From Thermoplasmata archaeon (GTDB taxonomy: Archaea; Thermoplasmatota; Thermoplasmata; Lutacidiplasmatales; UBA184): 64,000 nt of DNA. The translations under genes were made by a program, and so were the position numbers. Below the pieces are notes generated by a model. The model was not told where the DNA came from. It did no database searches and was given only the letters and a program-made list of their open reading frames with translations. This document shows, one piece after another, positions 1 to 64,000 of the stretch; position 1 is the first letter of the stretch; each line of letters begins with the position of its first letter. Where the stretch lies: assembly GCA_050013595.1 (NCBI GenBank), contig JBEKEY010000001.1, forward strand, positions 10,044 through 74,043, in the 5' to 3' direction.

Positions 1-121
1 GGCCGAGGAAGGCGAACAGGCGGCCCTTCTCGATGTCGAGGTCGACCCGGTCGAGCGCGCGGACCGGGCGCGGGCCTTTCCGGTAGGTCTTCGAAAGACC
101 CCGGGCCTCGAGGATCGCCAT
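1..121 (-). CDS. ABC transporter ATP-binding protein, N-terminal fragment (runs off window start)
   Basis: Minus-strand ATG at 121..119 opens a frame with no stop to the window edge. Translation MAILEARGLSKTYRKGPRPVRALDRVDLDIEKGRLFAFLG matches the canonical ABC ATPase N-terminus just before Walker A. Absent from the ORF track because it is open-ended. Confidence 0.55.
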   Translation of the reverse strand, partial: MAILEARGLSKTYRKGPRPVRALDRVDLDIEKGRLFAFLG

Positions 122-178
122 GGTCCCCCGCCGAGCCACGAGCCCCGAAAAGGCTGGCGGCGCAGCGGTGGGCGGTCC

Positions 179-1816
179 TCAGGCCGCTCGTGCGCCCGCG
201 AGGAGCGGCTCGAGGAGGCCGATGGGCGGACAACCGAGACCGAGGAGCGTGTCGTGGAAGGAACGTAGGTTCCCGTGGAACCGGCTCGCGAGGAGTCGGG
301 ACCGGGCGCCCAGGATCGCGAGCTTCCCGAGCGTGTAGCAGAAGTACTCGGGGTTGAACGTTCCTCGGATCGCTTCGCGTTCGGCCGGGAGCCGCTCCAT
401 GTATCCCTCCTTCTGGAAGAACTGCGTCCCCTCCTCGAGCGTCATTCTCGCGGTGTGGAGACCGATGGAGACGAGCAGCCGGCAATCGCGCAGGAGGGCG
501 TCGTGGATCTGGGCGACCTCCGCAAGCGGGCTCTCCCGGCCGAGGCCCTTCTCGATCGCAAGCTGCTCGGTGTAGTGGGCCCATCCCTCGATGAACGAGG
601 GAGAGAGGTAGACCTTCCGAGCGAGGCTGGCCGAGGACAATCGGAAGTGCAGGAACTGTAGGTAGTGTCCCGGGTACACTTCGTGGACCGTGACGTTCCG
701 CAGCATCGGTCGGTTGAGCGAGCGTAGCCATTGCTCCTGCTGTTTCTCGGTCCACTTCGGGTCGACCGGGGTCACGTAGTAGATCCCCTCGGGCGAGGAG
801 GCATCGAACGGTCCGGGAGGGTTCATGCTCGCGGTCGAGAGCGCGCGGCTCCAGACCGGCGTCTCCTCGACCCGACATCGGGCTTCCGCCGGTACGGTCG
901 CGAGGTCCTCGGCTTCCACGAACCGTCGCGTCTCCTCCACGTACGCGGTCGCGGTGGGGATCACCTCGGCCGCCGAGGGATGACCTAGGAAGAGTCGTTC
1001 GAGAATCTCCGGCACCGTGACGTTCTCCGCCCGCGCGATCTCCGCCAGGCGATGCTGGTTCCGAGCGAGGTCGGCCACGCCCGCCTGTCGGATCTCCTCG
1101 AACGGGGTCTCGACCCCTTCGCGAACGAACAGGAGTCGTTGGAAGCGCGCCGGGCCGAGGGCAAAGTCGGGGACCGCTCCGGGAACATGGTGCTCCCGGA
1201 GCCAGGCCAGGAACTCGGTGACAGCCGCCTCGGCGGGGATGCGGGCGGTCCGGACCGAGTCCTCGAGGTGCGACCGGGCGGCGAACTCCTCGGCCTCGGC
1301 AAAGTGGGCGGCCAGACCGCCCCCGATCGCGAGCGAAAGGTCGAGGAACGGCTTCGGCAAGGGCGCGCGCAAGCGTTCCCGACCGACCGAGAGGAGTCGG
1401 GGGACCTGCTCGAGCGCGCGGACGATCGCGCCCACCCGTCGGTCGACGGGGGCGTAGTCGCGGGAAAGATACGACGTGAGCGAGACGGCTCCGAGGTAGT
1501 TCATCGGGTTCCGCTCGAGGTCGGAGACCATGCGGATGTCGAAGAGCGGGCTCTCGAGCAGTAGGCTCAGGAGGAATCCGTCGGTCTTCCGCCCGGTCGG
1601 CAGCGACTCCCGAGGAACGCTGGCAAGTCGCTGGAGCAGGGCATCCGCACCCTCGACCCAACGTTCGGTCGCCGCCGTGGATAGGTCGGGAAGTCGGCCG
1701 TCGTACTCGTGCAGTCCGAGCCCTACCGCGTAGGAGGGCGAGAGCGCGAACACATGGTCGACGACACTTCGCTCGATCGCGTTGAACTCGGTGGCCGCGG
1801 TATCGGAAGAACTCAT
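179..1816 (-). CDS. DUF885-family protein (putative metallopeptidase-like, HEVYPGHYLQ motif)
   Basis: 556-aa ORF with HExxxGH-type motif and length typical of DUF885. Likely start is ATG at 1816 (MSSSDTAATEF); an alternative ATG lies at 1849. Confidence 0.65.
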   Translation of the reverse strand: MSSSDTAATEFNAIERSVVDHVFALSPSYAVGLGLHEYDGRLPDLSTAATERWVEGADALLQRLASVPRESLPTGRKTDGFLLSLLLESPLFDIRMVSDLERNPMNYLGAVSLTSYLSRDYAPVDRRVGAIVRALEQVPRLLSVGRERLRAPLPKPFLDLSLAIGGGLAAHFAEAEEFAARSHLEDSVRTARIPAEAAVTEFLAWLREHHVPGAVPDFALGPARFQRLLFVREGVETPFEEIRQAGVADLARNQHRLAEIARAENVTVPEILERLFLGHPSAAEVIPTATAYVEETRRFVEAEDLATVPAEARCRVEETPVWSRALSTASMNPPGPFDASSPEGIYYVTPVDPKWTEKQQEQWLRSLNRPMLRNVTVHEVYPGHYLQFLHFRLSSASLARKVYLSPSFIEGWAHYTEQLAIEKGLGRESPLAEVAQIHDALLRDCRLLVSIGLHTARMTLEEGTQFFQKEGYMERLPAEREAIRGTFNPEYFCYTLGKLAILGARSRLLASRFHGNLRSFHDTLLGLGCPPIGLLEPLLAGARAA

Positions 1817-1886
1817 GGTAGCGAAGGTCGGGGAACGGGTGAGGCTCAAAAGGTCACGGGCGAGAGTGCGGGTGGCGGGACTCGGC

Positions 1887-2192
1887 TCACTCGACCCAGG
1901 TCATGCGGCAGGTAGGGCAGGTGCGGCCCTCGAGAGGGGTTCCGCACACGAAGCATTTCGGAAGTCGGTCGGACGCGGGCGAGGCCGATACGCTCGGCTC
2001 GGCCGGACGGTCCGGGAGGGGCGGCGGTATCCGGGTCGGCTCGAGGGTCGTCGGTGTCGGGGCCGGCGCGACCACCGGCTCGGGGACACTCTCGGTCGGC
2101 GGCTCGGTGGGAGGGGGCGATTCGTCCGGGAGAGGCTCCTCGGTTCCCCCCTCGTCCTCCTTGTCCCGGCGAAAGCGTCGGAAGAGCGACAT
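1887..2192 (-). CDS. small Pro-rich protein with C-terminal zinc ribbon (CxxC-x9-CxxC)
   Basis: 101-aa ORF in an otherwise empty gap between divergent genes. It ends in CFVCGTPLEGRTCPTCRMTWVE. There is no homology anchor. Confidence 0.4.
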   Translation of the reverse strand: MSLFRRFRRDKEDEGGTEEPLPDESPPPTEPPTESVPEPVVAPAPTPTTLEPTRIPPPLPDRPAEPSVSASPASDRLPKCFVCGTPLEGRTCPTCRMTWVE

Positions 2193-2276
2193 CCGCCGGA
2201 GCGAGCCGAATTCCCTTCATTACACCACCGTTCGGCGAACCGCACACGTTTTTCGGTCGGACCGGTTCCCGCGTCC

Positions 2277-2741
2277 ATGACCCCGACTCCCTCCGAACGG
2301 CTTCGTGAGCTCGGCCTGGTCCTTCCCTCGCCGCCCAAGCCGGCCGGCACCTACACTCCCGTGGTGCGTGACGGGCCGCGGGCCTGGGTCTCGGGGCAGA
2401 TCGTGACCGAGGCCGGAAACGTCCTCCATCCGGGGCTCGTGGACCGGGACGTTTCGGTGGACGTCGCTCGGGAGCTCGCCCGCCGCGCGACGCTCCAGGC
2501 GCTCAGCGCCCTCGCGGCGGAACTGGGTTCGATCGACCACGTCCAGGGATTCCTCCGCGTGGCCGTCTTCGTGGCTTCCTCGCCGGGATTCGGTCGCCAG
2601 CACGAAGTGGCGAACGGCGCCACGGACCTTCTCGTCCAAATCTTCGGAGACGCGGGGCGACCGGCGCGAGCCGCAGTGGGCGTCGCCGGCCTACCGCTCA
2701 ACGCTCCCGTCGAGGTCGAGTTCTTGGCCAGGACGGTCTAG
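2277..2741 (+). CDS. ridA: RidA/YjgF-family enamine/imine deaminase-like protein
   Basis: 154 aa starting at ATG 2277 (MTPTPSERLRELG). YjgF-like pattern AGTYTPVVRDGPRAWVSGQIV...VEVEFLA. The longer listed ORF from 1782 is an upstream Arg-rich extension. Confidence 0.75.
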   Translation: MTPTPSERLRELGLVLPSPPKPAGTYTPVVRDGPRAWVSGQIVTEAGNVLHPGLVDRDVSVDVARELARRATLQALSALAAELGSIDHVQGFLRVAVFVASSPGFGRQHEVANGATDLLVQIFGDAGRPARAAVGVAGLPLNAPVEVEFLARTV

Positions 2742-2748
2742 ACCGCTC

Positions 2749-3405
2749 GTGAAGCCCGCTACCTGGGACGGGGTCTATCGCGACGGCCGTGACCTCTACA
2801 CCCGCAATCGGAACCCGGGAACGAAGGTCTACGGGGAACCGCTTTCGACGGTCGAGGGTGTCGAGTACCGCGAGTGGGACCCGTTCCGCTCGAAGGCGGC
2901 GGCCCTGCTCCTCAAGGGAGCGCCGGCGGACGTCCTCGGTCGACCTCGCACCGTGCTCTACCTCGGGGCCGCGCACGGCACGACCGCGAGCCACCTCTCG
3001 GACCTCTGGCCCGACGCGACGATCTTCGCGATCGAGAAGAGCCCGACGTCGTTCGCCCCGCTCCTCGCGCTCGCCCGGACGCGACCCGGCCTCGTCCCGA
3101 TCCTCGCTGATGCCCAGCTGCCCGAGCGTTACCAAGCGGACGTCGGGGCGGTCGACTTCCTCTACCAGGACGTTGCGCAGCGGAACCAGGCCGGCATCTT
3201 CGTCGAGAACGCTCGGGCGTGCCTCGCGCCGCGAGGGAACGGGGTCCTGATGCTCAAGGTTCGGTCGGTGACGCAACAACGTTCGACGGCGGCCGTCGTC
3301 CGGGAGGCCCGCGGCGCGATCGTCGCGGCCCACCTCGCGGTTACCTACGAGACGGCTCTCGCTCCCTTCTCGCGCGAGCACGTCGCGCTCGCGGTCTCGG
3401 CGTAG
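2749..3405 (+). CDS. flpA: fibrillarin-like rRNA/tRNA 2'-O-methyltransferase
   Basis: 218 aa with fibrillarin signatures (KVYGE...EYREWDPFRSKAAA, SAM-MTase fold motifs). This is an archaeal/eukaryotic marker. Confidence 0.9.
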   Translation: MKPATWDGVYRDGRDLYTRNRNPGTKVYGEPLSTVEGVEYREWDPFRSKAAALLLKGAPADVLGRPRTVLYLGAAHGTTASHLSDLWPDATIFAIEKSPTSFAPLLALARTRPGLVPILADAQLPERYQADVGAVDFLYQDVAQRNQAGIFVENARACLAPRGNGVLMLKVRSVTQQRSTAAVVREARGAIVAAHLAVTYETALAPFSREHVALAVSA

Positions 3406-3480
3406 CGGTCCACGTTCCATCCACCGCCGGGAACTGGCGCGAAAAGTATCCCCCTCCCCTCCTCGACCGCGGAGGGTTGT

Positions 3481-5745
3481 GTGACGGGATCGGGCGGCTC
3501 GCGAGCGGCACCCTTGCTTCCGCTCGCGGTGGATTCGATACTCCTGGCCGGGATGCTTTTCGCGACCGTCGCTCATTCGGGGGCTCCGGTCACCTCGACC
3601 TCGCTCGCGAACGCCGTCACGCATTCGTCGGTCGTCGCTTCGGGAGTGGACCTCGCCGTCGACCCACCCTCCTACTGGATGCGGAGCGGAACGAACGTCA
3701 CGCTCGAGGCCGTCTGGACCTCGGGCTCTCCGTTGTGTCGCGTCACTCCACTCTGGTATGGCTGGTCGGTGGATTCTGGCAACGCCACGGGATTCCTGAA
3801 CAACACGTCCGGCCCGTCCACGACGTTCATCGCGGATTCGTTCGACTCGGGAACGGTCCGAGCGGTGGCCCGGGCGGTGGCCGAGGTCGACTGCGGCGCG
3901 AACCAGACCGTGATCGACCGCACGAACGAGGCGAACCTCTCGGTCGTCGCACCGATATCGCTCTCCGGCATCGCGTTCGGTCCGAGCCCGCTCTTCCCCG
4001 GCGATTCGGGAAACCTCGACGGGACGATCGTTGGTGGCGACCCCCCCTACCGGTTGGACGTTTCCTGGGGCGATGGAACTCGCTCGCAGCTGCAACTTCC
4101 GGGCCCGGGCCCATTCTCGGCGAGCCACCAGTACCCGGCCGGCGAGTTCGTTCCTTCGGTTTCCGCAGGGGATGCGGACAGCGACCTTGTCAACGCATCC
4201 GTGGAAGAGACCGTTTCGGTCGGGAACGGTCTCGAGGTGGGAATTCTGCCGGCCCGCATCGGGGCCGAGGTCGGAGTCCCACTTCAGTTCACGGGCGTGG
4301 CCGAGGGTCCTTCGCAAGACCTGACCCCGCTGGTCGATTGTTCGAATGCCACCTTAGGCTCGGCCGAAACGACCGCGAACGCGACGGTGTTCTCCTGCAC
4401 GTTCACGTCACCGGGAACGGCGGAGGTCCTCTTCGGGGAGTTTTCCCATCGCCCCGGAGGACCATCGGCGAGCGTCGTTCTCTATGAGCCGGTGGTCGAC
4501 CCACCCACCGTGTCGATCGAACCCGTGGATTCGACCGCGGAGGCGGGTGGCGCGGACCCGATGCGGGTCGGTGTGTCGGGAGGCGTCATGCCGATCTCAC
4601 TCTCCTGGAACCTTTCCGGGAATCTCTCGAGCGGCCAGACGACCCTCTGGTCCGACGGGGACGGCGTCATCTCGCTCTCACTCCCGACGGCGGGCGATTA
4701 CGCAGTCGGGGTTCAGGCGAGCGATGCTCTCGGAGGCACCGACGCGAACGGAACGGGGGACTTACGAGTGGACGCGCCACTGAAGGCCAACGCCACCGGC
4801 GCGAGTATGCTCCTCACGGACGGCGCGTACGCCGAGGTCGGCGTCGACGCGCTTTCCGGGTGCCCGCCGTTCTCCTGGTGGGTAGTTCCCGACCTTCCTC
4901 CGTCCACCGGATCGGCCGGGGCCGGCGTCCTCGCGACCGTCGGTCAGTTCACCTGGAACGGGTCGTACGCCATCGAGGGCAATCTCACGTTCACGGCCGG
5001 GGTGACCGACGAATGCGGGGCCGCCTGGCAGACGGAATTCGAGATTTCGCTCGTCCCCAGACTGTCCGCCCTCGCAAGTGTGAAACCGGCGCCTTCTTCG
5101 TCCAACGAGACACTCGCAGTGAACCTGTCGATCCAGGGTGGCTTGCCACCCTATCGAGTTTCCGCGAATGCGAGCGACGGGGAATCCTGGAATCGGACCC
5201 TCCTTTCGGATGGCGCCTACGAATGGTTGCTCGCAACGGACGGGAACGGGTCCTTGCTGGTGGTCATTTCGGTAGCGGATTCTCTGGGCGACGTCGTAGC
5301 CACCAATCTCTCGGTGATTCTCGTTTCTCCGGTGCATCCAACCACACCCTCTCCTCCCGCAGAGCCTCCCCCGCCGTCGACCACCCCGGGCTCTCCGACT
5401 AACTCGTCGGACCCTTCACTGACCGACTCGAGCTGCATTCCGATCGCCGTGTTCTTGTTCGCAGTCGCTGCGGTAAGCGTGGTAGTGATCGGGTGGCGTC
5501 GGAGAACCCGAAACGGCTCTCGGGATGGGCCCGGGCCCGACCCGGTGGCGACACTTCGACGAATTATCGAACCGGCCGAGGGCGCGGAGCGATTCACCGT
5601 CGAACTCCTTGCGGAGGAAGCGGGGATTCCAATCACGGAAGTGCGCTCGACCATTGATCGATTGATCTCCGAAAGGAGGATTCGCTCCGAAAGCGGCGCT
5701 GACGGAGAGGAGGTGCTCTCGTGGTCGTCCGAAGCTGGTTCATAG
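3481..5745 (+). CDS. secreted PKD-repeat surface glycoprotein with C-terminal TM anchor and short cytoplasmic winged-helix-like tail
   Basis: GTG start followed by a signal peptide. A PKD signature is present (VSWGDGTRSQ...HQYPAGEF). There are dozens of N-x-S/T sequons and a Pro/Thr linker. The TM segment is IPIAVFLFAVAAVSVVVIGW, then an RRR stop-transfer. The cytoplasmic tail FTVELLAEEAGIPITEVRSTIDRLISERRIR resembles a wHTH. Confidence 0.75.
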   Translation: MTGSGGSRAAPLLPLAVDSILLAGMLFATVAHSGAPVTSTSLANAVTHSSVVASGVDLAVDPPSYWMRSGTNVTLEAVWTSGSPLCRVTPLWYGWSVDSGNATGFLNNTSGPSTTFIADSFDSGTVRAVARAVAEVDCGANQTVIDRTNEANLSVVAPISLSGIAFGPSPLFPGDSGNLDGTIVGGDPPYRLDVSWGDGTRSQLQLPGPGPFSASHQYPAGEFVPSVSAGDADSDLVNASVEETVSVGNGLEVGILPARIGAEVGVPLQFTGVAEGPSQDLTPLVDCSNATLGSAETTANATVFSCTFTSPGTAEVLFGEFSHRPGGPSASVVLYEPVVDPPTVSIEPVDSTAEAGGADPMRVGVSGGVMPISLSWNLSGNLSSGQTTLWSDGDGVISLSLPTAGDYAVGVQASDALGGTDANGTGDLRVDAPLKANATGASMLLTDGAYAEVGVDALSGCPPFSWWVVPDLPPSTGSAGAGVLATVGQFTWNGSYAIEGNLTFTAGVTDECGAAWQTEFEISLVPRLSALASVKPAPSSSNETLAVNLSIQGGLPPYRVSANASDGESWNRTLLSDGAYEWLLATDGNGSLLVVISVADSLGDVVATNLSVILVSPVHPTTPSPPAEPPPPSTTPGSPTNSSDPSLTDSSCIPIAVFLFAVAAVSVVVIGWRRRTRNGSRDGPGPDPVATLRRIIEPAEGAERFTVELLAEEAGIPITEVRSTIDRLISERRIRSESGADGEEVLSWSSEAGS

Positions 5746-6128
5746 TGGGCGGTCCTGGAATCCCGTCCGGTGGACACCGTGCTGTCGCCTTGCTCCTGGT
5801 CGCCCTGTCGGCCATCCCGATGCCGGGGATTCATGCCACGCTCCATCCGGCCGAGGTCACTCAGACTTTCTCCGCGACCCCTTCCACGCCCGTTAGCAAT
5901 TTTACGGCGTCGATCGATCGATTGGTCGACTTGGTGGCTTTTGCCGGTAGCGGAATCCTATCGCTCGTCTGGGCCCGGGTCGCGTTAAGCTGGTTTTCGA
6001 ACGATATCACGAAGAAGATCCAGGCTAAGGACCGCGCCCGGGACGCTCTCGTCGGTACGTTGCTGTTCATGGCAGCGGTCACCGGCCTCCTCTACGGGCT
6101 CGCCCATTGGGTTCTGACGGGCAGTTAG
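5721..6128 (+). CDS. small 2-TM pilin-like membrane protein (TrbC/VirB2-like or CedA1-like)
   Basis: Signal peptide (AVALLLVALSAIPMPGIHA) followed by two hydrophobic helices, the TrbC/VirB2 topology. Start is GTG 5721, or GTG 5745 overlapping the upstream stop. It is coupled to the following genes. Confidence 0.55.
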   Translation: MVVRSWFIVGGPGIPSGGHRAVALLLVALSAIPMPGIHATLHPAEVTQTFSATPSTPVSNFTASIDRLVDLVAFAGSGILSLVWARVALSWFSNDITKKIQAKDRARDALVGTLLFMAAVTGLLYGLAHWVLTGS

Positions 6129-6136
6129 AGGGACCC

Positions 6137-7270
6137 ATGCCGATTCCCTCCCTTGATCTGGGTGACCTCGTCCGGGCGATCCTGTTCGCGATCTTTGGGG
6201 ATCTCACCGCGGTCATCACGGCCATCATTGGACCAACGTACGACAATATTCTCGTCCCCGAGCTCCAGACCGGTGCGCTCTTTCCTTCTCTCTTCGGCCC
6301 GGGAACTGGAGGGGTGACCTATCTTTCCACGGCCGCGCGGTTCTCGGATTTCATCCTCTCGAATGTCGTGGATCCGGCAGTCGCCCTCGTCGCTCTCGGA
6401 GTCGCGATTCTCTACCTGTCTCGATCGGTCGTTACCCGGTGGGCGGACGGATTGGACGCACTCCTCCCTCGTCTGGTCCTCGGGGTTGTCGGGGCGAACT
6501 TCACCGTCCCGATCGCGGGTGCCATCCTGGGGGTAGCCGGAGGCCTTTACCCGGTGGTATCCGGCTGGGACGGAGGAACCTGGCAGCACTGGGTGAATCT
6601 CGCTGGCTGGGGACAGGTCGCGTTTTCGTGGGACAATGGGGCGCTCGCGTTCGTGCTATCGTTGGTCGAGTTCGCCGCCGTGTTCGCCCTCTTGCTTGCG
6701 GTGGGTATCCGGGACGCAGTTCTGGCGGTGTTGCTCGTCCTCCTGCCGATCTTCACCCTGTTGTGGCCGCTCCGCCCACTCTCCCCGCTGGCTCGGAGAG
6801 GATGGCTCCTCTTCGCCGAACTAGCGTTCCTGCCGTGCGTGCTCGTCATCCCTCTCGAACTCGCCGTCGCGAGCCCCAGTCCCGTCATGCTGGTCTCCTA
6901 CCTCGCCGTCGCGGTGGCCTCGCCGTTCTTCCTCTCGTTGGCCGGCACCAACCTGGTCTCCTTCGGTTTCGGCGGCGCGTCGAACGTCGTCCATTCTAAC
7001 GTCCAACGCGGGCTCGCGGTCGCCCCCTCCGCTGCCACGTCCTCGTTGGGACCTGTGGCGAACGGGGCTCGGTCGAGCGGTGCTGCCGGCCGCGCGCTCG
7101 CGGGAACGGCACGGGTCGCCGGATCAGCGGCGGCGCCGGCGGCCGCCCCGCTCGCCGTCGGTGAGTTGCTTGGCCAGGGAGCCTGGCATCTCATCGGGCA
7201 CCTCCGTCCCTCGTCAGAGAAGAACGGTCCCGGGGGTCAACCGCCCCTACGCAACGGAGGGTCGAAATGA
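6137..7270 (+). CDS. polytopic membrane protein, VirB6/TrbL/CedA-like
   Basis: About 377 aa with 6 or more predicted TM helices and a hydrophilic Ala/Gly/Ser-rich C-terminal tail. It lies between the pilin-like gene and the VirB4-like ATPase. ATG 6137 sits immediately after the upstream stop. Confidence 0.55.
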   Translation: MPIPSLDLGDLVRAILFAIFGDLTAVITAIIGPTYDNILVPELQTGALFPSLFGPGTGGVTYLSTAARFSDFILSNVVDPAVALVALGVAILYLSRSVVTRWADGLDALLPRLVLGVVGANFTVPIAGAILGVAGGLYPVVSGWDGGTWQHWVNLAGWGQVAFSWDNGALAFVLSLVEFAAVFALLLAVGIRDAVLAVLLVLLPIFTLLWPLRPLSPLARRGWLLFAELAFLPCVLVIPLELAVASPSPVMLVSYLAVAVASPFFLSLAGTNLVSFGFGGASNVVHSNVQRGLAVAPSAATSSLGPVANGARSSGAAGRALAGTARVAGSAAAPAAAPLAVGELLGQGAWHLIGHLRPSSEKNGPGGQPPLRNGGSK

Positions 7271-7271
7271 C

Positions 7272-8054
7272 ATGGCCGAACCCGAGGCCGGATCTCCTGT
7301 CATCGTGCTACCCGAACGGCTGGGCCGTCGAATGCGACTCGGACCGTTTCCGTCGTCCCGCGACGCCCTCAAGTTTGTCATCTACGCCGCCACCGGGGCC
7401 CTCTTGGCGTCGTTCACGAGCCCATGGTTGTGGCTACCGTTCGTACTGGTCGGATTCGCGGTCTCGGTCTGGCGCCCGGAGGGACGAGCGGTCGACGAGC
7501 GTCTCCTCGTCTTCGCAGTCTGGAGACTCCGGTCCTGGGGTCTAGGGAAGGCCGTGAAGAGCGCGAACTCCCGCCCGCTCGTTCGACAGGGACTCCTGCA
7601 GCTCGCGTCCCACCGATACGTGGCGGTCGTTCGTACCGGGGGTTCGCCGATGGCCTACCTGCCGCCGGACGAGTTGGCCCGACGCTTCGAACTCTATCGC
7701 GAATTGATTCGGTCCACGGAGGGAGGGTTCTCGTTGCTATCGACCGTGGTGCCGATCCGCTCCCAAACGGTTAGGCCCTCGACGACTCCGGGAGAGGGGC
7801 CCGAGGCGTCCGCCCGTGCAGGGTATTCCGAGCTGGTCCTCTTACTCTGCCGACGTCGGCTCCTGCGCCGGGTCTACTTCGTCCTCGGAGCTGTCGGAGC
7901 CAGCACGGACTCCGTCGCCTTACTCGAAGGACGGGTCGCGAGCTTGGTCGAGCGGCTGAGTTCTCTCGGCCTCCGACCGACACGACTTCGGGATCGTGCC
8001 CTGGCCGAAGCGGCCCACCGCTTTGGATGGGCGGCAGAGGTGACCCGCCAGTGA
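7272..8054 (+). CDS. membrane-anchored protein (2 N-terminal TM helices + cytoplasmic domain), possible VirB3/VirB4-N-domain-like component
   Basis: ATG 7272 lies 1 nt after the upstream stop. TM pair KFVIYAATGALLASF / WLWLPFVLVGFAVSVW followed by a 180-aa soluble domain. The stop overlaps the next start. Confidence 0.5.
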   Translation: MAEPEAGSPVIVLPERLGRRMRLGPFPSSRDALKFVIYAATGALLASFTSPWLWLPFVLVGFAVSVWRPEGRAVDERLLVFAVWRLRSWGLGKAVKSANSRPLVRQGLLQLASHRYVAVVRTGGSPMAYLPPDELARRFELYRELIRSTEGGFSLLSTVVPIRSQTVRPSTTPGEGPEASARAGYSELVLLLCRRRLLRRVYFVLGAVGASTDSVALLEGRVASLVERLSSLGLRPTRLRDRALAEAAHRFGWAAEVTRQ

Positions 8055-8425
8055 AAGACGATGTCAGGGTTACGCCCATCTTCGAGTTCGAGGCGTTCGG
8101 TGCGGCCGTCGGGTCGGCGGTTGTCTGCGGGGCACTTTCCTTGATCGTCCCGCTCCTCATTGCCCCTACGGCTACCCTTGTTTGCCTCGCACTCGCGGGA
8201 TGGGTTTCGACCAGCCGACGGCGAGGGCCACTCACCCTTAGCGGCCTCGGCAATTCCTCCCTCGCTGCACTCTGCGTTCTCGGCGGGTCCGCCGCAGGAT
8301 TCCTGACGGCTCCGTCGTTCCTGGCACCGTTCCGGGGCCTCCTCCTTGCAGGAGGATTGGTCCCCCTCTTCCTGGCCGAACGAACTCGCTCGATTCACCC
8401 CCTGCCGGTGTTCACCCGTTCATGA
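8051..8425 (+). CDS. small multi-TM membrane protein
   Basis: GTG 8051 overlaps the upstream TGA (GTGA). Hydrophobic segments run throughout. The stop overlaps the ATPase start (ATGA at 8422). Confidence 0.5.
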   Translation: MKDDVRVTPIFEFEAFGAAVGSAVVCGALSLIVPLLIAPTATLVCLALAGWVSTSRRRGPLTLSGLGNSSLAALCVLGGSAAGFLTAPSFLAPFRGLLLAGGLVPLFLAERTRSIHPLPVFTRS

Positions 8426-10116
8426 CGGCACCGACAAGCCCCCCGGCTCCGGTCGAGGCTCCTACGTGGTGGCGAGTCGGACGAAGCTACCGCGCTCCGC
8501 TCTTCATCCGACAGTTTCCGCCGGAAGTCCCCTTCGGGTTCCTCGGTCGGATCTTGCCGACGAGCGAGACCCTGGAGCTGTCGGTCGAGGCTCACCGGAT
8601 CCCTTCTTCGAACGCCCTCGAAATGCTGCACGGGGCGCGAGCCGTCGCGGAGGCGGAGCTCGCCAGCGGCGGGAACGGGGGACAGACCGCTGAGCTCGAG
8701 GTCGAGCGTGCAAGCGCGGAGGACTTAGGTCATGCCATCGCCCGGCGAACTCAGGAGCTATGGAAGGTGGGTATCCGCTTCGTTGCCTTGGGTCCCACTC
8801 GACCCCACGTCGAGGCGAAGAGGACGCGGCTTTCCGAGCGACTCTCGGCCATCGGATTCCGGTTGCGGATACCTCGGTACGAGGTTCGAGAAGCGCTTCT
8901 CCCGGCGGATCTCTCTGCGTCCGAACCCCGCCCCGACGGGTACTGGCATACGTTGCCCACCGACGGACTCGCCGCCCTCTTCCCGTTCGGGGACGAGACG
9001 CTCTTGGAATCCGGAGGCGTTCTGCTCGGACTCGCGCTTTCCGACGCGAGCCCGGTGTTCGTCGATCGGTGGTCGCACGCGAGCCACTCCTGGGGGATCT
9101 TCGGGACCACGGGTGCCGGCAAATCGTTCGCCGCGGCGTTGACCCTCCTACGGACTCGCTGGCAACGACCCGAAGTGTCGATCGCCATCCTGGACCCGCT
9201 CGGGGAGTATTCCGCCCTAGTCGAGGCCCTGGGAGGCTCTGTCATCCGAGTCGCGGACGGGGCCGGCGGCCGGCTCAACCCGCTCGATCCCGTGACCACC
9301 CGTGGGGATCGACGGGAGAAAGCGGCACGGGTCGGAACGATGCTACGCGCCCTCTTTCCGAGCCTTCGCGACGAGGAGGCGGCCGAACTGGATGCGGCCG
9401 TGACACAGCTCTACGACCGGGGTCCCGAGGTGCCGACCTTTCGTGACCTACGAGAAAGGGTGGTCCAACGGACCGGGGCGTCGACTCGACTATCCACCTT
9501 GCTCGAGGTGTTCCAATCGGGCTCCCTCAGGGCTCTCGACGGATTGACGACCGCCCGACCCACCGAGAGGGTCGTATCGGTCGATTTCGAAGGGGTCCCC
9601 GATGACCAGTTGCCGTTCCACCTCACCTACGTCCTCGATTGGGCCTACGGACGACTCGCCGACCGCCAGGGCGGAAAGCTGCTCTTGATCGACGAGGCAC
9701 ACCTTCTCGCGCGCCACGCAGCCACCGAAGAGTTCCTCGACCGTGTCGTGCGCCACGTTCGACACTTCGAGGCAGGTCTGCTGATCCTATCTCAGAGCCC
9801 GGAGGACTTCCTGGTTCGCCCGGCCGGTCGGTCCCTTCTGAGGAATCTATACGCTACCGGGTTCCTGCGTCTGCCCGAAGTATCCTCGGAGGCTCGTGCG
9901 TTCTTTGCCCTCACGGGCGCGGAAGCCGAATGGCTCCCTCGGGCCCGTCTTCCGCGGGAGACCGGCTACTCCGAATCGCTCTGGCGCTTCGGGGAACTTC
10001 ATCTTCCGCTTGCCATCGTCGCGTCGACCCCCGAGTACGAATTCCTCGGAGCGACATTGGGCCGTCACCGAGCGGCCGCAGACGAATTGAGTGCCGCTCC
10101 AAAGCGAGGTTTATAG
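8422..10116 (+). CDS. VirB4/TrbE/CagE/CedB-family transfer ATPase
   Basis: 564 aa. Walker A is GIFGTTGAGKSFAA and Walker B is KLLLIDEAHLLA. Overall layout resembles VirB4-like ATPases. It is translationally coupled to the upstream membrane genes. Confidence 0.85.
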   Translation: MTAPTSPPAPVEAPTWWRVGRSYRAPLFIRQFPPEVPFGFLGRILPTSETLELSVEAHRIPSSNALEMLHGARAVAEAELASGGNGGQTAELEVERASAEDLGHAIARRTQELWKVGIRFVALGPTRPHVEAKRTRLSERLSAIGFRLRIPRYEVREALLPADLSASEPRPDGYWHTLPTDGLAALFPFGDETLLESGGVLLGLALSDASPVFVDRWSHASHSWGIFGTTGAGKSFAAALTLLRTRWQRPEVSIAILDPLGEYSALVEALGGSVIRVADGAGGRLNPLDPVTTRGDRREKAARVGTMLRALFPSLRDEEAAELDAAVTQLYDRGPEVPTFRDLRERVVQRTGASTRLSTLLEVFQSGSLRALDGLTTARPTERVVSVDFEGVPDDQLPFHLTYVLDWAYGRLADRQGGKLLLIDEAHLLARHAATEEFLDRVVRHVRHFEAGLLILSQSPEDFLVRPAGRSLLRNLYATGFLRLPEVSSEARAFFALTGAEAEWLPRARLPRETGYSESLWRFGELHLPLAIVASTPEYEFLGATLGRHRAAADELSAAPKRGL

Positions 10117-10140
10117 GGGCCTGAGAGCCGGACGAGGGAC

Positions 10141-10638
10141 GTGGGCGCGGAGGCGACAGCTGATGGTCCGCCCCGCCGCCGAACGAGCTGGAGCCTGAAG
10201 ACGATCGTCGAGGACGTCGCCGGTCGACCGATCGGCGAGCTTCAGGACCCCGCACGACCGGTTCATCCGTATCTCAAGGGCAGGGACATTGGAATTCGGG
10301 GCGAATCGCCCGCTCCCCCACGGCCGTTGGTTGAGGCGTACGACCCGGTCGATCATCTGTATCCTCCCCTAATCGGCTCGGCCGCCCGCGCATTCCACGG
10401 ACCGGATCACGAGAACCACGCCGAAACCCTCGACCGGCACCGTCCACTCCCCGGCCACATTCCGGGGCCATCCCACCGACCGGAGCGGCTCTACCTGCAT
10501 TACTTGCTGCTGCACATGGACCGGTTGAGCGGGTCGGCGCTACGCTATCTCAAGCTCGCCGTCGACGAGGAACTCGCCCACCGCGCCGAGCCCCCGCCCT
10601 TGCCCTCCGAGAGCTCACATTCCAAGCCACCCTCCTGA
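10141..10638 (+). CDS. hypothetical protein (weak)
   Basis: 165-aa ORF with high GC3 and no recognisable domain. Alternative antisense ORFs exist, so the strand call is uncertain. Confidence 0.25.
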   Translation: MGAEATADGPPRRRTSWSLKTIVEDVAGRPIGELQDPARPVHPYLKGRDIGIRGESPAPPRPLVEAYDPVDHLYPPLIGSAARAFHGPDHENHAETLDRHRPLPGHIPGPSHRPERLYLHYLLLHMDRLSGSALRYLKLAVDEELAHRAEPPPLPSESSHSKPPS

Positions 10639-10725
10639 ACCCCTGCGCCCCATCGGGATGTCCCCCTTCGACGGCTGAACGGACTGCTCGGAAGAGCCCC
10701 ACTTTTCGGTTTGGCCCGTCGTCGA

Positions 10726-10747
10726 AAACTTACGCCGGCGTAAGTTT
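10726..10747. promoter_or_regulatory. perfect 22-bp palindrome AAACTTACGCCGGCGTAAGTTT overlapping a TATA-like box (TTTAATAG), putative TA operator/promoter
   Basis: Seen directly in sequence. It lies 40 bp upstream of the MNT start in a local AT-rich patch. Confidence 0.6.
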
Positions 10748-10786
10748 AATAGGCGTCCCGCCTGTGAATCTGAACAGAACACCACC

Positions 10787-11224
10787 ATGCAGCATGTCAC
10801 GATCCCCCGAATTCACTGCTACCGTTGCGTCTACACGTGGACGCCGGTCAAGACGCCGGTCCGCATGTGCCCCCGTTGCAAGTCGACGTTGTGGGACGTT
10901 CCCAAGATCCGACCCGTGAAGTTCGGGGACGGTCTCGGAATCGAGGAGATTCTCACGCCCCACCTCGACGAGATCCGGCGGCTCGCGAGGAAGCACGGCG
11001 CGGAGCGAATCATGGTGTTCGGGTCGGTGCGCCGGCGAGAAGCTACCGAGAAGAGCGATGTCGACCTGATGGTCCGATGGAAGCGGCCGGTATCTTTGCT
11101 CGACCGTGCCGGGCTCCGGACCGATCTCGAGAAGGCCCTAGGCCGTTCCGTGGACCTCGTTAACGAGGGAGGGCTTCACTGGGCAATCCAACCGCAAATC
11201 GAGGCGGAGGCGGTGTTACTCTGA
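10787..11224 (+). CDS. mntA: minimal nucleotidyltransferase (MNT) with N-terminal zinc ribbon, putative antitoxin/AMPylase of HEPN-MNT module
   Basis: N-terminal CYRC...CPRC pair. Carries the GS-x(n)-DxD motif (GSVRRREATEKSDVDLMV) of the pol-beta NTase superfamily. Confidence 0.8.
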   Translation: MQHVTIPRIHCYRCVYTWTPVKTPVRMCPRCKSTLWDVPKIRPVKFGDGLGIEEILTPHLDEIRRLARKHGAERIMVFGSVRRREATEKSDVDLMVRWKRPVSLLDRAGLRTDLEKALGRSVDLVNEGGLHWAIQPQIEAEAVLL

Positions 11225-11253
11225 AAGACAGTGAGCATCGGGATCGCTTTCTC

Positions 11254-11574
11254 GTGGATGAGATGCTCCGCCATCTGGAGGTCCTTGCCTCCGTCGTCCG
11301 CAATGGGAAGGCCGCCCTGAGCTCGGACGCCCTGAATCGGTATGCCGGGGAACACGCTACGGAGTTGCTCGCCGAGGCCGCAGAGAAGACCAGTCACGCA
11401 TTCAAGACCGCCAATCCAGGGATGCCCTGGGACCGACTTCACCCGCTCCGTCACGACGTCGCGCACCCGTACGACCTCGGCGCGGAACCGGTTAACATCA
11501 ACCAACTTTGGGTGTTCGCGACGAAGGACGCCCCGCGGATTTCCCGACGTCTTAGGGACGCCAGGTTCCCATAG
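11254..11574 (+). CDS. hepT: HepT/DUF86 HEPN-domain toxin-like protein
   Basis: R-x4-H-x-Y motif (LRHDVAHPY) in the expected C-terminal position. It lies 30 bp downstream of the MNT gene. GTG start as reported by the ORF track. Confidence 0.75.
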   Translation: MDEMLRHLEVLASVVRNGKAALSSDALNRYAGEHATELLAEAAEKTSHAFKTANPGMPWDRLHPLRHDVAHPYDLGAEPVNINQLWVFATKDAPRISRRLRDARFP

Positions 11575-11610
11575 CACGGTAGCCTGTCCCGCGAGGGCCG
11601 AATCCCAGCG

Positions 11611-12438
11611 CTAGCCGATTCTACGACAGCGCCGGGCCCGAGCGCTCGACTCGAGGGCACGGTAGGCCCCGGCGTCCCATTCGACACCGATCGCGTTCCG
11701 GCCCGAACGGGTCGCCGCCCAGAGGGTGGTACCGGTTCCGGCAAACGGATCGAGGACCGTGTCTCCCAGAACCGAGAACATCCGGATTAGGCGTTCGGCC
11801 AGCTCGGGCGGAAAGGCGCCGCTCCGTCCGCCGGGGGAGTCCTGCCGTGCCCCCCGGATGTCGGTCCAGACCTGGCTGAACCAGCGGTCCCGCTCCGTGC
11901 GGGAGAACCGGCTTTCGAGGCGGGTCTTGTCATGGGTCGGGAACCGTCGGAGTTTCCCCTTCCGGAAGAGTAGGATGAACTCGCAATCGAGCGTGACGTA
12001 GGCGTTGGGCGGAAGGAACCCCGACCCGAGGAACGCGTTGGGGCGGTTGGTCGGTTTCTTCCAGAGAATGTAAGGAAGGGGGATGAGTCCGAGGCGCGCA
12101 ACGGATACGAGCGTCTCCGACGGGTTGGGCCAGAGTCGAAACTCCCCGCCCGCCGAGCGGAGAGCGTCGCCAATATTGATTGCCAGGATTCCGCCGTCCA
12201 CGAGGACACGCTGGCACTCGGTCCAGGCGTCGGTAAGGATCCGCAACATCCCGTCGTAGTCGGTCGCTCCCAGGGATCGAAAGAGCCCGTCCCACTGCGG
12301 GATCATCGGGTACGGAGGCGAAGTCACCACCAGATGGACCGATTCGCTCGCGATCCCGTCCAGCCGGCGCGCGTCGCCGTGGAGCAGCCGAACGGACCCC
12401 CGGGTCGGGTGCCGCACGGCGGACCGATGCCCTGGCAC
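11611..12438 (-). CDS. DNA methyltransferase (beta-class N4-cytosine or N6-adenine), orphan
   Basis: Motif IV SPPY (VVTSPPYPM) precedes motif I DPFAGTGTT, which is the beta-class order. The likely start is GTG 12438 (alternatives up to 12480). The remainder of the listed 692-aa ORF is antisense to the HPS gene. Confidence 0.8.
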   Translation of the reverse strand: MPGHRSAVRHPTRGSVRLLHGDARRLDGIASESVHLVVTSPPYPMIPQWDGLFRSLGATDYDGMLRILTDAWTECQRVLVDGGILAINIGDALRSAGGEFRLWPNPSETLVSVARLGLIPLPYILWKKPTNRPNAFLGSGFLPPNAYVTLDCEFILLFRKGKLRRFPTHDKTRLESRFSRTERDRWFSQVWTDIRGARQDSPGGRSGAFPPELAERLIRMFSVLGDTVLDPFAGTGTTLWAATRSGRNAIGVEWDAGAYRALESSARARRCRRIG

Positions 12439-12468
12439 GATTAATACGGCCCGCCCTCTCGTCGGGTC

Positions 12469-13773
12469 ATGCGGCTCGACCGACCGGTCCTCCAGGTCGC
12501 GCTCGACTTCGAGAACCTCTCCCGTGCCCTCCTCGCGGCGCGCGAGGCGGTCGAAGGGGGAGCGGACTGGGTCGAGGCGGGAACCCCCCTCATCAAGAGC
12601 GAGGGCCTGGACGCCGTCCGCGAGCTCAAGAAGAACTTCCCTACCCACCGGATCGTGGCCGACCTCAAGGTGATGGACACCGGCGCGTTCGAGGTCGAGA
12701 TCGCCGCGAAGGCGGGAGCCGATATCGTCACGGTCCTGGGGGCCGCGGATGACGACACGATCGCCGAAGCGGTCCGGGGCGGGGAACTGTACGGCGCCGA
12801 GATCATGGTCGACCTCCTCGGGGTTGCCGACCCGGTAGCACGTACGAAGCGGGCCGCCGAGTTGGGCGCGGCCGCGGTCTGCTGGCACGTCGGGATCGAC
12901 ATGCAGATGGCCGGCAAGACGCCTTTCGCTGTACTTGGCGAGCTCGCGAAGTCCTCGCCGATCCCGGTCGCGGTGGCCGGGGGCCTCACGAGCGAGACGG
13001 TCGCAGAGGCCGTCCGCTCGGGCGCTCGAATCCTCATCGTGGGAGGAGCGATCACGAAGAGCCCGAAGATGGTGGAAGCGACCCAGCGCATCTGCGAGGC
13101 CATCCGGACCCAAAAGGAGGTCGCCTCCGAGCATTTCCGACGGTACAGCGGCGAGGACCTCCGTGTCGCTTTCCTGAAGGTCTCGAGTCCGAACGTTACG
13201 GATGCGATGATGCGGCAGGGAGCGATGCACGGTCTTCTTCCCCACCTCAAGAACCCGACCGTACGAATGGTCGGTCCGGCCGTGACCGTGGTCACCCGCG
13301 ACGGGGACTGGGCGAAGCCCGTCGAGGCGATCGACCGAGCCGGTCCCGGCGATGTCATCGTGGTCGATGCGGGGGGCGCGACGACCGCCGTCTGGGGCGA
13401 GCTCGCGAGCTGGTCGGCGCACGGTCGTCAGATCGCTGGCGTCGTTGTCGACGGAGCAGTACGCGACCTCGATACGATCCTCGACATGGGCTTCCCGGCG
13501 TTCAGCCGGTCGGTGAGCCCGAACGCCGGCGAACCGAAGGGTCACGGGGAGATCGGCGTGGAAGTGACGGTCGGGGGCCAGCGGGTCCGTCCGGGGGACT
13601 GGATCGTGGGAGATGTGAGCGGTGTGGTGGTGGTTCCCCGTGAGCGGGCACAGGAGATCGCGAACCGCGCTCTCGACGTACTCGAGCACGAGAATCGGGT
13701 TCGCGAGGAGATCCAGCGAGGCTCGACTCTCAGCGCCGTTCAGAAGCTCGAACGTTGGGAACGGGTCGGGTAG
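12469..13773 (+). CDS. hxlA: 3-hexulose-6-phosphate synthase fused to RraA/MenG-like (class II aldolase-like) domain
   Basis: N-terminal ~210 aa are HPS/OMPDC-fold (PVLQVALDF...VAGGLT). C-terminal ~220 aa are RraA-like (GDVIVVDAGG...VVVDGAVRD). Confidence 0.85.
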   Translation: MRLDRPVLQVALDFENLSRALLAAREAVEGGADWVEAGTPLIKSEGLDAVRELKKNFPTHRIVADLKVMDTGAFEVEIAAKAGADIVTVLGAADDDTIAEAVRGGELYGAEIMVDLLGVADPVARTKRAAELGAAAVCWHVGIDMQMAGKTPFAVLGELAKSSPIPVAVAGGLTSETVAEAVRSGARILIVGGAITKSPKMVEATQRICEAIRTQKEVASEHFRRYSGEDLRVAFLKVSSPNVTDAMMRQGAMHGLLPHLKNPTVRMVGPAVTVVTRDGDWAKPVEAIDRAGPGDVIVVDAGGATTAVWGELASWSAHGRQIAGVVVDGAVRDLDTILDMGFPAFSRSVSPNAGEPKGHGEIGVEVTVGGQRVRPGDWIVGDVSGVVVVPRERAQEIANRALDVLEHENRVREEIQRGSTLSAVQKLERWERVG

Positions 13774-13805
13774 CTATCGGTTGTTGGCCCCGAGAGGGAC
13801 CCCCC

Positions 13806-14603
13806 CTAGGGTGCGTTCAACGCCTTCAGGACCTGGGACTGGGCCCAGAGAGAGTTCTCCCGTGAACGAGTTCTCGCCTGCTGGTGCCGGTGGGGTCCCT
13901 CCCATTTCAGGGTCCAGGAGAACGGATACTCGACTTCCCAGAGCACGAGGCCCTCGGCCTCCGCCATGGGCAACGCCAGGCGGGTTTGGCCCTTCAGTGC
14001 CGCCTCGAGCTTTGCGAGGGTCACACGTCCGTCATCATATTCTCGGAGCGCCGCGACGATCTTGCGGACCATCCCCCACACGAACGAGGGGGCGCGAATC
14101 TCCACTACGAGACCGGCGTCCGCCGCGATGACGGTGACCGATTCCACCGACCTTACGGCGGGCGTTCCTGCCGGAAGACCGCGCCCGAAGGACCGGACGT
14201 CGATCGGCCCCGAGAAGAGTCGAGCCGCCCGCTCCCACCGTTTGGGATCGTGCGCTCCCAGGGGTTCGAAGTAGCGATAGGTCCGTCGCAAGGCCCGTCG
14301 CACTCGAAACTCCTCCGCGACCGGGGTCGCGGCCGAGAAGGTCAGTTCTGTGGAGATGCCGTTGAGGGAGCGCAGTAGGACATCGCTCGCCAACTCCGTC
14401 GACAGCACCAGAGCGTTCGCTCGCGCGCTCACCCCTCGGTCGGTCCGGCTGGCTACCGCGAGACCCGCTGCTTCGGCGGTCGGAACCACCCCGACTCGGA
14501 CCAAGCCGCGAAGAAGCTCGCCTTCGACGGTCCGGAGCCCGGGTTGGCGGGCCCAACCGGCGAACGGACGGCCGTCGTAGCCGAATCGAACGAGCCAGCG
14601 CAT
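13806..14603 (-). CDS. truA: tRNA pseudouridine(38-40) synthase
   Basis: RTDRGVSA catalytic motif and TruA-like length and architecture. Confidence 0.85.
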   Translation of the reverse strand: MRWLVRFGYDGRPFAGWARQPGLRTVEGELLRGLVRVGVVPTAEAAGLAVASRTDRGVSARANALVLSTELASDVLLRSLNGISTELTFSAATPVAEEFRVRRALRRTYRYFEPLGAHDPKRWERAARLFSGPIDVRSFGRGLPAGTPAVRSVESVTVIAADAGLVVEIRAPSFVWGMVRKIVAALREYDDGRVTLAKLEAALKGQTRLALPMAEAEGLVLWEVEYPFSWTLKWEGPHRHQQARTRSRENSLWAQSQVLKALNAP

Positions 14604-14661
14604 CTGCGATCTTCCCTCGACCCAACCGATGGTCGAAGCCGCCGGAGCGAAGAAAGTTGCT

Positions 14662-14706
14662 TGACAACCGCTGTCAGATAGACCACTATTGTCACCTATA
14701 TATTCT
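14662..14706. promoter_or_regulatory. inverted repeat TGACA-N5-TGTCA plus repeated TGTCAC and TATA-like box upstream of pst operon
   Basis: Seen in sequence in an AT-rich intergenic stretch between truA and pstS. Function is inferred. Confidence 0.35.
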
Positions 14707-14846
14707 ACGGCAGATTAGTATAAGTCACTAGTAAAGTTAGTTCGGTTGATGTCGACCGGGACGGGGGTTGCGCCGCCGAACGGGCTCTCCCTCGACGGAC
14801 GACGATACCCGAACGAGTCCGTAAACACAGGAACGGCAGGAGAACA

Positions 14847-16058
14847 ATGAGTAGCAACCAGGCAGGAATGATTTCGCCAGCACCGAGCCAATCGGACACG
14901 ACGATTCAGCGCAAGAAAGGTGGTCGCGGTACCATGATCGCGGTAGTCGCAGTCGTGGTCGTGGTCATCCTCATCTTGGTCGTGGGGTACTCCGCGGGGT
15001 GGTTCAACAGCCCCACTAAGTCGACCTCCACAACCTGCTCCTCGGGAGCGACGCTGAACGGAGCCGGGTCGACGTTGGTCGCGCCGTTGATGGTCGCCTG
15101 GTCTCTCGCCTACACCGCGAGCACCGTGAACTACGCGAGCGTCGGTAGCGGCGCCGGTATCACGGACATCACGTCGAAGACCGTCGACTACGGTGCCTCG
15201 GATGCTCCGTTGAACCCCGCGCAGCGGACGGCAATTCCCTCCCCCGGAGTGGTCACGATCCCGGAATCGGTCGGTGGCGTCGTCCCCATCTATAATCTGC
15301 CCACCGGGGGAGCCGCGTTGAAGTTCACGGGCGAGATCCTCGCCGCGATCTACCTCGGAGACATCACCAACTGGAACAATACCGCGCTCCAGACGGTAAA
15401 TCCGGGAGTTACACTCCCGAACGCCGCGATCGTGGTCGTCCACCGGTCGGACGGGAGCGGCACGACCTTCGTCTGGTCGAGCTTCCTCTCGAAGTCCAAC
15501 AGCACCTGGAGCACCACCCTCGGCCACGCCACGACCATCAACTGGCCGGTCGGTGTCGGGTCCAAGGGGAACTCGGGCGTGACGACGACCGTGAAGAGCA
15601 CCACGGATTCCATCGGGTACGTCGATATCAACTACGCACTGACGAACAGTGTCGCATACGGGTCGGTCCAGAATCCGACGGGCAACTACATCGTGGCCAA
15701 CGAAACGAACATCGCGTCGGCGGTCAAAGACTCGAACCCGGTGTTCCCCGCGGCCACGGGCGACTGGTACAACTTCTCGGTGCTGAACGCCCCGGGCGCG
15801 CTTGACTACCCAATCGCGACATTCACCTATGTGTTCGTGTATACGGACCTCGGTGTGGCCTACGGCTCCGCGATGTCGAAGAACACGGCCCAGAACCTGG
15901 TGGACTTCCTGGCCTGGATGGTCAGCCCCGTGGGACAGTCGTACGCTCCTGGGCTCTACTACATCCAGCTCTCGGCCGCGGCGTCGGCGTCTGACCTGGC
16001 CACCATCAACTCGATTACGTACAACGGGGCCCAGCTCACGGTCTGCGTGCCGAGTTAA
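14847..16058 (+). CDS. pstS: phosphate ABC transporter substrate-binding protein
   Basis: PstS-family sequence with an N-terminal TM/signal anchor. Many N-glycosylation sequons. Confidence 0.9.
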   Translation: MSSNQAGMISPAPSQSDTTIQRKKGGRGTMIAVVAVVVVVILILVVGYSAGWFNSPTKSTSTTCSSGATLNGAGSTLVAPLMVAWSLAYTASTVNYASVGSGAGITDITSKTVDYGASDAPLNPAQRTAIPSPGVVTIPESVGGVVPIYNLPTGGAALKFTGEILAAIYLGDITNWNNTALQTVNPGVTLPNAAIVVVHRSDGSGTTFVWSSFLSKSNSTWSTTLGHATTINWPVGVGSKGNSGVTTTVKSTTDSIGYVDINYALTNSVAYGSVQNPTGNYIVANETNIASAVKDSNPVFPAATGDWYNFSVLNAPGALDYPIATFTYVFVYTDLGVAYGSAMSKNTAQNLVDFLAWMVSPVGQSYAPGLYYIQLSAAASASDLATINSITYNGAQLTVCVPS

Positions 16059-16097
16059 CGGAGAGCAGTTCACAACCCGTGCCCGGGATATCGGGAA

Positions 16098-17069
16098 ATG
16101 ACTGAGCCAACCCCTTCCACCCCATCCCCGTCGCGCATGCCCCCGCGGGTCTCGAAGTTGGGGGATCGCATCTTTCTGGTCCTGACCATCATCGCGACCG
16201 CCGCGATCGTCGTGTTGATGGTCGCACTGTTTATTGTCCTGATCTACGGTTCGAGGGCGGCTATCCAGACGATCGGCTGGTCGTTTCTCTACACCAAGGT
16301 CTGGAACCCGGAAGGGAACGTATACGGAATCCTACCGTTCCTCTTCGGGACCCTTGTCACGAGCGCCATCGCCCTCGTGATCGCCATCCCGCTCGGGTTG
16401 GGAGCGGCCATCTTCCTGACGCAACAGGCGCCTGCGTGGCTAAGGGCGCCGGTCGGGCAGCTAATCGAACTGCTGGCTGCGATTCCGTCGATCATCTACG
16501 GGTTCTGGGGGCTCATCGTCCTCGTGCCAATTATGCAAACAGTGATCAATCCCTGGCTTGCCAATTACCTCGGCTGGACGGGCTTGTTCCCGAAGGGGGC
16601 CATCGGACTCAATCTGTTGACGGCGAGTCTGGTTCTTTCCGTCATGGCGATCCCGACGATCACGGCGATTAGCCGGGACTCGATCGCCGCCGTTCCTCGA
16701 AGCCAGAAGGAGGCAGCGCTCGCCATCGGTGGGACCGAATGGGAGGTCACGAGGCATGCCGTACTTCCCTACGCGCGCAGCGGCATCATCGCGGGCATCG
16801 TTCTCGGGCTGGGTCGCGCGCTCGGAGAGACGATGGCGGTCACGCTGACGATCGGAAACAGCAACACATTCCCGACCTCTCTCCTCTCCCAGGGGCAGAC
16901 GATCTCAAGCCTCATCGCGAACGATTTTTTTGAACAGGGGAGCCAGCTCGAGATCCCGGCACTCCTCGAGGCTGCCCTGATCCTCCTTGTAATCACCCTC
17001 TCCATCAACCTCGGCGCCCGAGTCATCCTCCTCCGTTTCCAGGCCGGCCGAGGAGTGGGGGCCGAATGA
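16098..17069 (+). CDS. pstC: phosphate ABC transporter permease
   Basis: PstC-like polytopic permease carrying the EAA-type motif. Confidence 0.9.
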
Positions 17070-17956
17070 AGTTCGACCGCGCCGCCCGCCGGAAGTTGTT
17101 CAGCCACAGCATGACCGTGCTGACCGGTATTGCGATCGTGGCAATCATGGTGCCCCTCGTCGCGCTGATCTACGAGACGCTGTCGCTCGGAGGCGCCGAC
17201 GTCAACGTGGCACTCTTCACCCAGGGGCTACCGTACCCGTGCAACCCCATGCCCGGGGTCACCTGCCATCAGGGAGGGCTCGCCGTCCCGATCCAGGGGT
17301 CTCTGCTCCTCATCGGACTCGCATCGCTGATTGCGGTGCCGATCGGAATCGGCGCAGCGATATTCTCGGTCGAATATGCGGGGGAGCGCGCGTCCGCCCG
17401 CATCGTCGGGTTGGTCTCCGATGTGCTCTCGGGTGTACCGTCCATCGTCGCGGGGGCATTCATCTACGCCCTCGTCATCATCTACGACCCGACCATTGTG
17501 TTCAGCACCATATCGGGGTCGCTCGCGCTCGCCGTGCTGATGGTGCCCATCGTGGCACGCACGTGCGAGGAGGCTCTACGGACGGTGCCCAATTCTGTCC
17601 GGGAAGCTGCTCTCGCACTCGGGATTTCCCGGTGGAAGACCACCTTGCGGATAGTGCTCGTATCGGCGTTGCCGGGGATCGTCACGGGGGTCTTGCTGGC
17701 CATCGCGCGTGCGGCGGGAGAGGCGGCTCCTCTCTTGGTCGTGCTTGGAAATGCCTGCGAACACCCGTTGCAGGGCATCACTCAAGAGGGCTGCGCTTTG
17801 CCCTTGTTCATCTTCGTGGGAGCCACGAGCCCGGAGGCGAACTACATCGCCCTCGCCTGGGCGGCGGCCCTCCTCCTCCTCGCGCTTATACTCGCGCTCA
17901 GCGTTATCTCACGGCTCACCTTGAACCGCATGGCGCGGCGCATGCGAGGTGGGTGA
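17066..17956 (+). CDS. pstA: phosphate ABC transporter permease
   Basis: PstA-like. Its start overlaps the pstC stop. Confidence 0.9.
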
Positions 17957-17958
17957 CG

Positions 17959-18726
17959 ATGGCGCTCTCGTTCGACTCCCCGAAGATGGAATCCCAGAAC
18001 CTTAGCGCGTTTTACGGGGGGACGCGGGCCATCCAGGACATCAACCTTCAGTTCCGCGATCGGAAGGTAACGGCGATCATCGGCCCGTCAGGGTGCGGGA
18101 AGTCGACCCTGATCCGATGCCTGAATCGGCTGCACGAGACGACCGGTAAGGCCCGAGTCGAAGGGAAGGTGCTCCTGGACGGGGAGGACCTCTACCAGCT
18201 GGACGCGACGATGGTCCGCCGGCGCGTGGGAATGGTGTTCCAGAAACCGAATCCTTTCGCGACTATGTCGATCTACAACAACGTCTCTGCGCCGCTGCGA
18301 TTCAACGGACGCCCGTCCCGCGAAGAGATGGACCAGACCGTGATTCGTTCTCTCAAGCACGCCGCTCTTTGGGACGAGGTAAAGGACCGGGTCGACTCTG
18401 CGGCGACCTCCCTCTCGGGGGGTCAGCAGCAGCGCCTCTGCATCGCCCGTGCCCTCGCGGCGGACCCCGAAGTGCTCCTCATGGACGAGCCCTGCTCCGC
18501 GCTCGACCCCATCGCGACCGCAAAAATCGAGGACCTCATCGGTCAGCTCAAGAACGACTACACGGTGATTATCGTGACGCACAACATGCAACAGGCGGCC
18601 CGGGTCTCCGACTACACCGCGTTCCTCTACCTCGGCAAGCTCGTGGAGTTCGGCCCGACCGAGGACATCTTCGAGCGGCCAAAGGAGCACCTGACCGAGT
18701 CGTACATCACGGGGAGGTTCGGATGA
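17959..18726 (+). CDS. pstB: phosphate ABC transporter ATP-binding protein
   Basis: Walker [10 protein letters not shown], signature LSGGQQQR and Walker B LLMDEP. ATG 17959 lies just after the pstA stop. The listed longer ORF from 17239 is an out-of-frame extension. Confidence 0.9.
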
Positions 18727-19484
18727 CCGAAGATCCACTCGCAGCCACGGGACGACCGCGCGGATACGACCTCGAAATTCGCCAACTCAAAGCCCGGGCC
18801 GTGACGATGGGCCAATGGGCGTTCGACATGTTCAAGGATGGTTGGCGGGCGTTCAACGCGTGCAACCTGACGGCGGCCCAGGCCGTTCTCGAACGGGGCG
18901 ACGAGCTCGACCGGCTGGACGAGGACATGGAACACGCGTCCATCGCTTTCCTGGTGCTTCGCCAACCGACCGCAGGAGATCTCCGGACCGCGGCCGGTTT
19001 GCTGAAGATCACCACCCACCTCGACCGGATCGGCCGACTCGGCTTCGACATGGCCCGGATCACGTCCGCCGACCCGCCGAAGGAGCCGACCGAGCTCCGA
19101 GCGATCCTCGACCGCATGGACACGGTGGTGGAGTCGATGGTGGCGCAATCGCTCGAGGCCCTCGGAAACGACCGGGCCGACCTCGCCCGCGACCTGTTCC
19201 GGCGGGACGACGAAGTGGACCACCTGCACCGCGACGCGAACCGCATCATCCTTCGGGAGCTGAAGGGCAAGTCGGGCAACACCTCCCGCCTCGCGGCCGA
19301 CCTCCTCGTCGCGCGCCACTTCGAGCGGATCGCTGACAACGCCTGCAAAGTCGGCGAGAAGACGGTCTACGCGCTCACCGGTCAGCGACGGTCGGAGTAC
19401 CTGCCGCGGCACCACGTAAAGCCGTACGTTCTCGAACCACCGTTCCCAACACTGCCCGCTACCGACGATTTACCTCCCAGCTGA
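18723..19484 (+). CDS. phoU: phosphate transport system regulator PhoU
   Basis: Two PhoU repeats. ATG 18723 overlaps the pstB stop (ATGA). Confidence 0.9.
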
Positions 19485-19552
19485 GTTCACCCCTGCTCGG
19501 TCTCAGGATCCGCCGGACCAAGGCTCCTTCCGTCGGCGATGCCCGGGCCGGT

Positions 19553-19602
19553 AAGCTCCCTGGAAAGGAACACTTCAAAGGGGAACACGGTTCAGGGAGC
19601 TT
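19553..19602. repeat. perfect 10-bp inverted repeat (AAGCTCCCTG ... CAGGGAGCTT) enclosing a 30-nt loop
   Basis: Seen in sequence. It ends 10 nt before the tRNA. Confidence 0.5.
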
Positions 19603-19611
19603 GGCGGGATT

Positions 19612-19686
19612 GCTCCCGTAGTCTAGTCCGGTCAAGGATTCGGGGCCTTCGACCCCGTAACGCGGGTTCGAATCCCGCCGGGAGCA
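19612..19686 (+). tRNA. tRNA-Glu (anticodon UUC, inferred)
   Basis: Hand-folded cloverleaf. Acceptor stem GCTCCCG/CGGGAGC, D-arm, anticodon stem CGGGG/CCCCG with loop CCTTCGA, T-arm GCGGG-TTCGAAT-CCCGC, discriminator A. No encoded CCA. Position 33 is C rather than U, which is unusual. Confidence 0.7.
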
Positions 19687-19778
19687 TCCCGATCTCACCG
19701 ACGATCGCCCGTCGTGCCCCACGGACAGGGGCGCCTCGAACGAGTTTGATTCTCGGTCGGTAGGAACGCGAGGACTCC

Positions 19779-21182
19779 CTACACCGATTCTTCGATCTCT
19801 CCGGCCTGTGGCGTCCCCGCGAGGTGTTCCGCCACCGAACCGAGGATCTCGAGGTGCCGATCCACGTCGGCGTCGGTGTGTTGGACCGAGATGGTCCACT
19901 GCTCATCGGGACCGGTACCGCTCGGGATCAGGCCGCGGTTGAGGGAATGATAGTAGTACAGCATCGAACGGTCCCCGTCCACGTTCAGGAAGTCACGCCA
20001 GTTGCGCACGGGATGGTCCGAAAAGAAGACGGTGCCCGAGACCCCGTCGGCCGAGACGATCGCGGTGACACCGGCGTCATCGAACACTTCCGCGTACCCC
20101 TTCGCGAGTCGCGCGCAGAGGCGGGCCGATCGTTCCAGGGCCTCGTCGGTCAGGATGTGGTCGAGCGACGCGATGCAGGCGGCCATCGAGAGCGGGTTCG
20201 AGTTGTAGGTCCCGGCGTGGGCGACCTTCCTGGGTCCCACTTCATCCATGATCCCGGGGCCGGCCGCGATGGCAGACAGCGGGACGCCGCAGGCGATCGA
20301 TTTTCCGAGGGTGATGATGTCGGGACGGACCCCGACCCGCCCCGCCCCACCGTGAGGATACTTCGCCCCGGTCTTGATCTCGTCGAAGATGAGGAGCGCG
20401 CCGAGCTGGTTGCAGAGTTCGCGGAGGCCCGGGAAGAACCCGTCCTCGGGGAGAATGAATCCCATGTTCATCGGGACCGGCTCTGCGATGATGGCCGCGA
20501 GGTCGTCCTTGTGCTCGAGCGCGATCTTCCGGGTCGCCTCAAGGTCGTTGAACGGTGCGACGAGCGTCCGCTCCGACACCTCGGGTAGGATTCCCGGCGA
20601 CGCTGGGGCCGACTTCGGGTGATCGTGGGGTCCGGCGACCTGCAGACGCGGTTTCACCCCGACCAGGAGCGTATCGTGGGAGCCGTGATAGGAACCCTCG
20701 AACTTGAGGACGTAGTGCTTCTTCGTATACGCCCGGGCGAAGCGAACGGAGTGATGCGTCGCCTCGAGGCCGGTCGTGCTGAACCGCACCTTGTCCATGC
20801 CGTACCGTCGACAGATTCGTTCCGCGACCTCGGGCGTGCGCTCCCACTCGTAGCCGTAGACGCTGCCGTTCTCGAGTTGATGGGTTAGCGCCTCGACAAG
20901 CTTTGGGTGGGCGTGGCCGCTCTGCAACGAGCCGAATCCCATGTTGAAGTCGAGGTAGTCGTTCCCGTCGGCGTCCCAGAGATGGACCCCTTTCGCGCGG
21001 CTGACGTAGAAGGGGTAGGGGTCGAGGAACCGGTAGTTCGAGTGGACGCCGAGCGGGCTCCACTTGCGAGCGCGCTCCCAGATCTCCCGGGACCGGGGGG
21101 TCCGGCGTTCGTATTCGGCATACGCGGCCTCGAACCGGGGGTCCACTTTCGCACACTCCTCTCGAGACCCCACGAAGGGCAT
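19779..21182 (-). CDS. class-III PLP aminotransferase, glutamate-1-semialdehyde aminomutase-like paralog
   Basis: HemL-like fold over 467 aa. Confidence 0.8.
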   Translation of the reverse strand: MPFVGSREECAKVDPRFEAAYAEYERRTPRSREIWERARKWSPLGVHSNYRFLDPYPFYVSRAKGVHLWDADGNDYLDFNMGFGSLQSGHAHPKLVEALTHQLENGSVYGYEWERTPEVAERICRRYGMDKVRFSTTGLEATHHSVRFARAYTKKHYVLKFEGSYHGSHDTLLVGVKPRLQVAGPHDHPKSAPASPGILPEVSERTLVAPFNDLEATRKIALEHKDDLAAIIAEPVPMNMGFILPEDGFFPGLRELCNQLGALLIFDEIKTGAKYPHGGAGRVGVRPDIITLGKSIACGVPLSAIAAGPGIMDEVGPRKVAHAGTYNSNPLSMAACIASLDHILTDEALERSARLCARLAKGYAEVFDDAGVTAIVSADGVSGTVFFSDHPVRNWRDFLNVDGDRSMLYYYHSLNRGLIPSGTGPDEQWTISVQHTDADVDRHLEILGSVAEHLAGTPQAGEIEESV

Positions 21183-21304
21183 CCCGAACGACTGTCCGAG
21201 CCGGGCGGCCTAGATATATCCTCCGCGTAGGACCCTCGTTCGGCAACGGCCGTAGGCCCCACCGCCACGGTCAAAACCCCCGCGGGCTCGTCCGGTTAGT
21301 TCCC

Positions 21305-22753
21305 ATGGGCGAGGTGGTCGACCTCGAGAACTTCGTGGACGGAGTCTGGGTCCGTCCCCGGGCGACGGGGCGGCTCGACGTCCCGAACCCTTCGGACGGC
21401 TCGATCTTGACGCGCGTCCCGCGCTCTGGCGCGGAGGACGTCGACGCCGCCGTAACGGCCGCTCGCAAAGCGTTCCTCGTTTGGAGGGATGTTCCGGTTC
21501 CGGACCGCGCTCGGTGCATCCTGACCCTTCGTCACCTCCTTGAGGAGCACGCCGAGGAGCTGGCGCGGTCGATCGTCCGGGAACAGGGCAAATCGTTGGA
21601 CGATGCCCGCGGGTCCGTGTTTCGCGGTATCGAGGCCACGGAGTTCGCGGCCTCGGCCCCGACGACGCTGCAAGGTTCGTTCCTCGAGGATGTCGCCACC
21701 GGAATCGATGCGACCCTCGTCCGCCAGCCTCTCGGCGTCGTGGCGGGGATCACTCCGTTCAATTTTCCGGTCATGATTCCGCTCTGGATGGCACCGCTCG
21801 CCCTTGTTTGCGGGAACGCCTTCATCCTGAAGCCGTCCGAACGCGACCCGCTCTCCCCGACGCTCCTCGCACGACTCTTCGAAAAGGCCGGGTTCCCCGC
21901 CGGCGCGTTCAACCTCGTGCACGGAGATGCGGAGGCGGTCAATGCGATCCTGGCCCACCCCGGCATCGACGCGGTGTCGTTCGTCGGTTCGGCGCCTACC
22001 GCACGTCACATCTACACGACCGCGACCGCCCACGGGAAACGGGTGCAGGCACTCGCGGGGGCGAAGAACTTCATGATCGTGATGCCGGACGCCGACCTGG
22101 ACCGGTCGGTCCCGGCGATCATCTCGAGCGCCTTCGGCATGGCCGGTGAGCGCTGTTTGGCAGGGAGCGTCGTCCTGGCGGTCGAACCCGGGGCGGACCA
22201 GCTCGTGGAGCGACTCGTCGGGGCCACCCGGACTCTCTCCGTCGGCCGGGCAGGAGACCCGGCGACCGAAATAGGTCCCGTCATCCGTGCCGACAGCCGG
22301 GACCGTATCCTGCAGTGGGTCCGAGAAGCCGAAGCCGTCGGGGCGACCGTGGCGGCCCGCGGAACCATCCCGAGCGATCCCGGAGGGTTCTTCGTCGCCC
22401 CGGTCCTGTTGGACCACGTCCGACCCGAGATGCCAATCGCTCAGGAGGAGGTCTTCGGACCGGTCCTGTCCGTGGTTCGGGTGACGTCGCTCGAGGAGGC
22501 GCTCGAGGTCGCGAACCGCTCCCGGTACGGCAATGCGTCGTCCATCTTCACCCGGGACGGAAAGGCCGCCCGAGAGTTCACTCGCCGAATCGAGGCCGGG
22601 ATGTTGGGCGTCAACATCGGGGTCCCGGCCCCGCCCGCCTACTTTCCGTTCGTCGGTTGGAAGGGGTCGTTCTTCGGCGACCTTCATGCGGCCGGCCGGG
22701 ATGCGGTCGACTTCTACACCCGCAAGAAGGTCATCACGTCGCGCTGGTTCTGA
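21305..22753 (+). CDS. mmsA: CoA-acylating (methyl)malonate-semialdehyde dehydrogenase
   Basis: ALDH superfamily with MMSDH-type C-terminus (GVNIGVPAPPAYFPFVGWKGSFFGDLH...FYT). Confidence 0.85.
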   Translation: MGEVVDLENFVDGVWVRPRATGRLDVPNPSDGSILTRVPRSGAEDVDAAVTAARKAFLVWRDVPVPDRARCILTLRHLLEEHAEELARSIVREQGKSLDDARGSVFRGIEATEFAASAPTTLQGSFLEDVATGIDATLVRQPLGVVAGITPFNFPVMIPLWMAPLALVCGNAFILKPSERDPLSPTLLARLFEKAGFPAGAFNLVHGDAEAVNAILAHPGIDAVSFVGSAPTARHIYTTATAHGKRVQALAGAKNFMIVMPDADLDRSVPAIISSAFGMAGERCLAGSVVLAVEPGADQLVERLVGATRTLSVGRAGDPATEIGPVIRADSRDRILQWVREAEAVGATVAARGTIPSDPGGFFVAPVLLDHVRPEMPIAQEEVFGPVLSVVRVTSLEEALEVANRSRYGNASSIFTRDGKAAREFTRRIEAGMLGVNIGVPAPPAYFPFVGWKGSFFGDLHAAGRDAVDFYTRKKVITSRWF

Positions 22754-22757
22754 ACCC

Positions 22758-24104
22758 CTAGACGGCGGCAGAGGGACTGACCTTCGCATCGGCCACCGAA
22801 AGCGCGCGGTCGAGCGCCGCGATCCCGTGGTCGAGCTCCTCGCGCGTCACGATGAGTGGGGGTGCCACCACGAGGTGGGAGACCCATCCGATGCAGAAGA
22901 CGCCCTCCTTCATCATCGCGGCCGTGACCTGCTCGACGACCAGGGGCCGTCCCGCCATCTTGTCGTCTTCCGTATTGAATGGCTCCTTGGTCGCCCGGTT
23001 CTTCACGAGCTCGACGGCCGCGAACAGTCCGAGCCCCCGAACTTCCCCGACCGACGGGTGCCGTTCCTGGATTTCGCGAAGTCGCGATAGCAGGTACTCT
23101 CCCTCCGTGCGGGATTTCTCGAGAAGGTTGAGGCGACGGTACTCCGCGACCGCCGCCACGACGGGCGCGAGGGTGAGCGGGTGTGCCTCGTAGGTGTGCC
23201 CGTGCGGAAAGTAGCTCTCGCGGAATGCGTCGTGGACGGCGGCGGTCGTGGCCGTGAGCCCGAGCGGGATCTGTGCTCCCGTGATCCCCTTCGCGGTCGT
23301 GAGGATATCCGGAGTGACGTCCCAATGGTTCATCGCGAACCACTCGCCGACACGGCCCCAGCCGCTCATCACCTCGTCCGCGATGAGCAAGGTGTCGTGC
23401 TTCTTCGTGATCGCTCGGATCCGGGGAAGGTACTCCGGAACGGGCACGATAACGCCGTTCGTGCCCACGACCGGCTCCACGATCATCGCCGCCACGTCGC
23501 CTTCCCGGGACAACTGGTAGTCGACGTACTCCGCGCAGGCGACGTCACAATCCGGGTAGGTCAAGCCGAACGGGCAGCGGTAGCAGTAACAATCCGGGGC
23601 GAAGACCGTGCCCGGAACTTTCTGAAGTTTCTCGATGGCCCGACGTCGGAACTCGCCGGTCACCGAAATCGATGCCGCGGTCGAGCCATGGTAGGAACGG
23701 TAGCGCGCCATCACTTTCGTACGGCCCGTGACCGCTCGGGCGATCTTCAGTGCGGCCTCGTTCGCCTCGGTCCCGGACGTCGAGAAGAAGAGACGGTTGA
23801 GTCCCTTCGGCAGGACCTCGAGCAACGCGAGGCTCGCCCGGGCGCGCGCCTCGGTCGCGAATCCGGGAGCGGCGTAGGCCACCGACTTCGCCTGAGCGGC
23901 AATCGCCTCCGCAACAGCCGCATTCCCGTGCCCCAGGTTGGTCGCGATCAGCTGCGACGAGAAATCGAGATACTCCTTGCCGGAGGAATCCCAGAAACGA
24001 GAGCCTTCCGCCCGCGTGATGACCAGTGGCTCCCAACCTCCCTGCCGACGCCAGGTAACGTAGTTCGTCTCTCGGACCACTTTCCGGATCTCGTCGCCGT
24101 CCAT
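22758..24104 (-). CDS. class-III omega-aminotransferase (beta-alanine/taurine:pyruvate type)
   Basis: 448 aa from ATG 24104 (MDGDEIRKV). The listed ORF extends upstream with an Arg-rich junk N-terminus. Confidence 0.85.
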   Translation of the reverse strand: MDGDEIRKVVRETNYVTWRRQGGWEPLVITRAEGSRFWDSSGKEYLDFSSQLIATNLGHGNAAVAEAIAAQAKSVAYAAPGFATEARARASLALLEVLPKGLNRLFFSTSGTEANEAALKIARAVTGRTKVMARYRSYHGSTAASISVTGEFRRRAIEKLQKVPGTVFAPDCYCYRCPFGLTYPDCDVACAEYVDYQLSREGDVAAMIVEPVVGTNGVIVPVPEYLPRIRAITKKHDTLLIADEVMSGWGRVGEWFAMNHWDVTPDILTTAKGITGAQIPLGLTATTAAVHDAFRESYFPHGHTYEAHPLTLAPVVAAVAEYRRLNLLEKSRTEGEYLLSRLREIQERHPSVGEVRGLGLFAAVELVKNRATKEPFNTEDDKMAGRPLVVEQVTAAMMKEGVFCIGWVSHLVVAPPLIVTREELDHGIAALDRALSVADAKVSPSAAV

Positions 24105-24160
24105 TGAACTCCTCCCCGAACGTCCGCCCGGTCCGGTCGATGAGCGGAGCCCGCGTCGGT

Positions 24161-25030
24161 TTATGACGACCCCGGCTTGGTCGGTCCCGGCGGGGGGAGG
24201 CCGAAGAGCCGTCGGGCGTTCCCACCCAGGATCGCGGCGCGGTCCTCTTCTGTCAGGTCGAGCGACGTGACGAGACTCAGGGCGACCTTGAGGTCCAGGA
24301 GCGGCCAGTCGGAACCGTAGAGGATCCGGTCGGCGGAGCCCACCATGAGGATGCCTTCGAGGAGCCGTCGCCGGCAGAGCTTCACCATGCGCTCGAATAG
24401 CGGATGGGACGGATGGGCCAGAAGGCCCGATGTGTCCGCGTAGACGTTCCGGTTCTTGTAGACGATCTCGGCCGCCTCGTCGACCCACGGGTTGCCGAAA
24501 TGGCAGAGCACGAACCGAACGTCCCGGTACCGGACCGCGACCTCGTCGACTTCGATCGGCCGGGCATATTTCACGAGCCCGTGGACGTCCATGGTGTCCC
24601 CGGTGTGGATGAGGACGGGGAGCTTGCGACGATGCGCGTATTCGTAGACCGGCTCGAGCCGCGGGTCGTGCGGATAGAAAGGATGGTAACCGGGGAAGAG
24701 CTTGATGCCCGCGAGCTCGGGCGTTTGTTCCCACCGGGCAATCTGGTCGGCGACCGCTTCTGTCCCCTGAGTAGGGTCGACCGTCGAAACGAGCCGAAGG
24801 CGGCCTTGGCTCTGAGCCACGAACCCACGGGCCTCCGCGAGGCCCTCGGCCACCGTCGGTGGGTCGTTCGGCTGGATGAGGATGCCGTGCCCGATCCCGG
24901 CCTCATCCATCTCGCGAAGGAGACCCGGGACCGTGAAGTCGAGGTCGGCGCGATACCCGGTCGAGCGGATGTCGGGCCACCAGCGGCTCAGGTGGAGGTG
25001 CGTGTCGACCCGCGTCATCCCTCCGACCAT
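24161..25030 (-). CDS. amidohydrolase-2 family metal-dependent hydrolase
   Basis: TIM-barrel hydrolase with HxH (VDTHLHL) and conserved His/Asp positions. The start may be M5 at 25018. Confidence 0.75.
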   Translation of the reverse strand: MVGGMTRVDTHLHLSRWWPDIRSTGYRADLDFTVPGLLREMDEAGIGHGILIQPNDPPTVAEGLAEARGFVAQSQGRLRLVSTVDPTQGTEAVADQIARWEQTPELAGIKLFPGYHPFYPHDPRLEPVYEYAHRRKLPVLIHTGDTMDVHGLVKYARPIEVDEVAVRYRDVRFVLCHFGNPWVDEAAEIVYKNRNVYADTSGLLAHPSHPLFERMVKLCRRRLLEGILMVGSADRILYGSDWPLLDLKVALSLVTSLDLTEEDRAAILGGNARRLFGLPPPGPTKPGSS

Positions 25031-25088
25031 TCCAATCCCCCGTCAGGGTAACGGACCCTCGGTTTAGGACCATCGGCCCAGTATTGAT

Positions 25089-26636
25089 ATGGGGAGGTGG
25101 GCCTTGCGAATCCCGAGGGTTCCCGTGACCTCTAAGAGCGACTGGCTGAGCTTCCCCGACGCCCCACGCATCGTCGTCCCGCCGCCCGGCCCGCGGTCCC
25201 GCGAGCTGCTCGCCGAACAGGCACGCCTCGAGACGGACGCGGTCGGCTACCCCCACTACTTCCCCATCGCCCCGAAGGTCGCCCAAGGGGCCACGATCGA
25301 GGACGTGGACGGGAACCGCTTCATCGATTGGGTCGGGGGCATCTGTGTTCTCAATCTCGGACATCGCCACCCTCGCCTCGTGGGAGCTCTCGAGGCGCAG
25401 TCGAAGGAAATCTGGCACACCCTTGAGCTGCCGACCGAGGCACGCATTCGCTTCCTTCGCGAGCTCGAGAGCATCCTTCCCGGGAACCTGCGCGGCCACG
25501 CTCGGATCTTCTTCTCCGTCACGGGCGGCGATGCCGTGGAGACGGCGGTCAATATCGCCGACCATGCCCAGGGAAAGCGAGGAACGGTCGCGTTCTCGGG
25601 CGCGTACCACGGGGTCCATGGCGGAGCCGTCGGTCTCACCAGCGGGCGCCGGTACCATTCGACCTCTTCCTTCGCAGGTGGCACCGTCGTCCGGGTCCCG
25701 TACCCGGACCCGTTCCGACCGGTGCTCGGCGCGGACGAAGGCTCGGCCGGGACGATCTCCTATCTCGAGCACCTCGTGAACGACCCGTACTCGGGGATCG
25801 ATTCGATCTCCTCGATCCTCGTCGAGCCCATCCTCGGAGAGGGTGGGTATGTGGTCCCTCCCGACGATTTCCTTCCCTCCCTGCGCGAGTTCTGTGACCG
25901 GCACGGGATCCTTCTCATCGCCGACGAGATCCAGACCGGGCTCGGACGAACGGGGAAGATGTGGGCGGTCGAGCACTCGAAGGTCACCCCCGACATCCTG
26001 TGCATCGCGAAGACCATCGGAGGCGGGATCCCGCTGGCGGTGGTCGCGTACCGGGCCGACCTGGTGAAGGAACTCCCGAGAGGCTTCCATCTGGGGACCT
26101 TCCGGGCCAATGCACTCGCCCTCGCGGTCGGCGCGGAAACGATCCGGGTCCTGAAGGAGGGGAAGATCGTGGAGCACACTCGAACTCGCGGAGAGCACCT
26201 GCTCGCTCGGTTCCGCTCCCTCGCGGACCGTCACCCGGCGATCGGTGATGTCCGCGGGAAGGGCTTCATGATCGGGACGGAGTTCGTCCACGACCGAGGC
26301 TCCCGGGTTCCGTGGGGGGACCGCGCGAAGGCGATGCGCTCGGCGCTCCTCGCGCGGGGGGTGCTGATGCACACGTCCGGAGCTTGGGACCAGGTGCTCC
26401 GTTTCATGGCGCCCCTCATCATCGAAGACGAGCTGCTCGACCGGGGCCTCGCTGCGTTCGAGGATGCCCTCGAGAGCTTCGACCCCACGCCCCAGCGACC
26501 CACGGCGACGGCCTCGCACGTCCCCCACCCCACGGCCCCTTCCACGTACCTGCACCCGCCCCCCGAGCACGCGATCCCGACGCCCATGGTCCCGGATTTC
26601 CCCGGGCGGAACCTCGAGGACGAGAAGAACGACTGA
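25089..26636 (+). CDS. class-III aminotransferase (4-aminobutyrate/omega-amino-acid type) with Pro-rich C-terminal tail
   Basis: GABA-AT-like core. The true start is possibly GTG 25125, because a TATA-like element overlaps the annotated ATG. Confidence 0.8.
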   Translation: MGRWALRIPRVPVTSKSDWLSFPDAPRIVVPPPGPRSRELLAEQARLETDAVGYPHYFPIAPKVAQGATIEDVDGNRFIDWVGGICVLNLGHRHPRLVGALEAQSKEIWHTLELPTEARIRFLRELESILPGNLRGHARIFFSVTGGDAVETAVNIADHAQGKRGTVAFSGAYHGVHGGAVGLTSGRRYHSTSSFAGGTVVRVPYPDPFRPVLGADEGSAGTISYLEHLVNDPYSGIDSISSILVEPILGEGGYVVPPDDFLPSLREFCDRHGILLIADEIQTGLGRTGKMWAVEHSKVTPDILCIAKTIGGGIPLAVVAYRADLVKELPRGFHLGTFRANALALAVGAETIRVLKEGKIVEHTRTRGEHLLARFRSLADRHPAIGDVRGKGFMIGTEFVHDRGSRVPWGDRAKAMRSALLARGVLMHTSGAWDQVLRFMAPLIIEDELLDRGLAAFEDALESFDPTPQRPTATASHVPHPTAPSTYLHPPPEHAIPTPMVPDFPGRNLEDEKND

Positions 26637-26639
26637 GGG

Positions 26640-28124
26640 TCAGGGCGAGGCGAAGTTGACCGAGATCAGCTTCACCTCGGTCATCTCCTGCATCGCGTAG
26701 CGCAATCCTTCCCGGCCGAGACCGCTCTCCTTCACGCCACCGAACGGGAGCGCGTCCCAACGGAGGTTAGTCGGGTCGTTGAGATGGACCCCGCCCGCCC
26801 GGATCCGCTTCGCGAGCGAGAAGCCTCGGGCGAGGTCGCGCGTGTAGACCGCGGCCTGGAGGCCGTACGGCGTCGAGTTCGCTATCCGCACCGCATCGTC
26901 GAGGTCGTGGAACCGAAGCACCGGGGCGATCGGCCCGAACGGTTCCTCACGGGCGACCCGGGCATCCTCGGGAACCTCGTCCATCACCGTCGGTCGGTAG
27001 AAGCTTCCCGGGCCGGCAGGGGGGCGTGCGCCCCCGGTCAGGACCTTCGCCGAGCGGGACCGGGCGTCCTCCACGAGCTCCTCCATGCGGACGACCGCCG
27101 CGGAGTCGATGAGGGGGCCGACCTCGGTCGCTTCCTCGAGCGCGGGGCCTATCCTCAGGGCGCTGGCCTTCGTGGCGAGCGCCCGGGCGAACTTCTCCGC
27201 GACCGAATCTTGGACAAGGATCCTCTTCGACGCAGTGCAGACCTGTCCCGAGTAGCCGAACGCTCCCCGGGTCGCCGCGGACACCGCTACGTCGAGCGCG
27301 GCATCCTCGAGGACGACAAACGGGTCCATGCCTCCCATCTCGAGGATCACGCGTTTCGCATGCCGTCCGGCCTTCTCCGCGATCGCCTTACCGACCTCGG
27401 TCGAGCCGGTGAACGTGACGAGGCGGGTCCTCGGATGTTCGACCAGCGTGTCGCCGACCGTCCGGCCGGGTCCTACGACCACGTTGAGGACGCCCCGGGG
27501 AAGTCCGGCCGCGACGAGGTGCTCGGCCAGTCGGAGGGCGGTGAACGGCGCGGCGCTGGTCGGCTTCGCCACGACCGGATTCCCCGCCGCGAGCGCGGGG
27601 GCGACCTTGTGCGAGAGCAGGTTGAGCGGGAAGTTGAACGGGCCAATGGCGACCACCACGCCGATCGGGTCACGGACCGTGAAGAGGAATCGCTGCTCGT
27701 TGCCCGCGGGCCTCTCGTAGGCGTCCGCCGGGAAGCTTTCGCCTCCCAGGTGACGGATCTCCTCCGCCGCCAGCTCGAACACGCCGGCCGCCCGGTCCGC
27801 CTCGATGCGGGACTCGACGATCGGCTTCCCGACCTCCGACGCAATGAGGCGGGCGATCGTCTCCCGGTCGTCGCGCAAGCGGGCCGCAGCGGCGCGAAGG
27901 ATCTTCGCGCGGGCGTGGCCGGGAGTGGCTCCCCACGATTCTTCCACCGCGGCCGCTGCATCGACCGCGGCCCGAGCCTCGTCGGCCGAGGCGATAGGAG
28001 CCTCGCCGATCGATTTCCCGGTCGAGGGGTCGATGACCGGGGCGTACCTCCCGCCGGCCGGCGGCCTCCACTCTCCGTCGATGAAGAGGGCGCCGCGCCC
28101 ACTCTTCGGTACCCCGGCGAGCAC
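26640..28124 (-). CDS. NAD(P)-dependent aldehyde dehydrogenase (succinate-semialdehyde DH-like)
   Basis: ALDH family with catalytic Cys context SGQVCTASKRILV and the glutamate-loop region. Confidence 0.85.
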   Translation of the reverse strand: MLAGVPKSGRGALFIDGEWRPPAGGRYAPVIDPSTGKSIGEAPIASADEARAAVDAAAAVEESWGATPGHARAKILRAAAARLRDDRETIARLIASEVGKPIVESRIEADRAAGVFELAAEEIRHLGGESFPADAYERPAGNEQRFLFTVRDPIGVVVAIGPFNFPLNLLSHKVAPALAAGNPVVAKPTSAAPFTALRLAEHLVAAGLPRGVLNVVVGPGRTVGDTLVEHPRTRLVTFTGSTEVGKAIAEKAGRHAKRVILEMGGMDPFVVLEDAALDVAVSAATRGAFGYSGQVCTASKRILVQDSVAEKFARALATKASALRIGPALEEATEVGPLIDSAAVVRMEELVEDARSRSAKVLTGGARPPAGPGSFYRPTVMDEVPEDARVAREEPFGPIAPVLRFHDLDDAVRIANSTPYGLQAAVYTRDLARGFSLAKRIRAGGVHLNDPTNLRWDALPFGGVKESGLGREGLRYAMQEMTEVKLISVNFASP

Positions 28125-28132
28125 GGTTCCCT

Positions 28133-29626
28133 CTAGGCCGGGTCGCCGTAGACGGTATAGTGCCAGCTCTTTCGGGCCTGCCCCGTCAGGTCGATGTAGA
28201 TGTTCTTCACGGTGGTGTAGTCGTAGAGCGAGTCGGTCCCCAGGTCCTTGCCGAACCCGGACTGCTTGATCCCGCCGTGCGGCGTCTCGGACCCGAGCGG
28301 GAGGTGGTCGTTGATCCAGACGTCCCCGAAACGGAGCGCGTGGGCCGCCTTGATCGCCGTTCGAAGGTCCTTCGTCCAGACGCTGCCGGCGAGGCCGTAG
28401 GCCACGCCGTTCGCGATCTCGACCGCCTCGTCGAACGTCGTGAATTCGAGGACGTCAAGGACCGGTCCGAAGATCTCCTGTTGGGCGATCGTCATGTCGG
28501 GCGCGACCGAATCGAAGACCGTCGGGACGACGAACGCCCCTTTCGGATGCTTCTTCTTGTCGTCCGTGCCGCCGATCTTGAGCTTCGCGCCCTCGTCCTT
28601 TCCCTTCTCGACGAACTCGAGCACGCGCTTCTGCTGAACGAGACTCACGAGAGGTCCGAGGTCGGTGGTCCGGGAGAGCGGGTCCCCGATCCGGATCGTG
28701 CGAACTCGTTCGAGGAGGTGCTGGACGAACTTGGCGCGAACATCCTGGTGAACGATCAAGCGCGTAGCAGCGGTGCAGTCCTGCCCTCCGTTCACGAAGC
28801 CCGCCACGATCGCGCCTTCCACCGCGGCGGCGATATCGGCGTCCTTGAACACCACGAACGGGGCCTTGCCGCCGAGCTCGAGCTGGACCCGCTTCACGGT
28901 GGCGCTCGCGGCCTCCATGATCTTCCTCCCGGTCGCGGTATCGCCCGTGAGCGAGACCAGGTCGACCTTCGGGTTGCGGGAAAGCTCGTCCCCGACCTCA
29001 CCGCCCGGGCCGGTGACGACGTTGAGGGCTCCGGCCGGGAGTCCCGCATCCTGGAACGCCCGACCGAGCTCGAGCGTTGTGAGGGGGGTATAGCTCGCGG
29101 GCTTGAGGACCACCGTGTTCCCGACGATCAGTGCCGGGGCGATCTTCCAGACCGCCATCATGAACGGGTAGTTCCACGGCGTGATGGACGCGACGACACC
29201 CACCGGTTCCCGGCGGAAGATCGTGGTTCCGTCGCCCGTGAACTCGCCCGGGCTCTTCGCCTCGAGCGTGCGTCCGGCCCCGGCGTAGAAGACCAGGTTG
29301 TCGATCGAGAACGGGAGGTCGGCGTCCGCGGCCTGCTTGATCGTCTTTCCCTGGTTGCGGCTCTCGAGCTCGGCGATCTCTCCCAAGCGCTGCTGGAGGA
29401 GGGTGGCCGCCTTCAGGAAGACTTCCGATCGCGCGCGGGGAGGCAATCGGGGCCAAGGACCCTTATCGAACGCCTCCCGGGCGGCATCGATCGCTCGCCG
29501 GACGTCCTCGCGGGCCCCGAGCGGGACGGTGCCGAGCGACGAGCGGTCGAACGGGCTCGTGACCGCGGCCGTCGCTCCGCTCGACGCCTCGACCCACTCT
29601 CCACCGATCAACATCGTTCGGTCCAT
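28133..29626 (-). CDS. NAD(P)-dependent aldehyde dehydrogenase
   Basis: ALDH family. Start assigned to ATG 29626 (MDRTMLIGGEW). Catalytic context GQDCTAATRLIV. Confidence 0.85.
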   Translation of the reverse strand: MDRTMLIGGEWVEASSGATAAVTSPFDRSSLGTVPLGAREDVRRAIDAAREAFDKGPWPRLPPRARSEVFLKAATLLQQRLGEIAELESRNQGKTIKQAADADLPFSIDNLVFYAGAGRTLEAKSPGEFTGDGTTIFRREPVGVVASITPWNYPFMMAVWKIAPALIVGNTVVLKPASYTPLTTLELGRAFQDAGLPAGALNVVTGPGGEVGDELSRNPKVDLVSLTGDTATGRKIMEAASATVKRVQLELGGKAPFVVFKDADIAAAVEGAIVAGFVNGGQDCTAATRLIVHQDVRAKFVQHLLERVRTIRIGDPLSRTTDLGPLVSLVQQKRVLEFVEKGKDEGAKLKIGGTDDKKKHPKGAFVVPTVFDSVAPDMTIAQQEIFGPVLDVLEFTTFDEAVEIANGVAYGLAGSVWTKDLRTAIKAAHALRFGDVWINDHLPLGSETPHGGIKQSGFGKDLGTDSLYDYTTVKNIYIDLTGQARKSWHYTVYGDPA

Positions 29627-29766
29627 GGTCTTGACCCGCGGGGCGGAGTCCGGCCCTGATAAAGAGGGTGCGGGCGGGGGCCCGCTCGGGCCGGTTTCGA
29701 CCCCCCATGGCATACCTTATCAAGGGGGGAGCGGGTTCGGCGCCCGGTCGTTCTGAGGTCTCCTCC

Positions 29767-31671
29767 ATGAAACCGCGCACTCGGAACATAATGGTGATCG
29801 CCATCGTCGTAGTGATCGTGGCGGCCGGCATCGGAGCGTACTTCGCGCTTCGTAACACGTCGACGTCCAGCTGCGGGTCGAGCCAGACCGCGAACATCTG
29901 TATCGACCAGGCCGAGATCCCCGATTCCCTCGACCCGGCCGTGACGTTCTCGACGCCCGGATGGGCCGCGGTGCAGCAGGTCTACCAGGGGCTCGTGAAC
30001 TACAACGGTTCGAGCGTGACGAGCTTCTCAGGGGTGCTCGCCTCCAACTGGGTCGTCTCGAACAACCCGGACACGAACTTCTCGACCTATACCTTCCAAC
30101 TCCACCAGGGGGTCACCTTCTCGAACGGCGACCCGTACAACGCGTACGTCCAATGGTACAGCCTGTACCGGAGTCTCCTCCTCGTCCAGGGGCCCCAGTT
30201 CATCCTGGAGCAGAACTTCTACTCCACCAACTTCGACCCCTCGAACCCGCTCAACTACTACTCGCCGGCCGCGAACGCTACCGCCGCCAACACGACGCTC
30301 GTCAACGACCTCAACACGTGGAACTTCGCTACCCCGACCTCGACGCAACTCGCCCTGATGGAGCTTCCCGACCAGTCGTTCCAGGTGATCAATCAGTACT
30401 CGATCGCTCTGAACCTTGGATTCGGCTACCTGGCAAGCAACTACACGTACCTGCTCGCGTCCATCTCCGCTCCGAACTCCTACGCGGTCGACCCGATCTG
30501 GGTCGACGCGAACGGCGGAGTCTCGTTCGGGAACGTCAACGATTACCTCGCGTCGAACACGCTTGGCACCGGGCCGTACACGCTCGCGGGCTACAACGGG
30601 GTCGGCGGCGGCGGCTACACTCTGAAACCTGCCTCGAACTACTGGGGAGCGGCCGCTTTCGCTACCGAACCCTGGAACAACAACCTGCAGCCCGCGAACA
30701 CGTCGATCGAGGTCATCTTCCAGGATACGATCGACGTCACGACCAACGACCTGCTGCAGGGAAAAGTGGCGAGCGCCTCGTTCGCGTACATCGGCCCTTC
30801 CACGATCCAGCAGCTCGAGGGCCACTCGAGCCTCGTCGTTCAGCCCCTCCCGACCATCTACGGTGCGACGAGCGGCTCCTGGTGGATCTTCCTGAACTCG
30901 GCCGTGTACCCGTTCAACAACCTCTCGGTCCGTGAGGCGATCTCGCACGCGATCAACTACAATCAGATCATCCAGGAAGCGTTCGGCGGCTACGCGACCC
31001 AGTGGGTCGGTCCGGTGCCCCCCGCGTATCCGTACAACAACAACCTGACCGCGAACGAGCCGTACTACAACTACGACCCCACGCTGGCCCAGCAGGAGAT
31101 CCAACAATCGCCGTGCAAGAACGCCGCGTGCAAGGGTACTACGATCAATTACATGTACCTCAACTCGGGCGCCGATTGGGAGGATACCGCGTCACTGTTG
31201 CAATCTCAGCTCGCAGCGATCAACATCACGATCAACCCGGTCGGAGTGAGCCTCAACCAGCTCTACGAGGAACAGGGCCTCGATAATGGGGTCTGCGTTT
31301 CCACGACGAACGCGAACGGTGGACCGTTCTCCATGGGCCAGGAGTTCTACACGTCCGACTACATCTCACCCGACGACTGGACGCAGAACGACGCCTACAG
31401 TGGCGGCAGCGCGAACGCCTGCATGGCCGGCTACACCAACGCCACCGTCGACAACGATACGTACCTCGCCGCGAGCGACTCGAATCCGGCGGACCTGACG
31501 GCCTACTACACGCAGATGACGCAGCTCATGTACGACAACTACACCGACATCTGGCTGGTCGTCCCGACATCGTTCGCGGTGACGGCCACGGACCTCCACG
31601 GGATCGTCTCGAACCCGATGGGCAGCGCCGAGCCGTTCGTGATCGGGCTCCAGACACAGTATCTGAGCTAG
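29767..31671 (+). CDS. ABC transporter substrate-binding protein, family 5 (peptide/opine/nickel type), N-glycosylated
   Basis: ATG 29767 (MKPRTRNIMVIAIVVV) followed by a signal anchor. SBP_bac_5-like sequence with many N-x-S/T sequons. Confidence 0.85.
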   Translation: MKPRTRNIMVIAIVVVIVAAGIGAYFALRNTSTSSCGSSQTANICIDQAEIPDSLDPAVTFSTPGWAAVQQVYQGLVNYNGSSVTSFSGVLASNWVVSNNPDTNFSTYTFQLHQGVTFSNGDPYNAYVQWYSLYRSLLLVQGPQFILEQNFYSTNFDPSNPLNYYSPAANATAANTTLVNDLNTWNFATPTSTQLALMELPDQSFQVINQYSIALNLGFGYLASNYTYLLASISAPNSYAVDPIWVDANGGVSFGNVNDYLASNTLGTGPYTLAGYNGVGGGGYTLKPASNYWGAAAFATEPWNNNLQPANTSIEVIFQDTIDVTTNDLLQGKVASASFAYIGPSTIQQLEGHSSLVVQPLPTIYGATSGSWWIFLNSAVYPFNNLSVREAISHAINYNQIIQEAFGGYATQWVGPVPPAYPYNNNLTANEPYYNYDPTLAQQEIQQSPCKNAACKGTTINYMYLNSGADWEDTASLLQSQLAAINITINPVGVSLNQLYEEQGLDNGVCVSTTNANGGPFSMGQEFYTSDYISPDDWTQNDAYSGGSANACMAGYTNATVDNDTYLAASDSNPADLTAYYTQMTQLMYDNYTDIWLVVPTSFAVTATDLHGIVSNPMGSAEPFVIGLQTQYLS

Positions 31672-31677
31672 GCCATC

Positions 31678-33087
31678 CTAAGCCGCGGATGTGGGGGGGA
31701 CCGCCGGCGCCTCACCGGGCGACGGGGTATCGCTCGCGAGCAGCGACTCGGGTCGGATATCGGCCACCTCGTCCGCGCGGTGGCACGCGACCAGCCGGTC
31801 CGTCCCCGCCATCGGTAGGAGGGGAGGGTCCTCCACCTTGCAGCGATCGATCACGAACGGGCACCGCGGAGCGAATCGGCAGCCGGGCGGCAGGTCGACG
31901 AGCGACGGGATGTCGCCCCCGATCCGATAACGGGTGTGGCGGCGGCTCGGGTCGGGGACGGGGACGGCGGCGAGCAGCGCCTTCGTGTACGGATGGACGG
32001 GGCGCTCGAGCAGCTCCCGGACCGGCCCGTGCTCCACGATCCGTCCGAGGTACATCACCGCGACCCGGTCGGCGACGAAACGGACGGCCGCGACGTTGTG
32101 GGTAATTAGCACATAGGCGAGCCCGCGGGAGCGCTGAAGTTCCACGAGGCGGTTCAGGATCTGGGCCTGGACAGCCACGTCGAGCGCGCTCGTCGGTTCG
32201 TCGAGCACGATCAGACGTGGGCTCACCGAGAGGGCCCGGGCGAGCGAGAGCCGCTGGCGCCCTCCGCCGGAGAACTCGTGCGGGTACTGGTCGAGACAAT
32301 CGACCGGGAGCCCCACGGTGGGGAGCACCTCCTGGACCTTCTTGCGGACCGCCTCGCGATGGAGAACGGGCGGCTTCGGTCGTTTCGGAACCACGGGCGC
32401 CGGTCCGATGCCCCGCTTCATCGCCGCCCGGTATTCGGTCTGCAGGCGGTCTCGTTCCGGAGCTAGAGGGGCAGCGAGCTGATCGGCCCGTTGAAGCGCA
32501 GCTTGGTAATCATTCTCCAAGCGACGCTGCTCTTCGGGCGGGAGCTTCTCCCGTGCATCCGCTTGAGCACGGTACTCCCGGCGAAGCCGGGCGCGGTCCG
32601 CGGCCTTCGGGTTCATCGCGGCGCGGAATTCCCGGGTCAGGCGCTCGCGTTCCTGGCGGAGCGCGAGCCGGTGCGCACGACGGGCCAATCTCGGTCCGTT
32701 GACCGCGAGCCAGCGGTCCGCCATGTTCTGAGCGCGGATCGGCTCACCGACGATCTGCCAGACGCGCAGGCGGGGGTCGAGCGACCCGACCGGGTCCTGG
32801 AAGACGATCTGCACGTTGCGACGCCACGTCCTCAGCGAGGTACTCCGGAGATGGGTCACGTCGACGCCGTCGAAGACGATCGATCCCGAGGTGGGCTCGT
32901 GGAGCCGGGCGAGCATCCAGCCGAGGGTCGTCTTGCCCGATCCCGACTCGCCGATCAGGCCGAGCGTTTCCCCGGGCCCGACCGTGAGCGAGACCCCGTC
33001 GACGGCATGGATGACCTTCGCCGGCCGTCGCGACAGCTGGTCGGCGAGGCTGCGAGTGATCGGGAAGTGCTTCTGCAGGTCGACCAT
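31678..33087 (-). CDS. ABC transporter ATP-binding protein (DppF/OppF-like) with ~110-aa Arg/Glu-rich insertion
   Basis: Walker A GESGSGKTT, Q-loop VFQDP, signature FSGGGRQR, Walker B LIVLDEP. Start is ATG 33087 (MVDLQKHF). The insertion lies between the Q-loop and the signature. Confidence 0.85.
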   Translation of the reverse strand: MVDLQKHFPITRSLADQLSRRPAKVIHAVDGVSLTVGPGETLGLIGESGSGKTTLGWMLARLHEPTSGSIVFDGVDVTHLRSTSLRTWRRNVQIVFQDPVGSLDPRLRVWQIVGEPIRAQNMADRWLAVNGPRLARRAHRLALRQERERLTREFRAAMNPKAADRARLRREYRAQADAREKLPPEEQRRLENDYQAALQRADQLAAPLAPERDRLQTEYRAAMKRGIGPAPVVPKRPKPPVLHREAVRKKVQEVLPTVGLPVDCLDQYPHEFSGGGRQRLSLARALSVSPRLIVLDEPTSALDVAVQAQILNRLVELQRSRGLAYVLITHNVAAVRFVADRVAVMYLGRIVEHGPVRELLERPVHPYTKALLAAVPVPDPSRRHTRYRIGGDIPSLVDLPPGCRFAPRCPFVIDRCKVEDPPLLPMAGTDRLVACHRADEVADIRPESLLASDTPSPGEAPAVPPTSAA

Positions 33088-33110
33088 CTCGAGGAGGGGG
33101 TGGCTATCGG

Positions 33111-34268
33111 TCACGGGAGTCCGGGCACCTCCTCCGCAAAGTAGCACGCGCTCCGGTGCAGGCCCGGCGCCTCCGGGTCCGCGCTCTTGTCCACGGGGGC
33201 GAGGGGTGGGTGTTCTCCCCGGCACACGTCCCGCACGAGTGGGCAGCGCGGATGGAATCGGCAGCCCGGCGGCGGCCGCGAGAGGTTGGGGACCGAGCCG
33301 GCGATGGAGTCGAGCGGTCCCTCCGACTTGTATCGGGACGGCGCGGCCTTGAGCAGGGCCTTCGTGTAGGGATGGCGGGGCGAGCGGAACACGTCCGCCA
33401 CCGGCCCGTACTCGACGATCCGGCCCGCGTACATGACGCCGATCTCGTCGGCGGTCTCGGCGATCACGCCAAGGTCGTGGCTAATGAACAGGATCGCGGC
33501 ATCGACCTCCTCGATCAGCTCCTTCATCAGGGTGAGGACCTGGGCCTGGATCGTGACGTCGAGCGCGCTCGTCGGTTCGTCGGCGATCAGGAGCGACGGC
33601 TTCTCCGAGAGCGCCATCGCGATCATGATCCGCTGGCGCATCCCCCCCGACAACTCGTGCGGGTAGAGATTGAGAATCGTCTCCGGGTCGTTGATGCGCA
33701 CGAGGCGCAGGTACTCGAGCACTTCGTCCCGGAACTCGGAGCGCGTGCGCAGGCGGTCCCGGGCGGCCTCTTCGACCGCCCCGTCGGGGATGATCGATTT
33801 CGTGAGCGACCCGCCGACCGTGATGGGAGCGGCCGGCTTCGAGTAGTCGAACGGTGCCTCCCCGCCCTGGAACGACCTCACCCAACCCATTTCCCGGTAG
33901 TGGCGGATCCGGATCGACTCCGCGATCTGGTCGAAGACCCGGTAGGCCGGGTTGAGCGAGTTGAGAGGCTCCTGGAAGATCATCCCGATCCCGGTTCCTC
34001 GCACCATCGGTAGTTGCCGCTTCGGCACCTTCACGAGGTCGGTCCCCCGGAAGATGATCTCTCCACCGCCGATCGTCGCAGGGGGCTCCGGTAACAGCCG
34101 AGGGATCGCTTGGGCGAGGGTGCTCTTTCCGCAACCGGTCTCCCCGACGATGCCCACGACCTGACGGGGGAAGATCTTGACCGACACGTCCGAGACCGCA
34201 TAGAACGTCCCGGCACCGACCGTGTACGTGATCGTCAGGTTCCGGACGTCAATGACCGGATCGGTCAC
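33111..34268 (-). CDS. ABC transporter ATP-binding protein (DppD/OppD-like)
   Basis: Walker A GETGCGKST and signature LSGGMRQR. GTG 34268 overlaps the upstream stop (GTGA). Confidence 0.85.
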   Translation of the reverse strand: MTDPVIDVRNLTITYTVGAGTFYAVSDVSVKIFPRQVVGIVGETGCGKSTLAQAIPRLLPEPPATIGGGEIIFRGTDLVKVPKRQLPMVRGTGIGMIFQEPLNSLNPAYRVFDQIAESIRIRHYREMGWVRSFQGGEAPFDYSKPAAPITVGGSLTKSIIPDGAVEEAARDRLRTRSEFRDEVLEYLRLVRINDPETILNLYPHELSGGMRQRIMIAMALSEKPSLLIADEPTSALDVTIQAQVLTLMKELIEEVDAAILFISHDLGVIAETADEIGVMYAGRIVEYGPVADVFRSPRHPYTKALLKAAPSRYKSEGPLDSIAGSVPNLSRPPPGCRFHPRCPLVRDVCRGEHPPLAPVDKSADPEAPGLHRSACYFAEEVPGLP

Positions 34269-35323
34269 GTACGCACCCCCGTGTCGATGACGTTGACCGG
34301 CGCCACGGGGTTGGAATCGGTGACGGCGGTGGCGGCGACCGCCATGGGCGCCGGCGTTTCCGGGGGCGGGTCGTGGGCGATCGTGCTCCGGACGAACGCG
34401 CGGCGCGTGCGGGGGTCCAGGATGTCGCGGAGGCCGTCCCCGAGCAGGCTGAACGCGAGGACCGTGATGAAGATCGCCGCGCCGGGAGCGATGACGAGCC
34501 ACGGGTAGACGTTCGCCGAGCCGGTCTGCTGGTAGAACGCCAGCATCGCGCCCCACTCCGGGTTAGGACCGGGGTACTTGCTCGCGACGCCGATGAACCC
34601 GATCGTGGAGTACGTCACGAGGACGGTCCCGATATCGAGCGTGAAGTAGACGATGGTCGGCTCGAGCACGTTGCGCAGCACGTGACGCAAGAGGATCCGG
34701 TTCTCGGTGACGCCCGCGGCCCGGGCCGCGTTCACGTACGGAAGGTGCTTCACCGCGAGGACCTCCCCGCGGACCAAGCGGACGTAGAACGGCCACCACG
34801 TGATGGTGATCGCGAGCACGGTCGGACCAACGCCGAGGCCGAGGACTCGGGTCAGCGCGAGGGCGAGGATGAGGCTCGGGAAGGAGAGGAAGATGTCCGT
34901 CACCCGCATGATCGAGATCGAGACCGCGCCGCCGATCGTGCCCGGGGTGTTGTAGAACCCCGCGAGAAGACCGAGCGCACCTCCGATGATCAGGGCGCTG
35001 CCCGCAATCGCGAACCCGATCCCGAGGTCGAGCGGGAGCGCCAGCATCACGTTCGAGTAAATGTCCCGCCCCAGGTTGTCCGTTCCGAACGGATGATGCC
35101 ACGTCGGCGACGAGTTCCGGGCCACCGTCTGTTGGAGCGGTCCGTACGGGATGATCAGGCCGGGCGCGACCACGACGACGAGCGCCGTGATGCCGAGGAC
35201 CGCCACCATGAGGAAGCCCAAGAAGGAGAGCGGGTTCGCGCGGAGGACCCGCCAGACCACACTCAGGGACCCTTCCTTCCGGATCACCTTCACGACCGGC
35301 GCCGCCACGACGTTTACCTCCAA
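34265..35323 (-). CDS. ABC transporter permease (DppC-like)
   Basis: Polytopic permease with a BPD_transp_1-type segment. Overlaps both neighbours. Confidence 0.85.
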   Translation of the reverse strand: MEVNVVAAPVVKVIRKEGSLSVVWRVLRANPLSFLGFLMVAVLGITALVVVVAPGLIIPYGPLQQTVARNSSPTWHHPFGTDNLGRDIYSNVMLALPLDLGIGFAIAGSALIIGGALGLLAGFYNTPGTIGGAVSISIMRVTDIFLSFPSLILALALTRVLGLGVGPTVLAITITWWPFYVRLVRGEVLAVKHLPYVNAARAAGVTENRILLRHVLRNVLEPTIVYFTLDIGTVLVTYSTIGFIGVASKYPGPNPEWGAMLAFYQQTGSANVYPWLVIAPGAAIFITVLAFSLLGDGLRDILDPRTRRAFVRSTIAHDPPPETPAPMAVAATAVTDSNPVAPVNVIDTGVRT

Positions 35324-36345
35324 TCCACGCGGGGGTCGAGGAGGCCGTAGAGGATGTCCGCCGCGAGGTTCGCGACGACGACCGCGATCGCGAAGATGAT
35401 CACGACCGCGACCGCCCCGTCAAAGTTCGGGGTCGAGCTGTTGCCGCCGATCGCGGTGAACGCATACTGCCCGATCCCGGGCCAGTCGAACACCTCCTCG
35501 ATGACGACCGTTCCTGCGAGGAGCCCTCCCGCGGTGATGCCGAGCACGGTCGTGGTCGTGATGAGCGCGTTTCGCAGGGCGTGCTTGTACATCACCCAGA
35601 ATTCGGAGAGCCCCTTCATGCGGGCCGATTTCACGTAGTCGAGCGGGAGCACCTCGAGCATCGACGCGCGCGTCATGCGCGTCGCGATGCCCATGTTGAT
35701 GAACGCGAGGACCGTCGCGGGCAGGATCAGGTGCTGGATTGCATCGACCGTGTACGGAAGGTTGAGCGCGATCATCGCGTCCAGCACCGACATGTGCGTG
35801 TACTGGGTGAACGGTGGGATGGTCGTCGAGTACTCCCCGCCGGTCGGAAGGCCCACGGCCGGGCCGACGAACACCGCGGCGATGACCGCGCCGAGGTAGG
35901 TGGGGGTCGCCCATCCGCTGAGATAGAAGATCCGGACGAGGTGGTCACCCAGGCGGCCGCTGTACTGCGCCGCGATGACGCCCATCGGGATCCCGATGAC
36001 GATCATCAGGAACAGCGACGCGAGGACGAGCTCGACCGTGGCGGGAAGGTCGGCGGAAATCGCCGGGTAGACCTGGACCCCGCTCACCGAGGCCCCCCAA
36101 TTGCCCTGGAGAAGGCCCGTGAAGTATTGCCAGAACTGGTTGAGGAGCGGCGCCCCGTACTTCGCGTTGCAATTGGCGAGCGTCTGGGCGCCCGCGTGGG
36201 GATACCACTCGTTGCAAAGCCCGGTCAGTTTGAGATGCGTGACAATGAAGGTGAGGATGATGACACCGAGCAGGACGGGAATGAGCTGGACGAGCCGTTT
36301 CGCGACGAAGACCAAGAGGTCGCTCAGACTGCGGCCCATTCCCAC
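35314..36345 (-). CDS. ABC transporter permease (DppB-like)
   Basis: DppB-like N-terminus (KRLVQLIPVLLGVIILTFI). Confidence 0.85.
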   Translation of the reverse strand: MGMGRSLSDLLVFVAKRLVQLIPVLLGVIILTFIVTHLKLTGLCNEWYPHAGAQTLANCNAKYGAPLLNQFWQYFTGLLQGNWGASVSGVQVYPAISADLPATVELVLASLFLMIVIGIPMGVIAAQYSGRLGDHLVRIFYLSGWATPTYLGAVIAAVFVGPAVGLPTGGEYSTTIPPFTQYTHMSVLDAMIALNLPYTVDAIQHLILPATVLAFINMGIATRMTRASMLEVLPLDYVKSARMKGLSEFWVMYKHALRNALITTTTVLGITAGGLLAGTVVIEEVFDWPGIGQYAFTAIGGNSSTPNFDGAVAVVIIFAIAVVVANLAADILYGLLDPRVDWR

Positions 36346-36443
36346 CTCCTTCGTTGCGGCCGGGCACCGGGCCGGTCCGGCCGACCGCCGCCCATCGACT
36401 TCCCCGTATTAATCCGACCGTTACGGACCCGGGGTGCGACGGA

Positions 36444-38081
36444 TCAGGGCAAATAGTCGCGCGGAAGCGTCCGAAGCTCCTTGAACGTCTCCGTCGCGAT
36501 CGCGACGAACTTCTCGACGTCCTTCTCCGTGTGGGCGCTCGAGAACGTCAGTCGCTCGTAGTTGTCGGGATGGATGTAGACGCCCTTGTCGAGCAGCAGC
36601 TGCTGGTGCCGGAGGTAGAGGTTCCAGTCGATCTGGAGCGATTCGCGGTAGTTCACGATCTTCTTGCGGCGCGTGAAGAAGAACTGGAGCATCCCGTTCA
36701 CCGACTGCACGAGCACCGAGATCTTCGCATCCCGTCCGGCCTCCTCGAGGCCCTTCTGGAGCTTCTCCGTCAGCCTCCCGAACCGCGCGTAGAGCTCCTC
36801 GCCTCCTCGGTGCAGGGTCTTCAGGTTCGCGAGCGTTCCGGCCATCGTCAGGTTGTTCGCGTTGTAGGTGCCGCCGAAGCTGATCCTCCCGGGGGCGATC
36901 ATCTCCATGATCTCCGCCTTCCCCGAGACCGCCGAGACGGGCACGCCGCCCCCGAGCGCCTTCGCCCAGCAGGAGATGTCGGGCTCGACGCCGTAGAGCT
37001 GCTGCGCCCCGCCCGGCGCGACCCGGAAGCCGGTGAACACCTCGTCGAAGATGACGAGCATGTCGTTCTGGTGAGCGACCTCGACCAAGCGCTTCAGGTA
37101 GTCCGGCGCCGGCGGGATGATGCCGGAGTTCGCCATGACCGGCTCCAGGATCACGCACGCCAGGCGCTCGCGGTACCGCCGGACCATCCGCTCGAACGCA
37201 GTGATCGAGTTGTACGGTGCGACCATGACGTAGTCGGTCACGCCCGGCGGGATCCCCGCGGAGTTCGGGAGCGGGCGGGGATACTCATCGAGCCCCGCGA
37301 CGACCGGGGGCGCTTCCGCGCTGATGAGCGCGATGTCGTGCTGCCCATGGTAGTGGCCCTCGAACTTCAGGATCGCGTCCTTACCCGTGACCGCGCGCGC
37401 GATCCGGATCGCGTTCATGGTCGCGTCCGAACCGCTGGTACAGAACGCGACCCGCTCCGCGTTCGGGACCATCTTCTGGAACAGCTTCGCGACCTCGACC
37501 TCGATCTCGCTCGGTGCGGCGAAGTGCAGCCCGAGCTCGGCCTGCTCCTGGATCGCCTTGATTTGGGCTTCGGGCGCGTGACCGTTGATGAGGACCCCGT
37601 ACGCGAGATTGAAGTCGAGGTACTCGTTGTCGTCCTCGTCCCAGATCCGGGCGCCCTTTCCCTTCTTGATGAACGGCGGACAGGGGTCGTAGGACGCCGT
37701 CCGGATGAGCGAACTCGACCCGTTCGGGATGTGCTTCTTCGCTTCCTCGAAGAGTTTCGCGCTCTTCTTGAGCTTGGGAACCAGCCGTGCGATCGGGATG
37801 GGTAGTGGCTGGATCTCCTCCTCGACGGAGGCGGCCGGGGGGGGAGCCTCCTTGGTGGCCGTCTCCTTCGCGACTTCCTTCGGGGAGTCCTTGGGCGACT
37901 CCTTCTTCTTCTCGTCCGAGGGCTCGCCGCCGGACGGGGCCGGGGTCGAGGGAGGAGGGATCGCCGAGCCTTCCGCGTTCAGTCGGGGAGGGAGGGAACG
38001 AACATCCGTCCGGCCGTCCGGTGAGGGGTCCCCCTCACGGGGCGGGATAGGCAACAATGGGGCGGGTTCCAGCTCCGCCAT
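36444..38081 (-). CDS. class-III aminotransferase, GSA-aminomutase-like, with ~110-aa disordered Lys/Pro-rich N-terminal extension
   Basis: HemL-like core begins at SAKLFEEAKKHIPNGSSSL. The extension has high GC3, consistent with being translated, and contains a C8 homopolymer. Confidence 0.8.
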   Translation of the reverse strand: MAELEPAPLLPIPPREGDPSPDGRTDVRSLPPRLNAEGSAIPPPSTPAPSGGEPSDEKKKESPKDSPKEVAKETATKEAPPPAASVEEEIQPLPIPIARLVPKLKKSAKLFEEAKKHIPNGSSSLIRTASYDPCPPFIKKGKGARIWDEDDNEYLDFNLAYGVLINGHAPEAQIKAIQEQAELGLHFAAPSEIEVEVAKLFQKMVPNAERVAFCTSGSDATMNAIRIARAVTGKDAILKFEGHYHGQHDIALISAEAPPVVAGLDEYPRPLPNSAGIPPGVTDYVMVAPYNSITAFERMVRRYRERLACVILEPVMANSGIIPPAPDYLKRLVEVAHQNDMLVIFDEVFTGFRVAPGGAQQLYGVEPDISCWAKALGGGVPVSAVSGKAEIMEMIAPGRISFGGTYNANNLTMAGTLANLKTLHRGGEELYARFGRLTEKLQKGLEEAGRDAKISVLVQSVNGMLQFFFTRRKKIVNYRESLQIDWNLYLRHQQLLLDKGVYIHPDNYERLTFSSAHTEKDVEKFVAIATETFKELRTLPRDYLP

Positions 38082-38275
38082 AAACAGTGCATTCCGGGCG
38101 GTCGGACCACCCCGAGCGGGCTATATATAATTGGCTCAGCTCAAGAATGTGGAATACGACCAATGCGACGCAAAAGAAACAAACCTGTAAGTTATCTTTG
38201 GCGCGCTCAACCTGTGGATTTCGGCTTACGACACGGCAGAAACGACTCGGAAATGGTTAGAAATCGCTTCCCGGG

Positions 38276-39478
38276 TCACTTACCGGTGCGCACGGGCGGC
38301 AACGGCCCTTCGGGAGGCGTGATCGTCGTCTCGATCCCGCGTTTCGCGAGAGCGTCCCGGAACGCAGCGGCCGGCACGCAGCGCTCGGGCGGAACGACGC
38401 CGTGCGCACGGATCTTTCCCTGAGCGATCAGCTCGGCGCCGACGGCGCCCGCGACACCGACCGCGTACTCGGTCGCGGTGAGATGCCATTCGGGGCGAGG
38501 CGGGAACCGGGCGATCGCATGACGAACGACCGGCGAACCGTCCTTCGTCCCTCGGACCTCGATATCGCAGACCTCCCAGTCCACGACGTCGATCCCTTCG
38601 GGGCTGCCGAGGAGCTTTTCGCGTTTGAGCAGGGCCAACGTGAACTCACGGGGAGAAACCTTCTGCCCACGGACCTCGAGCGGTGCCTCGGACCCGAGTC
38701 CGAGGAGCGACATCGTTCGCAACACCTCGATGCCGGGTCCACCCTCCTTCCACTCACAATGCGTGAGTCCCTTCGAGCGAAGGCTCTCGGGAAGCGTGGC
38801 GGGCTCCGAATGGAGCGTCCGGTAGACCCGGGTCCGCCCGACGGGGGGTCCGAACTCGAACTCCTCGGCCCCGCTCATGGGAGGGTATTCCCGGTAGGCC
38901 CCGCCCTCGAAGACCTGCGCGGGTAGGATCATCTCGTCGAGGAAGGTGCTCGGGGACCACGTGAACGATATCTCGGGGCCACCGACCGTGAGGTCCCGCC
39001 AGCCGTCCCGGATGATGAGAGACTCGACCCGGTCGAGGTCCTCACACGCCTGCATCGCGAGAACGTTCGATATCCCCGGAACCTGTCCGAGGCCCGGAAT
39101 CGCCACCCGCTGCGCATCCCGGAACGCTTCGTCCATGCCGAGCTGGCGGCGCGTCATGTGGAAGAGTCCGCCGAAATCCAGGTACGGAACGCGCGCCTCG
39201 AGAGCGGCTTCCATCACCGCGAGGTTGAAGGTGTACTGGACCGCGTTCACGACCACGTCGGCGCCTCGGAGGAGGTTGACCACGGCGGCCTTGTTCCGAA
39301 CGTCGATCGTCGTCGCGCTGGCGCGCGAGCCGGCGGCTTTCGCTGCCGCCCCGGCGAGCTCGGCGTCAAGGTCGGCGGCGACCACGGAATCAAAGACTCC
39401 CCCGGTCGCCAGGTCCTTCACCGAACAACGCCCGGTCAAACCGCCGCCGCCCAGGACCACGGCTTTCATCGACCTCAC
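38276..39478 (-). CDS. saccharopine dehydrogenase NADP-binding family protein
   Basis: N-terminal Rossmann motif VVLGGGGLTG and Sacchrp_dh-like length. Confidence 0.8.
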   Translation of the reverse strand: MRSMKAVVLGGGGLTGRCSVKDLATGGVFDSVVAADLDAELAGAAAKAAGSRASATTIDVRNKAAVVNLLRGADVVVNAVQYTFNLAVMEAALEARVPYLDFGGLFHMTRRQLGMDEAFRDAQRVAIPGLGQVPGISNVLAMQACEDLDRVESLIIRDGWRDLTVGGPEISFTWSPSTFLDEMILPAQVFEGGAYREYPPMSGAEEFEFGPPVGRTRVYRTLHSEPATLPESLRSKGLTHCEWKEGGPGIEVLRTMSLLGLGSEAPLEVRGQKVSPREFTLALLKREKLLGSPEGIDVVDWEVCDIEVRGTKDGSPVVRHAIARFPPRPEWHLTATEYAVGVAGAVGAELIAQGKIRAHGVVPPERCVPAAAFRDALAKRGIETTITPPEGPLPPVRTGK

Positions 39479-39529
39479 CCTCCGAACGTGCCACCGAGCG
39501 GGCCGGGATATAGTAGCCTTCGGGTCGGT

Positions 39530-40180
39530 TCAGCTCCGCCGTCGCGCCGGGGCCCGGCGTCGGGGCGGGTCCGGGGCCGGCGTTGGAGCCGGAGGCGGGG
39601 TCGCCACCCCCGCGGCGGAGGCCGGGGCGGCCGCGTTCGCCGACGTGCGGGCGAGCAAGTCCCGAAACGTCTCAAAATGCTTCAGGAACGGGTCGGCCCG
39701 TCTCTGGTCTTCGAGCTCTCCCAGCGCGATCTCGAGCGTCGCCTTCGCCTTCGGGTCGCCGGTGGACGCACGGATCAGGTAGACGCAGAGCACCTGGTAG
39801 TGCGGAAGGACGAACGCGTCCGTGCGGGGTGTGCTCATGTCGCCTTTGCGGGGCCGGTAGATCCGCTCGACCGGGACCGCCTCGGCGACGACGCGCCGAT
39901 GTGAGAAGCCGAAGTAGTGCCCGGGGCCCAGGATCCGTGTGACCTCGCGGATGTTTCCGTTCAAGTTGTTCGTCAGGCGGTCGCACTCGTGCCAGCACCA
40001 AAGGCCGAAACCGTAGTCGCCTTCCTGGTACGCCTCCCAAGCCTGTTCGTAGAGCTTCCGCTCCCGTTCCTCCTGGGAGAGTTCGGGTTTGATCGCGGCC
40101 TTCCAGTCGGAGATCAGGAGGTCGGCCCTCATGGAAGGAGAGAACTCCTTCAGCGGAGGAACATCGGGCGTTGCGGGCAC
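39530..40180 (-). CDS. conserved hypothetical protein
   Basis: 216-aa protein-like ORF in an operon-like position. No recognisable family. Confidence 0.45.
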   Translation of the reverse strand: MPATPDVPPLKEFSPSMRADLLISDWKAAIKPELSQEERERKLYEQAWEAYQEGDYGFGLWCWHECDRLTNNLNGNIREVTRILGPGHYFGFSHRRVVAEAVPVERIYRPRKGDMSTPRTDAFVLPHYQVLCVYLIRASTGDPKAKATLEIALGELEDQRRADPFLKHFETFRDLLARTSANAAAPASAAGVATPPPAPTPAPDPPRRRAPARRRS

Positions 40181-40204
40181 GGTCCTCGCGAGACCGGCCG
40201 TGGA

Positions 40205-41782
40205 TTAACGACTTCCGTCCCGGGCCGAGACGCCGGCGTCGTAGATGCGTACCCCGCCCACCCAGGTCTCCCGGACCGCCGTCGCTCCCGCTCGGATCGC
40301 ATCTCCGAGACCCCGCGCCTCGACCACGATCAGGTCGGCCCGGTTTCCCACCTCGAGGGTCCCCAGCGTCGGCTCTCCGAGAGCTTCTCCCGCGTTGACC
40401 CCATACAGCCGAACCGCTTCCTCCACGGTGAGCGCCTCGCGCGGGTCCGGGTTCGCCGAGCGCCCCAGCTCATCCCGTCGCTCGGTCGCCGCCCGAAGAC
40501 CGCGCCAAGGGTCGGGGGGGTCGTACGGCGCATCGCTCGACCCCACGAGCCGATGTCCGAGGTCGGTGAGCGTTCGGAACGCGTAGGCCCATCGTCCGCG
40601 GTCGGCACCCAGTCGCTCGGGGAGCCAGGAGTCGCTCCAAACAAACCCTGGCTGGACGACCAGTGCGGGTCGAACACTCGCCAAGGTAGAGAGCACCGGT
40701 GGGGGCGTCAACCCGACGTGTTCGATGCGGGCACGGGCCCCCTCGCGTTGAACGTACGGCGACAGGAGGTGAGCCGCTCGCAGTACCGCACGGTCGCCGA
40801 TCGCGTGCAAGGCGGGAGCCAGCCCCAGTTCGTTCGCTTTCGCGAGCGCGCTCGTGAGCGTATCGTCGGACTCGACCGCGATCCCGCTTCGGTCCGGAGC
40901 GTCGGAATAGGGTTCGGAGAGCCACGCGGTCCGAGGACCGAACGCCCCATCCGTGAACCCCTTCGCTCCGATGACCCCGAACGAACCGGGCGGGCCGACC
41001 GGGGCAAGGTCGGCGGGTCGGATCTCATCGACCCCGAGAAGACGGACGTACAGGCGGATTCGTATCGGGAGCCGCTCGTCGGCCGTCAACGCTCGCAGCA
41101 GGGTGAGTTCCTCGGGTGGTACGTTCATCGACGCGACCGTCGTCAGCCCGAACGAAGCGAGAAAATCGAGGGTGCGGATCGCTTGGTCCGGCCCCACGGG
41201 CACGGCGGCGAGCGAAGCCGGCCATCGGAGCGCCTCCTCGTAGAGAATGCCGTTCGGTCTCCCGTCCGGGGTCCTCCCGACCCTTCCCCGGAGCTCCTCC
41301 GACGACCGCCCTTCGACTCCGGCCGCGGAAAGGGCGCTGCTGTTCAGCACGGCCGCGTGTCCACTCGTGTGGTAGAGCACGAGGGGGCGGTCGCTCACCA
41401 CCCGGTCAAGGTCGGTGCACCGCGGCCAGTGCCCCCCGAGAGAACGGTCGATGTCCAAGCCCCGACCGATGACCGGACCCGTCGGATGCGCCGCGGCCCA
41501 TTCCCGGATCCGCCGGTCGAGATCCTCCGGCCCGCGGACCTCGGCGAGGTTCAGGCCTTCACGGAACCGGGCGAGGTCGCTCAGATGCAGATGGGCGTCG
41601 ATGAGTCCGGGCAGTACCAACCGCCCACGGAGCGGAAGGACCTCGGTTCCCGTGGGGGCGACGCGGCGGACGTCCACCTCCGGCCCGACCGCAACGACCT
41701 CCCCCTGGTCGACCAGGACCGCCTCGACGTACCGGCATCCGGTGAAGACCCGGCCTCCTGTCCACATCCGTGCCTCGCTCAT
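40205..41782 (-). CDS. amidohydrolase-3 family metal-dependent hydrolase
   Basis: YtcJ-like sequence with HLH metal motif (LIDAHLHLSD) and 525-aa length. Confidence 0.8.
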   Translation of the reverse strand: MSEARMWTGGRVFTGCRYVEAVLVDQGEVVAVGPEVDVRRVAPTGTEVLPLRGRLVLPGLIDAHLHLSDLARFREGLNLAEVRGPEDLDRRIREWAAAHPTGPVIGRGLDIDRSLGGHWPRCTDLDRVVSDRPLVLYHTSGHAAVLNSSALSAAGVEGRSSEELRGRVGRTPDGRPNGILYEEALRWPASLAAVPVGPDQAIRTLDFLASFGLTTVASMNVPPEELTLLRALTADERLPIRIRLYVRLLGVDEIRPADLAPVGPPGSFGVIGAKGFTDGAFGPRTAWLSEPYSDAPDRSGIAVESDDTLTSALAKANELGLAPALHAIGDRAVLRAAHLLSPYVQREGARARIEHVGLTPPPVLSTLASVRPALVVQPGFVWSDSWLPERLGADRGRWAYAFRTLTDLGHRLVGSSDAPYDPPDPWRGLRAATERRDELGRSANPDPREALTVEEAVRLYGVNAGEALGEPTLGTLEVGNRADLIVVEARGLGDAIRAGATAVRETWVGGVRIYDAGVSARDGSR

Positions 41783-41849
41783 TCGCCCCGTGTCGCCGGA
41801 GGAGCGAGAACGAGGATGAAAGGGTTGACCGCGGCAGGCCCCCGACCGG

Positions 41850-43385
41850 TCAGACGTCCATGTACCGGTAGAACTCGTACGGGTGGGGCCGCAGGTTGAG
41901 TTCGAGCTGTTCCTCGCGCTTCAGCTCGATGTACGTGTCGAGCAGCGATGAGGCGAACGCGGGCTTGAGGAAGTCGCGATCGGACTCGAGACAGTCGAGC
42001 GCTTCGCCGAGCGAGCCGGGCAGCTCGCGGATCTCGAGGTCCTTGCGCTTCGCCTTCGTCAGTTTGTAGATGTTTTCGTCGACGGGGGGAGGCGGCTCGA
42101 TCTTCCGTCGGATCCCGTCGAGGCCTGCGAGCGCCAGGGCGGCCTCGGTCAGGTAGATGTTCGCGGCGGAATCAGGGGTCCGGTACTCGAGTCGCTTCGC
42201 CGCCGGTCGCCCCTTGTGGTAGGCCGGGATCCGGACGTTCGCCGAGCGGTTCGCCTTGCTCCACGCGATGAAGACGGGGGCTTCGTAGCCGGGAACGAGG
42301 CGTCGGTACGAGTTCGTGATCGGGTTGGTGATGGCGCACATCGCCCGGGCATGCTCGAGGAGACCGCCGATGTAGTAGCGGCAGGTCTGGCTCACTTCGG
42401 CGTAGGCGTCGCTGGCATCGAAGAAGGCGGCCTTCCCTTTCGTCCAGAGCGACTGGTTCGTGTGCATCCCGATCCCGTTGTCGCCGTAGATCGGTTTCGG
42501 CATGAGACAGCCGATCTTTCCGTGCCGGGCCGCGACATTGCGGATGACGTAGCGCAGGTCCTGGATGTGGTCGGCCATCGGGACGAGCTCGTCGAAGCGC
42601 AGGTTGATCTCCGACTGGCTCGCGGTCGCGACCTCGTGATGGTGGGCGTCAAGGGTGAGGTGGAAGTCGTCGGCGAGGATGTTGCACATCTCCGTGCGCA
42701 ACGGCATCAGCGAGTCGTGCGGGGGGGTCCGGTGGTAGCCTTCTTTGAAGCGCACGGTGCCTGTGACCGGACCGCCCCGCCAGGGCGACTCCGAGTGGTC
42801 GATGAGGTAGCCGGCGCCTCCCCAGGCATCCCGGACCCCGGCTGGGGACGGGATGAGCTCGATCGAGTCGAAGACGAAGAACTCGACCTCGGGCCCCCAG
42901 TAGGAACAGTCGTATCCGGCGGCAGCGAGAACCTGCTCGGTCTTCCGCGCGACCCAGCGGGGGTCGTGGGCGTAGGACTCCTTCGAACCGCCGACCCGGA
43001 CATCGCAGATGAAACGGACCACGCCACCGGCCTCGGGATTCCACGGGATCGTGGCGAGCGTCGAGGGGTCGGGAACGAGGTTCATGTCGGATTCGAAGAT
43101 CTCCCGGAACCCTCGGACCGAGGACCCATCGAGCTTCGGAACTCCCGATTCGAAGGAGTCCTCGCTCAGCGTGAAGGTGGGAACGTCCACCTGAGTGTAA
43201 CCGCCGAAGACGTCGGTGTAGAACAGTTGGACCCACCGCACCTTGTCGTGCTTGAGCTTCTCCAGGATCGCCGCCGGACTGGACCCTTCCTTCTTCGCTC
43301 GTTGTGCGGGCACTCGCTTTCCTCGGACCACCGAACGAGGGACACTACATGAATACTCTTTCGCTGAAAATGGACGTACGTCCAT
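41850..43385 (-). CDS. glnA: glutamine synthetase type I
   Basis: GS signatures (GGLLEHARAMCAITNPITNSYRRLVPGYEAP, N-terminal beta-grasp). Start assigned to ATG 43385 (MDVRPFSAKEY). The listed ORF continues 420 nt further upstream as a non-GS extension. Confidence 0.9.
   Translation of the reverse strand: MDVRPFSAKEYSCSVPRSVVRGKRVPAQRAKKEGSSPAAILEKLKHDKVRWVQLFYTDVFGGYTQVDVPTFTLSEDSFESGVPKLDGSSVRGFREIFESDMNLVPDPSTLATIPWNPEAGGVVRFICDVRVGGSKESYAHDPRWVARKTEQVLAAAGYDCSYWGPEVEFFVFDSIELIPSPAGVRDAWGGAGYLIDHSESPWRGGPVTGTVRFKEGYHRTPPHDSLMPLRTEMCNILADDFHLTLDAHHHEVATASQSEINLRFDELVPMADHIQDLRYVIRNVAARHGKIGCLMPKPIYGDNGIGMHTNQSLWTKGKAAFFDASDAYAEVSQTCRYYIGGLLEHARAMCAITNPITNSYRRLVPGYEAPVFIAWSKANRSANVRIPAYHKGRPAAKRLEYRTPDSAANIYLTEAALALAGLDGIRRKIEPPPPVDENIYKLTKAKRKDLEIRELPGSLGEALDCLESDRDFLKPAFASSLLDTYIELKREEQLELNLRPHPYEFYRYMDV
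43370..43385. promoter_or_regulatory. 16-bp perfect palindrome ATGGACGTACGTCCAT over the glnA start codon
   Basis: Seen in sequence. An adjacent shared AT-rich box CTTTATTTCTAA (43405-43416) lies between divergent glnA and lrp. Confidence 0.45.
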
Positions 43386-43430
43386 AATCGGTTGGCGTAG
43401 CTTTATTTCTAACCTCTTCCTTGAGAGAAC

Positions 43431-43922
43431 ATGCGCCAAACGTCCACATTGGACGAGCTCGACCGAGCTATCCTCGAGGAGCTCAACGTCGACGCGCGAC
43501 GCAGCCACCGCGAGATCGCCCACCGGTTGAAGGTCTCGCCGACGACCGTGAGCGCTCGGGTCGCTCGCCTCGAGGCCCAGGGAGTGATCCGGGGCTACAT
43601 CCCCCTCCTGGACGACGAGCAGTTGGGCTGGGAGTTGTGGGCCGCGATCGGAATCCGGATCTCGAAAGGACGGCTCCGGGAAGTGGAGGAGCGCTTGGCG
43701 CGGGACCCCCGCGCGTACGCGATCTACGACGTCACCGGCGAGAACGACGCCCTCCTCATCGGGCGGTTCCGGGATCGACGCGACCTGGACCGGTTCGTGA
43801 AGCATGCCCTCCAGGACCCGAACCTCGAGCGGACGAACACCCAGGTGGTCCTGAATCGGGTCAAGGAGGACCGGCGGGTCCCGGTCTCCCGGCGCGCGAC
43901 CGAGCGCGAGCCTCCGACCTAG
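43431..43922 (+). CDS. lrp: Lrp/AsnC-family transcriptional regulator
   Basis: N-terminal HTH_AsnC (LDELDRAILEELNVDARRSHREIAHRLKVSPTTV) plus a RAM domain. Divergent from glnA. Confidence 0.85.
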   Translation: MRQTSTLDELDRAILEELNVDARRSHREIAHRLKVSPTTVSARVARLEAQGVIRGYIPLLDDEQLGWELWAAIGIRISKGRLREVEERLARDPRAYAIYDVTGENDALLIGRFRDRRDLDRFVKHALQDPNLERTNTQVVLNRVKEDRRVPVSRRATEREPPT

Positions 43923-44002
43923 CGCATGCGTCCGATCTTCGTACCCGGTCCCTCAGAAAATCCTAAGAGGGCACGACCCCCCATACGGGGCGGGTAACGA
44001 TC

Positions 44003-44824
44003 ATGGATTGGGGAATGGCGAACCGCATGCACCGGATGTTCTCGCCGGTGAGCGGAAACTCGGTGATGCTCGCGGTCGACCACGGCTACTTCATGGGTCC
44101 GACCCGCCACCTCGAAGACGCCCGCGCCACCATCACGCCGTTGCTACCGCACGCGGACGCGCTCGCACTGACGCGCGGCATCCTGCGCCATGCGGTCGAC
44201 CCGACCGCGACGATCCCGATCGTGCTGCGCGTCTCGGGCGGCGCCACGGTCCTCCAGGAGGACCTCTCGCACGAGGCGATCACGACCTCGATCGAAGACG
44301 CGGCCCGGCTCAACGTGAGCGCGGTCGCGATGAGCGTGTTCGTCGGCGCTCCCCACGAGCACGAATCCCTCGTGAACCTCTCGGACCTCGTCGACGAGGG
44401 GGAGGCGCACGGAATCCCGGTGCTTGCGATCACCGCTGTTGGAAAGGAGCTCGAGAAGCGCGACGCGCGCTATCTCGCGCTCGCGTGCCGCGTCTCCGCG
44501 GAGATCGGCGCCCACATGGTGAAGACGTACTATTGCGATGGATTCTCGAAGGTCGTGGAGGGCTGCCCCGTCCCCCTCGTGGTCGCGGGCGGGCCGAAGC
44601 TCGACAGCGACCGCGCGGCACTCGAGCTCGCCCGCAACGCGATCGACCAGGGAGCGCACGGGATCGACATGGGGCGGAACATCTGGCAGTCCGAGCACCC
44701 GGTCGCGATGCTGAAGGCGTTGCGCGCGATCGTCCACGAGAAGGCGACCGTGCCGGAAGCCCTCAACGTCCTCGAGGGTGCGAAGGCACGTCCGGCGACC
44801 TCGAAGTCGGCGGCCACGGCCTGA
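44003..44824 (+). CDS. class I aldolase, DhnA/FbaB family (fructose-bisphosphate aldolase or ADH synthase type)
   Basis: Archaeal DhnA-like sequence with a Schiff-base Lys region (VKTYY) and 273-aa length. Confidence 0.8.
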   Translation: MDWGMANRMHRMFSPVSGNSVMLAVDHGYFMGPTRHLEDARATITPLLPHADALALTRGILRHAVDPTATIPIVLRVSGGATVLQEDLSHEAITTSIEDAARLNVSAVAMSVFVGAPHEHESLVNLSDLVDEGEAHGIPVLAITAVGKELEKRDARYLALACRVSAEIGAHMVKTYYCDGFSKVVEGCPVPLVVAGGPKLDSDRAALELARNAIDQGAHGIDMGRNIWQSEHPVAMLKALRAIVHEKATVPEALNVLEGAKARPATSKSAATA

Positions 44825-44883
44825 GCTGCGAGCATGGCGTTCTCCTCGGAATCATCATAAGGCGGACCTTGCTCGGCCTGCCC

Positions 44884-44968
44884 GCGGGGATTGCCAAGCT
44901 TGGCCAAAGGCGCCAGATTCAGGGTCTGGTCCCGTAGGGGTTCGAGGGTTCAAATCCCTCTCCCCGCA
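44884..44968 (+). tRNA. tRNA-Leu (anticodon CAG) with long variable arm
   Basis: Hand-folded cloverleaf. Acceptor stem GCGGGGA/TCCCCGC, anticodon stem CCAGA/TCTGG with loop TTCAGGG, variable arm CCC/GGG, T-arm GAGGG-TTCAAAT-CCCTC, discriminator A. No encoded CCA. Confidence 0.85.
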
Positions 44969-45267
44969 TCGAACTTGTAGAGGAACCTATCGTCAAGAAG
45001 GCGGGGTAGTCGAACCGAGGGTTCCTAGTCGCGGTCTCCTTTAGCTGAGTCTTGCCCCTCCTGCTCCCCTTCGACGTCCGGCAGGGTACGATGAACCCAG
45101 ACCACGACGACGAGAAGGCACGGCCAGGAGAGGACCGCCAGGACAACGAGCAGGACCGCAGCGATCCCGGCTCAGCCGCGGATCCGGCCCAGAATCAAAT
45201 GACCGAACGACTCTCCTTATGAGTGACAATAACGATTAAAACCATCGATGTCATAGAATCCATCGAT

Positions 45268-45522
45268 ATGTCCACTGACGCCCTCACCACAATCCCCGTA
45301 CGCGCTTCTACGAGAGCAGAGCTTCAGCGCCTCAAATCCGGGGGTCAGAGCTACGATGAGGTGATTCGGGCGATTCTCGAAGAGCTCGAGGAGCAAGATC
45401 CGTGGTTTCAGGAGATGGAACAACGCCTCAAGGATATCCACTCCGGAAAGTCCAAGCTCGAACCCATTGAGTCGCTATACGCGAAATACCCGCCCTCGAG
45501 AGCTCGTCGGTCCTCACGATGA
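45268..45522 (+). CDS. type II antitoxin-like protein
   Basis: 84 aa from ATG 45268 (MSTDALTTIPVRASTRAELQRLK). The ORF track starts 45 nt earlier. Upstream lies an AT-rich box and two ATCGAT palindromes 14 bp apart. The stop overlaps the toxin start. Confidence 0.6.
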   Translation: MSTDALTTIPVRASTRAELQRLKSGGQSYDEVIRAILEELEEQDPWFQEMEQRLKDIHSGKSKLEPIESLYAKYPPSRARRSSR

Positions 45523-45836
45523 GCCTTCGGGTCGTAGCCGGCCCGTCCTTCGAGGGAGATCTCGCAAAGCTCCCGCTTCGAGCCCGAACCGAAATGTGGC
45601 GGCTGATCGCAAGGCTCCGGGGGCGCCCGTTCGCCTCGGGGCTAGGCTACACCGTAAGCCAACTTAGACGTACTACTCGGGAGGGCGTTCGAGTCGCGCA
45701 CTTCCTAAGCGATCAGTATCGGCTCCTCTTCGAGGTCGACGGAGATCTTCTCATCTTGGTCGGCGTGGGGCCCAGACCTGGCTTCTACCGCCGCCTCGAC
45801 CGACTTCGAGGACGTGCGGTGGACCGGAAGCACTGA
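45519..45836 (+). CDS. RelE/ParE-family toxin-like protein
   Basis: 105 aa with a RelE/ParE-like C-terminal pattern (YRLLFEVDGDLLILVGVGPR). Coupled to the antitoxin by an ATGA overlap. Confidence 0.65.
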   Translation: MSLRVVAGPSFEGDLAKLPLRARTEMWRLIARLRGRPFASGLGYTVSQLRRTTREGVRVAHFLSDQYRLLFEVDGDLLILVGVGPRPGFYRRLDRLRGRAVDRKH

Positions 45837-45879
45837 ATCTTCGTCCTTCAGGGGTGACGGACCTCCGATACTCGGAAGT

Positions 45880-45922
45880 GAGGGATTTGAACCCTTGGGC
45901 GGTTCAAGTCCCTCTCCCTGCG
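45880..45922. repeat. partial copies of the tRNA-Leu 3' end: inverted 16/16 copy (45880-45895) and direct 19/22 copy (45901-45922), forming a 14-bp hairpin
   Basis: Compared by eye with 44943-44968. Candidate attR-like remnant or convergent terminator. Confidence 0.5.
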
Positions 45923-45993
45923 TTCCCAATCCGCGCGGGCGGAACGAACGAATCCACGCCCATGAGTCGCGGGCGCCTCCCGGAGGGTGCGGG

Positions 45994-46791
45994 TCAGGGC
46001 TCCGGGGGAGCGGTGGGCGAGGTGGCCGCGACGGGCGCCTTTGAGTTCCCGCCGAGGCGGGTCTGCAGGATCGCGTCATGGACCCTCTTGTTCACCTCGA
46101 GGAGCAACGCCTCCCGCTCTTCGGGTCGCCGGATCATCACCGTCAGCACGAGGTCGGTCGACTGGGGGGTCCGCGATTTCGTGGTGATGACCGGCGGAAA
46201 CCGCTTATCGAAGCGCATTCGCAACTTCGCGAGGCTCTTCAGGATCTCGCTCTCCAACGGTGCGATATCGACGTTTCCCGGCAGGGAGATCGGGATCGTG
46301 AGCTCCTTCCAGGCCTGCGGCGAGGCATTCACGAGGACATCCTTGAGGAGGTGCGAGTTCGGCAGCGCGATGAGCCGGTCGTCCTCGGAGAGGAGGACGG
46401 TGGTCATCGCGTTGATCTCGATGACCTTCCCCGAGTAGCCGCCCACCTGGATCGAGTCGCCCACCTTGAACGGGCTATAAACGTCCGAGAAGTACTTCGC
46501 GCCGAAGTTCTCGAGGGGAATCCTCAACGCGATGATCGTGGCGATCGCGAAGAGTCCCACGACGACGAGCAGGATCTCGATACTGACGCCGACCTCCTGG
46601 ACGGCCAGGAGGATGCCGACGATCCACACGACGATCGCTCCCAGGCGTCGCGCTCCGGCCGCCGCTTGCGGCGCGCTCTGGAGCATCACCCCGCGGATCA
46701 CCAGGCCGGCGAGCCAGGCCACGAGCCAGGTGAGGAGGAGGATGACGGCGGCGACGAGGTAGGGAGTCGTCCAATCCGGTAGTCCGAACAT
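45994..46791 (-). CDS. mscS: small-conductance mechanosensitive channel, MscS family
   Basis: Three N-terminal TM helices plus the MscS beta-domain. Confidence 0.85.
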   Translation of the reverse strand: MFGLPDWTTPYLVAAVILLLTWLVAWLAGLVIRGVMLQSAPQAAAGARRLGAIVVWIVGILLAVQEVGVSIEILLVVVGLFAIATIIALRIPLENFGAKYFSDVYSPFKVGDSIQVGGYSGKVIEINAMTTVLLSEDDRLIALPNSHLLKDVLVNASPQAWKELTIPISLPGNVDIAPLESEILKSLAKLRMRFDKRFPPVITTKSRTPQSTDLVLTVMIRRPEEREALLLEVNKRVHDAILQTRLGGNSKAPVAATSPTAPPEP

Positions 46792-46792
46792 G

Positions 46793-48169
46793 CTACGCCT
46801 CGAGCACCCCGGCCATCAACTTCGCCTCGGCCCGGGCCGCGGTGGCGATCGAACAGGCGCGGGCGGTCGCGACGGCGTTGTGCGCGAGTCGTTGGGCGAA
46901 CTCACCGGAGTCATCGATCAGCTCGCGCATCTTCCCGGCCAGTGCCGGGATGTCGTCGGGGTCGAAGAGTATTCCGTTCTCCCGATCCTTCACGAGCTCG
47001 GCGATTCCCGCGCGGTCCGTCACGAGAGCCGGACGCCGGTGCAGCCAGCTCTCGACCACGACGAGCCCGAACCCCTCGTTGACCGAGGGAAGGACCGTAA
47101 AGCTCGACCGTTCGTAGAAGCAATCCAGGGCGGCCTGCGGGACGTGCCCGGCGAAGATCACACGTTCACGGATGCCGAGGCGCTGGGCCTCCGCCTCGAG
47201 GTGGGCCTTCCAACGCTCCGCCTTCGAGTTACCGGGTCCTCCCCGGGCCCCCGAAAAGCTACCGTTCCCGACCAGCACCAGACGAAGGCGAGGGTACTTG
47301 GGGAGGAGCCGAGCGACCGCGCGGATCGCCCGGTCGTGGGCCTTCGCCGGGTCCATTCGCGCGACCACCAGGATCACCGTGTCCTCCGGCCGGACGCCCC
47401 AGCGAGCGCACGTCGCGGCCGCGACCTTCTTTCCCGGTCGACGGTACTCCCGAGGGTCGACGTAGGGGTACATTAGGACGGACTTTCCCGCGTACCCGAG
47501 GGCCTTGAGCCCGACACGGTATCGCTCGCAGCTGACCACGACGACGTCGTAGCTGCCGAGATAGTTCACGAACAGCGCCCGCCAGTTCTCGGGGATCCGC
47601 GTCGAGTCGAACGGGATGTGCCATCGAAAGATCTTCGGTTTCAACGAATCGAGCATCTGCCCCACGGGCATCTGCTGGAAGTCGTGAATGTAGAACAGGT
47701 CGAAATCGAGCGCGGAATCCAACTTCCGTATCCGTTCGGAGGTGGTCCGATTGTAGAACGCGTACTCGCTGAACTCCTCGCTCCAGAACAGGTCCTGCGT
47801 GGACTCGGGAGGCTCGAGACCATGCACGGTGGACCAGATGGCCTCCTTCGTCTTCCCGTACCCCCCCATCCGTTGAGATCCGAGCGCGATGTTGTGCAAC
47901 GTCAGGCCATCGGCGTGCACGACCCTCGGCCCGACGGGATTCAGCGAGACCCAATGCGTGGTGTCGAGGACCCCCTGGGCGAGGAGCCTCCGGACCAGTG
48001 GGTAGACCATCCGGGTCACGCCACCGGGAGAGAACCGGAAATCGACCCCTTCCTTGAGCTCCGCTAGGTTCGCGGGGTCGCTCCACGCCGGACCCGGTGA
48101 CCCGTCGGTGGGGGGAAGAAACTGAAGCAGGGGCGTCTGGCTGTTGATGCAGACGCTGAGTTTCTCCAC
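46793..48169 (-). CDS. GT4-family glycosyltransferase (sugar-phosphate/disaccharide synthase type; SPS- or TreT-like)
   Basis: GT-B fold with a GT4 C-terminal motif region (FTVLPSVNEGFGLVVVESW). Confidence 0.75.
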   Translation of the reverse strand: MEKLSVCINSQTPLLQFLPPTDGSPGPAWSDPANLAELKEGVDFRFSPGGVTRMVYPLVRRLLAQGVLDTTHWVSLNPVGPRVVHADGLTLHNIALGSQRMGGYGKTKEAIWSTVHGLEPPESTQDLFWSEEFSEYAFYNRTTSERIRKLDSALDFDLFYIHDFQQMPVGQMLDSLKPKIFRWHIPFDSTRIPENWRALFVNYLGSYDVVVVSCERYRVGLKALGYAGKSVLMYPYVDPREYRRPGKKVAAATCARWGVRPEDTVILVVARMDPAKAHDRAIRAVARLLPKYPRLRLVLVGNGSFSGARGGPGNSKAERWKAHLEAEAQRLGIRERVIFAGHVPQAALDCFYERSSFTVLPSVNEGFGLVVVESWLHRRPALVTDRAGIAELVKDRENGILFDPDDIPALAGKMRELIDDSGEFAQRLAHNAVATARACSIATAARAEAKLMAGVLEA

Positions 48170-48310
48170 GTTTCCCCGTCCGTAGCGAGGTCGCCTAGGT
48201 GCCGCCCGTTTCCTCGAGGTCCGTAGGGCATCCTGACCTGGGTGTTCCTCGTCCTTCGAAGGCAGCGATCTCGAGTTCCGGGCTCGGGGGTAGGGCCAAG
48301 GGCCGTGCTC

Positions 48311-49096
48311 CTAATCAACCTCTCGGAGAACGTGACGTCGGCCGACCGAAGAGCGACCCCGGAGGGCGTCGGTGACCGGCCCTCGGACAAACTCCGCCAC
48401 GCCGGCACTGAACGACGCACGACAGACGTAGTCGGCGCATGCGAGCACTTGGGGACGAGCGTTGCGGACCGCGCCGGACAACGTTGCGGCACGGAGAAGG
48501 GGGATGTCGTTCTCCCCGTCCCCCACCGCCGCGAACGCCGAGGATTCGAGATGGAGTCGGCCGATCGCCGACCGCACCCCCGAGGCCTTGGAGATCCCTT
48601 TCGGTAGGATCATGACACGGTCCACGTTCGGGACGAGGTAGACGCCGAGTCCTTCCAAGAGCGTCGCGATCTTCGACCCCTCGGACCTCGGCACGGAAAC
48701 CACGACTTCCCCGCACTCGACGTTCGCCCACGGAGCCCCTGCCAGGCGACGACGCACTCGGGCGGCGGTCGCCCGGCCGATCACCGTGACGCGACTCCCC
48801 GCCGGGGCCTCGATCACCGCGCCGTTCTCCGCGACCACGGCGTCGACGTACCGCAGTTCGTCCGCGAACGCCGACAGCACGTTGTATTCCCGTCCCGAGG
48901 CGAGGATGACCTTCAGCCCCATCCGTTGGCAATCCTTCAGGACCTGGGACGCCGACTTGAGACCCTTTCCTTCGGGAGAGATGAGGGTCCGGTCGAGATC
49001 GACCGCGAGGGCGGCCAGCTCCCCTCTGGATCTCAGGGATCCGCCAGCGGCGTTCCTCATCGACGGGTTTCCCCGTGATCGTCCCGTCCGACCCAC
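48311..49096 (-). CDS. HAD-IIB sugar-phosphate phosphatase
   Basis: Motif I DLDRTL and HAD-IIB cap-type layout (GDGENDIPLL motif IV). Immediately downstream of the GT4 gene. Confidence 0.75.
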   Translation of the reverse strand: MGRTGRSRGNPSMRNAAGGSLRSRGELAALAVDLDRTLISPEGKGLKSASQVLKDCQRMGLKVILASGREYNVLSAFADELRYVDAVVAENGAVIEAPAGSRVTVIGRATAARVRRRLAGAPWANVECGEVVVSVPRSEGSKIATLLEGLGVYLVPNVDRVMILPKGISKASGVRSAIGRLHLESSAFAAVGDGENDIPLLRAATLSGAVRNARPQVLACADYVCRASFSAGVAEFVRGPVTDALRGRSSVGRRHVLREVD

Positions 49097-49303
49097 CTCT
49101 CGGGGGGAGACGAGAAACGGCTAAGACAAACGGCTACCGTTTCGGCGGACGGGTGCGGAGGCGCCATGGTTCTTACGATCGCTCAGACGACGTGGCAGTT
49201 ACCCCTTGCGCGTCCGTGGGTCGCCTCCACCGCCCGTCCTCGCCCGGGGGCCGAAGAGACTACCGCCGTTCGACCGAACGACTGCTCGGACGTGTGAACT
49301 CGG

Positions 49304-51187
49304 ATGGGATCTCCTCGGAATGCGGGATCTCCGGCCGCCGTCGGACCTCAGAGTTCCGCATCGATCCCCGAAGGGGGGTCGCGTGCTCGGGGCTGGCTCA
49401 GCCTCTACGATTACGGGCTCATCGGCAATCTGTACACCGGAGCGCTCATTGCCCGCGACGGTTCGATCGATTGGGCATGTCTCCCTCGCTTCGATAGCCC
49501 GAGCGTGTTCGGACGGCTTCTCGATCGAGAGCAGGGCGGGTTCCACCAGGTCGGTCCCCAGGGAAGCTACACCGCGCATCAACAGTACGTGACCGGCACC
49601 AACGTCCTCACCACGCTGTTCGAGCTGCGACGGGGACTCGTGCTGGCCCTCACGGACTTCATGCCCATGGGCCCGTCGATCGCCCTTCCCGAGGGCGAAC
49701 CACGCATCGTCCGCCGACTTATCGCGAGGGGGGGACCGATCGACGTAACGGTGACTGTGGACCCCCGGTTCGATTACGCTCGCAAATCGACGGTCTGGAC
49801 CTTTGAAGGCGGCAATCTCGCGCGGGCGGAATCCGGATCCGACCGACTCGCGTTGACGTCCCCCTGGGGCTGGGAGCAACGGGGGCGGGGTGCGGTCTCT
49901 TCGGGTACGGTCGTGCCGGGGAGTCCGCTCTTCGTGCAAGTCCGTTGGGGCGAGCCGCCCGCACCGGACCCTTCGCCCACTGCATTGCTGTCGATCACGG
50001 ACGCCTATTGGCGCGGATGGGTCTCGTTCGAGGACGCGCCGCTGCGTCGCGTCGCGGCGCGTTGGCACCCCTGGGTCGAGCGCTCCGAGCTCGTCCTCAA
50101 GTTGCTGTCGTACGGGAACACCGGCGTCTTCGTCGCCGCCCCGACGACCTCGCTGCCCGAATGGCCCGGTGGGACGCGGAACTGGGATTACCGGTACGTT
50201 TGGATCCGCGACGCCGCCTTCACCGCCCAGGTCTTCCTTCTGCTCGGGCACATCGCCGAGGCGCGGGCGTACGTTGGCTGGGCGTTCGACCGGGTGGCCG
50301 CCCTCGGGGAACGCGACGAGGTTCCCGTCATCTACTCGGTCGACGGCGGTCGCCCGCCGGCCGAAGTCGACCTGGACCATCTCGAGGGGTATCTCGGGTC
50401 GCGGCCGATCCGACTCGGGAACGCCGCCGCGGGGCAGCGTCAGCTCGATGTCTACGGCGAGATCCTGGATTCCGCGCTGCTCCTTGAGCAGGCGGACCCG
50501 GCGTTCGTTCGGGAGCGTTGGCCCCTGATCGAGCGTTTGGCCCAGCGGACGACCGAGCTCTGGTCCCAGCCGGACCACGGGATCTGGGAGTTCCGGACCG
50601 AGCCGGCCCATTACGTGCACTCGAAACTCATGTGCTGGGTGGCTCTCGACCGGTCGATCCAACTTGCCCAGGCGTTCGGAAAGACCGAGCCGCTGGACCG
50701 CTGGGGAAGGGTCGCCAACGAGATCCGGGCCGCGATCCTTTCGCACGGATACGACGAGAAGCTCGAGTCGTTCACGCAAACGTTCGACCGGCCCTCCTTG
50801 GATGCGAGCACCTTGCGGATCCCGATCACGGGATTCCTGCCCCCGAACGACCCGCGCGTGCTCCGGACCATCTCCGCGGTGGAGAAGGCCCTCGGTCACG
50901 GTCCGTTCCTGCACCGGTACGAGGGGGAGGACGGAATCTCGGGTCCGGAGGGGGCGTTCCTGCTCTGCTCGTTCTGGTTGGTCGAGTCACTCGCGAAATC
51001 CGGTCAAATGGACAGCGCGCTCGGCCACTGGCGGGCCCTGTTGGACTCGGCGGGCCCGCTCCTGCTGTTCTCCGAAGAGTTCGACCCGACCGCGAATCAA
51101 CCGCTCGGCAACTACCCTCAGGCGTTCACCCACATCGGGGTACTGCGCGCCGCCCTTGCCCTGGGACTGGTCGGTTCGGACCGATAG
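49304..51187 (+). CDS. glycoside hydrolase family 15 (archaeal trehalase/glucoamylase-like)
   Basis: 627 aa. N-terminal beta-sandwich plus (alpha/alpha)6 domain, with GH15-like WIRDAAF and catalytic-region patterns. Confidence 0.8.
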   Translation: MGSPRNAGSPAAVGPQSSASIPEGGSRARGWLSLYDYGLIGNLYTGALIARDGSIDWACLPRFDSPSVFGRLLDREQGGFHQVGPQGSYTAHQQYVTGTNVLTTLFELRRGLVLALTDFMPMGPSIALPEGEPRIVRRLIARGGPIDVTVTVDPRFDYARKSTVWTFEGGNLARAESGSDRLALTSPWGWEQRGRGAVSSGTVVPGSPLFVQVRWGEPPAPDPSPTALLSITDAYWRGWVSFEDAPLRRVAARWHPWVERSELVLKLLSYGNTGVFVAAPTTSLPEWPGGTRNWDYRYVWIRDAAFTAQVFLLLGHIAEARAYVGWAFDRVAALGERDEVPVIYSVDGGRPPAEVDLDHLEGYLGSRPIRLGNAAAGQRQLDVYGEILDSALLLEQADPAFVRERWPLIERLAQRTTELWSQPDHGIWEFRTEPAHYVHSKLMCWVALDRSIQLAQAFGKTEPLDRWGRVANEIRAAILSHGYDEKLESFTQTFDRPSLDASTLRIPITGFLPPNDPRVLRTISAVEKALGHGPFLHRYEGEDGISGPEGAFLLCSFWLVESLAKSGQMDSALGHWRALLDSAGPLLLFSEEFDPTANQPLGNYPQAFTHIGVLRAALALGLVGSDR

Positions 51188-51401
51188 CGCCCGCGGGGAG
51201 CTGACCTCGCCGCGAATCTCTACAGGGCACGGTCGGTTGCGTGAGCTCGGTTCCCTTCGATAATCACGATGGCAGCTGGGCTCGCTTCCCGCGCACCCTA
51301 CCCGCACATTCGGCCAATCCGCGGGCAACTCGCCCCCGGCTCCGACCCCACGCACCACGAAGGGCAAACACCCAACTACGTCGGGAGGCCTGCCCCCACT
51401 C

Positions 51402-51962
51402 GTGGCGCGTCGCAAAGCCGTCCCCCCAACGCCTTCCGGCCGCACTCCTGCGGCGACCACGACCGCCACGGCTCGAGAGGGTTCTCAGCTTCGTGTGAAC
51501 GGGAAGAAGTATCCGGTATCGCTCGACCGGGACCGGAGCCTGCTCTACGTCCTTCGGGAAGAATTGGACCTCACCGGCACCAAGTACGGTTGCGGGGAAG
51601 GCGAGTGCGGCGCCTGCAAGGTCCTCCTCGACGGGGTCGCGGTCCGGGCCTGCCAAACGCGCATCGGTGAGGCGGTCGGCCGATCGGTCACGACGATCGA
51701 GGGCCTCGCTCAAGGAGGCCGCCTGCACCCCGTTCAGCAGGCCTTCGTCGATGCGAGCGCCTTCCAGTGCGGGTTCTGCATCCCGGGCATGATCATCGCG
51801 TCGGTCTCGCTGCTCTCCCAGAACCCCCGCCCCACGGAGGAGGAGATCCGCGCCGCCATGGACGGGAACATCTGCCGCTGCTGCGGCTATCTCCGGATCG
51901 TCCGAGCGGTCCAAAGGGCTTCCGAACTTTCCGTGACCACGTCCCGGGGAGCGGCCCGATGA
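51402..51962 (+). CDS. molybdenum hydroxylase small subunit, (2Fe-2S)-binding
   Basis: Two [2Fe-2S] motifs (CGEGECGACKV; CGFCIPGM...CRCCGY). The start is possibly downstream of the annotated ATG. Confidence 0.85.
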   Translation: MARRKAVPPTPSGRTPAATTTATAREGSQLRVNGKKYPVSLDRDRSLLYVLREELDLTGTKYGCGEGECGACKVLLDGVAVRACQTRIGEAVGRSVTTIEGLAQGGRLHPVQQAFVDASAFQCGFCIPGMIIASVSLLSQNPRPTEEEIRAAMDGNICRCCGYLRIVRAVQRASELSVTTSRGAAR

Positions 51963-54079
51963 AGCGCCTCCCTTCCTCCTCCCCGTTCGACCGAATCTCC
52001 CCGACCGAACGGCCCTACTTTGACCGACTCGGGAACGGTCTCGTCGTGGTCCTCCCCCCTCAGGCCCCCGGCCCGGGGGGCTGGGGTCGTGGCGGACCGC
52101 CGCATGGCGGCGCCTGGATCCATCTGGGAGCGGACGGACGAGCGCGAGCGTTCACCGGCAAAGCGGATGTGGGACAAGGCACGCGCACCGCCCTCTCCCT
52201 CCTCGTCGCCGAGGAGCTTCGCCTGCCGCTCTCCGCGGTCGAGCTCACGATGGGGGACACCGACGTTTGCCCCTGGGATATGGGAACCTTCGGTAGCCGG
52301 TCGATGCCCGACGCGGCGCAACACCTCCGATTGACCGGCGCGGCCACGCGGAAGGTCCTGCTCGAGCTCGCCGCCACCACCCTCGGCCTCGCTCCGAAGG
52401 ACGTGGTGCTCTCCGAGGGCCAGGCCCGCGGGACCGGTCGGGAGCCTGCGCGCTCCGTGACCTACGGAGACCTGGTGCAGGGACTCCGTCGTGTGGAGGT
52501 CGTCCCCGCCTCGACGCAGCCGCTTCCCCCGTCCGACTGGACGCGCGCCGGCCACCCCAGTCCGAACGTGGGCGGGGTCGAGATCGTCACGGGCGCGCGC
52601 CAATACACGTCGGACCTGCATCCTGCGGGCATGTTGCACGGAAAGATCCTCTTCCCTCCCTCGTACGGAGCGAAGCTCCGGCGCGTGGACCTTTCCCGGG
52701 CACAGGCCATGAGCGGAGTCACCGCCGTGCACGAGGGAGATTTCATCGCGGTGGCCGCGCCGGATAGGTTCGCGGCCCGTGCGGCCCTGCGGGCCCTTGA
52801 CGCCGAGTGGGAACCCACTCCCCAGCCCTCCGACAAGGAGATCGTGACCTTCCTCCGCGCGCATCCGGCCCAAGGTGAGGACTTCTGGGACGTCATTCAC
52901 CATACAACCGGGGATGTCGCCGCGGCGCTGGCCTCGGCCTCGGTCACGCTCCACGAGACCTACACGACCGCGTACATCGCGCACGTCCCGATGGAGACCC
53001 ATACCGTGCTCGCCTCCTGGGAGGGGGACCGCTTGACGGTCTGGATGGGCGGTCAGACACCGTTCCGGGCCCGCGACGCCATCTCCGACGCCCTCGGGCT
53101 GAACCCTTCGAACGTGCACGTCATCACGCCTCCGACCGGCTCCGGGTTCGGGGGAAAGCACGCTTCGGAGCTCGCGGTCGGAGCGGCCCGGCTCGCGAAA
53201 GCGGCCGGCCGCCCGGTCCAGATCGCCTACACCCGGGAGGAGGAGTTCACGCAGGCCTACTTCCGGCCCATGGCTGTCATCGACATCCGCTCGGGGGCGA
53301 AGAAGGACGGGACGATCACGGCCTGGCAGTTCGAGGACATCAACGCCGGTGCGGCGGCCGCGCGCATCCCCTACCGGGTCCCGAACCAGAAGATCGGCAA
53401 CCAGCCCGTGGCTTCCCCCCTGCCGCAGGGTTCCTACCGTGCCCTCGCGGCGACGGCGAACAACTTCGCCCGCGAATCGCACATGGAGGAGCTCGCCGCC
53501 CGGTTCGCCGCCGACCCCGTGGAGTACCGACTGCGTCATCTCGCCGACGACCGCTTGGCCGCGGTGCTGCGCGCGGTGGCGGAACGAGCCGGATGGGAGA
53601 AGAGGAAGGGACCCGCCACGAGCCGCAAGAAGAACGGCCTCGGTCGGGGCATCGCGGTCGGGCTCGAGAAGGAGGGCCGCGTCGCCACCTTCGCCGAGGT
53701 CCGGGTCCACGGGGATCGACGCCTCGAGGTCGTGCGGATCGTCACGGGCTTTGAATGCGGCGCGATCGTCCATCCGTCCAATCTGCAAAGCCAGGTCGAG
53801 GGAGGAACGATCATGGCGCTCGGCGGTGCCCTGTTCGAATCGATCAAGTTCGAGGATGGCCGTATCCTGAATCCCCGGCTCTCGCAGTACCGGGTTCCGC
53901 GGTTCCGCGACGTCCCTCCCATCGAGGTACTTCTCCTGGACCGACCGGACCTTCCCTCGCAGGGAGGCGGTGAGACCCCGCTCATCGCCGTGGCCCCAGC
54001 GATCGCGAACGCAATCTACGACGCAACCGGAACGCGCCTGCGCTCCTTGCCGCTGGCCCCCGACGGGACGGTACCGTAG
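51959..54079 (+). CDS. molybdenum hydroxylase large molybdopterin-binding subunit (IorB/aldehyde oxidoreductase type)
   Basis: ATG 51959 overlaps the upstream stop (ATGA). IorB-like N-terminus (GKADVGQGTRTAL) and ~706-aa length. No FAD-binding subunit gene is present. Confidence 0.85.
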   Translation: MKRLPSSSPFDRISPTERPYFDRLGNGLVVVLPPQAPGPGGWGRGGPPHGGAWIHLGADGRARAFTGKADVGQGTRTALSLLVAEELRLPLSAVELTMGDTDVCPWDMGTFGSRSMPDAAQHLRLTGAATRKVLLELAATTLGLAPKDVVLSEGQARGTGREPARSVTYGDLVQGLRRVEVVPASTQPLPPSDWTRAGHPSPNVGGVEIVTGARQYTSDLHPAGMLHGKILFPPSYGAKLRRVDLSRAQAMSGVTAVHEGDFIAVAAPDRFAARAALRALDAEWEPTPQPSDKEIVTFLRAHPAQGEDFWDVIHHTTGDVAAALASASVTLHETYTTAYIAHVPMETHTVLASWEGDRLTVWMGGQTPFRARDAISDALGLNPSNVHVITPPTGSGFGGKHASELAVGAARLAKAAGRPVQIAYTREEEFTQAYFRPMAVIDIRSGAKKDGTITAWQFEDINAGAAAARIPYRVPNQKIGNQPVASPLPQGSYRALAATANNFARESHMEELAARFAADPVEYRLRHLADDRLAAVLRAVAERAGWEKRKGPATSRKKNGLGRGIAVGLEKEGRVATFAEVRVHGDRRLEVVRIVTGFECGAIVHPSNLQSQVEGGTIMALGGALFESIKFEDGRILNPRLSQYRVPRFRDVPPIEVLLLDRPDLPSQGGGETPLIAVAPAIANAIYDATGTRLRSLPLAPDGTVP

Positions 54080-54180
54080 CGACCGTATCCGGAACCCGGT
54101 GCGCCTTCCGAGACGCTCCTCGAAGCGGAACGCGACGCTGCCACGGGGGGCCTAAATACCGAGGCGCGGTCCGACGGGCG

Positions 54181-54477
54181 ATGGTGGCCCGTCAGCGAAC
54201 CACGACCCGAAAACCACCGAACCGGATTCGGGTTCCGCCCGAGCTGCGGATCGAGGCCCCGACGTCCCGCACGATCCGGGTCGACCTCGTCGAGGACCCG
54301 CACGCCCACATCGTCTGTCGGGCCTGCGGCCGTATCCAGGCCGTCGAGTTGACGGAGCTCGACCGTCACTTCCTGACCGAGCTCGCCGGGCATCACCCCG
54401 ATGGCTGGAGCGTCGACGGGATCGCGTTCTCCTTGATGGGGGCGTGCCGCCGGTGCCGCGAAGGCCCTCGAGCGTAG
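54181..54477 (+). CDS. Fur-family C-terminal (dimerisation/metal) domain protein, N-terminally truncated
   Basis: HAHIVCRACGR and a C-terminal CRRC, spaced like the Fur/PerR structural Zn site. There is no wHTH region, and no in-frame upstream start exists before the coxL stop. Confidence 0.4.
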   Translation: MVARQRTTTRKPPNRIRVPPELRIEAPTSRTIRVDLVEDPHAHIVCRACGRIQAVELTELDRHFLTELAGHHPDGWSVDGIAFSLMGACRRCREGPRA

Positions 54478-54505
54478 GCCGGCCCCCGACCGACCCGGGG
54501 ACGGC

Positions 54506-55657
54506 ATGACCGGCTTCTTCACGTCGCCCCGCATCGCCTGGGGACCGGGGGCCGTCGAGCAGCTCAGCGGTCTCGGCGCGCGTCGCGCCTTCCTCGTGGT
54601 GGACCCGGTCGTCGCCGCCCACGATGGTCATCGTCGTGTCGTGGAAGAGCTCGCGAAGTCCGACACCATTGTCGAGGTCTTTCCGGTGGGCCCGGACTCG
54701 GACCGCCTCGACGCGGTCGGGGATCTCGCGCAACGGGTGACGGGTTTCGCGCCGGACTGGCTCGTCGCGGTCGGAGGCGGTCGAACGCTGGACGGGGCCA
54801 AGGCGGCCCGTCTTCTCCTCGAACGCCCCGGTCTTTCCCTCTCCGCGCTCCCGCCGGTCTTCGAGCTTCCCGACCCGCCCCGGTGCCGGTTCGTAGCGAT
54901 CCCCACCACGAGCGGAAGCGGCAGCGAGGCCAGCTGGAGCGTCGACCTGCGGTCCGTCGAGGGAGATCCGTTCGAGCTCGCGCATCGGGCACTGGTGCCC
55001 GATTGGGCGATCGTCGACGTGGCGTTCGCCGAGGCGCTCCCGAACGACCTCCTGCGGGACGGCGCGGTCGAGGCGCTCGCCCAGGCGACCGAGGCGTACC
55101 TCTCGGCGTGGGCGAACCCGTTCTCGGACGCGCTCGCGTTCTCGGTGGCCCGGACCGTTCTCGATCGGCTTCCGCATGCCCTCAAGTGGAGCGACGACCC
55201 GGACGCGAAGGAGGCGCTGCACTGCGCCGCGACCCTCTCGGGCCTCGCGGCATCGAACGCCCAGCGGGGCGTGGCGCACGCGCTCGCCCGCGCGCTCGAG
55301 GCTCCCACCGGTCTACCCTACGCTCGTCTCCTCGGAATCGCGCTGCCGTACGCCCTCGATTTCGCGCATCCTTCGGCCCGGGACCGCCTCGAGTCGCTCG
55401 GGGCTGCGATGCGTCGGTCGGACGAGAGCTCGCCGCTCCCGATCGCCGCCCGAGTGCGCAAGTTCTACGAGAACATCCGCTTCCCGACCGACCTGAGAGC
55501 GGCCGGCGTCGCGCCGGAACGCCTGGCGGAAGGTCGTGCGAGCATCATCGCGAACGCTCTTCGCTCGCCGGGGGTGCTCGCGAACCCTCGGGTCCCCTCG
55601 GGCCTGGACCTCGAAGTCCTCCTCACGAGCATGACCGTCGGCGCGACCGTACGGTGA
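54506..55657 (+). CDS. iron-containing alcohol dehydrogenase family protein
   Basis: Fe-ADH fold with GGGRTLDGAKA motif. Confidence 0.85.
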   Translation: MTGFFTSPRIAWGPGAVEQLSGLGARRAFLVVDPVVAAHDGHRRVVEELAKSDTIVEVFPVGPDSDRLDAVGDLAQRVTGFAPDWLVAVGGGRTLDGAKAARLLLERPGLSLSALPPVFELPDPPRCRFVAIPTTSGSGSEASWSVDLRSVEGDPFELAHRALVPDWAIVDVAFAEALPNDLLRDGAVEALAQATEAYLSAWANPFSDALAFSVARTVLDRLPHALKWSDDPDAKEALHCAATLSGLAASNAQRGVAHALARALEAPTGLPYARLLGIALPYALDFAHPSARDRLESLGAAMRRSDESSPLPIAARVRKFYENIRFPTDLRAAGVAPERLAEGRASIIANALRSPGVLANPRVPSGLDLEVLLTSMTVGATVR

Positions 55658-55690
55658 CGCACCGCTCCTTCCGGAGTCGGGTAAGGTCGG

Positions 55691-56776
55691 TCAGATGCTC
55701 TCGGGCGAGACGGTGACCTTTCCCGCTCGAGCCGGCGTCAGGTCCTCGACCCGGGCCGGTGACTCGACCGCGCGGTTGATCGCGATCTCCGCGAGGTCGC
55801 TCGCGTAGAACGCGCTCCGTTCGAGGCTCTCGAGCACGTAGGCGAGGCCAACCGCGAGACGGCCGCGCTTCGAGGTGAGCTCGTGGAGGATGCTGTCCCG
55901 CTTCTCCGTGAGCAGGTGGGCCGCGTCGATCACATCGTTCGCCTTGTCGATGTCCCGCGAATCGAGACAATCGAGCGCGTCCGCGAGGGCCGTGGCGGCC
56001 GCCGCCGCCATGCGGTCGAGTTCCGTGACGAGGCGCTCGGGGGTCCGCTCTCGGCCGAGGATCGTCACGGTCTCGGCGATCCGGACCGCGTGGTCCGCGA
56101 TGCGCTCGAGCACGCGTGACGCAAGAAGGTAGGTGGAACATTCGGGCAGGGTGAGGTCCACGATCGCGAGGATCCGCGCATCCCGCAACGCGCTCGTCAC
56201 CTGTTTTTCGAGGAACCAGTGGAGCCGGTCGACCTCCCAGTCCCGTTCGATCACGTCCCGCGCGATCGCGGTGTCGCGCGCACGGAACGCGGCCATCGCG
56301 TCCGTCTGCATCGCGCGCACCATCTGGTGCATCCGCCGGATGATGGACGGAATCGGGAGCGGGTTCTGGCCGACCACGTCCTGAAGGATCACCGACTCCG
56401 CGGTCTCCTCGAGGATCTCGGGCCCGATCATCCGTTGGGCAAAGCTCCGGATCACTTCGCGCGTACGGGCGCCCATCCGGCCGGGAGTTCGGATCTCGAG
56501 GAGCGGGTAGCCGGCGATGTACTCGCCGATGAGCCGCCGGAAGAGATGCTCTTCGTTCATCTCGTTCCGGACCTCGACCACCCTCCGTTCCATCTCGGAG
56601 GGGTTGGCGGACTCCGCGAAGACCGTGAGCGAGCCGTCCGCGCGCGGCGTGAAGAACAGCACGTCCCCGGGTCCGAGACCGCGGGCGGTCACCCAATTCT
56701 TCGGCAGGGAGATGATGAAGGTGGAGCCGCCCGTCTTCTGGATTCGGCGACCGTGGAACCCGCCGCTGCTACGCAT
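55691..56776 (-). CDS. PhoU-domain regulator with N-terminal AbrB/SpoVT swapped-hairpin domain
   Basis: N-terminal AbrB-like segment (TGGSTFIISLPKNWVTARGLGPGDVLFF) followed by two PhoU repeats. Confidence 0.8.
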   Translation of the reverse strand: MRSSGGFHGRRIQKTGGSTFIISLPKNWVTARGLGPGDVLFFTPRADGSLTVFAESANPSEMERRVVEVRNEMNEEHLFRRLIGEYIAGYPLLEIRTPGRMGARTREVIRSFAQRMIGPEILEETAESVILQDVVGQNPLPIPSIIRRMHQMVRAMQTDAMAAFRARDTAIARDVIERDWEVDRLHWFLEKQVTSALRDARILAIVDLTLPECSTYLLASRVLERIADHAVRIAETVTILGRERTPERLVTELDRMAAAAATALADALDCLDSRDIDKANDVIDAAHLLTEKRDSILHELTSKRGRLAVGLAYVLESLERSAFYASDLAEIAINRAVESPARVEDLTPARAGKVTVSPESI

Positions 56777-56916
56777 TGACCGTAGTCGGGCCGACTATCT
56801 ATTCTCTATATAGCCTCGGCCAAACCTCCGGCTCTACCGGCCGAACTCCGGGCCCTCGTTCGATTCCTTCGCGGACCCTAAATACGCGGGGCGAGGGTGT
56901 CGAACGGTCGCTCAGC

Positions 56917-58584
56917 ATGGGGGAGCCGAACCGTCACTTCCTGTTCCGCGGTCGGTCGCGCTCGGCCCGAAACGGCGAGACCCTCCTTCTCGCGCTCGCG
57001 CGCGACCGGCTCCCGTTGCTTCGTCGCTCCATCCAGTACCATCGGCCCCAGGGTCCCTTCTGCGGGATCGGCCACTGTGCCGGCTGTCTCGTGCGGGTCA
57101 ACGGCCGCCCCAACGTCCGCGCCTGCCGCTACGAACCCGCCGAGGGGGATTCCGTGACGACCGAGAACGCGTGGCCGTCCCCCGCATGGGACGCGTACGC
57201 GATGGTCGGTCTCCTCACGCCCGGCGGGGTCGACACGCTGCACGGGCTCCGGCGACCGGCCTGGGCGACCCGTCTCTACCAGCGAGTGGTCCGTCGATTT
57301 GCTGGCACGGGGGAGCCTCCGACCGAGGCTGCCGCCCGCGCGCTCGTCGCCCCGGCCGTCGAGCGCTCCGGCGACGTCGTGATCGTCGGTGCGGGCGACG
57401 CCGGTCGAGCGGTGGCGTCCGCTCTCGTTGCGATCGGGGTCCGACCGATCGTCCTCGAGCGGAATCTTCGTGCGCTGCCCGTCGCGGGAGCGGACCTGCT
57501 GACCGCGACGACCGCCGTGTTCCTCCCGCCCCCATCCGAGGCCGGCGAACGGCGGTTCACGCTCCTCGCCTTCCGAGAACCGGCCCAAGGGGTGCACCTC
57601 AACGCGCGGACCGTCGTGCTCGCGACCGGCGGCTACGACGCATCGCTCCTCTTCCGAGGCAACGACCAGCCGGGGGTCGTCACCGCGGACGCGGCGCTGT
57701 CGCTCGTGACCCCGTCGCACCCTCCTCCCTTCGAGCGGGCGGTGGTCGTCGGCGGAGGCCCTCGCGCGGCCGAGGTGTTCGCGCGGTGCGCGGACGCGGT
57801 CGAGGCGGTGGTCGCGCCGGGGGAGATCCGCTCCGAGGTCGTTCGCGCCGCGGCCGACGCCGGCGTGCCGCTCTATCCGCGTTCGCTCCTCCTGGGAGCC
57901 GACGGACGCCGACGGGTGCGCGCGGTCCGGGTCCGCGCTCGGGGAAGCGGGACCGAGACCCGCATCGCCTGTGACGCGGTCGTTCTCGCTCACCGCAGGG
58001 TCCCCCTCACCCAACTGTTCTTCCAGGCCGGCGCGACGATGGAATGGCACCCGAACGTCGGCGCGTACTTCCCGAGCGTGAGCTCGAACGGGGTGACGAG
58101 CGTCCCCGGTCTGTTCGTCGCCGGATCATCGGCCGCGAGCGTTCCGGACTCCGACCGAGCGGGCCACGCTCGGTCCGTCGCCGACGCGGTCGCCCACGGC
58201 ACGGTCTCGACCACACCGCCCGTGGTCCGTTCTCCCGGCGGCCCTCCCACGGAGCTCCTCGCCTACTATCGCGAGCTCCTGCGCGTTCCGGGTCACGGAC
58301 GCTGGGTGGCCTGCCCCTGCGTCGACGTCCTCCTTTCCGAGGTCGAGGAGGCCGTTCGATGCGGGTACCGCGGGATCGAGGTCATCAAGCGATACTCGGG
58401 TCTCGGCTCCGGGATCTGTCAGGGCCGCTACTGCCTACCGGACGCTCTCCTGCTGCTCTCGATCCTCGAGGACCGACCTCCTCCCGAGGTCGGTTACATC
58501 ACCCAACGACCTCCGGTCGTTCCCACCCCGCTCGCCGCGTTCGCCTCCCTTCCGCCGCTGCCGACCGAGAGCGTTCTCCCATGA
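56917..58584 (+). CDS. FAD/NAD-binding amino-acid dehydrogenase alpha-like subunit (HcnB/OoxA/sarcosine-oxidase-alpha-like) with N-terminal 2Fe-2S domain and BFD-like [2Fe-2S] domain
   Basis: N-terminal Cys cluster CGIGHCAGCLVRVNG...C, Rossmann motif VVIVGAGDAGRA, and C-terminal CPC...C...CQGRYC. Confidence 0.75.
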   Translation: MGEPNRHFLFRGRSRSARNGETLLLALARDRLPLLRRSIQYHRPQGPFCGIGHCAGCLVRVNGRPNVRACRYEPAEGDSVTTENAWPSPAWDAYAMVGLLTPGGVDTLHGLRRPAWATRLYQRVVRRFAGTGEPPTEAAARALVAPAVERSGDVVIVGAGDAGRAVASALVAIGVRPIVLERNLRALPVAGADLLTATTAVFLPPPSEAGERRFTLLAFREPAQGVHLNARTVVLATGGYDASLLFRGNDQPGVVTADAALSLVTPSHPPPFERAVVVGGGPRAAEVFARCADAVEAVVAPGEIRSEVVRAAADAGVPLYPRSLLLGADGRRRVRAVRVRARGSGTETRIACDAVVLAHRRVPLTQLFFQAGATMEWHPNVGAYFPSVSSNGVTSVPGLFVAGSSAASVPDSDRAGHARSVADAVAHGTVSTTPPVVRSPGGPPTELLAYYRELLRVPGHGRWVACPCVDVLLSEVEEAVRCGYRGIEVIKRYSGLGSGICQGRYCLPDALLLLSILEDRPPPEVGYITQRPPVVPTPLAAFASLPPLPTESVLP

Positions 58585-59744
58585 CGTTCGCGCGGAACTC
58601 CTATCGCACCGTGGTGGTCGGCGCGGGTATCGTCGGTCTCTTCACCGCCTACCATATCGCACGGATGGGCAGCGGGCCGGTGCTCGTCGTCGATCGCGGG
58701 TTCCTGTCGGGGGGAGCCTCCGGCCGCAACGGCGGCGGGGTCCGCCAGCAGTGGGAAACCCGCGGGACGGTCCGTCTCGCCCGCGAGTCGGTCGAAGCGT
58801 ACCGCCACTTCGGACGAGAGTTCGGATTCAACATCTGGTTCCGTCAGACCGGTTATCTCTTCCTGGCCGAGAACGACGCCGAGCTCGCCCGCCTACGGAC
58901 CGTCCACGCGCTCGTCGCCTCCGAGGGCCTCGCCTCGAGGGTCCTCGATGCGACCGGCGTGGCGCGCTTCGTCGAAGGGATCGCCCCGGATGCGGTCGTC
59001 GGAGGTACGTACCTCGAGAGTGACGGTATCCTCTACCCGTTCCCCGCGATCTGGGGCATCTACGAGGCCGCCCGCTCGCTCGGCGTCGAGGTCGCGCTGG
59101 GGGTCGAGGCGCTCGGGGTCGAGGTCCGGAACGACCGGGTGGCCGGCCTCCTCACCTCGCAAGGTCCCGTAGGAACACCGACGGTCGTGAACGCGGCAGG
59201 GGGGTGGTCGGGCGACTTCTCGCGCCGGTCCGGGCTCGAGGTCCCGAACGTCGCGACGCGGCATGAGATCCTCGCGACCGAGTCGATGAAGCCGTTCCTC
59301 GACCCAATGGTCGTGCGCGTCTCGGACGGACTCTACTTCAGCCAGTCGATGCGCGGGGAGATCATCGGAGGACTCACGCTCCCGCACCGTCCTGGAACGT
59401 CGCGGGGAACGGGAAGCTCGCCCGCTTTCCTTTCCGCCATGGCCCGCGCGCTCGTCGGTCTTCTTCCCCGGCTCGGCGCCGTGGGGGTCCTGCGAGCGTG
59501 GTCCGGGTTCTACGACGACACGCCGGACGGATTCCCGGTGATCGGCGAGGACCCGCGTCTTCCCGGCTTCGTTCACGGGAACGGCTTCGGAGGCCACGGG
59601 TTCATGCTGGCCCCGGCGACCTCGCGCCGCATCGCGCTCGCGGCGCTCGGCCAGGCGACCGACCTCGACCCCCACCAGTTCTCGCCGGGCCGGTTCGCGA
59701 CGCGGCCCGTCGCCTCTGCCGCCGAGCGACTGCAGCTCGGTTGA
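58581..59744 (+). CDS. FAD-dependent oxidoreductase beta-like subunit (DAO family; HcnC/OoxB/proline-dehydrogenase-beta-like)
   Basis: ATG 58581 overlaps the upstream stop (ATGA). Rossmann motif VVVGAGIVG. Confidence 0.8.
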   Translation: MTFARNSYRTVVVGAGIVGLFTAYHIARMGSGPVLVVDRGFLSGGASGRNGGGVRQQWETRGTVRLARESVEAYRHFGREFGFNIWFRQTGYLFLAENDAELARLRTVHALVASEGLASRVLDATGVARFVEGIAPDAVVGGTYLESDGILYPFPAIWGIYEAARSLGVEVALGVEALGVEVRNDRVAGLLTSQGPVGTPTVVNAAGGWSGDFSRRSGLEVPNVATRHEILATESMKPFLDPMVVRVSDGLYFSQSMRGEIIGGLTLPHRPGTSRGTGSSPAFLSAMARALVGLLPRLGAVGVLRAWSGFYDDTPDGFPVIGEDPRLPGFVHGNGFGGHGFMLAPATSRRIALAALGQATDLDPHQFSPGRFATRPVASAAERLQLG

Positions 59745-59768
59745 CCCGGACTCTCCTCCGGAACGCTA

Positions 59769-61142
59769 TTGAACGCGTGGCCCGCTCCCGCGTCCGTGAT
59801 CGGACAGTTCCCGTGGGACCCGTTCCCTCCCTCGGGTGAACCGGACCCGAAGGGCCCGGACCCGGTCCAGACGATCGCGTTCCGGGCGGCCGTCACGACC
59901 GCGGACGCCTACCGGTCGGTCCGGCTCGCGCTCCGGCGCGAGAGCGGCTCGCTACGCGTCGGCAACCGGTTCGTTACGGACGGTCGCTATCGGCAGGTGG
60001 CGTTCCTCGCTTTCGGGAACGCCGCGAACTCGATGGCCCTCGGAGCCCTGCATGCCGTCGGCGACCGATTGACCCAGGGGTTCCTCGCCGGGCCGGAACC
60101 GGTCGCGCCTGAGATCCCGTTCCGGGGCGTCCTCGTTCCTCCCGGGTGGGGCGGCGCGCCCGAGGCCGCGGAAGCGTTCGCCGCGGCTACCGAGCTCGCG
60201 GCCGGGCTCTCCGAGCAGGACCTGCTGCTCGTCCTCCTGTCGGCGGGCGCGGTCCGCTCGCTCGTCCAGCCACCGAAAGGCATGGGAACACCAGAGTTCG
60301 GGAATCTCCTTCTGGAGGCGTACGGTCGCGGCGCCACGGGCACCGAGGTCGAGCTCCTGATGCGAGTGCTCGGCGGCGGCGGCGTCGGCGGTCGTCTCGC
60401 GAGCGCGATCCCCCACGCGGACGTGGCAACGCTCGTCGTCGACCGCGGCGACGGGGCGAGACTGCTCGGCGGCGGACCGATGCACCCGCTCGGGGCGACG
60501 GAACGGACCGAATGTCGGCAGGTGCTGACGCGCCTAGGCTTGTCGGACTCCCTTCCGCCGAGGGTCCGGGAGGGAGTCGGGTCCGTCGATGTCCCGGCCG
60601 CTGGGTTCCCCGACCGGATCGCTCGCCCCGTGATCGTGGCAAGCCCGGGCGACGCGCTCCGAGCGGCGGCCGACGCGGTCTTCGACAAGGGATGGACGAG
60701 TCGGCTCGCGTTCCTCGCCTTGCGCGATGCGCCGGCCGCAGCCGCGGTGCAGTTCCTGACCCGCGCGGAGGAACTCTATTCCGCGGAGGGACTGACCAGC
60801 GACAGCCGAACGAAGGGCGTCGGCGCGTTCGCGATGACGACCCTGGGCCTCCCGGAAGGAGTGGACGAGGGGCCCGCCTTCGGCGAGTTCCTCACCGCGG
60901 CCCGGGAGAACTTACGTCGGCGGGAGATGAGCGCGGGGCTCTTCCGGACCTCCGGGGCGATCGGAGCCTCCGAATACCCGGCCGGCGCGGTCGTAGGCGC
61001 CCCGACCGACCTCGATTCGCACGTGAAGGCCGATCGGGCCCGGGTGGTCGCGATGCGACGCGGGATCACGGATGTCGGAATGCTGGCGGTCGCGCTCTTC
61101 CCCACGCCGGTCGCGGAGAGCCGAGCCGCCCGAGCACGCTAG
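59769..61142 (+). CDS. glycerate kinase, MOFRL family
   Basis: DUF4147 + MOFRL architecture over 457 aa. Confidence 0.8.
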   Translation: MNAWPAPASVIGQFPWDPFPPSGEPDPKGPDPVQTIAFRAAVTTADAYRSVRLALRRESGSLRVGNRFVTDGRYRQVAFLAFGNAANSMALGALHAVGDRLTQGFLAGPEPVAPEIPFRGVLVPPGWGGAPEAAEAFAAATELAAGLSEQDLLLVLLSAGAVRSLVQPPKGMGTPEFGNLLLEAYGRGATGTEVELLMRVLGGGGVGGRLASAIPHADVATLVVDRGDGARLLGGGPMHPLGATERTECRQVLTRLGLSDSLPPRVREGVGSVDVPAAGFPDRIARPVIVASPGDALRAAADAVFDKGWTSRLAFLALRDAPAAAAVQFLTRAEELYSAEGLTSDSRTKGVGAFAMTTLGLPEGVDEGPAFGEFLTAARENLRRREMSAGLFRTSGAIGASEYPAGAVVGAPTDLDSHVKADRARVVAMRRGITDVGMLAVALFPTPVAESRAARAR

Positions 61143-61765
61143 CGGTTCCCCGGGGCCGCGCTGCGCTCGGCGTTCGCCTCGCCCTCTTGGAAGTGGCGCT
61201 TGAGGGCCATGTACTCCGCGAAGGAGATCTCCCGACGGGCCCGAACGGCCCCGGCCTGCTTCAACGAGTCGATCCGGTAGGTCTGCAGCAACTCCGACAC
61301 GGGACGGCCTCCGCCGTCCGAACGCCCTGCCAGCGCGGGAGTCGCGGCGATCATCGGCGTCTCGAACCGTGGCTCCGGGGCCGGGGTCGGCAGTTCCGCC
61401 GGAGCCGGCGGCGCTCCCAAGTACTCGACCAGCCGAGCGTGCTCGCCCGCGGTGAGCTCGCCCTCGCCGAGCAGGAGGTCCACGAGCTCGCGCTGGCGCG
61501 GCCGATAGGTCTCGACGAGCTCGGTCAGATCACGCTCGGGGCGGGCGGCCATCGCCGCGGCGAGCGGGGGGCCGATGAGCCCGTCCAGGTCGGCCTGAAG
61601 GTCGTCGAGCGCCCGGGCCAGTTCCGAGTTGTCGGGGCTCGATCCGTCCGGCGTGATCTCGAACCGGGCCGAGAGCCGTACCGACCCGGCCGACGGTGCG
61701 TCCGCACGCAGCGGACGCTCGACCGTGAGCTCGACCTCGCGCCGTCGTACGGGCACGGCGGCCAA
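61139..61765 (-). CDS. hypothetical protein
   Basis: 208-aa protein-like ORF with no family recognised. Overlaps the glycerate kinase end by 4 nt. Confidence 0.45.
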   Translation of the reverse strand: MAAVPVRRREVELTVERPLRADAPSAGSVRLSARFEITPDGSSPDNSELARALDDLQADLDGLIGPPLAAAMAARPERDLTELVETYRPRQRELVDLLLGEGELTAGEHARLVEYLGAPPAPAELPTPAPEPRFETPMIAATPALAGRSDGGGRPVSELLQTYRIDSLKQAGAVRARREISFAEYMALKRHFQEGEANAERSAAPGNR

Positions 61766-61857
61766 CGGTCGAGCGCGGAGAAAAGGTACGCCCGCACGAT
61801 GAAACGCGAATCGCGTTCTCTCGAGTTACCACCGTTCACTTGCTTTCACACAGTAAC

Positions 61858-61868
61858 TATAAAAAGGT
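61858..61868 (+). promoter_or_regulatory. TATA box (CTATAAAAAGG) ~30 bp upstream of hxlR-like start
   Basis: Seen in sequence. Supports the ATG 61900 start. Confidence 0.4.
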
Positions 61869-61899
61869 CCGCGGCCCTACGTCCTCCGAGGCGAGACCG

Positions 61900-62385
61900 A
61901 TGGAGACCGAGCGCGCCCGGCGAACCGTACCCGCTCATTCGGGGGCGGCGGACACCTGCGACTCGGCCGACGGGCGACACCTATGCCCGGTCCTCGCGGC
62001 GGTCGGCGTCATCGGGACCGAGTGGCGTCTCGCGATCGTTCACCGCCTTCTCGAAGGGCCCCAACGGTTCAGCGAGATCCTGAAGTCGAACCCGCGGCTC
62101 AACGCGAAGACGTTGAGCGCGACCCTGAAGTTCCTCGAGGGCCAGGGCGTCGTGCAGCGCACGGTCGTGAGCACCCGTCCGTTCTCCGTCGTTTACTCAC
62201 TGACGGAGATGGGCCTCGGTCTCGCGCCGGCCGCGCGGGAACTTCGGGCCTGGGGCGAGCGCTGGCTCCTTCCCCGAGCCGCGCAAGCCAGCCGCGCCTC
62301 CGCCTCCGCCCGACGGCCGCCGGCGATCCAGGGGGAACTTCCCCGGATCGTCATCGGCGAGTCGGACTCGCACCGGTCCCGATAG
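61900..62385 (+). CDS. HxlR-family winged-helix transcriptional regulator
   Basis: HxlR signature (CPVLAAVGVIGTEWRLAIVHRLLEGPQRFSEI). Confidence 0.8.
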   Translation: METERARRTVPAHSGAADTCDSADGRHLCPVLAAVGVIGTEWRLAIVHRLLEGPQRFSEILKSNPRLNAKTLSATLKFLEGQGVVQRTVVSTRPFSVVYSLTEMGLGLAPAARELRAWGERWLLPRAAQASRASASARRPPAIQGELPRIVIGESDSHRSR

Positions 62386-62618
62386 CGGAACGGCTTCCTC
62401 CCGAGCCGTTTCACGACCTCCCGTCCGCGGTTCAAATACCGCGAACGGCCGTGGTTGTTGTGCAACCACCCCGGGAAGGTCCTTCCATATCGCCGCAAGG
62501 GGACGGCACCGCGTCCCAGGCGTGCGAGGGACCTTTCCACAACCGGTCCTGGGTAACTCTCCTCTCGGGCCCGAGGTCCCTCTTAATCTTCCCCTCGGTA
62601 CTGAAGTCGACCGGCTCC

Positions 62619-64000
62619 ATGCCCGCGAAACCTCGAGTGAAGATCTCGGGCCTTTCCCCTCCCGTTCTGGCCGAGCGGCGACCGGTCGTCGACACCTATC
62701 ATTCCGTCTCGGTACCCGACGACTACCGTTGGCTCGAGGACGGGAAGGACCGCGAAGTACGTCGATGGACCGCTGCGCAGAGCGCTCGAGCCCGCGAGTT
62801 CCTGGATGCGCTGCCGCAGCGCAAGGCGATCGTCCACCGATTTCAGGAGCTCTCGCGAAAGGGGTTCGCCTACTACGGTGGGTTCCAGTGCGCCGGGGGC
62901 CGCCTCTTCGCCCTCAAGTGGGACTCTCGCAAGAATCGCCCTCGGCTGGTGGTGTTCGATTCGCTCGACGACCTGGGCCGGGAGAGGGTCCTCCTCGACC
63001 TGGAACAGCTCGCCCGGCCAGGGAGCACGACCGACATCGACTTCTTCGTGCCGTCCTGGAACGGCCGCCTCGTCGCCGCGAGCCTCTCCGAAGGTGGGAG
63101 CGAGAAGGGGGACGTCCATCTCTTCGATGTCTCGTCGGGAGAACCGCGGGATGAGGTCGTGCACCGGACCCATGGGGTCGGGGGAGGTTCGGTGGCCTGG
63201 GCGCCCGACGGCCGCGGATTCCTCTACGTTCGCTATCCCCGCGCGGGAGAGCGACCCCCCGAGGACCTGGACTTCTACCAGCAGGTCTACTTTCACCGTC
63301 TCGGAAGTTCGGACGAGGACGACACCTACGCGGTCGGGAAGGAGTTCCCGCGCATCGCTCAGGTACGGCTCGCGAGCCACCCCGAACGGGAACAGTATCT
63401 CGCCACGGTCGCCCACGGCGACGGGGGCCAGTACGAACATTGGACCGGGGACGGGACGCCCCGATGGACCCGGGTGAGCGACCCGACGGACGAGGTCTTC
63501 CGTGCCGAGCTGGGCCGGGACGGCCACCTCTACCTCATCTCTCGTACGGGGGCTCCCCGGGGCTGTCTCCTCCGCGTGTCGAAGCGGAACGGAACGGTGG
63601 CGGACGCCGAACCCTTGCTCCCCGAGCGGGATTGGATCCTCGAGGACCTGGCCACGACTCCGCGCTTCCTCTTCCTCAAGGAGCAGTTGGGCGGCCTCGG
63701 GCGGTTAGAACGGCTCAATCTGCGGACCGGGGCCGTCGCCGAGGTTCCCCTCCCGCCGGTCTCCGCTATCCGCGAAATGACCCCCCTCGACGCCGACCGG
63801 GTGTTGTTCGGCGTGTCCACGTTCCTTGCTCCTCCCTCGTACTTCGTCGCCGCGGGGAAGGGCGCTCCGTTACCCACGCCCCTTTCCTCTCCTCCGCCCG
63901 CGGACCTTTCGGGCTGGGACGTGGTCCGCGACCTCGCTACCTCGAAGGACGGGACCCAGGTCCCGATCAGCATCATCGTACCGAAAGGATGGGTGCGAGA
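62619..64000 (+). CDS. prolyl oligopeptidase (S9A) N-terminal beta-propeller region, partial (runs off window end)
   Basis: Translated by hand from ATG 62619. 460 codons with no stop, carrying the SVPDDYRWLED motif. Absent from the ORF track because it is open-ended. Confidence 0.8.
   Translation, partial: MPAKPRVKISGLSPPVLAERRPVVDTYHSVSVPDDYRWLEDGKDREVRRWTAAQSARAREFLDALPQRKAIVHRFQELSRKGFAYYGGFQCAGGRLFALKWDSRKNRPRLVVFDSLDDLGRERVLLDLEQLARPGSTTDIDFFVPSWNGRLVAASLSEGGSEKGDVHLFDVSSGEPRDEVVHRTHGVGGGSVAWAPDGRGFLYVRYPRAGERPPEDLDFYQQVYFHRLGSSDEDDTYAVGKEFPRIAQVRLASHPEREQYLATVAHGDGGQYEHWTGDGTPRWTRVSDPTDEVFRAELGRDGHLYLISRTGAPRGCLLRVSKRNGTVADAEPLLPERDWILEDLATTPRFLFLKEQLGGLGRLERLNLRTGAVAEVPLPPVSAIREMTPLDADRVLFGVSTFLAPPSYFVAAGKGAPLPTPLSSPPPADLSGWDVVRDLATSKDGTQVPISIIVPKGWVR

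Follow-up and report, generated by a model that had tools for sequence, protein, structure and literature searches.

A candidate chromosome-fixed, conjugation-type T4SS operon in soil and peat Thermoplasmata

Organization of the locus and its surface protein

The window, a 64-kb stretch of DNA from a high-GC (~66%) Thermoplasmata archaeon, contains a co-directional unit of seven genes on the + strand (3481-10638), namely Surf and g1 to g6. An initial annotation of this DNA had correctly recognized a high-GC, non-haloarchaeal archaeon and five ORFs on this strand, but the operon that it drew was short by two genes; Surf and g6 co-occur with the core genes in distant operon versions too, and were therefore counted in the system. 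Surf and g1 overlap by 25 nt, and g3/g4 (GTGA) and g4/g5 (ATGA) overlap by 4 nt each as first described, whereas the g2/g3 junction, also thought to overlap, has a 1-nt gap (TGAcATG); g5 and g6 are spaced by 24 nt. The region 5' of the first gene (3406..3480, +) is intergenic and contains, at 3441-3449 and ~30 nt before the Surf GTG, an A/T-rich element, GAAAAGTAT, that was read from the sequence as a candidate archaeal TATA/BRE. A sigma-70 promoter scan of this upstream region found nothing, and the sigma-70 model does not apply to archaea.

The first gene, Surf (3481..5745, 754 aa), encodes a protein with a hydrophobic signal/anchor at its N-terminus, an Ig/PKD-like ectodomain (weak PKD match; PamR Ig-like module, 1.2e-10), a TM helix at residues ~645-675 and a cytoplasmic winged-helix domain at residues ~690-750 (nt ~5548-5730). 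The ectodomain carries 23 N-x-S/T sequons, with 5.0+-2.0 expected. Alignment of orthologs showed the C-terminal tail to be the best-conserved part of the protein, and in 22 of 26 orthologs this tail matches wHTH families (DUF5817_CT at 3e-6, Rrf2, GntR, TrmB, MarR). The ectodomain-TM-wHTH architecture recurs at loci L050, L051 and L062, distant orthologs are PKD proteins of 1790 aa, and dN/dS for the gene is 0.28-0.33. From its sequence, Surf is a candidate adhesin or cell-contact component.

T4SS components encoded by g1 to g6

The 135-aa pilin precursor g1 (5721..6128) begins at a GTG that is preceded by GGAGAGGAGGTG, with a Shine-Dalgarno before it. A signal-peptide-like helix is followed by two long hydrophobic helices, in agreement with the signal-peptide-bearing, 2-TM pilin-like protein initially described; in ortholog alignments the signal peptide is variable and the mature ~75-aa helix-loop-helix is near-invariant and includes a conserved sequon (N60-F-T) as well as the basic loop SWFSNDxTKKxQAKDRARD. 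Pfam T4SS_pilin was matched by 8 of 28 orthologs (best 0.0015), and hhalign comparison with the Pfam-annotated T4SS_pilin protein of L062 gave 98.7%, E 3.3e-16, with 38% identity over 72 columns. The AF2 model places helices at 57-96 and 101-133 with pLDDT of ~80, and fold searches using the hairpin gave non-specific matches. Homology and context thus show g1 to be a pilin of the VirB2/T4SS_pilin type whose precursor carries a cleavable signal peptide. The L062 version of the operon has in addition three extra proteins with pilin-like C-termini, resembling tip or minor pilins.

The product of g2 (6137..7270; 377 aa, with an ATG start as annotated in its orthologs) is polytopic, with ~7 helices and a hydrophilic, Ala/Gly-rich C-terminal tail of ~100 aa. 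Direct Pfam and NCBIfam scans gave no match and the predicted structure has a pLDDT of 51, but hhalign of the g2 ortholog profile against archaeal proteins with a Pfam TrbL_3 match gave 97.1%, E 5.3e-11 over 236 columns for L060, 90.9% and 1.1e-6 for L061, and 98.8% and 4.5e-17 for L062, with negative controls at E 0.1-0.2. The g2 HMM also recovers the proteins of these three loci, together with one Saccharibacteria protein. It was thereby shown, with the support of context, that g2 belongs to the TrbL/VirB6 type of polytopic membrane proteins, presumably acting as a channel or pilus-assembly platform; of the earlier description as a VirB6/CedA-like protein with a hydrophilic tail, only membership in the Ced family did not hold.

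Two further membrane proteins had been recognized next to these; one of them, g3, is half of a split VirB4. The 260-aa g3 (7272..8054) has an N-terminal motif and TM hairpin (residues ~10-67) that are VirB3/PrgI-like; the soluble domain after the hairpin shares homology with the ~170-280 N-terminal residues of full-length VirB4. PrgI was matched by 6 of 33 g3 orthologs, SCO6880_fam by 10 of 33 (6.6e-5) and VirB4_plasma by one (2.8e-6), while hhalign gave 87.6%, 3.5e-6 over 246 columns with an Embleya "PrgI family protein" (Pfam PrgI 1.3e-17), 89.5% and 2e-6 with a haloarchaeal plasmid family, and 96.3% and 1.5e-9 with the L062 counterpart. In VirB4 homologs of 800-950 aa, residues 1-290 match the g3 HMM and ~320-850 match g5. 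Homology and context thus show that g3 and g5 constitute a split VirB3::VirB4, in which g3 is the N-terminal half and g5 supplies the remainder of the VirB4 N-domain together with the RecA-like motor.

The 564-aa ATPase g5 (8422..10116) has both Walker motifs that were first noted, GTTGAGKS (Walker A; residues 228-235, nt 9103-9126) and LLLIDEAH (Walker B; residues 420-427, nt 9679-9702). Its residues 17-475 align with positions 204-684 of the 752 in the NCBIfam conju_CD1110 VirB4-like profile (2.1e-41), and other NCBIfam matches were VirB4_plasma (3.3e-28), TraC (3e-13), VirB4_CagE (1.4e-12) and HerA (2.8e-4). Pfam matches were DUF87 (the top match, "HerA central domain"), AAA_10 and P-loop_TraG, and PDB matches included 4AG5, the VirB4 C-terminal domain (1.5e-13), and the helicase 9x1l (0.002). 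A homolog search gave 491 matches, the best 120 of the 491 being 67-97% identical. The proposed VirB4/TrbE/CedB-type identity therefore stood for VirB4 but not for Ced, since within the Ced family only CedD was matched, locally at the P-loop, scoring 41 bits where the cut-off is 600.

The 124-aa small membrane protein g4 (8051..8425, GTG start) has 3-4 hydrophobic helices by hydropathy and alignment, and is translationally coupled on both sides, between the VirB4 halves. No family match was found in Pfam or NCBIfam and its HMM had no cross-lineage match; the equivalent position is taken by a small multi-TM gene in L050, L051, L062 and L063 and by an uncalled ORF in L052, and dN/dS is 0.09-0.38. 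The soluble 165-aa g6 (10141..10638) has conserved N-terminal (RRRxSWSLKTIVEDVAGRPI) and C-terminal (PERLYLHYLLLHMDRLS) motifs, a Pro-rich linker and dN/dS of 0.10-0.22. It had no match in Pfam, NCBIfam or PDB, and an HMM for which only close orthologs were used retrieved homologs two genes past the ATPase in L050/L051 (56 bits, E ~1e-16), suggesting a conserved accessory component. A convergent, conserved DNA methylase lies beside g6.

Chromosomal fixation and probable function

The gene order DUF885 / RidA / fibrillarin / Surf / g1-g6 / MTase / pyrF-like / truA / pstS is the same in ~45 species-level Thermoplasmata MAGs, among them a complete 2.18-Mb chromosome (L021) and contigs of 1-2.3 Mb, with ATPase identity of 54-97% across these loci. 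dN/dS is 0.05-0.33 overall for the seven genes, indicating purifying selection, and the kept gene order and low dN/dS together place the operon far beyond chance. Distant versions (ATPase identity 27-39%) keep the gene order at other chromosomal sites, with housekeeping neighbours, in other lineages; the L052/L063 version is adjoined by an MGMT-EndoV fusion and Ogg. Homology and context thus show a block vertically inherited between housekeeping genes. A toxin-antitoxin pair adjoins the operon in the window and is a recent insertion, being confined to the window and its 97% relative. Operon GC3 is 0.70-0.77, with 0.83-0.88 in its neighbours, a difference compatible with an old acquisition from a foreign source or, just as well, with low expression. 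As the initial annotation had it, no VirD4-like/T4CP, relaxase or integrase gene was found in the 64-kb window, which was covered from 1-20 kb via annotated orthologous loci and from 19.8-61 kb via 20 large ORFs, all of them metabolic or transport genes. Likewise, no T4CP was found at the ~45 syntenic loci (+-10 kb each).

The reading judged somewhat better than even is that the operon is a chromosome-fixed ("domesticated") minimal conjugation-type T4SS of UBA184/UBA61-like soil/peat Thermoplasmata, most likely exchanging chromosomal DNA between cells for the host. Exchange serving the host is preferred because an element-specific substrate-selection module (T4CP/relaxase) is absent; DNA exchange itself, whether import or export, is suggested by analogy with Ced/Ted. 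The g1 pilin would be exported by Sec, trimmed and probably N-glycosylated at the conserved NFT, then pulled out of the membrane to polymerise, probably together with lipid, on g2 as the platform, using energy from a VirB4 hexamer tethered to the membrane via g3 and perhaps also g4. Surf, predicted to be heavily glycosylated, fast-evolving and Ig/PKD-like, may provide cell-cell or surface recognition, and its cytoplasmic winged helix may couple contact to the cytoplasmic side (DNA or ATPase). A DNA link is hinted at by this winged helix, the methylase beside g6 and the MGMT-EndoV and Ogg genes of L052/L063; a winged helix can also serve in protein interaction or regulation, and the repair and methylase neighbours, which are lineage-specific, may be there by coincidence.

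It is less probable, though far from negligible, that the same apparatus serves as a host adhesion/contact pilus or delivers protein (attachment, biofilm, partner cells). An operon having no T4CP, relaxase or recombination genes would suit this, as would a large, fast-evolving, glycosylated Ig/PKD-like surface protein as first gene and the three extra tip-/minor-pilin-like proteins of L062, but no archaeal VirB4/VirB6/VirB2-only system is known to have a secreted protein as substrate, and the winged-helix tail of Surf and the DNA-modifying and repair neighbours lean to DNA. Precedent is found in Patescibacteria, whose relaxase-less T4SS on the chromosome, of the same class, are suspected of a role in the epibiotic lifestyle and not in DNA transfer (PMC12102498); however, Ced, the sole experimentally studied chromosomal archaeal T4SS derivatives, move DNA (PMC9905601, PMC11868833). 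True conjugation, with export of chromosomal or episomal DNA by means of a T4CP and relaxase encoded elsewhere in the genome, seems rather doubtful. Cuniculiplasma does have a TraG/TraD/VirD4-family gene at a locus separate from its VirB4 cluster (PMC5155288), and in every one of the nearest mobile relatives VirB4 is accompanied by a T4CP, yet neither the window nor the ~45 syntenic loci contain one.

A resident or decaying integrated conjugative element, and not a host system, would account for components homologous to those of conjugative elements, for the low GC3 and for the adjoining toxin-antitoxin pair, but is very unlikely given the identical housekeeping-gene position in ~45 species whose ATPases are as little as 54% identical, purifying selection on all genes and the recent insertion of that pair. 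No integrase or att-like repeats flanking the operon were found, tRNA genes lie >9 kb away, and no relatives of the operon were found on IMG/VR contigs. Least likely, at the margin of plausibility, is a DNA pump of the HerA/FtsK type that is not T4SS-derived and has unrelated membrane proteins, a reading to which the DUF87 top match and the weak HerA and 9x1l matches would point. VirB4-specific models matched nearly the whole of g5 at 1e-41 to 1e-12, outscoring HerA/FtsK by many orders of magnitude, and the PDB VirB4 match and the mapping of g3 and g5 onto VirB4 homologs likewise contradict such an identity for g5, whose neighbours are TrbL, PrgI and T4SS_pilin homologs, as profile comparison of the membrane proteins revealed.

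Relation to known systems

Chromosome-fixed conjugation-type systems have hitherto been detailed only in hot-spring Crenarchaeota, whose Ced and Ted systems are DNA-importing, domesticated T4SS (PMC9905601). The initial annotation likened the operon to these rather than to a conjugative plasmid, which is apt for its organization and chromosomal location; by sequence, the class is that of monoderm/archaeal conjugation (MPF-FATA-type), known from elements of archaea, actinobacteria and CPR, and not the Ced family. The likeness to Ted of Thermoproteales (TedC pilin, TedA VirB6-like, TedB VirB4) is one of gene organization, by published description: both are chromosomal and lack T4CP or relaxase, both have a signal-peptide pilin gene directly before a ~7-TM VirB6-like gene and a true VirB4-clade ATPase, and Ted is kept across an archaeal order (PMC9905601). 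In contrast to Ted, the present genes belong to Thermoplasmatota from mesophilic soil/peat MAGs and form one tight operon with a split VirB4, a VirB3/PrgI homolog, an Ig/PKD surface protein with winged-helix tail, g4 and g6; HerA, Rad50 and ParA adjoin many Ted loci (PMC9905601), but none adjoin this operon. Ced (CedA, CedA1, CedA2, CedB, CedD/CedE; Sulfolobales/Desulfurococcales) is also a domesticated T4SS with pilin, channel and ATPase, and its VirB4 N-domain is shared out over CedB and CedD, conceptually like g3 and g5. However, CedB and CedD, each with an ATPase domain, fall in HerA-like clades, whereas g3 lacks such a domain and g5 is of the VirB4 clade; the CedA1 pilin is unprocessed, unlike the signal-peptide-bearing g1, and Ced genes are dispersed, UV-induced and act with Ups type IV pili (PMC9905601, PMC11868833).

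The nearest sequence relatives of g2, g3 and g5 are MPF-FATA-type modules of pMHR1-2-like haloarchaeal plasmids, L060/L061 and an Embleya linear plasmid, which combine TrbL, a (fused) VirB3-VirB4 and a T4CP-like ATPase. Their order (small 2-TM protein, TrbL/VirB6, VirB3-like, VirB4) is that seen here, but the T4CP-like ATPase (with relaxase-/primase-like genes) straight after VirB4 is absent here, and they lie on plasmids or islands with VirB3-VirB4 usually fused or VirB4 entire, in contrast to the chromosome-fixed, split form. Patescibacteria/CPR T4SS, including Saccharibacteria locus L049, which is matched by the g2, g3 and g5 profiles, resemble the operon in VirB4 class, T4SS_pilin-type pilins, PrgI/VirB3 beside VirB4, chromosomal location and lack of a relaxase. 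They differ in being bacterial, with ATPase identity of only 23%, and in having an unsplit VirB4 without VirB3-VirB4 fusions and no described wHTH-tailed surface protein (PMC12102498).

The system had been called uncharacterised, although Thermoplasmatales VirB4 clusters were mentioned in passing in 2016 (PMC5155288). The Cuniculiplasma cluster of "type IV secretion components" (arCOG05340, VirB4 arCOG04034, arCOG05369 and a Thermoplasmatales-only membrane protein), compared by its published description, is probably of the same kind, in relatives that are in culture, being chromosomal and having VirB4, a multipass membrane protein and small membrane proteins; a genome description listed it without assigning components, naming a pilin, split VirB4 or adhesin, or analysing its evolution (PMC5155288).

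Gene content and chromosomal setting of the operon

The operon lies in DNA of about 66% G+C from an uncultured Thermoplasmata archaeon; its ATPase is matched best (97%) in MAG MFD09222.bin.2.162, on a contig of 1.07 Mb, and among the relatives are UBA184 and UBA61. The initial annotation had described an operon of five translationally coupled genes, and all five reading frames are present on the + strand: g1 (5721-6128), g2 (6137-7270), g3 (7272-8054), g4 (8051-8425, encoded between g3 and g5) and g5 (8422-10116). The operon is thus real, although its limitation to five genes did not hold. The unit also includes Surf, encoding a 754-aa surface protein (3481-5745, +), which overlaps g1 by 25 nt and has the strong Shine-Dalgarno sequence of g1 within its 3' end, and g6 (10141-10638, +), which begins 24 nt past g5. 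Coordinates were set from gene calls in orthologous contigs and from junction sequences. The latter bore out the overlaps of g3 with g4 and of g4 with g5, 4 nt each, whereas g2 and g3, also described as overlapping, stand 1 nt apart. Ratios of dN/dS between 0.05 and 0.33 across all seven genes, in four pairwise comparisons, indicate that all seven are real, selected genes. A scan for sigma-70 promoters and terminators found nothing, such a scan not being meaningful for an archaeon. GC3 of the seven genes is 0.70-0.77, against 0.83-0.88 in the fibrillarin, pyrF-like and pst genes, a lower value that would fit either old foreign descent or weak expression.

The gene order DUF885(-), RidA, fibrillarin, Surf, g1-g6, N6_N4 methylase(-), pyrF-like, truA(-), pstS is invariant in about 45 species-level genomes, across which ATPase identity falls to 54%. 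The DNA methyltransferase (11611-~12510, -; Pfam 2.2e-34) is convergent with g6, its mechanical reading frame to 13689 being a spurious high-GC extension, and no partner restriction enzyme was seen. Its adjacency to g6 is kept in all of the syntenic genomes and not in the distant operon versions. The locus has a single novelty, a type VII toxin-antitoxin pair (10787-11574) inserted after g6 and before the methylase gene, consisting of an MntA-type nucleotidyltransferase antitoxin (10787-11224, +; NCBIfam 6e-11) and a HepT-like RNase toxin (11254-11574, +; Pfam 2.7e-5); it occurs here and in the 97% relative L004 only.

The reading as an integrated conjugative element was rejected on the fixed synteny together with what the searches did not return: no T4CP (VirD4/TraG/TcpA) in the window or within ±10 kb of the operon in syntenic loci with listed gene calls, no relaxase, integrase or replication module in the window or the listed flanks, no prominent flanking direct (att) repeats, and no operon relatives on IMG/VR contigs. 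The earlier observation that VirD4, relaxase and integrase are missing was borne out.

Elsewhere in the window, genes for the metabolism of amino acids and amines, unrelated to the operon, are densely packed at 19779-43805. They include four aminotransferases (three class-III by Pfam, the fourth, 36444-38081, by translation alone), three aldehyde dehydrogenases (one by Pfam; 26640-28124 and 28133-29713 by translation alone), two amidohydrolases (one by Pfam; 24161-25030 by translation alone), an Opp-type ABC transporter, a saccharopine dehydrogenase-like gene and a glutamine synthetase. The sole tRNA found by both ARAGORN and Rfam is a tRNA-Glu (19611-19689); an 85-nt tRNA-Leu(CAG) (44884-44968) is an ARAGORN call absent from the Rfam gathering-threshold scan.

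The VirB4 motor, VirB6-type membrane protein and pilin

A VirB4-family ATPase is the sole ubiquitous marker of T4SS. Assignment of g5 to this family, rather than to the HerA/FtsK translocases, was upheld: g5 matched the NCBIfam VirB4-like CD1110 model at 2.1e-41 and three other VirB4/TraC models (VirB4_plasma, TraC and VirB4_CagE) at 3.3e-28, 3.3e-13 and 1.4e-12, while HerA models gave local matches only, at 2.8e-4 and 8.5e-3. The closest solved structure is the VirB4 C-terminal domain 4AG5 (1.5e-13), as against 0.002 for a PDB helicase, and with no full-length match to a HerA/FtsK translocase that alternative was rejected. All g5 scores fall under the equivalog cut-offs, which marks it as a divergent member of the family, and in the CD1110 alignment the first matched profile position is 204 of 752: g5 lacks the ~200 residues with which a normal VirB4 begins.

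These residues are supplied by g3. An HMM built from 33 g3 orthologs covers residues 1-290 of VirB4 homologs of 800-950 aa (P0137, at 56 bits, P0145, P0141 and P0167), and g5 matches residues ~320-850 of the same proteins; in VirB4s of 700-770 aa only the soluble part of g3 finds a match, at residues ~10-190. The N-terminal motif and TM hairpin of g3 are VirB3/PrgI-like, and in fused VirB3::VirB4 proteins it is the N-terminus that the HMM hits, with 40-56 bits. Pfam PrgI was matched by 6 of the 33 orthologs and NCBIfam SCO6880_fam by 10, and hhalign aligned g3 over its full length (246 columns, 87.6%, E 3.5e-6) with an Embleya 'PrgI family protein' that itself matches Pfam PrgI at 1.3e-17; the g3 profile had no match among PDB sequences. 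Because g3 and g5 match successive stretches of VirB4, together they constitute a split VirB3::VirB4. The small membrane protein g4, for which direct Pfam and NCBIfam scans gave nothing significant, is encoded between the two halves.

For g2, the proposal of a VirB6-like polytopic membrane protein was supported by profile alignments to three archaeal proteins. With hhalign, g2 aligned to a Pfam TrbL_3 protein of L060, a mobile-type archaeal locus, at 97.1% (E 5.3e-11, 236 columns), to a TrbL_3 protein of L061, a second such locus, at 90.9% (E ~1e-6), and to a g2-like 425-aa protein of L062, a distant operon version, at 98.8% (E 4.5e-17); two of the three partners (those of L060 and L061) thus carry the TrbL_3 annotation, and the TrbL_3 call for g2 derives from these profile-profile alignments to annotated TrbL_3 proteins. 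Unrelated polytopic proteins used as negative controls gave E values of 0.1-0.2 over at most 27 columns. Direct Pfam/NCBIfam scans of g2 found no match, the precomputed 'TrbL_3' flags on some orthologs were absent on rescanning with the local Pfam copy, and the g2 profile found no VirB6 chain among PDB sequences. The AlphaFold model has a pLDDT of 51 and comes from a shallow alignment (63-97% identity). By these comparisons g2 qualifies as a VirB6/TrbL-type polytopic membrane protein.

The product of g1 has a variable signal peptide followed by a nearly invariant helix-loop-helix of ~75 residues in which an N-F-T sequon is conserved and the loop is basic. The initial annotation of a pilin-like protein with a signal peptide and two hydrophobic helices agrees with both this topology and the T4SS_pilin profile, which was matched sub-threshold by 8 of 28 g1 orthologs. 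By hhalign, g1 aligned with the Pfam-annotated T4SS_pilin protein of L062 (98.7%, E 3.3e-16, 38% identity). Direct Pfam/NCBIfam scans of g1 yielded nothing significant, its profile found no pilin chain among PDB sequences, and fold searches with the hairpin model gave non-specific matches. Taken together, g1 qualifies on topology and sequence comparison as a VirB2/T4SS_pilin-type pilin. The hhalign matches of g1 and g2 to haloarchaeal plasmid small-protein/TrbL_3 families were set aside, their E values (0.008-0.05) lying within the negative-control range. In L062 (2374-6126), the T4SS_pilin gene is followed by genes for three proteins of 326-406 aa. The g1 pilin HMM matches these over their last ~70 residues, at 25-60 bits, and they may be minor or tip pilins that carry a large extracellular head.

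Surf, g6 and related loci

From its N-terminus, Surf comprises a hydrophobic segment, an Ig/PKD-like ectodomain, a TM helix and a tail in the cytoplasm, with 23 N-x-S/T sequons where 5.0±2.0 are expected. The ectodomain evolves fast (26-91% identity, versus 54-97% for the ATPase), and the best-conserved part is the tail, a winged helix matched by DUF5817_CT in 22 of 26 orthologs and by Rrf2 in 21, with GntR, TrmB and MarR in others. A protein of the same ectodomain-TM-winged-helix design is encoded 5' of the pilin gene in L062 and in L050/L051, two further distant versions, where it is a 1790-aa PKD protein. That Surf is a component of a CPR-type Pam pilus was rejected, as the PamR match covers a single Ig-like module and scores 41 bits where the cut-off is 300 (bioRxiv 10.64898/2026.03.03.709456). 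g6 had no family or PDB match; its HMM, made from close orthologs only, picked up homologs two genes past the ATPase in L050/L051 at 56 bits.

Distant versions keep the core order elsewhere on the chromosome, likewise surrounded by housekeeping genes; some have 38-39% ATPase identity and 67-71% GC, and a GC-poor one (GC 30%) has 27% ATPase identity. Gene order is also kept in L062 (31% identity, GC 43%), which may or may not be chromosomal, since a weak match to an integrase and a gene for a DNA methylase lie nearby. In the GC-poor version, the gene that starts 24 nt past VirB4 (11668-12570 in L052, 10668-11570 in L063) encodes an MGMT-type DNA-binding domain fused to endonuclease V, and an Ogg glycosylase is encoded ~2 kb beyond it (13630-14247 and 12630-13247, respectively), a possible link to DNA repair in this one lineage. 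The nearest mobile relatives, namely L060/L061 (with fused VirB3::VirB4), haloarchaeal plasmids and an actinobacterial linear plasmid, have a T4CP-like ATPase directly after VirB4 and often relaxase- or primase-like genes too. On a Candidatus Saccharibacteria contig (L049, 114-8175), consecutive genes of a chromosomal T4SS locus match the profiles of g2 (24 bits), g3 (24 bits) and g5 (23% identity), which ties the archaeal operon to the T4SS class of CPR bacteria.

Domestication, possible function and known systems

Four components of an MPF-FATA-like apparatus were found, namely VirB4, VirB6/TrbL, VirB3/PrgI and VirB2/T4SS_pilin. A monoderm/archaeal T4SS of this kind would have been captured by the host and, with its functions in coupling and as a relaxase lost, would have turned into a vertically inherited operon. 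That the operon is, in structure and evolution, such a domesticated MPF-FATA-like T4SS is held with high confidence. Chromosome-fixed and selected in mesophilic soil and peat Thermoplasmata, with relatives in low-GC and other lineages, it would indicate that conjugation machinery was repeatedly taken over by archaea for their own use, and the natural VirB4 split could help to show how the N-domain of VirB4 is docked at the membrane.

That the apparatus exchanges DNA, by analogy with Ced and Ted, is about as likely as not. Precedent favors DNA movement, with weak hints from the winged helix of Surf, the conserved convergent methylase and the MGMT-EndoV and Ogg genes by the GC-poor version. A role in contact or adhesion that involves no DNA is a serious rival, such roles having been discussed for T4SS of Patescibacteria (PMC12102498). 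Also serious is the export of DNA with a coupling protein encoded elsewhere in the genome, as Cuniculiplasma has a separate TraG-like gene (PMC5155288). If DNA exchange is the function, a broader and rather doubtful proposal is that Thermoplasmatota carry an ancient, vertically inherited machine for DNA exchange between cells, domesticated from an archaeal conjugative element independently of Ced and Ted, in which the membrane-anchored winged helix of Surf (here a species-specific glycoprotein adhesin), g6 and the splitting of VirB4 around g4 would have taken over substrate handling from the lost T4CP and relaxase. Ced and Ted have so far been known only from hyperthermophilic Crenarchaeota and were read as an adaptation to extreme heat; were the proposal true, chromosomal conjugation-like DNA exchange would instead be a widespread trait of mesophilic archaea. 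The pilin, VirB6, split VirB3::VirB4, g4, g6 and winged-helix adhesin provide a gene set for testing DNA exchange in uncultured archaea.

No paper analysing this system was found in the literature; a genome paper of 2016 lists VirB4 clusters of Thermoplasmatales (PMC5155288), and some orthologs of the ATPase are named 'VirB4 family' by NCBI. As applied to Ced and Ted, 'domesticated' denotes a host-captured T4SS that lost coupling and relaxase functions and is vertically inherited (PMC9905601). The suggested resemblance to Ced held in that the operon is chromosomal and has no T4CP or relaxase, and failed as to sequence membership in Ced families: the only family match was a local one to CedD, over ATPase residues 409-461 (40.9 bits against an NCBIfam cut-off of 600), and g1 and g2 matched no Ced family at E<=0.1 in libraries that perhaps include no CedA/CedA1 models. 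Functionally, Ced stands for UV-inducible import of chromosomal DNA. The layout is most like that of Ted, in which a processed pilin is followed by a VirB6-like protein and accompanied by a VirB4-clade ATPase on the chromosome, as are g1, g2 and g5 here, a likeness of architecture only, judged against the published description (PMC9905601). Its VirB3 homolog, its split VirB4 and a winged-helix-tailed adhesin with g6 set the operon apart from both. Through g3 it contradicts a published statement (PMC11868833) by which archaeal systems have no VirB3 homologs, and it adds a variant to the domesticated archaeal T4SS rather than a separate category.

Follow-up and report, generated by a model that had tools for sequence, protein, structure and literature searches.

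A glycoprotein with Ig-like domains and a cytoplasmic winged helix heads a chromosomal T4SS-like operon in Thermoplasmata

We analyzed a 64-kb window (the whole stretch of Thermoplasmata DNA under study, 64,000 nt) and found that a real gene at its positions 3481–5745, with a GTG start, encodes a 754-aa type-I membrane protein that joins an ectodomain of Ig-like domains to a cytoplasmic winged helix-turn-helix (wHTH) tail and stands first in a chromosomal, vertically inherited, domesticated T4SS-like operon. We propose, giving the idea about an even chance of being right, that this Ig-wHTH protein serves as an accessory subunit in a minimal T4SS-like apparatus fixed in the chromosome. Domesticated chromosomal T4SS-like DNA-exchange machines have to date been described in Crenarchaea only, namely Ced in Sulfolobales and Desulfurococcales and Ted in Thermoproteales (PMC9905601, PMC11868833, PMC11823120), and the authors of that work knew of no further case of such domestication (PMC9905601). 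The protein is identical to a 754-aa product (P0001) encoded on a 277-kb metagenome contig, and all of its 57 homologs are hypothetical proteins of Thermoplasmata. The family is unannotated in databases; our literature search found no description of the operon or the protein in Thermoplasmata, and a VirB4 gene in 'E-plasma' is mentioned in passing in one paper.

The protein runs from an N-terminal hydrophobic helix through six predicted beta-sandwich domains, a Pro/Ser/Thr-rich linker and a transmembrane (TM) helix to an 82-aa cytoplasmic tail, with the following features:

3468–3473, forward strand: Shine-Dalgarno-like GGAGGG, 7 nt 5' of the GTG start, read directly from the sequence
3481–5745, forward strand: gene of the Ig-wHTH glycoprotein (754 aa), gene 1 of the operon
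3514–3570, forward strand: N-terminal hydrophobic helix, aa 12–30 (hydropathy, AF2 helix 12–30, family alignment)
3649–5322, forward strand: ectodomain of six tandem beta-sandwich (Ig/PKD/He_PIG-like) domains, with AF2 limits at aa 57–157, 160–247, 252–339, 343–431, 435–523 and 529–614 (AF2 pLDDT 80–95; Foldseek matches to multi-Ig arrays)
5323–5433, forward strand: disordered Pro/Ser/Thr-rich stalk, aa 615–651 (pLDDT < 50; low conservation, 0.44)
5434–5496, forward strand: single TM helix, aa 652–672 (hydropathy peak 2.9; AF2 helix 652–678)
5497–5535, forward strand: Arg-rich juxtamembrane linker RRRTRNGSRDGPG (sequence and alignment)
5536–5730, forward strand: cytoplasmic wHTH domain, aa 686–750 (AF2, Foldseek, conservation)

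The position of the GGGTGGT/GGAGGG element is kept across homologous loci. The original prediction, made from the sequence of this region, had assigned a signal peptide, one or more PKD domains, more than 40 N-glycosylation sequons, a single C-terminal TM helix and an ~80-aa wHTH-like tail, and the last two assignments hold as made. For the first, the hydrophobic segment at aa 12–30 would fit either a Sec signal peptide or an anchor that is not cleaved off, and cleavage at a putative site following TVA/HSG is plausible. The same helix holds a conserved Asp (AVDS). The sequons number 23 and not more than 40, which is still a strong enrichment, about nine standard deviations above the 5.0 ± 2.0 obtained by shuffling; they take in 23 of 27 Asn residues, and 21 lie in the ectodomain, one in the linker and one in the cytoplasmic tail. 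Across 34 homologs ~80% of Asn residues are in sequons and 15 sequon columns are conserved.

The PKD assignment survives at the level of fold and family. The beta-sandwich fold with a PKD-type motif is present, W196-G-D-G199 in domain 2 being nearly invariant in the family alignment, and 18 of 34 homologs match PKD at E ≤ 0.1 (best E 1.2e-6), but the match of this protein itself to Pfam PKD (PF00801; aa 372–422, 13.8 bits, E 0.061) is below the gathering threshold of 23.5 bits, and the domains number six and not one or two. Other Pfam matches at family level are Big_13, SprB and Ig_3, a GG-x-PP-Y/F motif is repeated in domains 2, 4, 5 and 6, and the ectodomain carries three conserved Cys pairs. 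Membership in the CPR pilus protein family PamR (NCBIfam; aa 172–236, E 1.2e-10) was rejected at 40.8 bits against a cut-off of 300, and we treat this match as a shared Ig/PKD-type repeat.

We place the tail in the cytoplasm because it follows the Arg-rich juxtamembrane linker and thus conforms to the positive-inside rule. AF2 confidently predicts a canonical wHTH with the order H1-b1-H2-H3-b2-wing-b3 and core pLDDT > 90, and all of the 50 best Foldseek matches in the PDB are winged-helix domains (TMq 0.45–0.66). No part of the protein is better conserved than the wHTH (consensus identity 0.81, versus 0.59–0.66 in the Ig domains; pairwise identity 51–95%, versus 30–92% in the ectodomain), and the length of the tail is constant at 82 aa among closer relatives. 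A search with the tail profile found matches almost exclusively at the C-termini of the Ig-wHTH family, and the tail defines a new, tightly restricted domain family. It is acidic (pI 4.3–4.5, net charge −6 to −7), as is its nearly invariant wing tip, G-x-D-G-E-E; its conserved residues include R32 and R55, with R50 kept in long forms and absent from short forms. An acidic wHTH would weakly disfavour DNA binding, and it suits protein docking better than the action of a classical repressor.

The stop of gene 1 overlaps the start of the downstream pilin-like gene (position 5721) by 25 nt, as originally predicted, and the overlap is conserved at 4–28 nt in all forms, a translational coupling consistent with stoichiometric co-production. 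The genes that follow are:

5721–6128, forward strand: T4SS-pilin-like protein (135 aa), with two hydrophobic helices linked by a basic loop after a signal-like segment
6137–7270, forward strand: VirB6-like polytopic membrane protein (377 aa; at least six hydrophobic segments, position, conserved synteny)
7272–8054, forward strand: PrgI/VirB3-like protein (260 aa) with a hydrophobic hairpin region
8027–8425, forward strand: small 3-TM membrane protein (124–132 aa)
8422–10116, forward strand: VirB4-family ATPase (564 aa; PDB 4AG5 VirB4, E 1.5e-13; Pfam DUF87 and TraG P-loop)
10141–10638, forward strand: soluble 165-aa protein that usually adjoins the operon (59–94% identity across loci)

The ATPase matches the NCBIfam models conju_CD1110 (2.1e-41), VirB4_plasma (3.3e-28), VirB4_CagE (1.4e-12) and CedD (1e-10). 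Weak matches to Pfam PF18895 (T4SS_pilin) occur in 15 of 38 members of the pilin family (best E 0.0027), and weak matches to PF12666 (PrgI) in 7 of 32 members of the 260-aa family (best E 0.0081). The VirB4 match begins at model position 204 of 752, and the 260-aa protein possibly also carries the missing N-terminal part of VirB4. When searched against all PDB chains, as single sequences and as profiles of 4 or 32–38 sequences, the pilin-like, VirB6-like and 260-aa proteins gave no meaningful match, and these searches lent no support to homology with CedA1, TedC, VirB2, VirB6 or VirB3; the VirB6-like label denotes a putative function, given by position and topology only. The VirB6-like protein and the 165-aa protein were both without a family match in Pfam and NCBIfam scans. 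Neither a VirD4 coupling protein nor a relaxase was found in the operon or among the scanned ORFs of the window, and no integrase was seen among those ORFs; because the window lacks a coupling ATPase and a relaxase, DNA transfer is treated here as an assumption.

The order fibrillarin, Ig-wHTH, pilin-like, VirB6-like, PrgI-like, small TM and VirB4 is identical in more than 50 loci, a count that covers every related locus on a sufficiently long contig, all in MAGs of uncultured Thermoplasmata lineages and including a 1.8-Mb contig, a 2.2-Mb chromosome and 49 GTDB species representatives. The co-occurrence of homologs with VirB4-like genes, proposed as a check on the original prediction, is thus borne out wherever the contig suffices, and neither a disordered tail nor homologs unlinked from transfer genes, the two outcomes named as counter-evidence, were found. 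The same housekeeping genes flank these loci (DUF885, RidA and fibrillarin upstream; OMP decarboxylase and pseudouridine synthase downstream), whose Ig-wHTH proteins share 27–91% identity, which argues for a vertically inherited, domesticated system and against a mobile one. Given that more than 50 genomes keep these flanks, and that the window holds no integrase, relaxase or T4CP, we rejected a mobile element. The "transfer operon" of the original prediction is therefore upheld as a VirB4-containing T4SS-like cluster, but one that is chromosomal, lying between fibrillarin and pyrimidine/tRNA-modification genes. An apparent distant homolog in a 'Terriglobia' bin (L052) was discarded as a chimeric, frameshifted contig.

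Among the products of the operon the ectodomain evolves fastest, with 27–60% identity among divergent loci versus 61–88% for the ATPase, and it varies in size, the proteins falling into subfamilies of ~580 aa and ~720–755 aa. In one derived sub-lineage the ectodomain and the TM helix have been lost, and a soluble wHTH protein of 113–156 aa occupies the same slot in an intact operon. The surface module is therefore dispensable for the system in that lineage, and the protein must do more than serve as an adhesin or in recognition; of the earlier suggestion of an adhesin or mating component, the link to a VirB4 operon stands and the purely adhesive role does not. It is the wHTH, rather than the adhesin-like ectodomain, that forms the conserved core.

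As an accessory subunit, the protein would serve an apparatus composed of the VirB4 ATPase, the PrgI/VirB3-like protein, the VirB6-like channel and the putative T4SS pilin in a clade of soil Thermoplasmata. Its six Ig-like domains, probably heavily N-glycosylated, would form an extracellular rod on the flexible Pro/Ser/Thr stalk, and this fast-evolving rod most likely spans or exceeds the envelope and contacts a partner cell or guides the pilus. The 65-aa winged helix, ~13 residues below the membrane, would be the indispensable part. We infer that it binds either the machine from the cytoplasmic side, through the ATPase or the PrgI-like protein, or the DNA substrate, and that this docking would couple the surface module to the translocon.

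A possible, though on the whole unlikely, alternative is that the protein is a membrane-tethered regulator, whose wHTH would bind an element upstream of the TATA box and autoregulate the operon. The ectodomain of the long forms would then sense cell-cell contact or the state of the envelope and modulate DNA binding, either from the membrane, as in ToxR, or through a tail freed by proteolysis, and the wHTH of the short-form lineages would be an ordinary soluble regulator, in keeping with the standalone soluble variants. Weak similarities point in this direction. The tail profile matches PdhR (GntR) in the PDB at E 0.0048, scans of the wHTH family find Rrf2 in 18 of 34 members (best 7.9e-4) and GntR (1.8e-3), all below curated cut-offs, the tail alone matches Rrf2 at E 0.044 (14.4 bits, against a curated cut-off of 30), and further weak matches are to MarR, HTH_24 and Lrp-like families; together they are suggestive of transcription-factor wHTHs (GntR, Lrp, Rrf2, MarR) as the nearest sequence relatives of the tail. 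The upstream element is:

3414–3451, forward strand: promoter-proximal block GTTCCATCC-ACCGCCGGGAACTGGCG, then BRE/TATA-like GAAAAGTAT (alignment)

The block holds an imperfect dyad, CGCCGG-N3-CTGGCG (the element is also given as CCGCCGGGnnCTGGCG), and an alignment of 10 close loci has invariant columns over CCGCCGGG..CTGGCG and AA.TA. A recognisable form is conserved in all clades, divergent and short-form loci having TTCAYC...CCGGGnGCTG followed by a TA-rich box. The wHTH in the first gene and the dyad-like element conserved 5' of the TATA box fit an autoregulator equally well. However, the strict motif is confined to the close clade, its exact form occurs once in the 64-kb window and loose matches there are at chance level, so that the motif is not evidence for its binder, and it could instead be the 3' end of fibrillarin or a basal promoter element. 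Also against a regulator are the strong acidity of the wHTH and its wing tip, the lack of any dimerisation module in the protein, the first turn of the recognition helix, which is the most variable stretch of the wHTH, the loss of R50 in short forms, and the translational coupling to an abundant pilin, which would be unusual for such a protein.

The C-terminal wHTH domains of FtsK/SpoIIIE (the gamma domain) and of Streptomyces TraB direct DNA translocases. By analogy, the tail might be a receptor that recognises the transported DNA, be it ssDNA, dsDNA or a specific sequence, keeps it at the membrane beside the VirB4/VirB6-like channel and so replaces the missing coupling protein or a relaxosome accessory factor, a reading that we regard as distinctly improbable. 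The confident wHTH fold, its position right at the membrane next to an Arg-rich segment, and the lack of a T4CP and a relaxase in the operon and the window would all suit such a receptor, and for Ced and Ted, where the DNA substrate comes from and how it is recruited is an acknowledged gap (PMC9905601). Net negative charge and an acidic wing are unfavourable to non-specific DNA binding, however, FtsK-gamma is missing from the 50 best structural matches, and hhalign gives the tail profile 9.5% probability against E. coli FtsK-gamma; we rejected homology and retain the comparison as a functional analogy.

We are equally doubtful that the protein is a contact-sensing transducer, in which the glycosylated Ig-like rod would recognise a partner cell and the wHTH would switch on or gate a DNA-exchange machine. 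In such a transducer the wHTH could act from the membrane or after release. If true, recognition between cells would be coupled outside-in to DNA transfer, with a topology undescribed for prokaryotic wHTH regulators. Very improbable, and largely refuted by conservation and synteny, is a generic surface or S-layer-type glycoprotein that simply neighbours T4SS-like genes and uses its tail as a cytoplasmic anchor only: its six Ig-like domains, Thr/Ser/Pro-rich stalk, C-terminal anchor and heavy N-glycosylation resemble archaeal S-layer glycoproteins, and the fold matches place the Haloferax S-layer protein 7PTP at rank 37 (E 3.7e-12), but the synteny is universal, the reading frame overlaps that of the pilin gene, and the tail is the best-conserved region, survives as a standalone gene after loss of the ectodomain and is nearly absent outside the T4SS-like operon.

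With the accessory-subunit reading, the Ig-wHTH protein becomes a candidate for a missing part of such machines, one polypeptide that would extend from the exterior of the envelope as far as the translocon's cytoplasmic face, and the lineages that have only a soluble winged helix are a natural 'experiment' pointing to the wHTH. The soil Thermoplasmata locus would be a third, independent-looking domesticated conjugation machine beside Ced and Ted and, if the operon is what we propose, the first domesticated T4SS-like system outside Crenarchaea; the tail domain could serve as a metagenome marker for such systems.

Like Ced and Ted, the operon is chromosomal, neither plasmid- nor ICE-borne, and comprises a minimal set without a relaxase, in which a VirB4-like ATPase is joined by a polytopic protein labelled VirB6-like and a small putative pilin with two helices; as in CedB/CedD, the VirB4 function is apparently split or truncated at the N-terminus. 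It differs in belonging to another phylum, Thermoplasmatota, with a putative DNA import or export role, in having a PrgI/VirB3-like gene, and in an ATPase far closer to monoderm-bacterial MPF-FATA VirB4 than to CedD (conju_CD1110 2e-41 versus 1e-10). The Ced literature expects archaeal T4SS-like systems to have as yet undiscovered components that interact with the envelope or the S-layer, and its authors describe the envelope-interacting parts and the route of DNA to the machine as unknown in Ced and Ted (PMC11823120). No described component of these systems joins an ectodomain of Ig-like domains through a TM helix to a cytoplasmic wHTH, and the terms 'winged', 'wHTH' and 'PKD' are absent from the text of the Ted paper.

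The MPF-FATA systems of monoderm bacteria and archaeal plasmids share the CD1110-type VirB4 and, putatively, the PrgI-like VirB3 and the PF18895-type T4SS pilin, and in them, too, the machinery is encoded together with a large surface protein of repetitive build that could help mating pairs to form (PMC12102498). PrgB-type adhesins are cell-wall anchored and without a cytoplasmic domain, unlike the Ig-wHTH protein, whose surface module is dispensable in one lineage while its cytoplasmic domain is not; the operon described here, moreover, lies outside any mobile element, and the window lacks a T4CP and a relaxase.

ToxR, CadC and TcpP are likewise single-pass proteins that link an extracytoplasmic domain to a cytoplasmic winged helix. 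Their OmpR-type wHTH is N-terminal and cytoplasmic and their periplasmic sensor C-terminal, whereas the Ig-wHTH protein is reversed, with a C-terminal wHTH that is acidic and not OmpR-like: no Trans_reg_C (OmpR-family) match was found in Pfam scans of the protein, the tail or the homologs, and the weak matches are to GntR, Lrp, Rrf2 and MarR. With FtsK/SpoIIIE gamma and Streptomyces TraB it shares a small wHTH placed at the very C-terminus of a protein anchored in the membrane, a DNA-transport context and a similar G-h-h-S-E-x-G-x-x-G-x-E-V-L wing pattern; here, in contrast, the wHTH is not fused to a motor ATPase (a Pfam scan found no motor domain in the 754-aa protein), and the comparison with the FtsK-gamma profile is not significant. 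In overall build the protein resembles archaeal S-layer glycoproteins such as Haloferax volcanii csg (PDB 7PTP), with six Ig-like domains, Ser/Thr/Pro-rich stalk, C-terminal anchor and dense N-glycosylation. Where S-layer glycoproteins end in a lipid-anchored (PGF-CTERM-type) terminus, however, the Ig-wHTH protein has a folded, conserved cytoplasmic domain, and its gene lies inside a T4SS-like operon to which it is translationally coupled.

The reading frame at 3481-5745 (+) proved to be a real gene: from a GTG start lying seven bases 3' of a GGAGG-like ribosome-binding site it encodes the 754-aa Ig-wHTH protein, and it heads a T4SS-like operon whose downstream reading frames overlap or abut.

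Features of the operon and its surroundings
Upstream: DUF885 (-), a RidA-family gene and fibrillarin, the last of these identifying the organism as archaeal
3414-3451: non-coding conserved block directly 3' of the fibrillarin stop codon, with imperfect dyad GTTCCATCC-ACCGCCGGGAACTGGCG and TATA-like GAAAAGTAT
3481-5745 (+): Ig-wHTH protein, 754 aa
Downstream, same strand: pilin-like protein, 135 aa (signal-like segment, then a two-helix hairpin whose helices are connected by a basic loop)
Downstream, same strand: polytopic membrane protein, 377 aa (VirB6-like)
7272-8054, downstream, same strand: 260-aa protein, PrgI/VirB3-like
Downstream, same strand: three-TM protein, 124-132 aa
8422-10116, downstream, same strand: VirB4 ATPase, 564 aa
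10141-10638, downstream, same strand: conserved soluble 165-aa protein

We modelled the full-length protein with AlphaFold2 using a 34-sequence alignment (mean pLDDT 81). The original prediction, which was mostly right about the reading frame, the architecture and the fold of the tail, had proposed a single C-terminal transmembrane (TM) helix, and one strong segment was indeed found by hydropathy (aa 652-672), followed directly by an Arg-rich stretch and then by an 82-aa C-terminal tail (aa 673-754). Ig-wHTH is a type-I, heavily sequon-rich protein with six Ig domains on a flexible stalk, one TM helix and a membrane-proximal acidic winged helix-turn-helix (wHTH).

Regions of the Ig-wHTH protein in the AlphaFold2 model
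aa 12-30: N-terminal helix, hydrophobic by hydropathy
aa 31-52: disordered stretch
aa 57-157, 160-247, 252-339, 343-431, 435-523 and 529-614: six beta-sandwich domains
aa 615-651: disordered Pro/Ser/Thr linker
aa 652-678: TM helix, followed by a compact C-terminal domain

The N-terminal helix (window 3514-3570) is conserved to a degree unusual for a signal peptide and keeps a central Asp (LAVDSxLL); possibly it stays uncleaved and serves as a second membrane anchor in contact with other membrane subunits.

The six modelled domains correct the domain number given originally. The PKD assignment held for the family, with 18 of 34 members matching PKD in Pfam (best E 1.2e-6), but this protein itself matched only below threshold (13.8 bits, E 0.061); other Pfam matches among the homologs were to Big_13, SprB, Ig_3 and He_PIG. 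Foldseek searches of the PDB with the full model returned generic multi-Ig arrays, including titin, RPTP-sigma, DSCAM and the MG domains of alpha-2-macroglobulin, with the Haloferax S-layer protein at rank 37, so the ectodomain is an Ig-like rod without a specific functional match. A stretch of the second domain (window 3994-4188, aa 172-236) gave a sub-threshold NCBIfam match to PamR, an RbmA-like protein of a Patescibacteria pilus system (40.8 bits where the cut-off is 300, E 1.2e-10), probably reflecting a common Ig/FnIII-type repeat. We counted 23 N-X-S/T sequons, not the more than 40 first claimed. Shuffling of residues yields 5.0 +/- 2.0 and at most 13. Of the protein's 27 Asn residues 23 belong to a sequon, so selection for N-glycosylation has left a real signature despite the overstated count. 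The 34 homologs average 20.5 sequons, hold about 80% of their Asn inside them and share 15 conserved sequon columns; their alignment also shows three conserved Cys pairs, in domains 1, 3 and 5. Lys is nearly missing across the family (0-7 per ~750 aa).

Far from being disordered and lacking an HTH, the tail modelled alone from a 26-sequence alignment was predicted by AlphaFold2 to form a canonical winged helix-turn-helix with core pLDDT >90, its elements following the order helix 16-24, short strand, helix 32-41, helix 46-58 and beta-hairpin 62-66/72-76. The best 50 Foldseek matches in the PDB were all winged helices (TMq about 0.45-0.66), among them BlaI, Fur/Zur, MarR, Rpc34, STIV F93, cullin WHB, ORC2 and histone H1. 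Sequence evidence for this kinship is weak but consistent: a profile of the tail matched PdhR/GntR first in the PDB (E 0.0048) and then Lrp-like proteins, ZitR/MarR, NsrR/Rrf2 and CodY, the tail alone matched Rrf2 weakly (E 0.044), and 18 of 34 family members matched Rrf2 in a Pfam scan.

The tail is the best-conserved region of the protein, with a mean consensus identity of 0.81 for the wHTH compared with 0.59-0.66 for the six Ig-like domains, 0.44 for the linker and 0.42 for the TM helix. It is exactly 82 aa long in all closer relatives, and its identity to the query stays at 52-71% even in homologs whose ectodomains share just 30-34%. A word-indexed search found 57 homologs of the whole protein, all unnamed proteins from Thermoplasmata MAGs. 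When the tail profile was run exhaustively with HMMER against 1.84 billion cluster representatives, it gave 182 matches, nearly all of them C-termini of 650-770-aa members of the same family, so the tail is a new domain family of narrow distribution; the rest were a 500-590-aa subfamily whose Ig array is shorter, several proteins of 113-156 aa, and a few unrelated bacterial proteins bearing tandem wHTH-like repeats. Four unrelated proteins from this search (P0180, P0200, P0196 and P0183; E 1e-10 to 1e-6) carry four to six tandem wHTH-like modules, followed in P0180 and P0200 by NHL/beta-propeller-looking repeats. Neither the family nor its tail domain is annotated, and we found no description of them in the literature searched.

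The 564-aa ATPase is assigned to VirB4 by its matches to PDB 4AG5 (E 1.5e-13) and, in NCBIfam, to conju_CD1110 'VirB4-like conjugal transfer ATPase' (E 2.1e-41), Mycoplasma ICE VirB4 (3.3e-28), TraC, VirB4_CagE and CedD (1e-10). The match starts only at position 204 of the 752 in the model, which means that this reading frame lacks the N-terminal part of VirB4, and the function looks split across two genes; the membrane anchor and N-terminal domain may come from the 260-aa PrgI/VirB3-like protein, whose gene lies two places upstream. The small operon proteins gave no significant match in the PDB by single sequence or profile. When every family member was scanned against Pfam, the 135-aa family weakly matched T4SS_pilin in 15 of its 38 members (PF18895, best E 0.0027) and the 260-aa family weakly matched PrgI, the monoderm VirB3, in 7 of its 32 (PF12666, best E 0.0081), matches that are recurrent and specific. 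Together with VirB4, they make the cluster look like a minimal T4SS of the MPF-FATA type, a class known from monoderm bacteria and from plasmids of archaea (PMC12102498). The soluble 165-aa protein, which lacks a family match, follows VirB4 in nearly all loci at 59-94% identity and may be a further cytoplasmic component; its gene is shifted by ~1.1 kb in three loci, one of which (L003) has a glutamine amidotransferase gene in between. Just 3' of the operon lies a toxin-antitoxin-type module, an MNT nucleotidyltransferase (NTP_transf_2; 10787-11224) paired with a HepT-like RNase (11254-11574), where most related loci have an N6/N4 DNA methyltransferase instead.

We compared three metagenome contigs, 49 GTDB species-representative loci and further contigs by tblastn. 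The proposed link to VirB4 genes was borne out, since every locus has the same gene order as far as its contig reaches: DUF885, RidA, fibrillarin, Ig-wHTH, pilin-like, VirB6-like, PrgI-like, small TM, VirB4 and 165-aa genes, usually followed by an N6/N4 methylase, OMP decarboxylase and pseudouridine synthase. Among these loci are a 1.8-Mb contig (ERZ25039544 contig_5847) and a 2.2-Mb chromosome (OY970259.1), and Ig-wHTH identity across the set ranges between 27% and 91%. Their named sources are all Thermoplasmata MAGs, UBA184 included, many from soil; the soil sample sets containing these MAGs include the Danish (MFD), JOPF and SMAG ones. The remainder of the 64-kb window encodes ordinary metabolism. 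We considered a mobile element and dropped this reading because the flanks are conserved across loci and no integrase, relaxase or coupling ATPase was found in the window. Ig-wHTH is thus obligately linked to a VirB4-containing operon that is a vertically inherited, domesticated chromosomal T4SS-like system. Two loci binned as bacterial, L052 (CAWJHI010000091.1, 'Terriglobia') and L048 (DAIDCO010000087.1, 'bacterium'), hold the archaeal operon and appear to be public MAG contigs that were mis-binned or chimerically assembled; L052 is frameshifted, includes archaeal fibrillarin and has unrelated genes in its second half.

Of the operon products Ig-wHTH evolves fastest among divergent loci: it shows 27-60% identity where the pilin shows 60-86%, the VirB6-like protein 55-84% and the ATPase 61-88%, and its divergence falls almost wholly in the ectodomain. 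Ectodomain size differs by subfamily, with ~580-aa proteins filling the same operon slot, and in one Thermoplasmata sub-lineage the slot of an otherwise intact operon holds a soluble protein of 113-156 aa, made up of the wHTH and an Arg-rich region N-terminal to it and lacking both TM helix and ectodomain.

Short-form genes in the Ig-wHTH slot
L051: 7884-8225
L057: 7001-7471 (615-kb contig, as for L058)
L058: 5872-6342
L059: 1500-1901

In a neighbour-joining tree of VirB6-like proteins L051 is nested inside a clade of long-form lineages, which indicates that the short form arose by secondary loss of ectodomain and TM helix. All forms overlap the pilin gene by 4-28 nt, suggesting translational coupling. 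With the ectodomain variable or lost and the wHTH kept in its slot, the wHTH is the core that the system cannot do without, and the glycosylated Ig-like rod a dispensable, fast-evolving, lineage-specific surface module.

We infer that the Ig-wHTH protein is most likely an accessory subunit of the T4SS-like machine, a reading we hold with about even confidence. Its wHTH would dock either on DNA or at the cytoplasmic face, where the ATPase and the PrgI-like protein are the candidate partners, and its ectodomain would extend across the envelope and serve in contact with a partner or in guiding the pilus. We lean towards protein binding because the wHTH is acidic (pI 4.3-4.5, net charge -6 to -7), its G-x-D-G-E-E wing is near-invariant, the first turn of the recognition helix is variable and R50 is lost from the short forms; part of this conservation may be simply structural. 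The main rival, in our judgement rather unlikely, is a membrane-tethered or soluble autoregulator. The nearest sequence relatives of the tail are transcription-factor wHTHs, the gene comes first in its operon, and aligned loci share a block just 5' of its start (TTCAYC...CCGCCGGGnnCTGGCG, an imperfect dyad, then a TATA-like box) that is recognisable across all clades, short-form loci included. This block could serve as an operator or promoter element, or it could be the 3' end of fibrillarin; loose matches to its motif within the window occur at chance level. A DNA-substrate receptor, analogous to the winged helices of FtsK-gamma and TraB, seems quite improbable, the tail profile having no significant match to E. 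coli FtsK-gamma (9.5% probability). Conservation and synteny all but rule out that the protein is just an S-layer-type glycoprotein. The original interpretation is partly borne out, the protein belonging to the T4SS-like system as proposed, but the emphasis changes: the system is a domesticated chromosomal one, and the wHTH is the core of the protein.

We found no description of this Thermoplasmata operon in the literature searched, and the discoverers of Ced and Ted, the chromosomal DNA-exchange systems of Crenarchaea, stated that such T4SS domestication was not reported elsewhere (PMC9905601). The Thermoplasmata operon is a domesticated T4SS-like system of the same kind as Ced and Ted, and its putative VirB4 split is reminiscent of the CedB/CedD split in Ced of Sulfolobales.
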